The notes: generated by a model from the sequence alone, not told the origin. 64,000 nt of DNA from Owenia fusiformis (GCA_903813345.2 CAIIXF020000001.1:15066001-15130000), one strand, 5' to 3'; shown: positions 1 through 64,000, counted from the first letter of the stretch. Made by a program: numbers and translations.

Positions 1-2529
1 ATGGGAGTCCTAGTGCAAAATATAGGGGAGAATAATAAAAGAACTGCGATATATCGAGGCTTTTGGTTGAAATCTCTGAAGATTTGCATCTTCTCACATC
101 TGGGGACCAAAACGCCGCTAAAAAGCAATGTCTGAGTGAAAGGTATTTCTGTAAAGGTTTTAATGGAACAAGTTTGAAGAAAAACGGTGTACTGTGAGAC
201 TCGCAACCATATAACTCCGAGTTATAATTTCTACGCCTTAATTCCCTGCGGCCTGTAAAAATCTGCAAACGCCGTACGGAGACCGCAAGGCGCCCGTAGT
301 TTTCCTACGCTCGCCGCAGAAATTCACTGATTTAATTGATCTGCGGTCGACTCATTTCTGAAGTTATGGTTGCTATGGTAACCTCAATAACGTCATAGCG
401 GGATAGGGCAATATTTGTGAAGTTTAAAATTAGTTCTCTTTCGGATATAATATCAAACCCCGTGTAATCTTTATTTATGGAGGAAATAAAGAAAATACAT
501 ATACACACGGTAGGGATTGTCATCACGTGACCTTCGCAGTTGATGGTGTCTGAACAAGATGTAAGATTTTCTCGATTAAGCAAGAAAAACGAATATTTTT
601 CATATTTATACTTTGTTAAATGCTTCAAATCTCTCCCCACTTGTGCATATTATCTCAGTCTCTCAAATGAACCTAAATTTACTAACAGAGTACGCATATT
701 TTTTGAGATATCACTGTTTTTTGTTTCGAAAAATGATGGTGTCCGAACAACTTTAAAATTCTGTATGATGGTATCTGTACATATTTTTAAATACACTACT
801 TGGATGGTAGTCCTCGTGTTTTCGTGTGTTATTTAAATATATATCCTTCTTTCCAATGTGTTGTAGCACTTGAACATGCTAATTTGGAAACTCTGTTTTC
901 CAAATCCAAAGAGAGGGGCATGTTATTTTATTTATTTTTATTCCAAATGCTATTGTTTAATTTTGGATTAAACCAAATCAACCTAGAATCGTGATGTTTG
1001 CCTGTTATCACTGCTATCCATTGGTTGAATTTCCAACGCTGAACGATTTGCAAATCATGTGTGGCACAATCATCCATCAGAGGAATTTAGATACATTGTG
1101 TATTGTCGCCAGAAGCTGGGCGATTGAGTCATTTGATCAAACGTTATCTATTCCATATTACAAATTAAAGATTGAATACTTGAATAAAACAAAATAAAAT
1201 GAGTTCCATCAATCGATTTAGACTGCCCAGGGATGGTATTATTCAGTAAAGCCTGCCACCCTTTGAGAGGCCAGAGAAGCTATGCAATATTGGTGATGTC
1301 ATTGGTTGTAAGTAGAAATCTGACCAATCAAAATACAGGATTTCGTGTGTCATTGTCCTGATTAAAGTGCTATGCAAAATTATTGCACATTAGTAGGGTC
1401 TAGCTTCTGCACTGAACCTCATACCCGCGTACATGGTAGTAATGTAGCCTAAATATTGCAATATAGTCACACCTTAAAGACGACTTCCTGGAAGTCCACA
1501 GCAAGTGAAAAACAATCTTAGTGAAGATTGCTTCTAGTGAACGAGCATTCAATAGATAAAGGATCCGTCATACTCAGTATATAAAAATGCCCCAAGGTCT
1601 CTCATAAGAGTCATAACCATTATGACATATAATATGGAATTTAGTGAGGAGTTAATTATGGCATAGTGTTCAGTTGCATCCTAAGTGTTATTGAGGTCAT
1701 AGTGACCTTGTAAAGGTCAAGTTGGTGCATATCTGAAAATTAAAGATTCTTGTGTACAAAATCATCATTTACAAAATTTAAAATGTGAAAATATGATTAA
1801 GAATGTTAAGAAATTTCAAATGAGCTGCTTCACTTTTACGGTGCTTCCGCAGGCTTAAGCCACACTAATTTCATCACTAAATTGTACCCTTGGTAATAAT
1901 GTTTATATTGAGGCATAAATAAGAGTGGCTTAGGCCCGCGGAGGCAATGAATCATTCAAATATATAGAACAGGCATTGAATTTGCTAACTTTATTTAACC
2001 AAAAATGCATACGTTTCTTCAGGTTCAACGAAGTTATAGGTCTTTAAAGTCAAAATTGTTTTCCAAAAAAACTGTCCCATTAAAATAACATAGGAGGCGA
2101 AAAATGATTTTCAAAAATTACTTTGAAGCTCTGTAGCTTTAGTGTTCATCAAGTAAACCGAACACTTAGTGTACAAAAAAGTTAGACAATTCAATTTTCT
2201 ATATAAAAATATTTTTTGCTAAATCTTTTACTGAATAGATATCCTGATTTCTGATTTGCCCCGAACCCGCCATTCCCTATTGGTTAACATGGGAATGACG
2301 ATTTTCAAAAATTCATCAAATTTACCATCAATTTTCGACCTATTGTAATTGAGGAAAAAAATTGAGAAAATTTGGAGGTATTGGAAGTAAAGTCAAATTA
2401 CGTTTCCGTTAATAGTAAAAGTATTTTCACCGCAGGTTAAGTAAATAAAAATTCAAAAGTAAAGAGGCTTTAACACGTAGTTCAATGGGGAGCAAATGTT
2501 GCCAAACTTATGGAGGGGAGTGTACATTT

Positions 2530-3790
2530 TTTTTTTTTTGGCAGTCATCTTGGACATCCATATAAATAAATTATTCAATGATTTTGTTCAGACAAAATTA
2601 AAATCATTGACCTCACAAATTAGAAATGATGTCCTAATTGCTCTATGTTTAGATCAAAAGTTACATATTCACTTCTGCAGCCATTTTGGCGGCCTTCTTG
2701 ATGTTCAAATGAAGGAATTATTTGATGACTTAGTTATTCATATAATTGAAATTCTTATCCCATTAAACTTGAACATGGTCTCCAAATTTGACTGTTCTTA
2801 ACTGTTCTATGAGCTTGAATCAATAGTTACATATTTGCTTTGGTACCAATTTGGTAGCCATCTTGGATTTCGATAAAAAGTAATTATTTGATAACTGAGA
2901 TTTAGACATAAATGAAATCCTTGGCCCCTACTAAATATTCATGGTCTACAAAATCACTGTTCACTGTTCTTTGACGGCTTAAATCAATAGTTACATATCC
3001 ATTTTGGTACCCATTTTGGTGGCCATCTTTGATTTCTATATAAAGTAATTGTTTGATGACTTGGATTTAGACATAATGAAATCCTTGACCGTAAAAACGT
3101 AGACATGGTCTCCAAAGTCACTGTTCTCAACTGTTCTTCTGAGTTAAATCAATATTTACATATTTGTTTCGGCACCCATTTTGGTGGCCATCTTGGATTT
3201 CTCTAAAAAGCTATTATTTGATGACTTCGATTTAGACATAAATGAAATCCTAGACCCCGAAAATGTATTAATGGGCTCCAAAATCAATGTTCTTAAGTGT
3301 TTTTTTAAGTTTAAATCAGAAGTTACATTTTCGTTTTGGCACCAATTTTGGTGGCCATTTTGGATTTCTATGAAAAGCAATTATTTAATGAGTCAAAGAT
3401 TTAGACATAAATAAAATCCTTGACCCTTAAAATATACACATGGGTTCCAAAATCACTGTTCTTGAGTGTTTTGAAGCCTAAATCAGAAGTTACATATTCG
3501 TTTTGGCACTCATTTTGTCGGCCATTTTGGAAATCTATGAAAAATAATTATTTGACAACTCAAAGCTTTAGACATAAATGAAATCCTTTACCCTTAAAAT
3601 GTAGACATGGGCTACAAATTCACTGTTCTTAAGTGTTTTCGAGTTTAAATCAATAGTTACAAATTCGTTTTGGCACCCATTTTGGCAGCCATCTCGGATT
3701 TCTATGAAAATCTATTATTTGATGACTCTGATTTAGACATAAATGAGATCCTTGACCCCTAAAACCCATACATAGATCCTACAATCACAG
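2530..3790. repeat. Diverged tandem array, about 165-bp unit, about 7-8 copies
   Basis: The motif ttttggtggccatcttggatttc...atttagacataaatgaaatccttgaccc recurs at about 165-bp spacing (e.g. 3019, 3184, 3350). Confidence 0.9.
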
Positions 3791-4214
3791 TTTTTGTATC
3801 TCGGTATCGTTAGATATACACAACCTACTTTTATATTGTAACTCACGCACCTAGCCATTTTGAAAAATGGGTGATAACACCTATTTAGCTACAACTGTTG
3901 CAATGCTATCGCATATTTTCTTACTCTAGAGGTTTTAACCGTCCCAAAAATCACCATGGTGATTATTCCCCTAACTTGATACCGATAACCTAAATTTTGG
4001 AGCGAAGCTGATGGCCTAAACAGCCCCCATAGACAAGCTTCCGAACCCCGTTTTATATTTTCCTTCCGCATTTTACCCCTCATATTCCTTCCTTTCTATT
4101 CCTTCTACCACCTCAATACGAATGAGTCCGTATTATCCTTTCAGACAGTTTTACGGACCCGGCCCCACTTATATATTTTCCCCTCTTCCCTCCTTCCATC
4201 CCATAGCCAATTAA

Positions 4215-4829
4215 CCCTCTCCTGACGTGAATATAAGAGCAAAATGTTGGCCTGGTGACGGATAAGTAAGAATGGTTTTAAGGGAAAAACTGCAAATTAC
4301 CTATTCCCCGGGACCTTTACCTTGAATTTATCAATGAAATATAATTTTTAGTAAGGATTATCACATTCATCTTGTTAAAATTTGGTGTAAAAATACTGAA
4401 TAGAACTGGTATATAAAAACAATGGTGCCAAAAGGAACCTATCGTCTTGAATGGTATTTAAGAAATATAGACCGAAAAGCAGGGGTTATATTGTCGAATA
4501 CACCCCGCAGGACTAGGCACAAACGTTTTCTGTTCGAAAGCTTTTGTGCCTAGCCCTAAGGGGTGTATTCAACGATATCACCCCTGCTCTGAGGTCTATA
4601 TTACGATTCGAACATGAAAACTCACCAAAATGTTTCGAATATTCATCATGGTCCGCCATTACTACGACCCACCGTTATGACGTCACACATTACACGTACT
4701 ACCAGGGGTATTGATCGCGAATATATCCCGGTGAAACGTTGACTTTGTTTACAGTTTATAGAAGGCGTGAATACAGTCATGTTCGAATTCATAATAGGGC
4801 TCCATATGGAGCCTATCGTCATGAAAGGG
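4215..4829. mobile_element. piggyBac-like MITE (TTAA TSD) with an internal fold-back at about 4466-4602
   Basis: TTAA|CCCTCTCCTGACG ... CGTCATGAAAGGG|TTAA. Confidence 0.75.
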
Positions 4830-4850
4830 TTAATAGGTTTACAATATTAC

Positions 4851-7800
4851 CCTTTTCACAGATGTATCGATAGGCAGTTGAACAACCGCGATCCTTCCAA
4901 TATCCACCGCTTAACACAACGCTTGCACAGGTGCCAGGCTCATTCGGGCCCATAGCAGACCAGCTGGAAGCGAATTAAAAGAATATCAAATTGTAGCGTT
5001 TCCACTTGTTTGATTCCACTTCTTTAAAATGTAAGTTTATCTCACGAGCTAGGCTCTAATCATCAGGATTAATCTAAGTCTGTGTTGCGGCGCAAGTATA
5101 TAATATGTTGCATAATATTTGATAAGTTTTCCCCCTAGGTATCATGAAAAAGAACAATGAGCCAATGCGTTGCAAATTACATGCTCACACGATTTCATCA
5201 AAATCAGCCGCGTCTGCCCGTTGCTAGTGCACCGCAGGAGTTCGACTTCAATAAACAGCGGTATCTTTTAAAAGGATTATTTGAGTGTATGTGCGCTATT
5301 TTTGTTGAAAACACACGAGCATGTAATTTGCACTGCATGGCTTATTGCTCTTTTAGTGGTGCCTGGAGAGAAACCTCGTTAAAATATTACGCAATTCACT
5401 AGCACCGCGAGCATACAAAACTACAGTTTCAGAGTGATTAAGAGTACTTCAATACTTAGAGAAAGCAATGTTTCGAGATTAAAAGTCCTGGTTAAAAGTA
5501 TCTTGAATTACTCACTCTGAATAATATGACTGACCGGGTACCGGGTTGCCAATTGTCCCGTCCACCCAGTAGAAGTTCGAGAGGCTTGATCCCATGTAGA
5601 GTCCTATGAGATGGTCATAAAAACTACTCACGCTGAAAATATTAGTACCAGCACACCGGAATAGCCTGACAACGGTAAAGTCAGGTATACCGTTGTCACA
5701 TATGGCGGACATAATCGTCGCTTCAATTAGATTTTCATGAACTGTATGTTTAATAGAGCACCTAGACTAAATTCCTTTGGAACAACAATCAAGCAAAGTG
5801 TCTTAATATTCATTACACAGTTACATATGTAATAATGTTTTACCATCGAAATGAAGTCTTTAATTTAAGGGATCAAAATGAGATACGGGACAACGGCCAC
5901 TGTAATTATTACCATATGCCATTGTCTTTTTAAATTACTCAAATTCAGATTCTGTTTTGTTGTCATTGACGATATCGGAGACGCTATATTGTGGCAATTC
6001 ACGACCCAATAGTATAGTTTCCATATAGCTTTTGAAATCTCGCTAAATCTCGTTTTTCGTGAGATTTTAAGAGACTTGCATATTAGACCTCTAATGACTT
6101 ACATTACCTTCTTTTAAATGGTATATTTGAATTCAGTGGAATGTTTTCTCCTAAAATAGCTTTGATTTACACAGTTATGTAATTTGAATAATTTTCTATG
6201 ACAATTTAAAAAAAGTTGGGCCAAATGTCCATAGATGCAATGCTAAAATTCTTTAAAACCGTGGATTATTTGTATGTCAATCTACATTAGCATGTTTAAT
6301 CACAACGTGTTCATAAACAGGGTCATCATGTGGTATATCATTCAAGTTTTATACAGATTCAACAAACACACTTTGATAAATCATGAAATTAAGCCACTTT
6401 TCCAAGATTTTAGCATGTAAGTGAATGGAGCTCTAACCAGAGTTAAAAGCTGAATAAAAGATGGCAGCACGAGATTTCATTGATTTTTCTGCTAATTAGA
6501 AACTATCCTATTTGATAGAAATTGAGATTTCATATGAAACATCATCACAATAGCTTAATACGTGCACAGGATTAGTGACGATAAAATCCCATGAAATGAA
6601 GTGATTGACGGTTATGTCCGTCATTTGTGACAACGGTATCTGACTTTACAGTTGTCAGGCTATTCCGGTGTGACCAGGGGATATTTCGGTTAGTATTTGA
6701 AGAATAATTGCAGGGTATTTGCAGATACATTAATATCACGTCAATTAAACATAGGTTCGCTAATAGCTATATCTATATCTATGTTAAAGAATGTGGGATC
6801 GATCGTGGACAAAAAGCTGACATCATTATTTGTGATCTCTTCTGAACCTGCTTTGAACAGAATAGCAAGATAATAAAATATAAAACTAAACAAGCAAAGT
6901 TATAATTCACCAATATAAAGCAAATTATGGGGTTATGAATAGATCATGATCTACAAATGTGATTTCTAGAGTAACACGAAATAACATAAAGGCACACGAA
7001 GCACTTATATGTTAGCTCTTTGGTAAAATATAATTTTCTGGATCATTCTGAACAATAGAACAACACATTTACAATGCAAACTCCGAATAACACAATACAA
7101 TGACGTAAAAATATGAACTTAAATCAAGACGCAGAAGACCCAAAGGTGATCCAATTCTCACCTTGTGATGGCAACCATTTGTTTTAGAAGCAAGTATCTC
7201 TCTCAACAATAGAAATATCAATCTTATGACCCAAACAATTACTGCAGGTGAAACATCTGAATTATATGATTACTTAATACGAAATGTCATAATGATTTCT
7301 ATAATCAGAATATATAAAACATGTGTATCAGAAGTCATGATATATGTTACTTTAAAAACACTATTATAAAGACAGTAGTTTTACAATAAGGTTTTACTCA
7401 CTGTCCATCTATAAAGGCCATCTCTGCCGAGTCTCCTATACTGACTAAGTTGGCATCTTGATTAACACATATAGCTTGGGCGGAGTCTCTCTTTTGAAGA
7501 TCATTGCTGACGACCAAGTATTGGTGCCCAGTATTTGGATCAGTCACCCAACCATTGCATATCTTCATGGAAAACGTACCTTTTAAAATAAAAGGATGGT
7601 GTTCTATAATACTAAATGTGAGAAGAAATAATCTTGATTTACGTCATTAAATATTCAAAAGGTCTATGTTTTAGACAGTCATTTTTAACCATGAGTACTT
7701 TCTGGGCATAAATAAAGTGTTTTCTTTATCAAAACAATATGTTTTCTTTCAAGTGAAGTACCCATAATGATAAAAATATCAATCGAACAATTCAAAAAAT

Positions 7801-10766
7801 TATGGATAGGGACCCCCTGTCAACATTTTTTTCAAAATGTTGAAAAAATTTTCAAAAGAGGATCTTTTTCTGTTTTTTATTGCATGAAAAGATTATTCAA
7901 CAAGGGGTCTAAAACTTCTTCAAAAGTAGAATGGTATTGAAAGTCTAGTTTTGAAGATATCCATTTTTTATGACCAAAATTATGCTTAAAACAATGGATA
8001 GCACGAGTTTTCCCTATGAAAAAATAACATGGGAAATATGGTTTTTAACTTTAACGCATTTCAATACGCATCGGAAATATGCTTTTCAGAAATTGTTAAT
8101 GTAGTGTTGAAGAAACTTTTGATATGTTTAAATTGAGAAAAATAAGATCGTCTTTTTGGAAAATGAGCCTAACATCAGAGATTTTGATTAATAGTTTACT
8201 TTCATGGGGACTCTACTTGAAAGAAAATATAATTGCTTTAATAAAAACCGCTGTATTGATGGCCAGAAAGTACCCATGTTGAAAGATATGACCATCTAAA
8301 ATCACTAGCCATACTGCACACGGACCTTTAGTTAAGGAAAGCATCAAAAGTTCGATGTCGGATCAAAAACTATATATTTAGCAGTTATGTCCCTATCATT
8401 GAATATATGCCTGAGGTCTGTCACCAATATAGCCCGAGCTTGCGAGGGTTATATTACGACAGACCGAAGGCATATATTCAATGATACGGACATAACTGTT
8501 GTATTACATACTTTTATATCATGGCTACGTTATATCAATGACGCCACGTGTCTGTGTGCGAGTGAAATTAGGAATAAATGAAACATGACGTCCCGATGAC
8601 GTCATAAGATTGTCATGGTAAAAGGTTTGGCGGCTATACAGGAATATATAGCCGACCTTCAGCTCCATTGACTTCAATACAAATGCTTCGCTGGGTATGT
8701 AATACATATATATATATATAGTTAGGGGGGAGGGGGTTCAAAGCCATTTCAGTTTGCTATCCGACAAATCTCAAAATTCCATTTTTTTTAGGATAGGAAT
8801 TAACAAAAACTAGAAAGTTTTCAAATTCTCAAACCGGAAGTCAGCGATCAACTTTCATGGTAATTAGTTTGCTTTTTTTTGGGGGGGGGGTCAGATTTAT
8901 TTAGTTTTCTGTTCCGACATCGAACGTTTGATGCCTCCCCTTAAAAGGGATATCATATTTGAAATGTAAAATTACATCTAGAAATGTGTTTTTGAAAAGT
9001 GTTTATCAACTTTGGAAATTTAATCTTCTTTGAAAATGTAACTTCTAGGTCGGGGAGATTCACCATAGACCCCATTTTACAAAGTCACAAAAGGTGAAAT
9101 ATCTTTTCTTGTGTTGAGCAGATAATATTTTCTTTAACTGGACATATTTTCGTTTTTATAATTATCAGACACATAAGGGTTATATGAAAATGTTTATATA
9201 CCTGCCATGTTAATTAACCCAAACCAGTCACCTGGTGGTGAAACTGGTAACTACCTACTCGCATCTGGGTAATTAATTCCCTGGAATGTCTTTATGGTAG
9301 TGCATAAAATATAAACACGCAAGGTGTAAATTTCGCATAACAATCTATGCATTTGAAGTGACTACCAAGAATAGAAAATAGTGGAAAGTACGTTTCGAAA
9401 CTTGTTACAAATTGACAACAAATCCCTAGTTTTTCAATAAAGTTAGGTTAACCAAAGAGTTTTTCAAAATCTTTGGTTAACGCCACATTGTGGAAAAGAT
9501 GGTGGCTGTCAATTTATAATTAAACGCTGCAGCGTTGTACTTGGAACATCACGAACGTATTACAAGGTAATGCCGGAAAACTACAAAACGTTTTTACTGA
9601 ATAGAATTTCACCTCCTGTTTTCCGAAAGAAAATACTCTTGACGTGTACAGACCTGGGAACAATTCGAGAAATACGGGAAAATGTCTCATATAAGTGTTA
9701 GTCCCCGCGTTATCAATAAAACTAACCATGTGTTTCATGTTTTTTGTGTTTTAAAGTACTCTTCATGCGCATTTTAGTGATACTAATTTTTCTTGAAAAA
9801 TTTGATCTACCATTTTTAGGATTAAATATATCCCAACATCGCAAAATTTGTTGTAAGACGTAACACTTTACCCCTGCACTGCTAGTTTAAATAGACTAGA
9901 TGCGAGAAGAAATAATCTTTACTTACGTCATTAAATATTCAAAATTCAGTCAAAGTGATATCATATTTGAAATCTACATGTAAAAGTACATCTAGAAATA
10001 TGGTTTCGAAAATTGTTTATCAACTTTGAAAATTTAATTTTTTTTGAAAAAGTGACTTCTAGTTCGGGTTGATTCCCCATAGACCCCATTTTACAAAATC
10101 ACAAAAAGTGAAATAGTTTTTCTTGTATTAGACAGATAACATTTTCATTTACTGGAGAAATCTTAATTTGCATAACTATTAGATACATAATAAGGGTGAT
10201 ATGAAAATCGAACCACTAAAACAGATTTAATTTAAGTTAAAGGGAACTTTCTACTATACCCGCCATGCTATCTGACCCGAACGAGCCACCTAGTGGTGCA
10301 ACTGGTAACTACCTACTCGCATGTGCGTTATTGGGATACCTTTTTTATTTAGAACACATTTAAATTTTGTGCGAAAATGCGCAGCGCGCACATAAAATGT
10401 TACGAGTGACGCCGTTTTTAACATTTTGATCAAGTAGAACGCTCTAAAATCTCTTATAGAATAAAATATATACTTGAGATTTTAGAATCATATAGCATCA
10501 TTATGAAGATTTTGGTAGAAACAGTAACATTAATGTTCGTTCCGCATACTATTCCAGTATTTACATGTTAATAACGCCAATACGTCAAAAATTGAAACAT
10601 ACCCCAGTATTGAACTTTGGTTCTATATTATTGCGTTTTCGGGTACATTTTATCAATTATTATAAAAATTTGGAAATCTGAAATACTTACATAAAATAAT
10701 TAATATGTTAGTTATCTTCCAATCAAATGCGACAAACGCAGATTTTTCCATGTTCAGTATTGTCAT
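4851..10766 (-). CDS. Secreted C-type lectin domain protein. Coding exons 10766-10691, 7579-7402, 5632-5516, 4963-4851. The 3' end is unresolved; a further exon may start at 549.
   Basis: GT-AG exons join in phase (1,2,2) to give MTILNMEKSAFVAFDWKITNILIILCTFSMKICNGWVTDPNTGHQYLVVSNDLQKRDSAQAICVNQDANLVSIGDSAEMAFIDGHVSSFYDHLIGLYMGSSLSNFYWVDGTIGNPVPGQSYYSDWSAMGPNEPGTCASVVLSGGYWKDRGCSTAYRYICEK. It has the four CTLD cysteines, LVSIxxxxExxFI, a WIGL-like LIGL, FxWxDG, a WND-like WKD and YICEK. Exon 1 is the least certain. Confidence 0.85.
5652..6672. mobile_element. Non-autonomous DNA transposon with CAC termini and a 5-bp TSD (Transib-like)
   Basis: TIRs of about 66 bp begin CACACCGGAATAGCCTGACAAC at both ends. 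Exact flanking ACCAG at 5647-5651 and 6673-6677. Confidence 0.85.
7686..8283. mobile_element. MITE with short TIRs, TTAA-like flanks
   Basis: ttaaccatgagtactttctgg ... ccagaaagtacccatgttgaa. Confidence 0.55.
8332..8944. mobile_element. MITE with about 30-bp TIRs, containing a nested fold-back at 8381-8498
   Basis: ttaaggaaagcatcaaaagttcgatgtcgga ... tccgacatcgaacgtttgatgcctccccttaa. Confidence 0.65.
8949..10325 (+). repeat. Direct repeat pair (about 8949-9265 and 9957-10325); partial copies near 7600 and 61335-61440
   Basis: Colinear from gatatcatatttgaaat to actggtaactacctactcgcat. Confidence 0.8.
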
Positions 10767-11219
10767 TAAACAAATGTTTATCTATGTACATTCAGTCAAA
10801 TCCTTAATGAAACAAAAATCACACATCGAACCGATTTTAAAGTGAGATGCGCAGTAACTAATAGTTACTGTCGTTTATACAATCATGTAGTTCATGGTAT
10901 CACCCTTTTGTACTCGTATATGATCAATCCATTGTTTATACTTACCTTACGGAACCGATAATCAAGTCACGATCAAAATAATTTTAGTCATATCCTCAAT
11001 ACAAGGCGTTCAATAAGTTTTGATAAAAAGGCTGTAATTTTATATTTCTGATTATCTTTTCAGCTGCGTAATGTTTTGAGGTAGTGTTACAGTTTCAAAA
11101 GTCTACATGTTTGAGAAAGTGCAGGTATGGTGGAGATTCAAGTATACATCAAAAATTGACAAATGTCATATGGAGGGGTATGTGATGTTATCTTGCAAGA
11201 GCATGAGTATGACAATTTC

Positions 11220-11700
11220 ATTGTCTATGCCACATCTGCCACCCCTTATTCCAATAGCACCTTTGCCCCGTGCACTGACTTTTGCAATGTTTTAACGCTT
11301 GGTCCTGAGCTGATTTTGCCCCACTTTGTGAAAGCAATTTTTATTCGGTCAACCATGACGCCATGTCAATAAATGACGTAACATTGCAGAGAGGAGAAAT
11401 TTGGCTTTCTGGAACATTGAATGAAAAGGATGCAGTCATCACTGCTAGTTTCTTCCAAGAGTCTGTGGTTCTGTGCACTGACTTTTACGATGTTTATAAC
11501 TTGGTCCCAAGCTAATTTTGGCCAACTTTACAAAAGGAATGATTATTCGCCCAAACATGACCCAATGCCAATGAATGAAATACCATTGGAAGGAGGTGAC
11601 GCATGGCTTTATGGTACACCAGATTAAAGCAATGATGCTTTCACCAGTTTTATGCTATTCAGAGATAACAGTCTGTTTCAATTTTTTTAATACGCTCTGT
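11220..11700 (+). repeat. Dispersed repeat; second copy at about 32147-32615
   Basis: Both loci share gtctatgccaca...ttccaatagc...ctgacttttgcaatgttt...gagataacaRtctgtt. Confidence 0.8.
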
Positions 11701-12673
11701 ATATTACGGATAAGCAAGGATATACTTACGAGGGCCAATCATATTATTTGAATAATGGTCAATAACGTTTTTGAAGTGTTCTAAACGTGCAACATTATAA
11801 GTCATTGAATGATTTGAAGTGCAATACAGGATATATTCTGCTCGAGAAATTCTGCATTGGAACGAGACGAAGTCGAGTGTCAATACAGAATATCGAGGCA
11901 GAATGTATCCTGTATTGCACTTCAAATCATTCAATAACGTTTTTATCGTGTGATCTTATGTCAGTACATTTTACTTGGGAGATAATCCCTAAAAAATATT
12001 CTGTATTGCTACTGAGATTGTCCCCTCAGTACCAATATTTTCTGTATTACTACGGAGAAGAATGGGGACAATCTCAGTAGCAATACAGATTGATACAGTA
12101 CAAGAACTGACCAATCAAAGGGCTTCATATACGGTAATATCGCATAATGGGACATTGAACCAGGAATTAAACAAGGTTATTCAAACTAGCTCATCAATAT
12201 TCAAGCCAATCAATAGGGAAGTTCAGTTATTTGAAATAAAACGTGAACCTGAACGTCGATACTCATATGTCATATTGATTTATTTGCGATGTTGAATTCT
12301 TGACTAAATTGCCATATTTACTTAACCCTATCAATGCTACAAAAAGCAAAATATCTCATTTTGCTGCTAATTCAAGAGTGAAGACTTTTCATGGTAAATA
12401 TGGCAATTGAGTCAATATTATATTTGATCAGAGACAAATAAAACATATCTCTGATTGAATGCAGGTTCATACCATCCCAAGTAAATTGTGCACCACACCA
12501 TACAAAACGTATATGTCTACAAGACAGAATTATGTAAAGAAATTGTTAAGTTTTCCTTTCAATAGAAAATACTTATCACCCTTTATAAAGTATAACAATT
12601 TTAATTTATCAAGGTTTATATCAAGTACATGCATAAAAAGTCTGTTTAAACAATAAAAATTCAACAAGAATTG

Positions 12674-12858
12674 CTTGCTGCCCGTAGCCAGCTTTTACCA
12701 GGAGGGGGAGCTTTTTCCTAGGGGGGAGCTTTTTTACAATTTTGGCTAAAAAGCTAAAAAATTCTCAGAATGGTGAAAAACTGCATGATTTTGAAAGAAT
12801 TTCTGGCCAGGGGGGGGAGCTTCCGCTCCCTCAGCTCCCTAAACTGGCTACGGGCCTG
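12674..12858. mobile_element. Short MITE of the (CAG)GCCCGTA-ended type with a 5-bp TSD
   Basis: TIR gcccgtagccag / ctggctacgggc(ctg). AATTG flanks both sides (12669-12673 and 12859-12863). The left terminus is slightly damaged. Confidence 0.7.
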
Positions 12859-12930
12859 AATTGTACGTACAATTTTCTTTTCAACTTCTCCATTGATTTA
12901 TTAGATAAATTGAAACAAACATTTGAATTT

Positions 12931-15900
12931 TTAGGTAGGCTTGGTACAAGTCCCCGAGTTGGCAACACACGCCTTGAGGTTATTATCCCATTCCAATCGT
13001 TCTCCAGTGATGGGATCTTTTACGGGGCAGTCCATGACCCGCATTCCAGTGTCTGAACAGGATATGTACTGGTTACAGGATTCACATGATTGGTACAAGC
13101 CGCTGGGCATGTCATCGCAGGAACGAATACCCCCACCGGTGGGGCAACAGGAATTTTCATTACATGAACGCGTCTGTAAACATAACATATATCATCAATA
13201 CGGTCAATGACATTTCTGATGGTGACATTATAATAAAATCGTACACCTTTCGATCTTCACAGTTCCAAGCCTTTTGTAAGTGTCATTATAACAGAAAATA
13301 TAGATTTACCCAATGTAGAACAAGACAAACGTTTTTTTGGATCTGTGATCCAATAAACCTCAAGTACGTATTTACTACTAGTAATCCAAAAAATCAGTCT
13401 GTAGGTCTGATCTATTCGCCAATTCTGATAGGGATAACATTTTTGGATGACTGCTGAAGCGCGTATTTATCTTGACCAGCCTATACGCATGATCATCTGA
13501 TACGTCCTACACATGTACATGTACATTGAATTATTAAAGTAACATATGCATATGTGCGGTAGGTGCGGTTAATCTACAAACAATCGATAATTAATCGGAT
13601 ATTGATGAACAAGCAATAACACCAAATCAGTATGTGAAGGAAAAAAGAAAATGCATTAGCTGACATCTTTTGAAATAAGTGAGATCTTTGTGTTCATTTT
13701 ATCCAAGTGAAGACACTCAATTAATGTACTGTATTAAAGCAATGTTTATGCTAGAACTAGCTAGACGATGACAAAGTGTGATACACCAATTGCGGTCGTC
13801 ACCACACTCGCTCGTGCAGATACAGACTCAATCATGATTCAAAATCCAGCCCTAAAGAGGGATCCGAGTGTCTCATGTTTTAGAACATTTGTTCAAATCA
13901 AGAGTGCTTGTTGACACCTGAGGACTGCAAAATGTATGCAAACACATAGATTGGATAGATACAATGCAGTGTTTTAATGCTAGAAGGACATTGTTTTGAG
14001 TATCTTTATTGAACTTTATCTCAAATTACTAGTAAATATAGGATTTCACAGTTGGATTTAGTTTTCAGATTTTCAATTTAAATTAAAGCGTCTAATGAGT
14101 CCTGGACCAAGTGCCTCTACCATGGGGTAGTAAAAGTGTGATTATATAATTTTCTGTCAATCAATCGTCCCTGCGGTGTATAGGCATATAAATTATATAA
14201 ATTGTGTGAAAATGTCAGGTGATTTCCTTTACTTAAGAAAAAAAGACAGCATTTTTATCAGAACTTATGGATCGGCCTATGTACGAGGGGTGATCCAAAA
14301 GTTTTGGACGCCCCGCTCTAACTTTGCTATTTTCTAATATAATTACATGAAACTTTCAGATAATAAAGATCAACATCTTAACAACTTTGTGTATAAGTTT
14401 CAAAAGTTTTGTTATCTCATTTTAAACAAATATGCGTCTGTCACATACATAGAATTTGATAGTTTTAATGTACGTATTAGTCTGAAGCACCCACGGGTAG
14501 TTAGTCAACAATCGTCATCAAATGATTATTAAAATACTAGCAATACAGCTTTTGTATCTTATTTACCTCAATCGAAGGTCCTTCACAGTCTTTGCCCCCG
14601 TTTGCTGGTTCTGGATTATTGCATAACCGTGTTCGGTTTTGTGTTCCTCCTCCGCACGTTTTGGAACATTCTCCAAAATCTGACCAAGGTCCATAACCAC
14701 CGTCCACAGGGCATGGACTGGTACTACATTCTCTCGTTTCCGATGTTGGACCCTCACAGGGTTTACCTCCATTTTCAGGTCCAATGCAGACTCGTGTGCG
14801 GGTCTGTATTCCCCCACCGCATGATACGGAACACACGGAATAGTTAGACCAAGATCCAAACCTTCCATCAACAGGACAAAGTGGGTTGTCGGGACAATTT
14901 CTAACTTCTGTTGATGATCCTGAGCAATCGGATCCACCATTTCTGGGTGGAGGGTTGTTGCAGTAGCGGTTTCTGGATTGGGTCCCCTCACCACACGATG
15001 TAGTACATGCCGAGAAGTTACCATAGGAACCCCAAACTCCATTAACTACAAGCAGTAGGGTCAATGATGATAAATGAAACAAACTGTCACAATGATCTTA
15101 TACACCAATCTCGATAAGACTCTCGAATGAACGAGTAGGCCTAGTACGTAGCCCGGTACGTAGTAGATTACATTACGTAAAAGTGTTTTAACCTAGTATG
15201 ATATGTAGTCACATCTGATGTGCAAAGAAGGATAGATCAAAAGGTCTTATAAAAACACAAAAGAACGTAATCAATCATGAGGAAAAAGAAAACAGATCCC
15301 CAATATCCCAAAGTATGATCCAATGCACAAAGAGACAATGTCTAACAATCCAGCCTCTCCCAAAAGCCTACACATTCATTCCAGGATTCATTATCACAAT
15401 CCAAATCAACAAAACTATGGAACTTTTGTTGAGTACTCGTTGGAGAACATTATTAATAAATTAAAAAAGTGCATTCAGTCTCAATTGATATTTGACAGAC
15501 AAAATCCAATATAATCAACATATTAAACATAATGCCAAAACAATATTATTATTAGCAACGTATAAGCTCGTGTTCTTGATTAGGCTAGCATTCGCAAATT
15601 CAACTGCCGGCTGTCGGCTGACGACTCGACTGCCATCCCATGGCCAACTCATTTAAACATGAATATGAATAGTAGCAGCCTATGGCTTCGGGAATAGTAC
15701 TTTTTAGAGGATATTCCATCGGGGAAATAATTTACACTATTGCCCTCAATGGCAGTCACTATTTGTATACTATTCATATTTAAATGAGTTGGCCACAAAA
15801 TAGAAATCAAATCGCAGTCAAATCGTCAGCCATCAGCCAGCAGTTGAATTCGCGAATGCTAGGTCTTTTCTTTATCCTGGATCGAGGGGATAGAATATAA

Positions 15901-18601
15901 TACACTCACCTGTAAATGAAAATGATCTCTGCTCACTTTCATTCGGCCTGAACCAGCAGTCACACGCATTTTCATTGGTAAGACCACGTGGCCGATCGGT
16001 GATAGTAACCTGGAGAGAAGGAGGTGGTCGTGCAGTTGTAATAGGTAAGTTACGAGGAATGTTAATATACAGGGTGTCTCAAAAAAATGTACCCAAAAGT
16101 ATATCAAGAGCACAGATAAACCAATCAATATTTTCAGACATTTTTTGCATGGTCATGTAGCCAAAACATGAAAGTTTTCTCCCCAATACACCATTTTTAT
16201 TTCAGTCTTGTCTTTTTGATGCTTTAACCCTTGACCTTTTACACCACATAATCGATGTACCCTCTTATTTCGATGACAGCCTGTATCCTTACTGCTACAT
16301 TGTTCATCACATTTGATAATAATTCTGGTAGAATGTTTTAGATTTCTCTTTGGATGTTGCCCTTAAGTTGTTCTAGGTCTTTTTGCTTGGAATGAACATT
16401 AAAACACTTCTTCAAATAGCCACAGAGAAAGATGTTTGAGGATGACGATGGCAGAACAAACACAGATAATCAGGGCAATTATCGTCAAATGATTCAGGAG
16501 TTACCTTCCAGAGTTAGACAGGCTAGCCTGGAGACCAAATCATATCCAAATGAAAACACAGTGGTCTCAAATTGGTACACAAACAAAAGCTACATTGGAA
16601 TCCCAAGCAATGTAGTTTCTTGAACCTCTGACCTCTCTGTATAGGGGGGCTATAAGACATCGTGAGGGCCTCCCTATTCACCATATTTGACGGCCCATAC
16701 TTTTTTCTCTGAGGCTATTTGAAGGACCATTTTTATGCTAAACCCAAGCTAAGAGACCTAGAACAACTTAAGACCAGCATCCGAACAGAAATCAAAACAT
16801 TCCACCAGATATATCAAATGTGATGAACAATGTAGTAGTAAGGATGCAGACTGTCATCGAAATACGAGGTTACATTGAATATGTGGTGTAAAAGGTTATG
16901 GGTTAAAGTATCAAAACGGCAAAACTGAATTAAAAACTGTGTATAGGGGAAAAAACTTTCATCTTTTATCTACAAGACCATGCAAAAAATGTCTGAAAAT
17001 ATTGATTGGTTTCTCTATGGTGTTGATATACTTTTGGGTACATTTTTTTGAGACACCCTATATGTACTCATTTTTGTGGTGACATATTGTTATGGTTTCT
17101 TACGTTTTCGTGGACGATGTTCGGCATTCGGTGTCTGTTACAAATGGCAGGTGGAGACATTTTGCATGTTAAAGCCTTGCATCGATTTGAATTGAATATG
17201 TTATACATGTATGTCTTCGCTAATTACAAATAATAACGTCAATTTACTTTTGCGAGTTTCCAATCTGGACCAAAACCACAATCGTTCGGATTCATGTATA
17301 TATCGGCTTGATGTATCGCTCCATAATCTTCATAGATGAACGTATCGGCCTTGCTGCAAATACAGGAATCATTATTTAGACGCAGATGTTCCATATGTAT
17401 TATCTGAGACCATCTATGTTAGTCTCAGGTATTATGTATGAAGCAAAACTGATCCTGAAAAGTGATACAGGAACGAACATTTCCGGGTCTTTTCACAATT
17501 GATCTGAGTGGTACATGGTCAACTCGGACCCTAGTTAACTCGGACACTAGTCAACTCGGACCCTAGTCAACTCAGACACTAGTCAACTCGGACCCTAGTT
17601 AACTTGGACCCTAGTGAACTCGGACCCTAGTTAACTCGGACCCTAGATTACAACTCTAGATTATAAGTTCCCAGTTGTGGGTTGAACCATGATATTTGGC
17701 AAATCAATGTACCTTTGGATAAGCTTTAAAATGATATACATGTATGACACATTCTATGGAGACATTGGTAATGGTATATGTCTGCCTGAGGGCATACTTT
17801 CGCGACACCCTGTAATACCTGTATATCCAATTTTCACACGATTCGAAAAATCATGTCAATGTACACATTACAGCGTGTAATGCCTTGGTCACATTTGCTC
17901 CGATTTTCACTACGGCGCCCGGCCGATTGAGTATTTTGTTCAAAATTGAATACAATATTGAACAAAACACTCAATCGGCCGGGCGCCGGTCGATGGATCG
18001 GAGCAAATGTGACCAAGGCATTAATGTCGATATAATGCTCCATATGAATTATCAATTCTTACTCGTTTATTTGAAAATTTCCATCTAATCGGCGCCTGTA
18101 AAGTGTACCAAGATGACCATAAAGAGAGATATAAATTTTACAATCTGTACCGGCAAAGAATTCGTCAGCTGTGTGGATATTGACATGGTAGACGTATGAC
18201 GTCACTCCACCTGTGAAAGTAAAGGATAAAAGAAATATGTTTCAATATGTAATTAGTTCATTTTGAAAATGTATAATGTAAGCGTTAAGAGCAAAATATT
18301 GGAGGTGAATTTTTTTGGAAAAATCAAATTGAGAATATTTTTTTCTTGTCTTAAAATAGTACATGTAGTTATAATATCAAATATCTACAAAAATCTGCAC
18401 AGATTTCCAAAAGAAAATGTACGATTAGTTTGGAATCGTGTTACGGTAAAAATACATATAATATTGTAGATTGTACAATTATTCTTGAGTTATTGTAATA
18501 TCATGGTATTGTCACTATTTTTAAAGTGATACAAAGGGTTACCAATGCAACTTACCCACAGCAATTGCTAATAATACCAGAATTGCATTTATAAACGCCA
18601 T
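12931..18601 (-). CDS. Secreted 373-aa protein: signal peptide + PLAT/LH2 + 3 thrombospondin type-1 repeats + chitin-binding type 2 (peritrophin-A-like) domain. Exons 18601-18556, 18210-18063, 17353-17248, 16009-15910, 15045-14567, 13173-12931.
   Basis: Six GT-AG exons total 1122 nt with no internal stop. Signal peptide MAFINAILVLLAIAVGGVTS. PLAT motifs YHVNIHTADEFFAGTDCKIYISLYGHLG...FQINDKADTF...GFGPDWKLAKVTI...CDCWF. Three TSP1 repeats with CxxS/TCGxGxQxRxRxC. C-terminal CDDMPSGLYQSCESCNQYISC...CP...WDNNLKAC...C. A minus-strand AATAAA lies at 12897-12902. Confidence 0.9.
16070..17060. mobile_element. Tc1/mariner (rosa/maT-like) deleted element with about 360-bp inverted arms and transposase remnants, TA TSD
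   Basis: TA|CAGGGTGTCTCAAAAAAATGTACCC ... GGGTACATTTTTTTGAGACACCCTA|TA. Plus-strand remnants are FEDDDGRTNTDNQGNYRQMI and PPYSPYLT/FFL*GYLKDHFYAKPKLRDLEQLKTSIRTEI. Confidence 0.88.
17519..17646. repeat. 16-bp tandem repeat x8 (TYAACTCGGACMCTAG)
   Basis: Eight consecutive near-identical units with no spacers. Confidence 0.95.
17878..18022. repeat. Long near-perfect inverted repeat (about 70-bp arms, few-nt loop)
   Basis: taatgccttggtcacatttgctccgat...cggcgcccggccgattgagt.ttttgttcaa / ttgaacaaaa.actcaatcggccgggcgccg...atcggagcaaatgtgaccaaggcatta. Confidence 0.9.
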
Positions 18602-19732
18602 ATTGGAAAGTTGTTGTTGAAAATGTTGAATCAACACATGGCCAAGTTTAAGTACTCTATAGACTGATAAGAATAACATTAATCATTCTTTTTTGCATAT
18701 TTTTGATATGTGCCCCCTCTTATTTTTTAAATTTGCAAAAAGACTGTATCGGTATAACTTCATTAATCATGCTTTTGAGTCAAGTTGAGAAGTTGATATT
18801 AAAAAGATTTCATAACTTTTATTATGCCGAGAATTTATTCACTATGGCGTTGTTTTTCAAAAATGTTATAACTAAATTTGTCTATTATCATGTCTTATCA
18901 TTTAGGACCCAAATTGCAAAAAATAATAAGATGATTATTTGGTTTTCGTTGTTTTATTGTATCTCTTTAGTCTTATAAAACTACAAAATCATTGCTCCCA
19001 TTTGCTTCTTCTAGGAAATCACATCTCAATCTCATCCTTATTGTTGTGCTATTTTTTCGTTGAAACAGCTCCAAAGATGGAATGAATGGGCGTATGTATT
19101 TCATAGGAAAGCATCTCACATATTTAATGTTTAGTAATAGCTTCATGATACAGGAGTCGTTCAAAATATTCTGCGGGAAATATTTTCAAACAATCGTGTT
19201 GTCCAGCTGCATGTTTTCTACAATACAGAAATCAAGACCGCGATATACCTATTAAAACAAAGGTAAAAATATAAACCCAGAATATATAAAACAAACTGCA
19301 ATGATATGAAGCTGGACACATAATGGGAATGGAACATATAGGGATACTGTTCGCAACTGATGACGCAAGGTTGAAAGCACACCAAACAACACGTTTAGCT
19401 TTTCTCACACTAGTAACATGAAACGAGGACCTTTGGATCAAACCCTTCGAAAATGAACAAAAGTACTGTAGGTCCACAATCATTTTGTAATAAGATCAAC
19501 GCTACAAAATCTGTCTGAGTTGTAAATGTACTTATTTTGAGTCATTGTTTCATTATTTTTTTGTTTCAAAGGGCATAAAAGTGCAATGTGTTTAAAACGT
19601 TCATGAATACTTAAAACGTTTTATTTTTTCTTAAAAACACTTAACAATTATATATTCAGGAATGTCTGGCGGATGACTAGTGTGTCGATCAACGTTTATG
19701 GAACAATTTAAAAGAATTAAAAATAATGCTCC

Positions 19733-20758
19733 AAAGGATTGGTATCGATATGGTGAACTTTTTAAACACATGCTTCTCTTAAACCAGTCATAGAAAAATT
19801 CTGAAAATTTTACACATCGTCAGTGGTCATCTATTAAATGGTAACAATATAATTAATTTGAAAAATAAATATTTTTTTCTCTTTATTGTTTTAGAAACCA
19901 CACCAGGCACCACCTTTGGTCTTGGTATCATATGTTTGGAATAAATATATCCGAACCTCATTGGAACAAAATGTCATAAACACAACGTGTTTAGGTCTCT
20001 CAATATTGTAATTGTACAAAGGAATTTTTTAAATCTATTTTGGGGGTTTGTTTTAATTTTTTTAATACTTTTTCAACCAAAATCAACCAAAAGGAGTGGT
20101 ATCGATAAGGTGAACTTTTTGAACACACGTTTCTCTTAAACCAGCCATAAAATAATCTAAAAAATTAACACATCGTCAATTTATATTGGGGGGATTTTGT
20201 TTTAATTTTTTGAATACTTTTTAAAATCAACCAAAGATTCCTTTGTATAACTATAATATTGAGAGCCCTAAAACATGTTGTATATGCTATTTTGTTCCAA
20301 CAAGGTTCGGAAAGACATTTTATTTCATTCTCAAGAATTGGTAGAAGGGAGCAAAAACAATTGCAAAACAAAAACAGATTTTTTTCAATGATTGGTTTAA
20401 GAGAAAAACATTTTTGAATTCAGTTCACCTTATCGATACCTATCCTATCCTTTGTATAACTATAATATTGAGAGGTCTTATAAGAAAATGTTGTATATGC
20501 TATTCTGTTCCAACAAGGTTCGGAAAGATATTTTATTTCGGCATTCTCAAGAATTGGTAGAAAGGAACAAAAAACAATTGCACTTAAAATGTTAACAAAA
20601 ACAGTTATATAAGATATATATAAATAAAATTCGCATTTAATTGTTGTCAGTAAGTCAACATTACATAAAGGACCGTGTTTTTTAAACAATGTTTTCAATA
20701 ATTGGTTTAAGATAAAAACATTGTTGAATTCAGTTCACCATATCGATACCAATCCTTT
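19733..20758. mobile_element. MITE family with AAAGGATTGGTATCGATATGGTGAAC TIRs (nested or rearranged); further copies at about 55680-56227 and 57580-58265
   Basis: The TIR and its reverse complement GTTCACCATATCGATACCAATCCTTT recur, and internal sequence is shared between copies. Confidence 0.75.
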
Positions 20759-22019
20759 GAATTGTACAGAAAGAAGACCCAAAACCAAAAATCAGAGCCG
20801 CGCAAAATTGTATCAGTTTCTCAATATCTATGGAATCAACCAACTGCTGGAATTTTTTACTTACACACAGAGTTTGTCATTAAATCATTAATTTACTACT
20901 TACATGAAACTTGTTTTACACATTACAAAAAAGGTTCAGGACGACGATGAAATATAGCGTATATGCTTCTATTGGACAAAGATGATGCTCTTTACAACGA
21001 GTACCATATGTGACGTATTTATCCTATTAATTAAGGAGTGCAGCTTCTGTGAAAGTGTTCGACAAGTGTTACCAAATGTTACAAGTTTGAAAAACATGCG
21101 GTCCATAGTGACCTCCACATAAGGGTTACCTCTTAAATGACAGACAATGAAAAGATCAGACAAGATATTGTTATTTTTGTGGTGGATTCGGGTTTTGCTG
21201 TCCAATATTTTGTATCCTCCAAACATTAAGATGTCATCAATGCACATAAATGATTTCAAACAATTATTTTCAGAAATGAGACTAATTAAATTAAGTATTT
21301 AAATGATTGTTATATAAAATCTCAATTTTATCGAATTTTTTAGTAAATTAAATATGTTGAGCATGTGTTGGAGGATACAAAACATATGGACATTATAAAA
21401 CGTGTTATTTTTTAATGAGTACTACATATCTACAACCCCTTTTGAGAGATGGTCGGAAACATAATTTATTAACCAGTTAGAAATTATCGACGTACTTGAT
21501 GCATATTCTGCTATGTTGTTGTCCGAGTCTCCATAGCAAAATTTGATTTTTTTGTCAAAAATCACAATTCAAGCTATTTTTAAGAAGCAATATGTTTAAT
21601 ATATATATCGCATGGTCATGGTAAACAGTTGTGTTGACATCACGATAGCACATATATAATGTCGTTTATATCAATACACTTGGCGCAGGATGTGGTGGAC
21701 CTAGAATAGCAGAATTCATGGCCGGATTTCAAAAATATCAATTATCGTAAATTTGCCCTTATGTACGAAATATAAGAGAAGATAATATTTATTTAACGTC
21801 GGTTTTCATGTACAGGCAACATATTAGCGCAAGCGCTATTCTCCGACTAGTGTATAATAAAATATATGGTAAAAAGTGTAACAGATATTAAAAATACATG
21901 CATACAATAATTTGACAGAGACATCTATAAGACTTTATGACTAGAATAAAATTGATACACAGTAAAGACTGGCTAAATGACTGAGACATCTAGTGACTAT
22001 AGTTTATAAAAATTGAGTG

Positions 22020-22900
22020 AATAGAAATTATTTGCAACTGCACATAGCACATTTACAATCCTGACCCTCCAAATGGGAGATTAAACGTTTGAACTCTCCC
22101 AGGGAAATAGCCAATCTGCATTTATTGGAGAGGCTGTTCCAAATGAAAGCAGCATCCACTCTGAGTGTTTCCATAGCGAGAACTACGGTATGGAGGGACA
22201 TTGATTGTTTTGGTTGATCTTAAGGAGTATCCATGAGTGTTAGTTTGAAATAAATCTGACAAGTAAGATGGACACGTGCCTTTAATGATTTCACGAGGTT
22301 TCAATTGCGATTTGTCGCATTCGACTGAATGTCAGAGTGGGGCCTCAGATTTAACAAGTAGTTCTTCATAGCTAGACTTGTAATCATTATGAACAAATCT
22401 GAGACATCGTTTCATTTTGCCTGAATTGAGTTTACCACAGTGATGTCATATGGTTGGGCAATAATTGAAGCAGGACAGGATAAATGCCTTGAAGATGACC
22501 ATTCGGGTATTTACATCCAGGTGTTTAGAGATTCTCTTAACCCCGGGGGGTTCACTTCAAATAACAGCCTGTCTTGCTACTTTGAGACATAGGCCTATAT
22601 CTTTGACATGTACGTTAAAATTAAGTTGATTATCAATGGTAATAATACCTTGAATGTTAACATTATCTTCAGTTTTGATAGTTTTACCACTAAAAGTCAG
22701 TTCAGAGGGTGCACCAGTTTTACAAGGCTTTAAAAACATACACTGAAACTTTTCAGGGTTTGCTACCATTTTGTTCGAGTTAAACTAGCCTATGTGACAG
22801 CTTGCATCAGTTTGGCCTTCACTTGGTCCATGGTTTCACCCGCAAAACATATAGACCAGTATTGTCGTCAGCATAGTTATAGATACTCATATCTTTCATT
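22020..22900 (-). mobile_element. Decayed, 5'-truncated CR1/L2-group LINE (reverse-transcriptase C-terminal region)
   Basis: Minus-strand fragments SIYNYADDNT, MVANPEKFQCMFL, IDNQLNFNVHV, FNYCP and PSYLSDLF..HGYSLRS, broken by frameshifts and stops. Confidence 0.85.
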
Positions 22901-23034
22901 ACTCGAGATATGGGAAGTTGCCTACACTTCTTTTGAAAGCCCATGAATATGGAAAGTTTCAATCTTTCCAAATAGCTATAGTAAAATGCAATTTGTGCTA
23001 GGAATAAATTTAAAACTCCCGGCAAAATTTACAA

Positions 23035-23345
23035 GTTTACGTCATATTAGTTCTTAGCCAATCAGCTTTAGAGATGCTTGCGTTCATAGGCAGCATGTTG
23101 CGCTAATCTACAGCAGTGAGAACAAAAGCAAACTGCATGTGAGTCCAGTGGCGAAAGGACACCAACAATTTACCATCTTTTTACCATCTTGAATCATGTC
23201 CGACTCCGAGAAACAACAGGAGGAGAAGCCAGAAGTTGCCGAGAAGAAAGTGCTAGGTTAGTTTTTCTATTTTACTCGAGTTTTTAGGAGTTATCAAAGT
23301 TTTAGTGGAGAGAAAAAAGTAGGTCAAATAAAAAAAATGGCGGCC
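23035..23345 (+). promoter_or_regulatory. Probable Y-box gene promoter and first-intron elements
   Basis: CRE-like TTACGTCA (about 23037), AGCCAATCAG CCAAT box (about 23056) and a YY1 consensus AAAATGGCGGC in intron 1 (about 23334). Confidence 0.55.
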
Positions 23346-26300
23346 AACATGTGAATCACAAACTATTCCTCACTTTACGTGAACTTTTATGTTAATATTG
23401 AGGCATTGATGCCAAAGGTTTATCTTTTTTCTAATACTTGGGATATTTTTCGATTTAAAAATTGTATCTTACTCTCACTTGATATCATATGTGTTTCAGC
23501 AAACAAAGTTACCGGCACAGTAAAATGGTTCAACGTCAAAAGCGGATATGGCTTCATCAATAGGTATGTTCTGCACCCCAAAATAGCTCGATGAGCAATG
23601 CTTTAACTCTTGTGTAACTCACTGAACGCTTCTTTTTAAACAAAATGGCATATTGCTGGGTGGATGCATTCATGAATAACATCATAGCCTTTTTAAATTG
23701 TTTCCGAACAAAACAAAAGTGAAATTGTCTTGACTTGGTGAGATGGACAGGAATCAAGCTGCAAGTACAGTTGATGATGAATAGTTCATTTTGCCTATTA
23801 CAGCAACTGCAGTGTTTGGTTTATACCTCCTGCAATTCTCACAGTAAATGTATACAGTGCTCGGCATAATTATAATAATTGATGTGAGAGTTCCTTCCAA
23901 AACAGATTCGCCTATAGATGCCTAAGACTCGAGGATAGAATACGTTTATTCGGCCATTTTTTAGGAACCATTTTTGTTCCATTGAAATACAAATTCCATG
24001 GAAGGAAAAAAAGACGAGAAAAAACATGGCACACATGGTTCAGGGGTTTCATTAGCAGCAGGCAACACAAAATCGCCATACTTTTCCATTTTGAATTTAT
24101 GATTTCTGTTAATTCCATCCGCTCCCCTTTCCGTCCCATTTTGATAATTTTCGATTCTTTTTTATGTGCCGTTTGGAAACTATTTTATTGTCAGAAATGG
24201 CATTAATTTAGTTACAGCGTCACTTTCAAGTATATATTACTGGTCACGTATACCATTGTTGCTTGATTTATAGCAAAACATTGACTTTTGCGCGTTGGTG
24301 GCCTTGCACCTTTTTTAATAGATCTCAAATCTTTGAAGTGTATCAGTTCAGAAAAAATCGTAGAACAACCCAACACATTTTACCCTGCCGTGCACCTGTT
24401 TATTCAGGAATTCATTAGTAAACTTTTTTCTTGAAAAAATTAATCTTCCAGAATTTTCGGCCCATTTCCCTGATCACCAGGCGTGTTCGAGAGAGTGATA
24501 AATTCCCAAATTTTGAACAAGTGGCGGAGGTAATTCCAACACTGTTCTTGAAGGTTATATCTACGGAAAAGATAATTCCTGTTCTGTACCAACCCTATGA
24601 CAAGTCACATTCACAAATGGCTGTACAAAAGCATTTGTTATCCCAACAAACAAAGTTCGAGGGGGATATAGGAAAGCCATCGGTCTGTTTGTCCGTCTGT
24701 CCGGGCAGTAACTCAAATACCGGTTGACTGAAGTGATTCAAATTTTATAGGCTTATGCCTTGTGCCTAGAATTAAATGAACTCTGCCCAAGAAACATTTT
24801 CAAGATGGCCATTTAATTTTAATAAAAATGTATTGTTATCATTGATGACTCAAATACCAGTGGATGGATTTGGTTCCAATTTTATATGCTGATGTCTAGG
24901 AACAAGGGAGATCTGCTTCAGAAGAAATTTCAAAGGCGACAGCTGAATTTCAAAATTGCCACCATTTTTTATAAAAAATGTAATCTTTGATAACTCAATT
25001 ACCAGTAGATGTAATGTTTTGTCCAAATTCTTTGATTGAATCTGATCATTAAGCAAGGTTTATATTTTGAAAATTTCTAATGATTATATCATATTTACTA
25101 TATTTGGTTTAAATGCTACTCCTTGCATCACAATCTTTTTCTTTTATAGTATCATCTATTCACCCTCTCTATCCATACTTTGAATTTTGATCAATACAAA
25201 ATCAAAAATACAAATATAAAACTGTATGTCAACCTGACTCTTATTGTGATTCTTGTACATGCAAAACATTGAAAATGGTGAATGATCTCAGAAAAGTATT
25301 TTCTTTAAATGGATTTCTAATGTAATTCTGTGTTCTTGCTGTTTTTTGTGTTTAAACATTCTGTAATATCCATTAATCAATGTCTAAACTATTGGTTTCA
25401 TTTTTTCAGAGACGACACAAAAGACGATGTGTTTGTCCATCAGGTAAGTTGAAACACTCCTTTCTTTGTTCAATACTTTATTTATTTTGCATTTACATTA
25501 ATATGCCCAAAACTTTCATTTTATATCGTAACGAATGAAGTTTTCAGATAAGAATTGTTTGCTCATGTACTACTGACAAATGATTTATGAGCATATGTTT
25601 ATATATGAAGTAGTATGTAGTAAAGTAGTTCATAGTAGATCTGTTAGTGTATTTAACAGCTGTGAATATCTTCCAATATTTAGTCAATATAGAACATTGT
25701 GGTAGATATCTGCTCTTTTTACATTCCACGTTATGAATATATCATATTTTTGTTAGAGCTCTGGCACTAAAGTAGAGTAGTTTCAATAATGACCTTAAAT
25801 TATCTGAAGCGAATAAAGCTGATCAAGTATTGTGCAAGTGTGTTTGTCATTCAACAGACAGTCCATCCTGAATGTGGAAGGATTTTCTTCATAAGGCCAA
25901 ACAAAAATATATGTCCGTTTCCGGAACCCCGACCGACCCTAGTTTGAACCCCCGACCCTAAGACATTTTTTAGTACACTGAAAAATAAAATATTCTATCT
26001 CTGGCCCTACTCGATTGAAACAATACATTTCCTTCTGAAATGTTTTACTCACATCAGGCCCAGGTGTCCATATTGCTCATACCTTTGAACATTTGCAGTA
26101 ATATTATCGTTAGGGGCCCCAAAACACTTGAAACACAGGAAATATTGTTTATTTTCTTGAAAAGTTCGCCATTTTTGCTCTTCAAAATAGAGGCCCGCAA
26201 TCAACTCCCAGAGGGGTCTAGCAATTGCTAGGGAGACATCTATAACACTAAGTACTAACTTGGTTTCGGGTTTCACCCCCTTCAATAAAATTTGCAATTC

Positions 26301-29300
26301 CCATTTTACCATGCAGATTTGAAATAAGAAAAATAAAATCTTGGGGAGGGAAACCCGAAAACACAACAGCTATTTGCATAAATCAGCCTGACCTTTCACC
26401 TAGGAATGTTTATAGTGGGAAATTTGAATTTGAATGTTTAGACCACATGATTGGTCTATTATAGTTTGATCTGATCACATGACTTATCATCATCATTATC
26501 AAGTTTAGGAGGGGTGGAGGCTTTATACCCTTTAATGTTCTCCCATCTGATCTATTAAAATTAAAACTGAATTTAGGGAAGGGGACTGATTATTGCTCAC
26601 TAGTGGCTATTTGTAAAGATCTGAGTACCATGCCTTGTCCAGGAGGGTTTTGAAGTGGGAAACTGACGTGGCATCAATGATACTCTGGGAGAGGGAATTC
26701 CAATGTACCAGATGAAAATGTTATGTATATACAAGTTTTCTCTGAATTGTTTGAATTAGAAATATTCTTCTAAGGTCTTCTAAAGCTGATTCTGTTTATT
26801 TTTGAGTCAGAAAAATTATATTTTTGAGGCATATGTTAATATGATGACAACTTTGTAACCTCTGCTGATCCAGTGCTAAATATACTGATATTTGATTTCC
26901 ATGAAGGCCTTTATCCAGAAGTTTCGAATGTTATGGTGGAATAAAATTGATAATAGATCAACAGATCAATAGACTTGTTTATTATTATATAGGCCTATTG
27001 TAAAGGAAAACTTTGTCTTATCGCGATAATAACAATTTCAAGCGATAATAACAACTACCTTACTTTGGTATTTAGTTACCTAGAAAAAATCTTACGTAAC
27101 AATTTTCAATACCAGGTGAGAAAGTTAAGTTCGAACCCTGACCAAGTTGTTTATTTAGTTCAATATCTGAAGGTTTTAAGTAAGTACGGATCAAATGATT
27201 ATAGATTGCATGATGAATTAAGGTCTCATGGCAGTTAAGAGCAAATGACAAAATGAAGAGATGACAAAAAACATAAGATAAAATATTTTTCTGACTGACC
27301 TACCCTAAAAAAAAATGAGTAAAATTTTAATGAAAAATAAAATAATCCTCCTACCTACCTACCCTAATCTGAAAATACATGGAGCAGGAAACAGACATAT
27401 ATTTTTGTTTGGCCTAATGATTGCTGAATGTACATGTTTTTCAAATGGTTTTCACACTTATCTATAATTTGAGAATTATGACATTTATTTGCATTATGTA
27501 TCTTAATTGTAACATTTATCACATAAGATAATCTAATATGTCTCACATCGACTGACATCATGTGAGGCAAGTATTGGTGATCTTAATGTTTACTTTCACA
27601 GGGAAACCTTCTTCATGAACATCTCTATTGAACATCTTAGTCTATAATGATTACAATGATTCTTTCTGTATTGCAATGTGTATTCACTATACACAGGTTT
27701 TACTGTAGTTCCTCAACTCTTGTTAGAATCCCAAGGGCATGAGTTGTTGACAAACATACATTTTTCTGATGGTGATTGAACTGATTGTTGTTACAGTTAA
27801 AACTTCTATTAATAGTCTGAAAACAATAAAAACTCCATCAATTATACTAACTGTTGAAGTTTCTTCCTGATTGTATGAACATAATGTATTTTTGTTAAAT
27901 GAGTAATCAGTTTTATTTTGATGTCCACTTTCTATCATCAGAAAGTCCAATATAATCAATACTCACAAGGGGATGAAACAAATGATTTGAATTTTTTTTA
28001 ATGTTATTTTATTTCAATTAATGTTTTATTTAACAACACAGTAAATTTGTTTCTTTTTACTTCTTGTTCTAGAAAAAAATATTTGGGCCTGTACAGGACT
28101 CAATTGGCCTAGAATGTATTAATTCAGCTCAAACCTCTTATATACAGCTCCTAATGTAGTAAGCCTCTCTCGTCTTCATTCTTGGCTGAAAAAGATCTGG
28201 TCTCCTAAAAACACAATTGAGAGTAACCCCCTGATTTTTTCGTCTGATTTGATGTATAACAAGTTTGTTTAAATCAACTTATCAATTCTGAGGCTTGAAT
28301 TGATTCGTTAACAGTATCAATTCGATGATTGTTCCTAGCCATGAATTTACATCAATAGAAATTAAAACTAAAATTTAAAAAGCCCGCTCAAATTTGTTCC
28401 AGTCTGATTGGCTTTTTCCTTCAGATTATTTTGGCTTAGAGAAGCCATATTTATTACTTCTAAGAAGTTACAATATAGATAAATCCCCAAAAAAACATTG
28501 TATTCTGTTTTCGACTTATTGCGTTCAATTCTGACAGTTGGTTGTTCTTTTGGTTGTCCTGTTGATATCCTCAATATATTGTCAATATCGTGCTTATGAT
28601 TTGGTCTCAAGATATATCTAAGGTATATATGATGTTTTATGAGCAATTATATTTGGATTTTACTGATTGTCCAGAATAGAAATCTGGACGACTCGATCTC
28701 TTTAAACTGAAGAAAATATTTGAACAAAATCACTTTTTGTATTCCAGACCGCCATCGTGAAGAACAACCCTAAGAAATATCTGAGAAGTGTGGGTGATGG
28801 CGAGACTGTAGAATTTGACGTTGTTGCCGGTGACAAGGGTGATGAAGCATCAAATGTCACTGGACCCGATGGTGAGCCAGTACAGGGCAGCAAGTACGCG
28901 GCTGACCGTCGGCGCTACAGGAGGCGTCGATACTATTCTCGACGCGGGGAGGGCTCCAAAGATGAAGGGAGCGGTGATGGAGAGGCTGTCTCTGGGGAAG
29001 AGAAATCTGGGGATGAGGATGGAGAGGGCCGAGGAGGAAGGCGCAGACCATTCTGGCGTCGCCGTCGCTTCAATGGTCCAGGAGGGCGTGGTCGTGGCAG
29101 GGGAAGAGGACGTAGAGGTGATGGGGAGAAAGGGGAGGGAGAGGTAATGTAACAATAATGCTATCTACATGACTGACAGTTTTCTAGATTATCAAAATAT
29201 TTGATATTTTAAATACAAATATAATGGGATGCTTTAGAATAACAAATGTTCAAACTTTTGGAAATTTAAAGGTTATTGACATTCAATTACAAGACTCGTA

Positions 29301-30406
29301 ATGAGGCCCGTATGAGGTTGTACAGGGTCCGTTAACACAACGAGCTCTGTGCAGGTGTGTACGAGGTCCAATGTAATTTGCCTGTGTAGGGAAAACGTTT
29401 TCAGCTAATTTTGGTCACCAATAATGGATATCTTCAAAACCCCCGGAGGAATTACTTATTCCTTTATAGGGTTTAATTGTGTGTCAAAACACAACATATT
29501 GATGCAACAAAAATTAGAAAAGCAGTGGTGGAAGGGGTTGAAAATAAGGACAACATTTCAGAAAAAACATGTGGGTGGGTTGTGTGCATCTTCCCTGTCT
29601 CAAAGTCAAAATTATTTTATCTCTATGATTGCTTTCCCTGGAGATAATGTATTGGCCTAACATATTCACCTGTTTGAATCCTGAGAAAATGGCCAAAGTC
29701 CAACATATGTCTGAAATCTGTTGCGATACTTTCCCTCCTCCTTTAAAAGTCTTCGACTTTAACTTTAAAACTGGCCTTAAGGTGATCAATTTGAGTATAT
29801 CAGAACATGTCCATGTTTTGCTAAACATGAAAAGTATACATGGTCTAGCTTCCATAGTAGGAGAGAGATGGTATAGCAAGTAATATCCCGTTAGATTACT
29901 CCAAATGATTCATCTAAGCATTTGAGATATAAGTCATCCATGCTTGTTATATTGTCCCCGTGTGAACTAAAATAAAAAATAATGCTGTATGACCTAAATA
30001 AATCATGTCATATTTGCAGGATGATAGTGGTGAGGAGGGTGGTTCAGGCAAGGAGGGTGGAGAGAGGAGAGGAGAGGGCAGTGATCGACGTCCACGTAGG
30101 CGATACTACCGTCGCTACTACAGGAAGAGTGGTGGAGAGGAAGGAGATAAAGAGGGTGGTGAGAGCGGAGATGGGGAGGGCAGTGAACCTCGTAAGAGAG
30201 ACAGACCTTACCGTCGGAGGCGTGGGCGAGGTCGTGGGGGTCGTGGACGTGGTGGACCACGTAACCAAGGTGATCGTGAGGCCGCAGGGGACCAGGGGGA
30301 TGAAGGAACAGGTGGCGGGGAGCAGGCTGGAGACAGCAAGCCCCCACCACCAGTCGAGAGTGCTGCACCCCCTGCAGCAGCCCCTGATGGCCAAACATCA
30401 GTGTAA
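23196..30406 (+). CDS. YBX1: Y-box-binding (cold-shock domain) protein, 313 aa. Exons 23196-23256, 23500-23563, 25410-25443, 28748-29143, 30020-30406.
   Basis: Spliced [62 protein letters not shown]...[29 protein letters not shown], followed by alternating Arg/aromatic and acidic blocks and RGRG repeats. Total 942 nt in frame. AATAAA at 30758. The symbol indicates the family (YBX1/2/3 co-ortholog). Confidence 0.96.
25895..27414. mobile_element. PIF/Harbinger-type MITE in Y-box gene intron 3, TAA TSD
   Basis: TAA|GGCCAAACAAAAATATATGTC.GTTTCC ... GGAAAC.GACATATATTTTTGTTTGGCC|TAA. Confidence 0.85.
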
Positions 30407-31670
30407 CCAGCAAACACCACATTTACCATCTAGCTAGAACACACACAATATAGCAGAATAGCTGTAAAACAACATCTCTTCAATCAACACTGGACACTAG
30501 TATTTGAATGGATAATATTGCTCAATGATGTGCTGTGGGCACAGTATTCAGTTTTCGTTGGTTGAGTTGATGTAAATAATTTTATGAGCAATTAATGATG
30601 AACAGTGATATGTTATTACTTTTGTAGAATGTTGTTTTTATTTTAATAACAGCTTTTTCCATCTTTATTATTTAAATGGCTATTATAAGAATTTACAAGA
30701 TCTATACAACCAGTGTGTATATCCAATGAATGAGTTTAAAGCATGTGCTTTTCAAAAAATAAAGTGCCTTGTTGGCCATTCAACATGATGTTTTCATAGT
30801 TTTGCATGCTTATGGAGAAAAAAGTGTTTTATAGCACAATTTGGTGCTATATTGCGATTGCTATGATTTAGGTTTCCACAGGTTCCCACAAACTTCAAAC
30901 ACAAAGTCAAACTTGATTGAGGGATTGATTATACATTTTCAGAAATGTGTGAGAATAAAGAAATGATCGGGTTTGGTTATACTGGAAAATGTTAAGATGG
31001 TTATTTTGGATTTACTGTCCTAATCTTGTCTGAAATTTATCCTAATCCTAAAATTGTTGGCAATGAGAGGTTCAGTTCCAGCAAACTGATTGCATTTACA
31101 TTTTCAGAAATGTTTCTAGATATGACAATCTGATTTGTTTTAGTGCATGATGGTCAGGGTGACCATTTTGGATTTTTCATTTAAATTTTGAGCGTAGTAT
31201 TTGGTGCATGTAATGTACTGTATATTAATTTGCTCCATGGTTGTAATGTTGTTCCCTATGTCTCCAAAGAAAGCGGTCATATTTGTGTATGACCCCTCAT
31301 CTATGTGATTAGTTTCTAGTTTAAATTTTTGAAGGGTTATGAATGTCGCCTAGCCTGTAAGCTAATGTGTTTGGGTATTTTAGAGTTGTAAACACCCTTC
31401 CAATGCATTTCATTCTTTAGGAAAGCAACCATTCGGTCATTCCCCAATAGTACCCACTGCATCTTGAAAAAAATCTAATTTTTCTATTATGAAAAATGAT
31501 TTGAATAAAGACCCTTTTTGCTGAGCTAAGGAAACTAGGGTATAAAGTAGGGCAATCTGGATTCTGCAGGATATGTTTGAATGGTGCTCCATTCTGTTCG
31601 TATTTTACATGCCCTGTTCAGTTTACCCATCCAATAGTGAGTGAAATTAAAATTTTAATTGTTCCCTTTT

Positions 31671-32145
31671 CACTGGTGATCCACTCGATTACGCTGGTTA
31701 CCGAAACTGTTCGTTTTAGTAACAAAATGTCGGAACATGGAAGGTACGATTTTTTTCCTTATTTCACACATTGTAGGCAGAATTCCCACGACATTTATAT
31801 CACAAACGTCTATCAGTATCATATGTTTAAGAAAATGTACATATTTGCGAACACATAGTTCAGAAGACAAATTTAATTCCTCACTTAAGTTACATATAAA
31901 CGGTATTTCGAAAAACATTTAAGATCTAACCCAAACCGTTTATGTAACTTAAGTGAGGAATTAAATCGACGATTGTGTTGTCCTCTGAGCTATTTTTTCG
32001 CAAACATATACATTTTCTTAAACATATGATACTGATATACGTTAAAGAGAAAAAACGTCGTGGGGATTCTGTCTACAACGCGTGAAGTAATGAAAAAGAA
32101 AAATCGTACCTTCGACGTTTCGACATTTTGTTACCAAAACGAACC
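31671..32145. mobile_element. Right-truncated copy of the CACTG-ended MITE found at 61724-62258
   Basis: Begins CACTGGTGATCCACTCGATTACGCTGGTTACCGAAAC. The internally palindromic body matches the 61.7-kb copy. Confidence 0.8.
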
Positions 32146-32719
32146 GTGTCTATGCCACACCTTCTTCCAATAGCCCCTATGCCCTTTGTACTGACTTTTG
32201 CAATGTTTGAAACTTGAGTCTGAGCTGAATTTTGCCCCACTTTGCAAAATTAATGATTATTCGGCCAGTCAGGACTCCTTGTGAATGAATGATATTCCAT
32301 TGCAAAGAGGAGTATTTTGGTACATTGAATGATTGAGTCAGTCAGCATTGGTTTTATGTTTTCTTCCAATATTGCATCGGGCTCCGTACACTGACTTTTG
32401 CGATGTTTATAACTTGGTCCCAAGCCAATTCTGGCCCACTTTGCAAATGGAATGATTACTCGCCCTTGGAACCATGACCAAATATCAATGAATGATATAT
32501 CATTTTAAAGAGGAGACACGTGGCTTTATGGTGCATTGGATGAAATCAATGCTGTTATCACTGGTTTTGTGCTCTTCCGAGATAACAATCTGTTGCGTTT
32601 TTTTGATACGCACTGGATGGATATTGACAAAATTGAAAGAGCACAAAGAGCAACAAAATTAGAACCATCATTGAAAGACTTCGTTATGAAGACAGAATGA
32701 GACAACTAAGACATCCCTC

Positions 32720-33600
32720 TTTACTGTATAGAAGAAGAAGGGGTGACCTGATTCAAAAATTCAAGATTGTTAACGGTTACGACCGGATGATCGGACCGGA
32801 CGAGCCTCGGGTATATCCACCTTCTGTTATGAACAACAACGACATTAGTTATGTCCAATTTCACTGAGGCGGTGTGCGATTTAACACGATCTATAACGTT
32901 AACATCATCGTCGTCTGCGAAATCCATACGAATATTACTCACATAAACGGTTTTAGTTGTCTCGAATTTGAGACCTGTGGGAGGTTTAACACGTTTTTTA
33001 CCAGATTTAGAGTTTGTATCGCTTACGAGGTTGCCAGCTGGTAGAGCCACCGGGTTAACAATTGAGCGTTTGCCAGATTGAACGACCGATTTATATGATA
33101 AGGAAACTCCGACCTGGCTCGGTCTGGAAGGGTTGGGGGAATTCACAGCTTGCATTGTTTAGTACCAGATTTTGACCCTGAATCAGGTGTACAAGCAGTT
33201 TGTTTACCACCAGTTTTTGACACCGTGTCATGTTTATCAGCCAGATTACTAGTACTAACTGGAGGTTTCCTACAATTGGTGCGCTTCGCTGATTGAGTGG
33301 CTAAAGTTTAGCAGATTGCACAGCTGGGGTAACGCTAATTGGCTTAAAAGCAGTACACGTTGGTGATTTCGGCACATTTATGGACAACATATGGTCTAAG
33401 ATTGTGGACATGTTGTTTACCTCAGCCTCCAACACTTCAATGCGCTTCTTATGAGACAATAGAACTTTATATCACAATCTGACTCCACTTCCACAATTTT
33501 AGCGTTCAATTCTTTAACTTAAGCCTCAAGTCGAATGACATTGGACATGTTGGAGAGGTTAAGCGCTTTGCATATATAATCGAAACTGAACCTGTACGTA
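32720..33600 (-). mobile_element. Decayed LINE ORF1-like fragment (coiled coil + linker + RRM-like part)
   Basis: Intronless disrupted frames. The coiled-coil-like stretch RLEA*VKELNAKIVEVES lies upstream of ORF 32721-33155 (SYKSVV...TKTVYVSNIR...VVVVHNR). The layout resembles CR1/L2 ORF1. Confidence 0.5.
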
Positions 33601-35747
33601 TAAGATTTTTGGCGCTAAATCATGCATGACATACATCATCGTGTTCAGCAAGAATTCAACTGTGCATCGAAATCAAAATTGACAGCATAGTGTTCAATAG
33701 ACACGAGTAAAATGGTTCCCGTTGACCCAACGTCAAATTTCAAATCTCCCGTTCTAAATCCGAAACTCTGAAGCTGAAAGAGTATCTGAAGTAGACTAAG
33801 CGCGCATAAAACTATGAGCGCTCGATACATTCCTTTGTTAATTTTTGTACTTTGCGTTCACGGTTACGTTGTGAAAAACATCGTTAGCTTAACCTCTCCA
33901 TTATCCCTATTTTCAGACTGAACATGAATTTCTATAGCTGTACGTTTTGCCTTTTTCACATCTTGCCGAGCTTAGAACCGAACGTGAAAAGTCCTCTACA
34001 TGTTTATTGGCATATAGATATAGAACACAGATGTCTTTACATGATGTCATAGATTTATTGTTAATAATAATATAATAATAGTAAATTGTTCTAGAAAATT
34101 ATTGTTATTTCCAGCCAGCTGGAGTTCTGTTGTGAAACATTCATTACTAACTAAATTATACAAGAACTAACTTCTAGCTGATAAACATATATGTTACAAT
34201 AAGCATAATACATTTTAGAATTGGTATTGAACAGTTCTGATTTTACATCAAACACTGATACATTACAAAACGAAGAGAAGCCCTGTAGATGATCAACATT
34301 TTTATCATCACTTTCTTGTACTGTCTGAAAGATGATTTCAATGTGAAAAAATATTCTGTTATGTTTTGACAGTCTGGTATTTTTTATTCATTATGACAGC
34401 AACACCAGTCATATTTGCATGATAAAAATCCCCTTTACAAGGCTTCTTTTAAAGATTGACTCATCATTTAAACATCATAATTTTGTAAATATACATGATA
34501 TACACTTTTGATTAACATCATTATATATAGATAATTCATTTGACTGGACGGATTCATCAACATACAAGTGTACATATACAAGGAAGACACAATAAATGTG
34601 TATAAATGAATATAAATTGACCACTTTATGACATGTATGAGTGCTGCAATGCAATTCAATGGACGGAATACGTTTTCGAACCATTACTAAATGGTTATTA
34701 TGGAACATGTCGTTGCATCTTGCTTATTTTATTTTGAACCATGAACATTCATACTACAAGTGTAAAGGGGTTGGTGGTCCTATCAAATTTTGGTCCTACT
34801 CTCTATTGATTTATATGGTGACCTAATTACAATTATTTTCCTTATTATTTATACACAGTCAGGGCCAGTAAGGGCCATAAGGAAAGGGGACTATAATCCC
34901 CAGGGGACCATAATTTCTTTTACACCGGTATCTTATCAGTTTGATTTTGAAAGCTTCATACCTCCTTGCTTGGTAATCCAAGATGTGACCATTAGAAATA
35001 TTTAAATCAATAGACAGAAATAAAGTCATAACTCAAAGTAAAGTATCATCAACTGTTATTAAACCACATGTGAGAAATGATCCCAAGACAGCAATTAACT
35101 CTCTAGTTGGTAAATATTGTTAAATGGCAACTTAGTATAATGTGCTTAATTTGAGAATATTTTTACAACTGACGAATGCTTATATTTTAGAAAATAATAA
35201 ATCTGTCAAAAATAAGTTTTTCCTCTCAATACTTTAATAACCATTTAGCTGCTAAATATTTTATTTTCAAAATCATCATCAGGCCCACCTAGTTATTTTA
35301 GGAGGAAAATTTCAGCAAAAAATGAAAACATGCCTAAGCAGCTAGAAGGTTAAAAATTCAGTTAACTCCAAAGTTTTCATTGTACATTTTCAGATGTTAA
35401 TAATATTATTTGTCATGAGTTGATCAATTAAACAGATCCATTCATTTAGTGCAAGTATTCCTTAGATCAGTTCAATGGATCCATTAACTTGATCTTCTAT
35501 ATGGTATAGATCAGTACAGTTGATCCTGAGTTGTGTAAATTTGCTTAAATTATATCCTCTGTATATTATGAATTAATGATGGTTTATGCTGCTTGTATTC
35601 CAATCAGATGCTGTTATTGTTCCATTCTCTATGGTTATTAAGATGGCAACATCCAGTTTTGATTGTGGTAGTTTGGTTGAAAAAATTAAGTACTTATATG
35701 TTCACACATCTGCTGTAAATGTGTCTCGGTTACAGCTGTAACTGCAT

Positions 35748-38700
35748 TTATATATGCCATACACAACTGCAACATTTGACAGGTTCATAACACACTCCTG
35801 TTCTATAGCGCAAGTCAAGCACAGAGTTTTTCCAGATTCTGTTGACAATCCAAAAAGGAACCATGACTGTGAGAAACACTGGAATAAGAAAAAATGAATT
35901 GGTTGAAGTCACATACTAAATTGGTGCTAAGTAAGATCAATTACACTGTTCAGTATATACATAGTACATTGTATTTTTGGAGTAATAGTATAGAATTCCC
36001 ATGGCTGCATCACGCAACCAAATGTTCTTGGAGGATTTCTTGCTCAATTTTGAGAAAATTCAGACTTTCAAGTAAAAATGTAAATAAAATTTAATTGGGA
36101 ATATGAGTCTTGGAATCACAACAAGGCCTTAAATTTTATAGAGGCCCATTTTTGTCAGATGTTTGGAGGAAGTACATGGTCTCATTTTTCTCTCTTGAAA
36201 ATCAGTGATTATTTATTTCATATTACAGGGTTGAGGCGCAGCAACTATTCTCCTGTTAGCTTCCATCCTTACTGCAATTTGGTAAGTGTAACCCGAATAT
36301 GACCTACATGTAACTAGCTGTACACATACCTATTCCAATGACTGAGAAGATACTGAGGGCAAGAGAAAAGAAGTACAGTGTCCCTGTAGTCACGCTCTGA
36401 AATGAAAAATCAAGAAAAATCATCACAGGATTCATGAATATTTACACCATTATATTCATACAGCTTGATAATGCATCTGTGAGATAGCTTCATAACCATG
36501 AAACTGCATTGCATTCATGAGATATGCACATATTCATATGATACTGCATCGATTGAGCATGATACTGGATTCTCATGATATTTACACCATTGTATTCATA
36601 CATGCAGAGATAATAATAATGCATTTCATGATACTGATCTCATTTGTGGAGGTGCATATTCTCTGGATATTTACACTTGTATTCATAGAGCATGATATTG
36701 AAATCATCAGATATGATACAGGATGATACATGCACTGCTTTCTCTGTATATTTACTTGTACACGTCCATTGTATCCAGCATGATACTGCATTTATGCGGC
36801 ATATGATGTTGAATTCAAGACATATGATAGGCCTATACTGCATTCATGGGGCATATAATTATAATGAATTCAAGACATATGATAATGCATTCATGGGCAT
36901 ATAATGATAATGAATTCAAGACATATGATACTGCATTCATGGGGCATATGATAATGAATTCAAGACATATGATACTGCATTAATGGGGCATATGATAATG
37001 AATTCAAGATATATAATACTGCATTCATAGAGCATATGATGTTGAATTCAAGACATGTGATACTGCATTCATGGGGCATATGATAATGAATTCAAGATAT
37101 ATGATACTGCATTCATGGGGCATATGATGTTGAATTCAAGACATGTGATACTGCATTCATGGGGCATATGATAATGAATTCAAGATATATGATACTGCAT
37201 TCATGGGGCATATGATGTTGAATTCAAGACATGTGATACTGCATTCATGGGGCATATGATGTTGAATTCAAGACATATGATTCTGCATTCATGGGGCATA
37301 TAATGATAATGAATTCAAGACATATGATACTGCATTCATTGGGCATATAATGATAGTGAATTCAAGACATATGATTCTGCATCCATGGGGCATATAATGA
37401 AGTTGTATTCAAGACATATGATACTGCATTCATGGGGCATATGATGTTGAATTCAATACATATGATACTGCATTCATGGGGCATATAATGATAATGAATT
37501 CAAGACATGATACTGCATTCATGGGGCATATGATGTTGAATTCAAGACATATGATACTGCATTCAAAGGGCATCTAATGATAATGAATTCAAGACATATG
37601 ATACTGCATTCATGGGGCATATGATGTAGAATTCAAGACATATCATACTGCATTAATGGGGCATAAGATGTTGAATTCAAGACATATCATACTTCATTCA
37701 TGGGGCATATAATGATAATGAATTCAAGACATATGATACTGCATTCATGGGGCATATGATGTTGAATTCAAGACATATGATACTGCATTCATGGGGCATA
37801 TGATAATGAACTCAAGATATATGATAATTGTACTGCATTCATAGGGCATATGATAAGTAATTCAAGATATATGATACGTGTACTGCATTCATGGGGCAAT
37901 TACTTCATTCAATGGATATTTACACCATGTATTCTATTCATATGCACATTAGCCTACACGTGACATTTGGCAGTAATGTATGAACAATGAACATTGAATA
38001 ACTGGATGTAGAAGTCTACTTACACATTCGCCTGCCAGTGAAACAAATATTGTCAGTAGCAACCCGGAAAGATATGTGATGCCTCCAAATATGTGAAATG
38101 CCAGTTTCACTTCCCATGGTATAGGGTCCATAATGGAAAATAGCACAGAAAAACCTAAAAAACACAATGCTATATGTTTTCTTTTTTGATAATTGCTGGC
38201 AACATGTACTGTACATGTACAAATTCACATAAGTATTTGGTATAAGTCAAGTAAAATAGTAAAATGGTTTCACCAATACAACAGTTTTGCATAAAGGTAC
38301 TGTAAGTTATAAGTAAGATAGTTAAGGTACAGCTGGAAAGTAACATTTTGGTAAAAAATTGCTATACCTGCACATGTTAGTTTCTGGTACAAAATTAAGT
38401 ATGAAGGCATGTGTATATTTTCAAATGTGTTTAAACAATGTTGTAATTCAACTCACCTGACATGCAAAATGTGTTTATACAATGTTGTAATTCAACTCAC
38501 CTGACAAGCAACATGTGTTTATACAATGTTGTGATTCAACTCACCTGACATGCACAATGTGTTTATACAATGTTGTGATTCAACTCACCTGACATGCACA
38601 ATGTGTTTATACAATGTTGTAATTTAACTCACCTGACATGCAAAATGTGTTTATACAATGTTGTAATTCAACTCACCTGACAAGCAAAATGTGTTTATAC

Positions 38701-41010
38701 AATGTTGTGATTCAACTCACCTGACATGCACAATGTGTTTATACAATGTTGTTATTCAACTCACCTGACATGCACAATGTGTTTATACAATGTTGTAATT
38801 CAACTCACCTGACAAGCAAAATGTGTTTATACAATGTTGTAATTCAACTCACCTGACATGCAAAATGTGTTTATACGATGTTGTAATTCAACTCACCTGA
38901 CATGCAAAATGTGTTTAGGCCTATACAATGTTGTAATTCAACTCATCTGACATGCACAATGTGTTTATACAATGTTGTAATTTAACTCACCTGACATGCA
39001 AAATGTGTTTATACAATGTTGTAATTCAACTCACCTGACATGCAAAATGTGTTTACACAATGTTGTAATTCAACTCACCTGACATGCAAAATGTGTTTAT
39101 ACAATGTTGTAATTCAACTCACCTGACATGCAAAATGTATACAATGTTGTAATTCAACTCACCTATCATGCAAAATGTGTACACAATTGAGACAATGAGG
39201 AATTCAAACAGGTGTTGTCCACAGAACCTTGCAGACTCTGGCGTTGCAAGTACAAATATTTGAGGAATCAGGAATGCAAGTGTTAAGAGGAGAATGAATA
39301 TTCGCCTGAAAATAAATGAAACATAATTAATTCAACTCTTATCAGTTTGCTGTTGAGTGTATTCACATTTTGTCTTTCCCTTCTGTCTACTGCTGAGTAC
39401 ATGTCATGGGTCTGAGAACATGTATAAAAATGGAGTCTGAGTCCCCTTCTACTTTGGACTACAAGACTCACTTAATTATACATGTTCTTGAGCCTATGTT
39501 ACATGTATTCATGTGCACATGTATGTGCTAATGTGAAACATTTGTTACGGAAGAAGGTAGGTCACAACTCACAAGTTCAAATTAAATGGAATAATCCAGA
39601 TTGCTGACAATTAATTAACTGTACAGTAGAACCTGTATATCTGAACACCTGGCTAATCCGAACACCTTCCAATTTGAACACTTTTTTTTCGGTCCCATTT
39701 TTTCCTCCCATTGACTCCCATGTTAAATAAACCTCGAAATCTGAACTCCTCCTAATCTGAACATTGAACAACCAGATATGAAAAAGTGACCTGTCTAATC
39801 TGAACATTTTTATCAGAAATCAAATGTCTGGACATTTCAATAATAGCCACATATTGAGTCAATGTTATTATTGTTATTTATCTATACATATACATGTACA
39901 ATGTAATCAAAGAACCAATACTGTCCTAATTAACTTATTTAGGCTCAGTGACCATCCCTTATTTGTGGAAAACAACAGGATGATTTGAAAAGGTGTGAAT
40001 ACAGGAGTTAATTGGTTTATCCTATTAGAAAAGAACTGAATGTTTTATGTTTGGATTAAGAGAAAGGTGTGAATCAAGAAGATAATTGATTTATCATTAT
40101 TGGAAATTACCTGGATGTTTTTGATTTGGATTAGATAAAGGTGAGAATCTGGGAGATAATTGGTTTATCCTTATTGTAAATTAACTGGATGTTTTTGATT
40201 TGGATTATGAACAGGTCTCAGATGTTTTATATCCCATGGGTCTGTTATCTGGTTATGATAGCTAAGATTCAATCAGTAAATGTTTTATAATCACAAAGAC
40301 AACACAGACACAACTGCAGACAAGATTTCACGAGAAAGAGAAAAAATTCAACTTCATAATATCCTATCACTAAAATGCCTCCTAAAAAGGGAGGATTATA
40401 CATTATCTCGAATGAATTCACACTCATGAAAAATTATTTTTACTTGAAGAGGATATCTACTCAAATATTGCTAATGCTAAAAGTGCCAAAAAACAACATG
40501 AAGGACTTTTTCAAGCAAAAGTAAAGCAGTACGTGCTATATAACCATAATATGGGATAAGTCATTTGAGAAGCAGTAAGATTTCGTACGAGACTATCATA
40601 TACAAAATTTTTGCCAAAATATAAGTTATTTTTACTAAAATAATGAAATTGTTCAAAATGTAAATAAAAATAGCATAAACTCATCAACAACATGTATTGT
40701 TTTCTGACTTAGTATAAGTGTTCAATATAGTGGACTGAACAATGAAAATCCCCCCCCCCCATCAACAATATCCTCGAAATTTGAACACCTGCCAATTTGA
40801 ACGCTTTTGGCTGGTCCCATGGGTGTTTGGATTAGACAGGTTTTACTGTAATGTGTACAGATTATTGACATAGACAAGAAATCTAGTTCATACATGCATA
40901 AACCTGTAAACAAAGAGGTATTCAAATACTTACACTTTAGATCTGTTTGTCCTAGGGAACCATCTAATTAAGTGGAAGACCCCATGGGCCCATAAATATT
41001 GCCACACCAT
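35748..41010 (-). CDS. Uncharacterised 182-aa protein with about four transmembrane helices (weakly TMEM272-like). Exons 41010-40934, 39305-39163, 38154-38024, 36396-36330, 35878-35748.
   Basis: Five exons with canonical splice sites join in frame: MVWQYLWAHGVFHLIRWFPRTNRSKVRIFILLLTLAFLIPQIFVLATPESARFCGQHLFEFLIVSIVYTFCMIGFSVLFSIMDPIPWEVKLAFHIFGGITYLSGLLLTIFVSLAGECSVTTGTLYFFSLALSIFSVIGIVFLTVMVPFWIVNRIWKNSVLDLRYRTGVCYEPVKCCSCVWHI*. The family assignment is only a resemblance. Confidence 0.85.
36780..37900. repeat. Minisatellite, 44/47-bp unit (GATACTGCATTCATGGGGCATATGATGTTGAATTCAAGACATAT), about 25 copies, intronic
   Basis: Read directly. Degenerate units extend left to about 36430. Confidence 0.95.
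38434..39183. repeat. Minisatellite, 44-bp unit x17, overlapping the exon-2/intron boundary of the 4-TM gene
   Basis: Unit TTGTAATTCAACTCACCTGACATGCAAAATGTGTTTATACAATG. The last unit coincides with the exon end at 39163. Confidence 0.97.
39624..40848. mobile_element. Tc1/pogo-type MITE (TA TSD) in an intron of the 4-TM gene
   Basis: TA|CAGTAGAACCTGTATATCTGAACACC ... GGTGTTTGGATTAGACAGGTTTTACTG|TA. Confidence 0.75.
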
Positions 41011-42409
41011 TGCTTGTAGTCTGTGAGTATCTATAGCTGACTTTCTCTCATTATATTAGGGTTGCATATACCTATAATGTGAAAGATTGTATGTAAGTGT
41101 CTTATGTTAGATTGTTTGCCTAAGCTAGTTTAATCACAGGCCCCAGAAACAACAAATCGAGTCAAGTTCTCTTCTCTTTTCATACAGAACTCGACTCGAT
41201 TTTTTATACATATTCCCGGAACTATATGCCAAGATTAACACTGACCATAGTTTTAGATCAATTTTACCTCTTTCAACAGGCTGGGGTGGTCTGATTTAAC
41301 AGCCTTTAATTGCCCTAAATTACTTGTTTTGGAGCTGTCAAGTGTCCCGTGAATGGTGGGATTATCCCGCGAATTTAATCAAAATTGTGTCCCGCAATGT
41401 CTTGAGAAGTCCCGCAAATGTCGGCTTTGACCTCCGCGGATTTCCAAAATTGTAGCAATCCCCTACTCCCTAGGCTAAATAATTGTGATCTTGTGATATA
41501 CATGTAAGAAGCTAAGTTTTTGCACTTTTGAGGAGTAAAGTATACCTAATTTGAAAAGTGCTGCCAAACTCCCATCAGATCATTGAAGACATGCTTTTGG
41601 AAAGAGCATATAGTCCATTTAAAAAACTGTGATTTTGATCCAAATAACACCATAGTTGGCTTCTTAAGTACCTAGTATGCCGTTATTTGGTATCAAAATA
41701 AAGAGGAAGAGTTGAAACTATCATTTTAATTACGAAAATAGGGATGTAGGTCACAAATAGTTTAAACGTTGGCCTTTTTACTACAGGTGTGGCCTTCATC
41801 TCAGAACTGAGCAAATGTTAGCAAACGCGAGTTGCAATAAATGGACACTGGTATCTCGAAAAGAATGCTTACGTATGAAATATGGGAAGTTACCTACCCT
41901 TCTAGTTGAAAGCCCATGATTATCACGGACATCTAATACGTTCTTCGAATTGCCCTGGAACTATATTTGTATTTGAAGTCCCAGAATTTCGCCAGAAACA
42001 TTCTCTCTGACTGTGATGATTATACGTATTTGATAAATCATTATGTCAGTGAAAGTTTAATTTGAGTACTTTTACATTAAGTCCCAATCACACAAATCCC
42101 TTGAATGTCCGCGACATCCCGCAAATTCGCAAGTGGTGAATGGAGATGGAATATATGTAAAGTCAGCAGCTGATTTCAGTATTTCAGTTTCATCCTCTAG
42201 CGGCTCATAGCGAATGAGCAAAGGCTGTTGTATCAAACCAGTCGCACAGCCTTTGAAAGAGGAAAGTTCAATTGACTGTTGAACATGAAATAAAATGAAC
42301 TTTTAGACCTGTGATTCTGAAAGATCAGTAAGAACTAAAGCTATATATTTTATGTTTTCTTGATAATTCATTAATACACCATTTAACTTTAATCATTAAT
42401 ATCACCTAA

Positions 42410-42580
42410 AATTACCTCGCTTTGATACAGATGCGATGAGATTGTAGCATTTTAATTTTGAAACTTCACTAATTGAAAACGGAAGTAAACAAATCAACCC
42501 CATCTGGTGAGCAATTTTTCATCACGTTTTTCCGTAGCGCCACCTTTTAATGGGAGCCTCCAGATAAAAACATGTGAGTT
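42410..42580. promoter_or_regulatory. Candidate bidirectional promoter with non-coding first exons of the 4-TM gene (-) and NOP53 (+)
   Basis: Minus-strand donor GAG|GTAATT at 42415, ETS site ACGGAAGT at about 42479, plus-strand donors CTG|GTGAGC (about 42507) and CAT|GTGAGT (42574). Both genes have an acceptor upstream of their ATG. Confidence 0.4.
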
Positions 42581-42928
42581 TACTTAGTTTATTTTATCGG
42601 CTTTTTCCACCGTTTTTATTGTCTGTTACCATGATAAAAAGTTCGACATAAATATGATAGAGTTACTTTCGCATTTGTAACTCATTCAAGGTGATTGCTA
42701 CATGGATAGTTACAGAGAACTTTTCAACTTTATATTTTCAATATTTTCCGATTCAATCAAACTAGACTAGGCTAATTCACAGTTCAATCATGGGCTTTCA
42801 ATTAGAAAGCCCATGATTCAATCAATCATGAATCAATCCACAGGCCCAGGAAGATTTAAATAATGTAAAATATATAGTGAGTGGGAGGTGGATGAACTCT
42901 TGTTCCCTGTCTGTGAATCAATCAATGC

Positions 42929-43584
42929 GTTACTTCCTGTGAAAGCTATTTGGATATAATAGCTTTCCCACGGAGCATTTGGACAGCTGAATGATTGTGA
43001 CCTTTGAAATCGAATTAAGTCTATCCGCAGCTTACTTTTGGTCTCTAACTCAGTCTTACATCAGTATCATCAATCCGTGTAAGCGCTGAAATACTTCTTT
43101 TTCGATGAAGACTTTTAAATTGTTCATCGAGTGAATGTTTTTTAGACCTATTTCCAATATGGCGGTTTGCTAGGAGCGAAATACGCAACGAACGAAATGA
43201 ATTTTGAGAATTAGTTAGGTTCGGACAACCTCCGGAGATTTACGAAAATGTCTGAGCAGAAAACGCCATATTGGAATTTGGCAGTAAAAACATTCACTCG
43301 ACTAACAGTTACAAGTCTTGATCGAAAAGGAAGTACTTCAGCGCTCCAATACTTACACAGATTGATGATACTGATGTAAGACACAGTTAGAGACCAAAAG
43401 TAAGTCGCGGATCGACTTTAGAGACCAAAAGTAAGTCGCGGATCGACTTAATTCGATCTCAAAGGTCACTATTAATCAGCTGTTCACTTCCCCGTTTGAG
43501 AGCCATAAGTTTCAAGATCTAACATGGCTCTCGAAGTGAGTAATCAATGCGGTGATGTGCTCAAATTTCCACAGGAAGTTGTAA
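42929..43584. mobile_element. Fold-back element with long imperfect inverted arms
   Basis: About 42990-43170 is the inverted copy of about 43260-43485. The ends are acttcctgtg / cacaggaagt. Confidence 0.7.
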
Positions 43585-44066
43585 GTCCTTTTTGGGCCTA
43601 ACAGAGCTTTTTGCCCTTCCGCACTCTCAAAACAGTTCTCAAGGATTCCCCCCAAACTCGCGCTGAAAAAAAAGTGAAATCGAAAGTAGATTTTCTACAA
43701 GATCACTATTCAAAATTTGACCAACACAATTTGGAGGAAAAATACTCTCGAACTCAAATAAACAAAAAAATAACGACCTGTCTGATCCTTCATGACGTTT
43801 TTAGTCTTGCAAAAAATCTAGGCATCATAATGCAGAATATGTGCTGCAAATAATAAATATTTTCCAGACTGTAACTCTTCAATGACACGAGGTAGTTACA
43901 AGTACTTTTAAATCTGAGAAACCTTATACTAAAAGCATTATATATTTCTACACACACTCAACTGATTTGGTATACAAACCTTGGAAATGACAAATGTTTT
44001 ATTTGTTTATTTTTCCATCTTCTTTAAATTCCAATATGGCGGATGGACAAGAAGGACACCCCAACA

Positions 44067-46951
44067 CAGGCCCGTAAGACACTTTTCTCCAAGGGGGGTG
44101 CGGTTTTTAGCTTACTAAAGAGAATATAGAATTATCAGTTTTTTTGCCGCGTAAATCAAATCGCGTAAGACAGGGGGGAGGGGGTCAGTTACTCCCTATA
44201 TTCGTTTGGAATTAACAAATGCAACTTCCAAACGTTCCAATTGTTTTGTGGGGGGTGTGATAGTATGTATCCAACAGTTCTGACTATAAGTCAGTCTGTT
44301 ATGATGTACTACTTTCCTGTGGAAATTGCAGTGAAATTTTGGCACAAAATTATCAATTGGAGGAATCATTTCTTCAATAAAATAAACGTTACAAAATTTC
44401 AATTAAATAGTAAGGTACAATTAAATGCAATAAAAAGTGACACTGTGTTCTCCCTGACTGAAAAATGCGTGGCGCTCGCGCCACGCATATTGTGGCTGCG
44501 CCACGCTGATTTATTGCGCGCCACACATTTATTAACAGCGCCACGCATTAGACTTTGACAGAAAAATTTCCCAAAGTGAAAATAGAAATTGAAAAAAATC
44601 AAAGTTTTAATCACATCAAAATATCAGCCCGTTTTGCTTGAAAACGATACAAAATGCTCTATGTAGATAAAGAAATGTCTGTACTTACCTTTCTTGCACT
44701 AAAGAATCTTCAATTTACCTTCTATTTTGATAAAAAACAGTTTGATTTGCACAGAAATGAAACATGTTTTTTCTAGGTCAGGACTCACAGCCTCCGATTT
44801 TGAAGACTACACTGAACGAAAATGAACATGTGTGCACATTTTCCCGGGAATTTCGGACTCAATAATTATAGTTGAATTATATTGAAGAAATATATGGCCA
44901 CATACTGAAAATTATTTTGTATATTGAACTTTATATTATATTATGGAAATAAATATTAAATTGAACATTGAATTAAAACAAACCTCTGAGCATTTATATT
45001 GCAACATGGCCTATTGTCATTAAAGTAGATGATTATACAGTGCTAAATTTCATTTGTTTTGATGTTATGTAATATTTATAACAATTGGCTGTTGATGCAA
45101 ATGATTGTGATTAAGAAATGCAGCGAAGCGGCGCCGATTTTTTTAAGCACGTTTTTGTAAACTTATCACCACCCTAATAATTTTGCCACCACCCATCAAT
45201 TTTTATTCAAACTTTTTCACCACTCACTTTTGAAAAATTAGGGAGAACACTGGTACTGTAAAGTGGAAATAAAGCTAGTTGAAGTTACAAATTTGCAAAT
45301 TAATTTTACCCAATCGGCAATTTTGAATAGCACTTCCTATGTAAACAAATATTTAGGTTTACCAAACTGTAACATAGGTGCCTTATAGTCTGAATATAAT
45401 TCAGACTAAATAGGATATAGTCTAGGGGGTGTGAGGAGTGGTCCACTCCCCCTAGAAAATTTTACAGTTTTGAGATGCTATTTGGTGCTTTCTGGGCACT
45501 TTCAAAGTGTAAGTTTCTAAGTAGTATGCCACCACCACAAGAATAAGAGTTGAGTGAATAAAAAACCGAGCATTCAGGGGGGTCTTGGGTTTCTCCCCAG
45601 GAAAATTTTGAAATTTGCTTGTATTTGGAGCGAATTCGCAACCATCTGGTACGCCTGTGCGTTATGAGTCAATAAGAAAAATGTGAATTTTTTTTCAAAT
45701 TCTTTTGGGGGTGTCAAAGAGGGTGAAGTGGGGTGGGGTGGGGTGCCAGTAGGGGAGCAAGGGGTTGTCCCCCAGAAACATTGACCATATCAAGGTGCTA
45801 TTTGATGATGTCTGGGCACTTAAAAAATGTCTGAGACAATACATGAAATTCAGAATATTTATTTTGTTTTGTGGGGGATGTGAGGGGTGGCTAATTCTCC
45901 TAGAAAATTTTACAATTTAAAGATGATATTTGGTGCTTCTGGGCACTTTTAAAGGTATTAGTCAATAAAAACATTGAAAAACAATCACAATTTTTTTCAA
46001 ATTTTGGTGGTGTAAAAGGGGGGGGGGGGGTGCCAGAGGGGGAGGTGGGGCTGGGGTGCCAGAGGGGGAGCAAGTGTTTGTCCCCCATATCAAAATTTAC
46101 AATATCAAGGTGCTATTCGATGAAGTTTGGGCACTTTAAAAGTGTTTGTGCCTAAAAGCGCAGATTTCCCAAGAAAATTTTACAATATTAAGATGCTATT
46201 TGATGCTTTCTGGGCACTTTCAAAATGTATGAGTCAATAAAAAAATTTGAAAAATCTCAATTTTTTTTGGGGGGGGGCAGAGGGGGAGGTGGAGTGGGGA
46301 TGCCAGAGGGCGAGTAAGTGTTAGTCTTCCAGAATCATTAACTTTATCAAGGAGCTATTTGATAATGTCTGGTCAATTTAAAAGTGTCTGAGACAATACA
46401 TAAAACAAATTCAGAACTTTTCCATTGTTCTGTTTAGGGTGTGAGGGGTGGCCCACTCCCCCTAGAAAATTTTACAATTTTGCGACGCTATTTGGTGCTT
46501 TCTGGGCATTTTCAAATTGTATGAGTCAATTAAAGAATTTGAGAAAATCACAATTTTTTTGGGGGGGGGTCGAGGGGGGGGGGGGGGCGCCAGAGTGGGG
46601 GGGGGGGGGTTATGCAAGTGCAAGATGCAAGAGGGGGAGCAAGTCCCCCAGAAACACTAACTATATCAAGGAGCTATTTGATGATGTCTGGGCACTTTAA
46701 AAGTGTCTGAGACAAAACACTAAAATAAATTGAGAACTTTTCCATTGTTTTGTGGGGGGTGTGAGGGGTGGCCAATACCCCTAGAAAATTTTACAATTTT
46801 AAGATGCTATTTGGTGCTTTCTGGGTACTTTCAAAGTGTATGAGTCAATGAAAAAAATTTTAAAAAAAAATTTCAATTTTTTTTTCAAATTTATTTTGGG
46901 GGGGTAACAAAGGGGGGTGCGCCCATCGCACCCCCCCATCTGACGGCCCTG
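44067..46951. mobile_element. 2.9-kb non-autonomous DNA transposon, CAGG termini, 5-bp TSD, G-rich internal tandem array, nested element at about 44442-45251
   Basis: CAACA|CAGGCCCGTAAGA ... TCTGACGGCCCTG|CAACA. The nested element has TIR GTGTTCTCCCT / AGGGAGAACAC. Confidence 0.85.
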
Positions 46952-48013
46952 CAACAAATATCCAGAGGAATATGTATGAAGTTCATTTTGGTAGTCTACT
47001 GGGTTATTTGGTCTTCCTCATCCTCAGACTCAGTATTAATATAATAATACTACTTAGTGTGAAAACGGACAAATAACCCAAGAAATGACCAAAATAGACT
47101 TGATACATCTTTTCTCTGAAAAATTTGTTGGGGTGTCCTTCTTGGCCATCCGCCATATTGGCGCAGAGGCTTTGTACTTTTATCATCCATCTTGAATTAA
47201 AATTTGGCCTATTAGCGCAATCATGCAAATCCCTTAAATGTCCCGCGAATTTAGGTGTATGTTCTGCAAAATCCCGCGAATTTTGGGTACTTGGTCTAAA
47301 AAATCTGTCCCTCGAGAAAATCTTTGGGGGTTGACAGTACTGTGACCATCAGACTGATATATAGTGGCAATGTTACAGCACTTTGAACAACATGCCCTAG
47401 GTGTGGCCATCATCGCGTTGTAGGCAAACCTGCACAAGTTGTCAATGACCCGACTCCATTCCTCAGCAGGTATGGCCTGAAAGACATAGACCTGATCTCC
47501 CTTTGAGGTTTGCAATTGTCCTGAGGTCATTTTTGTACACTCTATCTATCGCATATCCCCACAGGTAGAAGTCAGATATGGACATTTTGGACAGCATGTC
47601 ATGGGTTTGCCTACAGCGCAGTAATGGCCACTGGAGCATGTTGTTTAAAGTGCTGTAACATTGTGACTGTCAGTCAGATGGTCATGAAAGATGGCATGTT
47701 AGTAGGAAATTGAATGATGTTCATATGTACAATGGATTATATATTATATGTGCCAAATATTAGGGAGAAATTCCCTAGAATGACAAAGATATGAGGAAAA
47801 TAGCTGCAGGGTTGCCATTTTTTGACCACCCTCAATCCTGTACTTTTTTATGAATTTGAATTCAAACTAGATTTTTTAAAGTGTACTTGATGTGTAATTT
47901 TATTTATAGGATGTATTAATCTCAATTATCTTATGAAAATTTGTTTCTGCCGACATTCAAAACGACAACAAGTAGACTTGTCAAGCAGATTAGAATGATA
48001 AAAATTGAAATTA

Positions 48014-48562
48014 CTGTACGCCCAGTATTATTCGCGAGCTTTAATTTCGTGAATTTTGCGAAAACACGGTTTCGCGGCTATTAAATTTTGCGAATTTCAC
48101 AAGTTTGAAATTCACTATTCTCGGAATTCTCAAGCTAAATTACTAGTAGATGTACAGTAATTGCACTTACCTGATGTCATAGTTCAGATTTACAATAACT
48201 GGGATCTTTATCATCAGCAAGCTGCATATCAACTTCTATTATCGCATCGTTAATTTCGGTCTTATTTAAAACGAAAAAGCAGTTTGAATTCGTATTTTGT
48301 ATTACATGTTGGTGGAAATCATCCAATTATCACCCAATAACACTAGACGAAACGTTTTACACAAAATGAAATGCATGTTGTAGTTCTTCTTACAGATGTA
48401 GGAATGGAGGGATCAGAAGTTGACGAAATGCATCAGAGCCCCGGGTAAAAACAAATTCCCGGGGATTTAATTGGCAATTTTGCGACGATAATTTTTCGCG
48501 ATTTTAACACCAACGCGAAAAGCGCGAAAGTTAATCGCACGCGAATAATACCAGGCGTACAG
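48014..48562. mobile_element. TA-flanked MITE (Tc1/mariner-like)
   Basis: tactgtacgcccagtattattcgcg ... cgcgaataataccaggcgtacagta, with subterminal ttcgcg repeats. Confidence 0.75.
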
Positions 48563-48832
48563 TACCTCTTTATTCCCCTTATTAGATCTCTGAAGCTTAA
48601 ACATTTACCTTGCTTAGATTTAATAGAGAGGTTTCACGACAATGGGCTATAGTTGGAACACACTGTTCTTTTACCCCCTGTAGATTTCACAAATAAAAAT
48701 CATATATGATAAAATAAAAATCAATAATATTTCTATTTACATCTGCCTATTGTTCAAGATACTTGCAATGTTAGAAATGTTCAGGCAAATTAAAAGAAAA
48801 GATGATAATTATATTTTGTACTTTCAGTTAAA

Positions 48833-50713
48833 ATGGAGAGGAAAGCTAAGAAACGACTCAGCAAGAACAAGAAAAAGACATGGAAGAAGACTGATGTACA
48901 AGATGTCGAGGATCACCTGGAGGATCAGAGACTGCAGGAACGTACTGGTGGCCTCCTGGCTGAGAAGACTGATGAACAACTGTTCTTTGTCGATTCTACA
49001 AAGCCTGTAGAGGAACCTGTACCAGCTAAAAGAAGCCGTCGTGATCCTAAACCTTTGAAATGTCACAGTGCCTTGTTGCCTGACCCCAGGATTAAACCAG
49101 CGAGGGTGGCCCATAATATCAGACGGGATAATCTGAAGCGTAAATGTGCTAAAAAAGTATCTGACATTCAGAATGATGTGTTGTCACCTACTAGAAAAGA
49201 AGCTCTTCATAATCAAGTTAACGCTAAGCTGAATCGTCAAACGAGAATCCGATCAAAAAAGATCACACCTCATGCCAAATTTGATCTTTGGGGTGGTGAA
49301 ATAGACCAAACTAAACAGGAAGATGATGACCATTTTGCTACTGTGACTCGCAAGAAGCCTGTAAAACTGCCATCATATCACAATAAGAAACCCTCTAGCC
49401 TGCCTGCAGTTGAGGTGGCCCTCCCTGGTGCTTCTTACAACCCAACCTATGATGACCATCAGCAATTGCTACATGTTGCCAACAAGGTTGAAGTGAAGAA
49501 ATTGAAGGTTGAGGAGAAGATCTTACGCCAAACAGACCACATGTTCCCAAAAGCTGATAAAGCACCAACTAAACAAGATCATTTGCAGGTTTGTGACTTT
49601 AATGACAGTGGCAGAGGCTTCCTTTATTAACATTTATATGTCCTGTTTTGTGAAGTATGTGAGAATTGGCTCATTTACAAGATGTTTCATGTTTTAATTC
49701 TTTTAATTTACAACTCAGAGGAGAGAATGTGTCAAACCCTTTCCCATATTGACATATTCTCTTCTCTAAAGTGTATTATATATTTTGCAGCTAGACATTT
49801 AAGAAGAGAGAATGTGTCAAACCCCTTTCCCATATTGACATATTCTCTCATCTAAAGTGTAGTTGTAAAATATAGTTAATTAGAATCTTAATGTATTTCA
49901 CATTTGAAACTTCTACTCCTCCAAAGTAAACAAAAAATGAAAACATCATTTTTATAAAAAAATGAAAAAGACTCGAAACATTTTGATCTCATTAAAATAC
50001 CTTCAGAGTTATGCTGAAAACTTATGCAAATATTATCCTGGCACTAGTGCCATTAAAAAGTTAATAAAATCTTCTGATCCTGACCCATGCTTTTTATTGT
50101 GAATTTCTTAAAATTTGGCCATATTTGTGCTAACCTTGTTTCATGTGATTTGCAGGAGATGTCAGCTGGCTTATATGAGGAGGAGGATGATAGCGAGGGA
50201 GAAGAAGACACAGAATACACGTCCATAAACCCTGCAGTCAGGCGTGACAAGAAGAAGACACCACAAACAAGACGCAAAGAAAAAGAGCGCAAAGCGAAAG
50301 AAACTCAACTGAAACTTGAAAAATTAAAGCGGAAGAAGGACACTGAGTTATTTAGAATTAAATCTATTCAGAAGGATGTCACTAAAAGCATTAAGCAACA
50401 CAGTGAGAAAATGGCAAAGCAACAGACTAAAAGGGCTGAGAGGAAAGATAAGACTCAGAGATTAGGTTCTAATAAATTTGAAGCTCCAGAGACTGAGCTG
50501 AAGCTCTCTGATGAGCTAGTTGGCTCATTGAGACTGTTGAAACCAGAGGGGAATCTACTGGAGGACAGGTACAAGAGCATGCAGAAGAGGAATATCATTG
50601 AACCAAGGAAGAGGGTGAAGGTCTACAGGAAATATAAACTTAAGGACTATAAAAAACCAGGTCATGGTGCCCAGGCATATATGAACTCGTATAAGGCTAA
50701 GGGGAAGAAATAA
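48833..50713 (+). CDS. NOP53: Ribosome biogenesis protein NOP53 (GLTSCR2/PICT1), 437 aa. Coding exons 48833-49588 and 50156-50713.
   Basis: N-terminal SKNKKKTWKKTDVQDVEDHLED, the LFFVD arch-interacting motif, PAVEVALPGASYNPTYDDHQQLL and C-terminal LKPEGNLLEDRYKSMQKRNIIEPR. One phase-0 GT-AG intron. An acceptor just before the ATG (48827) implies an upstream non-coding exon. AATAAA near 50794. Confidence 0.96.
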
Positions 50714-52006
50714 TATGGAATTACCTATTTGATTATAATGCTTGCCATATTATGATTATGGTGAAAAGATTTTTGAATATGAGATTTCCTGGAAATAAAG
50801 GAAAATGGGTGAAGGTTAATTATTTTGTCAACCTAATGGATATCGGTAATATGTTTCACTTTATACATACTGTTACTTGAGCATCTGATAAACAATGCCA
50901 AAAAAGTAAAAATTAATTTTGGGAATTTCTTTTCATGCTCTGTACATACATGGCATACATCATGGAATTCATCCTCTATTGAAACAATTTTAGGAAAATT
51001 TAAAAGGCTGAAAATACATGGAGTAAACTTGACCCTCGATTTAAAGTATGACATGAATTCCTCCAAACTTGAACAGAAATAGAATCAGTGGATGAATTCC
51101 TTTTAGAATCATGGTAATGTATATAAAGTGAATTCAGTAAATAAAAATATATTCAATAAAATTGAAATCTTACTTGGTCCATTTTTAAGAACTACACATA
51201 TTTCCAGATAATCATTTACATATGTTATGCCAATAATATACATGTTGCTGTTGTATCTATAAAATGCTTCCCAATCCAAACTCATCTTATTTGTTTCCCC
51301 TTAAAGTGCAGTACATGCATTCATAGATTGTATGGGTGCTTTGGTCCACAAGTGGGTCAAGTTGAACAACTAGTAGATACATTATAACACATTTTTGCTA
51401 AAATTGTTATTGTGAAAATGGCATTAATACCAACACTAATCAACTCTAATTTGAGAGTAAAACCATGTTAACAAAAGTCATTATTAATATTCTGAATTAT
51501 TTTTGTATTCCATTTATTACTACCAAGTGATGCTTTACATAACAGAATACTTGATAGTATGTCACATTCAAAGAAATGCCCATGGTCTCTTATTATGAGG
51601 GAAACTAGCCAGAAATTACTTACTTACTTACTTACTTTATTTTTGACACATGTTATTTCAAGAAAATTTGAAGCATAATATTGCATATACAAGGGGTGTT
51701 CAATCAGTAATGGATCACCATAACTAAACAGTAAAAAACGATGGTCAAGAAAAATGATTAAACATATACTACTTGTTACTAAATGCTTGTACTATTATGT
51801 ATTTAGTATTTGTAATAGCAATTCGTCATAAGAATTATTTTAAAAGGAATCATAATCGGACTGAAAAAGGCAAAATTAGCAAATAATGTACATGCAGCTT
51901 CAGAATGTGTCATTTAAGTGTCTGTGCTGTGGTTTGTACATGAACTACTGTACTACCTTCATATATGGGATCTCCAATCTTTTGCATATTTTCAGGAATA
52001 TAGTTA

Positions 52007-52230
52007 CAGGGTGTTTCATAATGATCGGCCCCCAATCCACAGCCAATCCTAGATAACACTGGCCCTATAATCTATATACCATAATAAAGGTTATTCAGTT
52101 CTGGACTTATGTGCCAAATTTTAGCATGACTGGTCAGAATTGAACAAGCTTTCATATGATATATAACATAAGGCGATATGCTATTTAGGATTGGTGGTTG
52201 ATTGGGGGACAGTCATTATGAAACACCCAG
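52007..52230. mobile_element. Short Tc1/mariner MITE
   Basis: CAGGGTGTTTCATAATGA..GGCCCCCAATC ... GATTGGGGGACAGTCATTATGAAACACCC. Confidence 0.7.
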
Positions 52231-52417
52231 TTTTTGGATGATTTCTGCACTGGTGGAAAAGAATTAAGAGAATTAGTCAAGTCTTTAAGAAACTTTCAAG
52301 CAAAAAGAGTTGTTATACTTTGTTAATGATCACCACTTGTAGTCACAATCTCTCGCTCACTCTTAATTTTCTACAGTCCACGTTTTGCTCAAACACAAAA
52401 TCACAGTATATATTCAG

Positions 52418-55105
52418 CTACTGAGTGATGGAAAATTTACCATCAATTGTATATATTTCCTTTTTGGTAGGACTATCATTATAAGTTTCAAGATCATGTT
52501 CTTTTTGCCATCTATACTTCATGAGTGCCTCAATGGCAATATAGCTGACTATTCCAAGTAGCAGGATGCCCAAGTTTGTCAGTACTTTAGCATACATACA
52601 CAAGTTGCTGCTTAATGCAAAGGCAAGGGTAGAACCTACATTGTGCCACAGGTTCTTTGCACTGAATGCTGTCTCCATGTCTGTTGCGAACAGAATCCCA
52701 GTTGTTGCTGAAAAAATTGAAATCGGAGATACAGTGTATTAATTTTTGCATGCTTGGTTTCAACATGGGCTTTCAAGAGAGTGTTGAAAGCCCATGGTTT
52801 CAAGTCCAAGAAAATACATAGGGTTGATTTATATAATTATATTTCCACAAAATGATCATTCTACAATTCTGTTGATACTTGATAGCTATGACACATGATT
52901 TAGTAATTTGTGTCACATAAATAATGGATCAGTTTCTATTGCATACATCAGATAGCTAGATATTGTTAATAAATAACATAAATCCTGTTTCAAATGGATC
53001 ACCATAAAAATTATCATTCAACTTATTGATATTAACTTATTGATATTCTTATCAACTACAATTATAGATCTTAGTTATTTTTTTTGTTCCCATTATAATC
53101 CCCTATTTAGTCCTAAAGTAATGACTGAATTGTTTCATACCACTAAGCTGGGTCTGCCATACTGCATCTCCAACACCCCACACGAATGGCAGCACAAAGA
53201 ACATTGGCAGCTGCGTTGCTGTAGGAGTCCAGAACAACATAGCTGCCATGACTGCAGTATGGGATAATGCAGCCATAAATACCATTGTCACACGGCCAAG
53301 GTATTTCTGTAGGAAGCCTCCAATATAGGCAAACACTGTGTTGGAAACACCAATGAACAGCATGGAATAACCAACAAATCCTACTCCAAGCTCACATGTC
53401 ACAAACGACTGAAACAAAATCATTTTTTGTCAGCATTCCATGGATTTAGATTGCTGGTTAACCCTCCTAGAAATACATGTAGGTGCAGATGGCACTAACA
53501 TGCATGAACATTTATGAAAAATAGAGAGATAGTGATATAGTAAACGTTAAGAGTAACATCATGGAGTCCGATCATGATAGTTGTTCTGAAACATTTACAA
53601 CATTCCTGGATATGGTACAGGGTGAGCCAAAAAGATAACCCAATCAAATCTTAATACCTCAGTCATCCAGTATGGGCACAAGTAAACATTGTTCAATGTT
53701 CTTTAACTCACTTAAGTGTCTAATGGTTATGATTTTATGGTCATTTTACAAATCATGCTCAAAATGTCTTTTTTCGAGGCAATCTTTAACACATCAGATT
53801 AAGTTTTCTGATTACCTGTTCACAGATATATTGTATAATGGCTCACATTTGCCTTCTTATCTCTTATTTCAACCCTGAATCTTCTAGTTAATAGTTAATG
53901 TAATGTACATATTACCTTTGAAATAGCTCCAAAAATAAATTATGTGGTTTCATATTTGATGATTTTGGTAATTTTTGGCATTTGGAGCATGTTTTGTAAA
54001 ATGGCCATAAAACGATGACCATTGGAATGATAACTTGATAGAAAGAACATTGAACAAGGTTCCATTGTGCTAAATATGACTTAAAACCCATCTGGATGAT
54101 TGAGTAATTTGTTTGGGTTACCTTTTTTTGGCTCACCCTTGTATGTTATTTTGCTTTCAAAAAGTGCTAAGAACCTTGCACGTACTGTACCTGTGTAAAG
54201 TCACTCTGCATCAATGCATTCTTGAATCCAATGTAAAGGAACAGTGAGATAATCAGGAGCAGCTTCACATTCTTGTGCAATTTCATTGTACCAAGAATCT
54301 TCATACCAACTGATGATGATTTCTTGGTTTTAGACTCAACTGGTGCGAGGAATAAGATTACTATGGTTACTGCAACCACAACAAATCCCAGATAAATGCC
54401 CAGTAAAGTGTACATCCTTCCATCTTCTGGCCTTTGAAATGTTGTCTCATTACCCATTGTGTCAATCTCATATGGACAAAAGTTTGCCCCACAGGTTGTT
54501 ACCATTTTGGTAGAGTTCAATGTTGTACTTGGAGCTTGCTGTTGTTGTAAGACTAACGATGATATCAAATTTCCCCATATCCTAGCAGAGTTAAACAAGG
54601 AAAAGAAAATGCCACTGAACCTCCCGAGAACAACTTGGTCCTTCTCTCCTGTTAAGTCCGCATAATCCAAAGCTATTGTTGACCTGTATACTCCTAATGA
54701 TGTTGCTACAAGACCTTGTGTTAAACCAACTATTACACTTGCTGGATATAATGTGTAGGTTCTCGGGTAAAAGTTAGCAGCCACAAATACCCCATGGCTG
54801 AAAATGCCAACAGTAAACATCCATTTTGCGCCAAATGTTTGAACAAGGAATGAAGATAGGAAAAGTTGAGAGACAACAGTTGCTGCAGATCTGATGCTAA
54901 GAGTTGTGGCCCCCAGTCCCTGAGCACCATTTAGACTACTCTGCAGGCTCACTAGTGAAAAGAATGCAGAGTGAGAGATCATGGAAGTCAATGATAAAAT
55001 AATCAGACTAAACATTATCCTTCTTTTTTTCTTAATTGTATTTTGATGATCTTCAGGATCTTGTGCTGTTTCTTCATTTTTTAGATCTTTCTTTTTAAAA
55101 TCCAT
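52418..55105 (-). CDS. UNC93A: UNC-93-like MFS membrane protein (UNC93A-like), 490 aa. Exons 55105-54191, 53408-53141, 52707-52418.
   Basis: Motifs AFFSLVSLQSSLN..QGLG, ANFYPRTYTLYPAS, WGNLISSLVL, CGANFCP, DFTQSFVTCELGVGFVGY, WGVGDAVWQTQ and AFSAKNLWHNVG. Exons total 1473 nt in frame. Confidence 0.92.
53618..54141. mobile_element. Tc1/mariner MITE in a UNC93A-like intron, TA TSD
   Basis: TA|CAGGGTGAGCCAAAAAGATAACCC ... GGGTTACCTTTTTTTGGCTCACCCTTG|TA. Confidence 0.8.
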
Positions 55106-58100
55106 GGTGATTGTTTTATAAATCTTATCCTCTATATCTCCCTCAATTAGGCATGCATAAAATGATCTTTCAAATTCAATACTAAAAATGACACAAGTAC
55201 TTTATATTATTTAATTTATTTGTATCAACGATATTTTGTGCATGTCATCCCTCTTTCAAATAATGGGCAGTTTTCTAATTATAAATCGATACATGTAAAT
55301 AATGGAGTTTTATAATTTTATTCACATGGCCTAACACACTTTTATGAAGTTCAACTCAGATTTAATTAACAACTTCTAGTTAAAAGATATGCAAATCATG
55401 AGTTAACTAACACTGTAAAAGATAAACGTGAGAAATTGTGAAGTGCCATGTGATTTTATCTGAGTTCATTGATATGCAAATCATGAGTTAACTAACACTG
55501 TAAAAGATAAACGTGAGAAATTGTGAAGTGCCATGTGATTTTATCTGAGTTCATTGGGAATGTGCAAACAGTAGCCAGGACAAACTCATAATATACTTGA
55601 GATATTGTTTTGTTTAAAGGGAATTGAAGTACATGTGCATTGTGCATGTAGTCTGATCCTAAATAACATTTTAATTACAAAGGATAGGTATCGATATGGT
55701 GCTTTATTGTTAACTGATTGACAACAATTCTTGAGAATGAAATGAACCTCGTTGGAACAAAAAAGCATATACAGCATTTTCTTAGACCTCTCAATATTAT
55801 AGTTATACAAAGGAAATTTAGGTTGATTTTACAATTTTACAAAAAGTATTCAAAAAATTAAAACAAAACCCCCAAAATAGATAAAAATTAAGATAAACCT
55901 TTATTTCATTAGCAAGAAAAAATCAACCAAACTTTCCTTTGTACAATTACAATATTGAGAGACCTAAACATGTTCTGTTTACGTTCAATGAGTTTCGGAT
56001 AGATGTTTCATTTCATTCCGAAAATATGATACCAAGAACAATAGAAATGCCTGATGTGTTTTCTAAAACAATATAGAGAAAAGGATATATATTTTTTCAA
56101 ATTATATTGTTACCATTCAAAAGATGACCACTAAATTGATGATGTGTAAAATTTTCAGAATTCTTTGATGACTGGTTTAAGAGAAACTTTGTGTTCAAAA
56201 AGTTCACCATATCGATACCAATCCTTTTGGGACAATTTTAAGGCAACCTTTTTCAGTTTTAACAAGCAATTCATTTTTCTACATATTTAAAATTCTGAAT
56301 TTTCACCATGCTTATGAAGTCCACTGATGGTCCATACTTATGAAGTCCATTACAGGTTTCATAATACACATCTTAACGCGAACAGTGTCAACAAGTGTTT
56401 GATGTGTTTTTTAAAACAATATAGACGGCAGTATGTATATCTATTTCAAATTATATTGTTACCATTCAAAAGATGGCCATTATATTGACAATTTGTAAAT
56501 TTTTCAGAATTCTTTGATGACTGGTTTAAGAGAAACGTGTGTTCAAAAAGTTCACCGTTTCGATACCAATCCTTTGGGACAATTTTAAGGCAACATTTTT
56601 CAGTTTTAACAAGCAATTAATTTTTCTACATTTTTAAAATTTTGATAAGAATTTTCAACATGCTTATGAAGTCCATTGATGGTGCATTTTGTGCTAATAA
56701 CATTCAGAATTTAAAAATTACTTAGTATTTAGTATTAAAGCAATGGCACCAAATACCAATGAAAGAATTATTCTTGAATCTGAAATGTGACAATATATTG
56801 ACACAATGCTGTTCAAAAACATTGATTTGCAACTAAAAGATATTACAGGTTTCATAATACATATCTTTCCTAAGAGTGTAAAGAAAATCTGCCCACCAGT
56901 ATTTGTGTTATTTTATGCAGATAGACCAATATATACATCATCGAAGGTCAAATCTAAAGTCAGATTTGAACTTCTGATATTTTGTAGATGATTTTGAAAA
57001 AAAGAATTGGTCAATTTGAAGCAAATTGAAGAGACCTTTTTGATGATCTTGAGGATCTTGTGCTGTTTCTTCATTTTTTAGATATTTCTTTTTAAAATCC
57101 ATGGTGATGGTTTTATTATCTTATCCTCTATATCTCCCTCAATTAGGCATGCACAAAATGATCTTTCAAATTCAATACTAAAAAAATGACACAAGTACTT
57201 TATATTATTTAATTTATTTGTATCAATTTTTGTGCAAGTCATCCCTCTTTCAAATAATGGGCAATTTTCATAGGTAATTATATATCGATACATCTAAATC
57301 ATGGAGTTTTATGATTTTATTCACATGGCCTAACACACTATTACTAAGTTCAACTCAGATTTATTTTACAACTTCTGATTTCAAGCTAAAACTGTACAAG
57401 ATAATCGTGTGAAATTGTGAAGTGCCATGTGATTTCATCTGAGTTCACTGGGAACAAGCAAGCAGAAGCCAGGACAAACTCATAATGCACTTAAAGATAT
57501 TGTTTTGCTTAAAGGGCATTGAAGTACGTATACATGCACATTTTGCATGTAGTCTGATCCTGAATAATATTTTAATTACAAAGGATAGGTATCGATATGG
57601 TGAACTGAATTCAACAATGTGTTTCTCTTAAACCAATTATTGAAAACATTCCGTAAAAACACGGTCCTCTATGTAATGTAAACTGATTGACAACAATTTA
57701 TTTATTTATTTATATATATTTTATAATTATAACTGTTTTTGTTAACATTTTTCGTTTTTTAGTGCAATTGTTTTTTATTGTTCCTCATTGGAACAAAATA
57801 GCCTTGTACAACATTTTCTTAGACCTCTCATTATTATAGTTATACAAAGAAAATTTTGGTTGATTTTACAATTTTACAAAAAGTATTCAAAAAATTAAAA
57901 CAAAACCCCCCAAAATAGAGAAAAATTAAGACAAACCTTTTATTTCATTAGCAAGAAAAAATCAACCAAACTTTCCCTTGTACAATTACAATATTGAGAG
58001 ACCTAAACACGTTGTGTTTATGTCCAATGAGGTTTGGATAGATGTTTCATTTCATTCCGAAAATATAATACCAAGAACAAAAGAAATGTCTGATGTGTTT

Positions 58101-58594
58101 TCTAAAACAATGTAGAGAAAGTATATATATTTTTTTCAAATTATATTGTTACCATTCAAAAGATGACTACTAAATTGACGATGTGTAAAATTTTCAGAAT
58201 TTTTTGATGACTGGTTTAAGAGAAACGTGTGTTCAAAAAGTTCACCATATCGATACCAATCCTTTTGGGACAATTTTAAGGCAACCTTTTTCAGTTTTAA
58301 CAAGCAATTAATTTTTCTACATATTTAAAATTTTGAATTTTCACCATGCTTATGAAGTCCACTGATGGTCCATGCTTATGAAGTCCATTACAGGTTTCAT
58401 AATACACATCCTTTCAAAGAGTGTAAAGAAAATCTGCCCACCAGTATTAGTGTTATTTTATGCAGATAGACAAATATATACACCATCGAAGGTCAAATCT
58501 CAAATCTAAAGTCACATTTGAACTTCTGATATTTTGTAGATGATTTAAAAAAAAAGATTTGGTCAATTTGAAGCAAATTGAAGAGACCTTTTTG
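55041..58594. repeat. Local tandem duplication (copy A about 55041-57043, copy B about 57038-58594)
   Basis: The copies are colinear from ttttgatgatctt to gagacctttttga, with shared ttttga at the junction. Copy A has an extra 86-bp tandem repeat (55385-55556) and a second internal duplication near 56395-56680. Confidence 0.85.
56938..57180 (-). pseudogene. Duplicated 5' fragment of the UNC93A-like first coding exon (acceptor, ATG, about 21 codons) fused to repeat sequence; 54-aa ORF 57102->56938
   Basis: MDFKKKYLKNEETAQDPQDHQ-KGLFNLL...* versus the gene's MDFKKKDLKNEETAQDPEDHQN. The acceptor is copied at 57178-57179. Confidence 0.8.
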
Positions 58595-61500
58595 ACCTTT
58601 TTTGACCTTGAGAAGGTCATTGAAGGTCAAACCTCAAATCTAAAGTCAGAATTGAACTTCTGATAACCTGTGGTGGTGGTACTTTTGATACCATTAACTC
58701 TTTTAATGGGTGGTAAATTAACAACACAGTTTGAATGATTCAATTCAACTAGAAAATGTATTTTACAAAGCAATTATTTTCTACATTTTTTCAAGCTTTA
58801 ATAGTTACAAAAAGAATATTTGATAAGGTTCAAATCCATTGATGGTGAAGTAAACATCATCAAGAATTGAAGTATTCTTTAGTATTTTGGGGTAATCTAA
58901 GGATTAGATTCAGAAGTAGAAAATGGCAATGTCACTAAACACCAAATCCCAATGAACATATTATTCATAAATCTCACTGATCCCCAACTGGTTTTATAGA
59001 TATCATGTCTTTATAACAAAATGAATAAACTTATGTCAGAAGAAACATTTTCACCAAGAACAAGAAGAAGGTCGATTTTTGTATCTGAAAATTTTACCCG
59101 TATCCAAATATTTCACATGTTTGTTAATAGTAAACATCCAGGAAGTTAACCAACCAAAGCGTTATGAAATAACTGGATATATTTGCTTGTGATTGACTAG
59201 CTTTTCAGTAAGTGGATGTTAACTTTTAAAATACATGTAAAATATTTGGATACAAATCAACCTCTTTGTAGGTGAAAACTGAGAACGATGAAAAAAAATT
59301 GTACAAACTCAAGTTCACTCATTTTGTGGGGACCAGTGAATCTGAAATGTGACAATACAATATGTTGACAATCTGCCTTGAATTTACACATAAAAAAGAT
59401 ATAGACATCCAGTAGTGATATATCAGAATTCCCATACATATCTTTCCAAAATGTGAAGAATCTCTGAGCACTACACAGGGAAATATGCTGATTTCTAAAT
59501 TCGTACAAAATTAGCAGTCTGGCAAAAGCACACTCATAAGCACTCAACTACAAGTGCTGGTTCAATACTAATTTAAATTTGTACTTACTGAGGACTCAGT
59601 TTATGTATGAGTGCTCATTGAGTATTGAAAAATCAATGAAATCAATGCTATTTTATCACTCATTATACTCATCTAGTACTAAAAATGCAATAAATCAGTA
59701 CTGATGTCATAAGTGCTCATTTAGTACTAATATTTACTGAAATGAGTACTCAATATTAGTACTCGGCATATCTCCCTGTGTATTACACTACACAGAAGTA
59801 TTTGAGTCATTCTCTGGTCAAGTGGACAGATATATATACTAAGGGCTTCACAGTATTCGTTTGCAAGGATAATTATGTACACTGATTCTAGATCTTGTTC
59901 ATGGTACCCAATTCTGGATGCCTCTCACCCAATAACAAAAATATCTAAGTATTAAACTAATGATAAAGTATGTCTTTAGAGTATGTATTTATGATGGTTT
60001 TGGGAATTATTTCCACCAAACTCATGCACAAAATACTGTGTTGTCTAGGGTAGTCGCCCATTAAATTGTTTATCATCACATCACAGATATGAGTTAGTAT
60101 AATCAATACTTTTGATACCATTAACTCTTTTAATGGGTGGTAGATTAACAACACAGTTTGAATGATTCAATTCAACTAGAAAATGTATTTTATTAAAAAT
60201 AAATTTTAAGCACAAATAAGTTCATAAAATAAAGGGTAGTTTTTGAGTTTCCTGATGTTGTCCTTTGTGCTACCTCTCTTCATAGTTCTATCGCAAACAT
60301 ATTGACCAATATTAACAAAGGTCATCAAGACATAAGAGTAGTTTCAGATACATTTAAGTTTTAATTAAATTACAGGCAGCTATTTTCAGGAGATTACATG
60401 ATAATATTATCTGGATAAAATGAAAAATCATATTTGCTCCTTACTAACATGTGATAACGATCGTATATGCCAAGGTAGCATAAGTCAGTAAACTCCACTC
60501 TATATACATATTATCACCAAAATGCAGTCTGAATACAGTGAATAGAGAATTTCTTGTTCTTGTACTGTTAGTCACAAATAAACCAAGATGGCAAAGTCAG
60601 TACAAGTCAGTAATAAGTCAGACTCAGATGGAACCTGAATAGAGAATTTCTTTTCCTTGTACTGTTAGTCATGAATGTACCAAGATGGCAATTGTACACA
60701 AAAATGACTAGATGACAAGTGCACCAAGACAATATGAGGTGTCAGTTTGTTGGATACTAGACTACCAATCTCCATCAAGCTTGTCTTGGTATTTGGTGTT
60801 CCCAATCATGTTTGCATTTTGGGCACTTTGGGTTTGTTTGATCTTTGAACAGTCTTACAGCACAATATAGATGTAGTTTGGTATTATCCTCAGGTCTCTC
60901 TGCCCTGTCTTCACACACTGAGCACATCTGGCCCTGAAAGAAGTTTCATAGATGTTTTCAGTAATCTGGGTCTGTAACAATGTACATGTATGTACTGTAC
61001 AATGAAAATGCATCATCATGCAGAATAAACCTGGTCACAGCCTGAATCTAATATGCATTGAACAAGTTGGAACCAACAATATATCTTACCACTTTTGGTG
61101 GTGGTGACATAAAAAAATTAGCATAGCAGGGTACAAGAAATTTTCTCCAATTTTCCATAAGTGCGATTTTTTGATTACTTTTACAATGTCTGCCTAACCT
61201 CTATTTTCCACATGAGCTTCCCTTTTCAAATCTTTTTGTCTTTTTATTTGCAAATGCTGAATGGCAAACGTTAATTCAGAACTCTGTTGTTGTGAACAAT
61301 GAACAATTTTTTGGGGGGAAATGTCATGTCAATAGACTAGATGCAGGTAGAAATAATCTTGATTTACATCAAATATTCAAAATTCATATTTAACATCTAC
61401 ATGTAAAATTACATATAGAATTATGGTTTCAAAAATTGTTTAAGGATGTAAGCCCTGGACTCAGTACAATGTGGAATGACCATTCCTTGAAGATGTTGCT

Positions 61501-61723
61501 TTCCAAAATTTGCACGAGATGTGCAGCATCGAGTACTAATTTTAGAAAACAACGCCTGAAAGGAATGGTCATTCCCCAATGCATCGAGTCTTGGGCTTAA
61601 ATTTTTCACACATTGCCAGTGGTTTCAGTAACTTTTTTTACAAGAGGCAGCAGATTAGAAATACAAGGGGCGGCATTCAAAATAACCAATTTTACACTCC
61701 CGGAAATGCAAATTTTTGTTTTA

Positions 61724-62258
61724 CACTGGTGATCCGCTTGATTACACTGGTTACCGAAACTGTTCGTTTTGGGGTAACAAAATGTCGGAACGTCAAAGGT
61801 ACGATTTTTCTTTTTTCCTTATTTCACACGTTGTAGGCAGAATCCCAACGCCATTTTTTCTCAAAAACTAGTATCAGCACCATATGTTTTAGGAAATGTA
61901 CATGTTTGCGAAAAAATATGTCAGAAGACAACAAAATCGTCGATTTAATTCCTCACTTTAACGGTTTTGGGTTAAAAGTGCAGATCTTAACTGTTTTTCG
62001 AAAAACCGTTTATGTAACTTAAGTGAGGAATTAAGTAGACGATTCTGTTGTCTTCCGAACTATTTATTCAAAAATATGTACATTTTCTTAAACATATGAT
62101 AGTCATACTGATACATGTTTGTGTTAAAAATGTCGTGGGAATTCTGCCTACAACGTGTGAAATAAGAAAAAAAGAAAAATTGTACCTTCGATGTTCCGAC
62201 ATTTTGTTACCAAAACGGACCGTTTCGGTAACCAGCGTAATTGAGTGGATCACCAGTG
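61724..62258. mobile_element. Fold-back MITE with CACTG termini and a 3-bp TSD (CACTA/CMC-like)
   Basis: TTA|CACTGGTGATCC ... GGATCACCAGTG|TTA, with long imperfect inverted arms. Confidence 0.85.
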
Positions 62259-63311
62259 TTATTAGAGCGTCGGCGCACCGAAAGTGGATAAATGGGCAGG
62301 GAATGTCAAATTAAATTCACATTCTGATGTGCATTATGCTGTTGCTATTGCGTGGGATCACTGATCAGATGGGTTTGATGTAATCCATGGTTATTATTGT
62401 TCTTGTAAGATTAAAGGCAAAATATACTACATGTCACAAAAGTGCAAGGATGAAGACTTCACCTGTGAATATATTTCAGACAACGTATCTCATACACAAG
62501 AGTATTGTACAGTCATTCAAAGTTTTGAACATTGAATCCTATTTGAGAGGTGATTTAAAAGATTTTACGTGTTGCAGGTTTTCCAAAGTCATTTCCATGT
62601 GTGATATTGTCAATTTAATTGACCACAAGACACGGGCTACACAAAATAACATCTTGAACTGTGGAATGACTAGGGCAACTCATATAGAATGCCATTTTTA
62701 TTTTTTATATTCTTATAAAATAAATTATGATTTACTCTTCCACAGGTTTCATTTTACAAATTCAAATGCACTTCCTGGGTTGAACACTCAATATAGAATG
62801 CAACCTGTGTGTATACAATGTACAGGGCATTCAATAAGTACTGATGAAATGATGTGACTTTTTTAATCTCCCCCCTAAACTTAAGACCATATTTGGCTTC
62901 TGACAACCGGCGAATTATAGAAAACAAACGGCGATTTTGGACTCTCGCCCCCTGCTATTGAAAGCCCAGATTGCAAAACATTTTCTAAAAATTGTCACTT
63001 AAAAGAAATCACTAAAATAACATATTTTCAATGAAACCTTTTGTAAGGGTCAAGTTGGCAAAGCATCAATTTATATCTGAAGAGCCAAGTTGTCACCTTG
63101 AAAACCACATAAGGAATGACCTTGGATGCAGTGATTGGTTATATAATGCACTGCAGTTATATGAAATACTGTTTTCAGATTGGCTAGAATGGAACACACA
63201 TTGCCTATCCATGTGTCAATTATCAATATCAACTATGAAAATTTAATTTTTTTTGAAAATGTGACAACTACGTTGTAGGTCGGGTATAGAATCCAGGTTA
63301 TAATAATAAAA

Positions 63312-64000
63312 TAACAAGGCATTAACATGACAAAATGACACCGCCTAGTTGCGCACAATATTATTAGTTCAATCTTAGTCAGATTTGAACTTCTGAGAAG
63401 TTGTAGATGATTTTGAAAAAAAATTGGTCAATTTGAAGCAAGTTGAAAAAATACCTTTTTAACCTCGAAAAGGTCATTGAAGGTCAAGTATTTTTTGTCC
63501 TTAAGAATGTCATTGAAGGTCAAATCTATAGTCAGATTTGAACTTTTGAGACATTCTAGATGATTTTGAAAAAAGTTGGTCAATTTGAAGCAAGTTCAAA
63601 AAATACATTTTTGACCTTTTTTACAATGAGAAGGTCATTCAAGGTCAAATCTCAAATCTAAAGTCAGATTTGAACTTCTGATAACTTGTCAATGATTTTT
63701 TTAAAAAATATGGCCAATTTGACGCAAGTTGAAAAAAAACCTTTTTGACCTTTTACCTTGAAATGGTCATTGAAGGTCAAATCTAAAATATAAAGTCAGA
63801 TTTGAACTTCTGAAAACTTGTAGATGATTTTGAAAAAGCTGAAGTCAGTCTAAAAGGTATTTGTTAAGTTATTGGAAATTTTAAGAATTTGTAACACATG
63901 CCAACCGCCACCCACCGATCACCAACCAGCAACTACCGGTTGCCACCACAAAAAGACGAAGACCACAACAATATGTCACCACTTTTTGGTGGTGACATAA
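63312..64000 (+). mobile_element. Helentron/HINE-like non-autonomous element with an internal tandem array (about 110-130-bp units) and a 3' hairpin
   Basis: Starts aacaaggcattaacatgacaaaatg, repeats aaggtcattgaaggtcaaatct..aaagtcagatttgaacttctg, and ends atgtcaccac-ttttt-ggtggtgacataa. Related pieces lie at about 17070-17180 (minus), 56940-57040, 58485-58670 and 61075-61115. Confidence 0.6.

Follow-up and report, generated by a model that had tools for sequence, protein, structure and literature searches.

A predicted secreted Owenia fusiformis protein carrying a PLAT domain, three TSP1 repeats, and a CBM14-type module on one chain

The chitin-tube proteome of the annelid Paraescarpia echinospica was described, in the available parts of that report, to include ChtBD2 (equivalent to CBM14) proteins, TSP1-bearing LamG proteins, and a 29.5-kDa LOXHD1-like protein, while secreted PLAT/LH2 proteins were approximately 200-fold enriched in the tube-secreting collar (PMC8476170). 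This annelid chitin matrix therefore has the same three modules as the protein described here, but on separate proteins, and neither the text nor the available rows of the supplement describe a PLAT-TSP1-ChtBD2 chain (PMC8476170). By sequence, the closest relatives of the PLAT domain studied here are LOXHD1-like proteins (approximately 27 to 33% identity), with named examples among vertebrates and in coral, sea urchin, and sea cucumber. LOXHD1 has up to 15 chained PLAT repeats and neither TSP1 nor CBM14, whereas the Owenia fusiformis protein has a single PLAT domain together with matrix modules and is predicted to be secreted.

The gene was located on the minus strand of a 64,000-nt stretch of O. 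fusiformis DNA (the window), where it occupies positions 12931 to 18601, from the A of the ATG (18601) to the final base of the TAA stop codon (12931 to 12933; Table 1). All introns have GT..AG borders, and the reading frame is continuous across the six exons with junction phases of 1, 2, 0, 1, and 0, giving a coding sequence of 1122 nt and a product of 373 aa with 30 Cys. The spliced product is letter-for-letter identical to the deposited O. fusiformis protein CAH1773253.1/A0A8J1U9V6 (P0002), which bears only the name "uncharacterized." The six in-phase exons and 373-aa product proposed in a sequence-only reading of this locus were thereby reproduced. The introns are rich in repeats, and no paralogues of the gene were found within the 64-kb window. 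In a word-based protein search, exon 2 of the PLAT domain gave two candidates among longer proteins, neither of which scored, and exon 6 gave one match among four candidates, namely, the gene's own partial isoform.

Table 1. Exons and candidate polyadenylation signal of the PLAT-TSP1-CBM14 gene (positions in the window)
Feature	Position	Strand	Content	Evidence
Exon 1	18556..18601	-	ATG and predicted signal peptide; residues 1-15 and first base of codon 16	Splice check
Exon 2	18063..18210	-	N-terminal third of PLAT, including FFAGTD motif	Pfam PLAT with the exon alone, E 1.1e-5, 26.5 bits
Exon 3	17248..17353	-	Middle of PLAT	Frame, GT..AG borders, transcript joints
Exon 4	15910..16009	-	C-terminal third of PLAT (VTITD...CDCWF...)	Read from intron sequence; tblastn; transcript joints
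Exon 5	14567..15045	-	Three TSP1 repeats (residues 135-302 start here)	Pfam TSP_1, three stretches, E 1.5e-36
Exon 6	12931..13173	-	Last strand of TSP1 repeat 3, CBM14 (peritrophin-A) with 8 Cys, stop TAA	
Candidate polyadenylation signal AATAAA	12897..12902	-	29 nt past the stop codon	Sequence reading; X9 contig stops at 12926

A single 1128-letter contig from the public run X9 (depth, 212.7) was found to span all six exons, from 12926 to approximately 18604, with exon 1 corresponding to its terminal 49 letters. Its joints (13173/14567, 15045/15910, 16009/17248, 17353/18063, and 18210/18556) confirmed all five predicted junctions. Run X9, of 52 million letters, was treated as transcript-derived solely from its coverage pattern, in which depth was 131 to 213 on exon bins versus 0 to 2.7 on unique intron bins. 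A retrocopy in the DNA is an unlikely source of the spliced contig, since the unique intron and intergenic bins of this run were empty. Because the contig joins all six exons, the PLAT, TSP1, and CBM exons belong to one transcript, which contradicts their placement on separate transcripts; transcription and splicing treat the gene as a single unit. The window and the transcript differ at four sites, all of them synonymous third positions. Exon depth was approximately 1 or less in three RNA-seq runs of 2026, of which approximately 6 to 12% each was read, and expression is therefore restricted or low in those samples.

A paralogue of P0002 was identified in O. fusiformis as the uncharacterized 762-aa protein CAH1778238.1/A0A8J1XMB4 (P0119), encoded on a different chromosome-sized contig (35.7 Mb, versus 62.2 Mb for P0002). 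Its order is predicted signal peptide, PLAT, TSP1, and CBM14, with Pfam scores of 73.9 bits for PLAT and 25.5 bits for CBM_14. The two proteins are 37% identical in PLAT and 47% identical in CBM14, with the domain order and key residues kept; they differ in that P0119 has nine TSP1 repeats rather than three and an acidic, Gly/Arg-rich tail behind its CBM14 domain.

In P0002, the Pfam PLAT profile (PF01477) matched residues 23 to 129 over profile positions 1 to 113 of 117 (E 8e-9; 36.7 bits, above the cut-off of 23), in agreement with the earlier claim of a complete PLAT domain divided among three exons (exons 2 to 4). A PLAT profile built from the two paralogues matched coral 11R-lipoxygenase (1.6e-13), 5-lipoxygenase (7.5e-11), and polycystin-1 (7e-7); a weak match to bacterial alpha-toxin (0.068) was also observed. 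The full-length AlphaFold model, made from a two-sequence alignment and not trustworthy at a mean pLDDT of 37.8, showed six DSSP strands in residues 21 to 134, where a PLAT beta-sandwich has eight. The aromatic pair F33-F34, presumably equivalent to the membrane-insertion residues of 5-lipoxygenase, directly precedes the AGTD motif, and WW occupies this position in P0119. Four residues of the common NDFERG segment, kept in P0119, are missing from P0002, which also scores lower with the PLAT profile than its paralogue and has four Cys in this domain rather than two. The binding function of its PLAT domain may be changed or reduced. The sequence-only reading had placed most PLAT domains inside cells or on enzymes. 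That description is too strong for annelids in view of the secreted PLAT/LH2 proteins and the tube LOXHD1-like protein of Paraescarpia; its further statement that the Owenia protein is enzyme-less held, as the Pfam scan returned no enzyme domain.

The three TSP1 repeats that had been proposed were recovered by Pfam TSP_1 (PF00090) as three stretches in the whole protein (114.8 bits, above the cut-off of 21.6; E 2e-33). Residues 135 to 302 contain 18 Cys, six per repeat, and all three repeats carry C-x-x-S/T-C-G, the O-fucosylation consensus, in keeping with passage through the secretory route. Full-length alignments of the repeats were obtained with properdin and thrombospondin-1 (E 1e-41 to 1e-33), which are also the closest solved structures in the PDB to the TSP1 part (E 1e-41 to 1e-38) and which share the six Cys and the C-x-x-S/T-C-G motif. 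The remaining domains of properdin and thrombospondin-1 are absent from P0002, as is the W-x-x-W C-mannosylation motif, which is common but not universal in TSP1 repeats; neither P0002 nor P0119 contains W..W at any position. A single Trp is present per repeat, and the remaining layer positions are filled by Tyr or Phe.

The CBM_14 profile (PF01607) matched the isolated 72-aa C-terminal domain above the Pfam cut-off of 22.1 (25.1 bits; E 2e-5) but fell below it in other contexts (18.5 bits in the whole protein and 21.9 bits in exon 6 alone). The peritrophin-A-like assignment is thus upheld by the isolated domain. A profile of the two paralogues matched the CBM14 structures 4z4a (9.9e-5), 8in3 (1.8e-4), and 6bn0 (0.039). 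The model of the domain had a pLDDT of 74.5, and its top 11 Foldseek rows were all of CBM14 type, although weak (E 0.02 to 1; TM ≤0.45); VIA-align likewise gave six structures with Z of at least 2, of which the five listed were all CBM14-type but weak (Z 2.2 to 3.1). A PLAC domain, as in ADAMTS-like proteins, was considered for this module and dropped, there being no such Pfam match at E up to 1 to 10. The Cys pattern is C312-x10/13-C326-x5-C332-x9-C342-x19-C362-x6-C369, with aromatic residues Y320, Y329, and W355. The six-Cys pattern, the Pfam assignment of the isolated domain, the profile matches, and the weak fold matches link it to Avr4, tachycitin, the CBM14 of chitotriosidase, Der p 23, and Aplysia EHEP, while P0002 differs from these in two extra Cys (C303 and C323; eight in total), in a longer loop of 19 residues separating canonical Cys 4 from Cys 5, and in the fusion of the domain behind TSP1 repeats. 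A W-D-N-N stretch aligns with WNDN of Avr4, residues to which we presume a functional role. PDB entry 8in3 is a polyphenol-binding protein, showing that CBM14-like modules can take ligands besides chitin, and chitin binding by P0002 cannot be assumed because Aplysia EHEP binds polyphenols.

At the N terminus, residues 3 to 15 form a hydrophobic leader (mean Kyte-Doolittle value of 2.9, a hydrophobicity heuristic only), and no membrane span was evident past the leader, where the highest 19-aa window reached 0.63 on the same scale. The predicted mature form is acidic and Cys-rich (approximately 38.7 kDa; pI approximately 4.9). The ESM Atlas contains an identical sequence, whose structural neighbours are TSP1 proteins only (TM ≤0.33), with no usable feature match.

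In a search of 1.84 billion representatives, the 149 nearest PLAT relatives included only one, P0119, that combines TSP1 repeats with the C-terminal domain; the remainder are LOXHD1-like. P0002 is not a LOXHD1 orthologue, because it has a single PLAT domain and is predicted to be secreted with matrix modules; LOXHD1 is recognized by its tandem PLAT array only, whereas here one PLAT is followed by TSP1 and CBM14. A literature search for the PLAT, TSP1, and chitin-binding architecture found no description of it in the papers covered, one for lipoxygenase homology domain, chitin, and annelid found nothing, and one for chitin-binding and thrombospondin in connection with chaetae led only to the Paraescarpia study. 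Among the literature matches listed, none paired PLAT with ChtBD2, and co-mentions of PLAT and TSP1 were mostly human genes bearing those names. In the accessible portions of three papers, PLAT is mentioned only in a polycystin-like coral protein (PMC4890752), is missing from the main text (PMC12549020), or is absent where TSP_1 is present (PMC13425148). The relatives and the literature search accordingly yielded no characterized protein with this domain order, as had been anticipated. The combination, so far seen only in O. fusiformis, is new, while its modules are known and the protein is already deposited under the name "uncharacterized." Since each module occupies a separate exon or exons, exon shuffling restricted to this lineage looks like the origin of the family.

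With moderate confidence, we suggest that P0002 is a secreted, disulfide-rich, acidic component of a chitin-containing extracellular matrix of O. fusiformis, such as that of the chaetae, the organic tube lining, or the gut lining. The C-terminal CBM14 would fasten P0002 to chitin fibrils, its TSP1 repeats would form a stiff rod that could additionally bind other matrix molecules, and the tip loops of the N-terminal PLAT beta-sandwich may grip a partner protein or else a membrane or lipid-like surface. With CBM14 on chitin and PLAT on a second surface, the protein would therefore cross-link both. This reading is made more plausible by the LOXHD1-like protein of the Paraescarpia tube and the secreted PLAT/LH2 proteins of its collar. 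Against it, no statement on chitin in the Owenia tube was found in the passages available, which mention only secreted strands and ridges. The earlier proposal, in which the protein tethers chitin to a lipid or cell surface or acts as an opsonin, stays at the level of inference.

That properdin and thrombospondin-1 are the solved structures most like the TSP1 part (E 1e-41) would also fit a humoral pattern-recognition protein or opsonin, in which CBM14 would bind the chitin of fungi or other invaders, a properdin-like TSP1 rod would recruit effectors or oligomerize, and PLAT would dock on membranes of the host or the target. This likeness is, however, restricted to generic TSP1 repeats. Tachycitin, an antimicrobial protein among the fold matches, carries a CBM14, the weakly matching alpha-toxin uses PLAT-like membrane docking, and high expression in one library with very low depth in three RNA-seq runs would fit inducible or cell-type-restricted expression. 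Nevertheless, the Pfam scan of P0002 found no other immune module (no C1q, lectin, MACPF, or protease), and a structural chitin tube is the sole annelid setting in which proteins with PLAT, TSP1, and ChtBD2 were found together. We regard such an immune role as rather unlikely.

A tube cement or mucus adhesive for sand grains, with TSP1 and CBM14 acting as general protein and carbohydrate cross-linkers rather than chitin anchors, is quite unlikely. According to the passages available, the Owenia tube is made from secreted strands with sediment grains. In the adhesive mucus of limpets, as far as the accessible text of that paper goes, TSP1-bearing proteins occur along with chitin-binding type-2 proteins, but on separate chains and with no occurrence of PLAT in the main text. 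P0002 itself has none of the DOPA-type, low-complexity, or strongly basic sequence typical of adhesives and is instead acidic. That the gene is a recent exon-shuffling by-product with no maintained function, as might be supposed from an architecture seen in Owenia only, a PLAT degraded relative to the paralogue (36.7 versus 73.9 bits), and repeat-filled introns, is hardly credible given a frame open over six exons with 30 of 30 Cys at domain-typical positions, an abundant and correctly spliced transcript, exclusively synonymous allelic differences (4/4), and paralogues which have diverged to 37% (PLAT) and 47% (CBM14) identity yet retain the same order and key residues.

A very speculative proposal is that the two Owenia paralogues are molecular rulers tethering nascent beta-chitin to the secreting cell's membrane, with their three or nine TSP1 repeats setting two fixed distances. 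Chaetoblast microvilli template the chaetae. With PLAT on the outer membrane face, for example, of these microvilli, and CBM14 on a chitin fibril, the membrane-to-chitin distances would be roughly 15 and 45 nm if one TSP1 repeat measures approximately 5 nm. If true, this would be a new lineage-specific mode of patterning chitin deposition.

Invertebrate genomes often join common matrix modules in new ways, and with the protein already deposited and its role predicted from sequence, the finding is useful more than surprising. It presents a LOXHD1-type PLAT in apparent extracellular use and what looks like a clear example of exon shuffling, every module having an exon or exons to itself. To our knowledge, the proteins that organize annelid chaetae and tubes, which are precisely shaped chitin materials, are barely known. 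A predicted chitin anchor and a membrane- or partner-docking PLAT on one secreted chain would make P0002 a concrete candidate organizer, and the differing rod lengths of the two paralogues provide a natural comparison.

The six-exon gene that the sequence-only reading had placed on the minus strand (12931..18601) was confirmed in every detail. All introns were found by a script check to begin with GT and end with AG, and the joined exons formed a single coding sequence of 1122 nt (373 codons plus TAA) encoding 30 cysteines, the coordinates of that reading matching exactly the first base of the start codon and the final base of the stop codon. Exon 4 escapes an ORF listing because it is short and follows a repeat arm at a distance of 49 nt. 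The neighbouring cold-shock, Nop53 and UNC-93/MFS genes have no relation to this finding.

Features of the studied gene, its introns and flanks, and neighbouring genes, with the stretches covered by the transcript contig from run X9
Feature	Position	Strand	X9 contig coverage	Remarks
Exon 1	18556-18601	minus	final 49 letters beyond 18554(+2)	sequence reading and script check
Exon 2	18063-18210	minus	18063-18208(+2)	sequence reading and script check
Exon 3	17248-17353	minus	17246(+2)-17353	sequence reading and script check
Exon 4	15910-16009	minus	15910-16007(+2)	C-terminal third of PLAT; 100 nt only
Exon 5	14567-15045	minus	14567-15045	sequence reading and script check
Exon 6	12931-13173	minus	12926-13173	sequence reading and script check
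Intron 1 element	17834-18058			near-identical peptides on both strands
Intron 2 tandem repeat	17518-17646			16-bp unit
Intron 3 inverted repeat	16058-16318 / 16812-17072			arms of 261 nt
Intron 3 inverted repeat, further pair	16337-16438 / 16696-16797			
Skipped segment	11955-12000			44 nt
Cold-shock-domain (Y-box-like) protein	28724-30437	+		Arg/Gly-rich exons
Nop53 ribosome-biogenesis protein	48809-50713	+		two large exons
UNC-93/MFS-type membrane protein	52418-55201	-		

Four public sequencing runs of one organism were aligned to window positions 11500-21500. In run X9, a single contig of 1128 letters (depth 212.7) joined all exons and contained all five predicted junctions, with plus-strand ends CT..AC corresponding to GT..AG on the gene strand, so that the PLAT exons and the TSP1 and chitin-binding exons share one transcript, as had been proposed. 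Exon bins had depths of 131-213 versus 0-2.7 in unique intron and intergenic bins, indicating that X9 is cDNA-like rather than genomic DNA; it was taken as RNA from this depth pattern, the run type itself being a guess. In X13-X15, three RNA-seq runs of 2026 of which about 6-12% each was read, exon depth was about 1 or less, and one X14 read crossed the exon 5/6 junction; expression was thus low there and high in X9. The X9 contig differed from the window at four coding positions, all synonymous third positions, which points to purifying selection, albeit in a small sample of four differences.

A search with exon 6 returned a partial protein of 298 aa, listed by NCBI under Owenia fusiformis, whose 90% cluster included a 373-aa "uncharacterized protein" (CAH1773253.1 / A0A8J1U9V6) identical to the spliced six-exon model. 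The gene model of this protein (hereafter P0002) was therefore already public. The 298-aa isoform, CAH1773254.1, starts in the terminal part of intron 3 and reads on into exon 4 (15995-16069), so that the signal peptide is missing, as are two thirds of PLAT; it could reflect an artefact of annotation or a transcript initiated in a repeat.

The introns and flanks contain several repeats. Intron 3 harbors an inverted-repeat element of roughly 1 kb with 88% complementary arms; the RNA-seq reads on it were mostly 95-99% alike, as for a dispersed transcribed repeat family, and its ORF pieces gave no Pfam match. The tandem repeat in intron 2 (consensus GTCAACTCGGACCCTA) comprises 8.1 copies with 88% matches. 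In intron 1, the near-identical peptides from both strands (...NALVTFAPI...PGRLS...EQNTQSAGRRS...RSKCDQGI...) indicate a palindrome-like hairpin element. Each of the three RNA-seq runs reached a depth of 41-82 in the bin at 17846-18179, and loose ends were numerous at 17878/17880, which suggests that the hairpin belongs to a repeat family expressed elsewhere. Downstream of the gene, reads of all three 2026 runs skipped 44 nt. One other letter stood between the two flanks of this gap and its ends, TT..AT, were non-canonical, so it probably reflects an indel in a variant copy of a repeat and not an intron.

The PLAT domain proposed for P0002 was borne out by Pfam (36.7 bits, cut-off 23; residues 23-129, profile positions 1-113 of 117), and three TSP_1 stretches scored 114.8 bits over the full protein. 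For the proposed CBM14 domain, CBM_14 fell below its cut-off of 22.1 in the full-length protein (18.5 bits) but exceeded it in the isolated 72-aa C-terminal domain (25.1 bits, E 2e-5). A C-terminal profile built from two paralogues matched solved CBM14 proteins (4z4a, 9.9e-5; 8in3, 1.8e-4; Avr4 6bn0, 0.039). The AlphaFold model of this domain (pLDDT 74.5) gave 11 first Foldseek rows that were all CBM14-type, with weak scores (E 0.02-1, Z 2.2-3.1), and matches including EHEP, chitotriosidase CBM14, Der p 23, Avr4, tachycitin and Blo t 12. The PLAT profile matched coral 11R-lipoxygenase (1.6e-13), 5-lipoxygenase (7.5e-11) and polycystin-1 (7e-7), and the TSP1 block aligned with properdin and thrombospondin-1 (E 1e-41 to 1e-33).

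A heuristic indicated a hydrophobic leader at the N-terminus, and no later hydrophobic span was found along the protein. The cysteines are divided in agreement with the domains (PLAT 4, TSP1 repeats 18, CBM14 8). Each of the three TSP1 repeats contains C-x-x-S/T-C-G, and W-x-x-W is absent from all of them. The CBM14 domain retains the six canonical cysteines and the aromatic positions, and its W-D-N-N stretch aligns with WNDN of Avr4, which contacts chitin in that protein. In PLAT, F33-F34 directly precede AGTD and align to E-H of coral 8R-lipoxygenase, the site at which 5-lipoxygenase has its membrane-inserting W13/F14; the paralogue P0119 (CAH1778238.1 / A0A8J1XMB4, 762 aa) has WW there. Four residues of the NDFERG segment, retained in P0119, are missing from P0002, whose PLAT binding may therefore differ.

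With the PLAT part as query, HMMER gave 393 matches (E <= 0.001) among 1.84 billion representatives clustered at 50% identity. The best 150 were about 27-36% identical, most of them multi-PLAT, and the named ones included LOXHD1 of sea urchin, coral and sea cucumber. Among the 149 remaining after removal of P0002's own cluster, the TSP1 block and C-terminal domain matched only P0119 (E 5.8e-186 and 2.9e-19). Neither TSP_1 nor CBM_14 was found by Pfam in the 66 other listed matches of 900 aa or less, whose partners were CARDB (2), GDPD (2) and PI-PLC-X (1), one of the 66 having no PLAT at the Pfam threshold used. The 83 longer matches were screened by local phmmer only; for longer proteins, a word-seeded profile search gave 36 matches among 593 candidates, comprising 34 PLAT-only LOXHD1-like proteins and the two Owenia proteins P0002 and P0119. 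P0119, encoded on a different contig (35.7 Mb), combines a signal peptide with PLAT at 73.9 bits, nine TSP1 repeats, CBM_14 at 25.5 bits and a tail that is acidic and rich in Gly/Arg, and aligns with P0002 end to end save for the extra repeats. The architecture thus appears to define a small family, seen only in Owenia fusiformis among the best 150 of the 393 matches. No single protein combining PLAT, thrombospondin/TSP1 and chitin binding was found in the literature searched.

How might these modules work together? P0002 has three modules, is secretory in type and devoid of enzyme domains, and is transcribed and under constraint. We give an even chance to P0002 being a chitin-matrix linker, in which CBM14, with its cysteines, aromatics and W-D-N-N, would fix the protein to chitin, the TSP1 repeats would form a rod, and the PLAT tip loops could bind a membrane, a lipid-like surface or a protein. 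We consider an immune chitin sensor unlikely, a tube or mucus adhesive somewhat less likely still, and a functionless shuffle product very improbable.

A study of the siboglinid Paraescarpia lists 35 matrix proteins of the beta-chitin tube, enriched in LamG, VWA, ChtBD2 and TSP1 domains and including a 29.5-kDa LOXHD1-like protein; two secreted "PLAT/LH2 domain proteins" show enrichment in the collar, which secretes the tube, 202-fold in one case (PMC8476170). An annelid chitin matrix therefore contains all three module types, which the tables of that study place on separate chains (PMC8476170). In limpets, TSP1 and chitin-binding proteins are present in the adhesive mucus, PLAT being absent from the main text of that study. 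Owenia collaris is described as having a plywood-like lining made of secreted strands, and tori with thousands of tiny hooks. Chaetae arise as chitin is released on a template of chaetoblast microvilli (PMC4705615).

The functional interpretation offered by the sequence-only reading, a linker to chitin among its proposals, is a reasonable proposal. What is new about P0002 is the way in which well-known modules are combined, in a protein already deposited but uncharacterised. In the boldest reading allowed, the three- and nine-repeat paralogues may be membrane-to-chitin spacers in chitin deposition.
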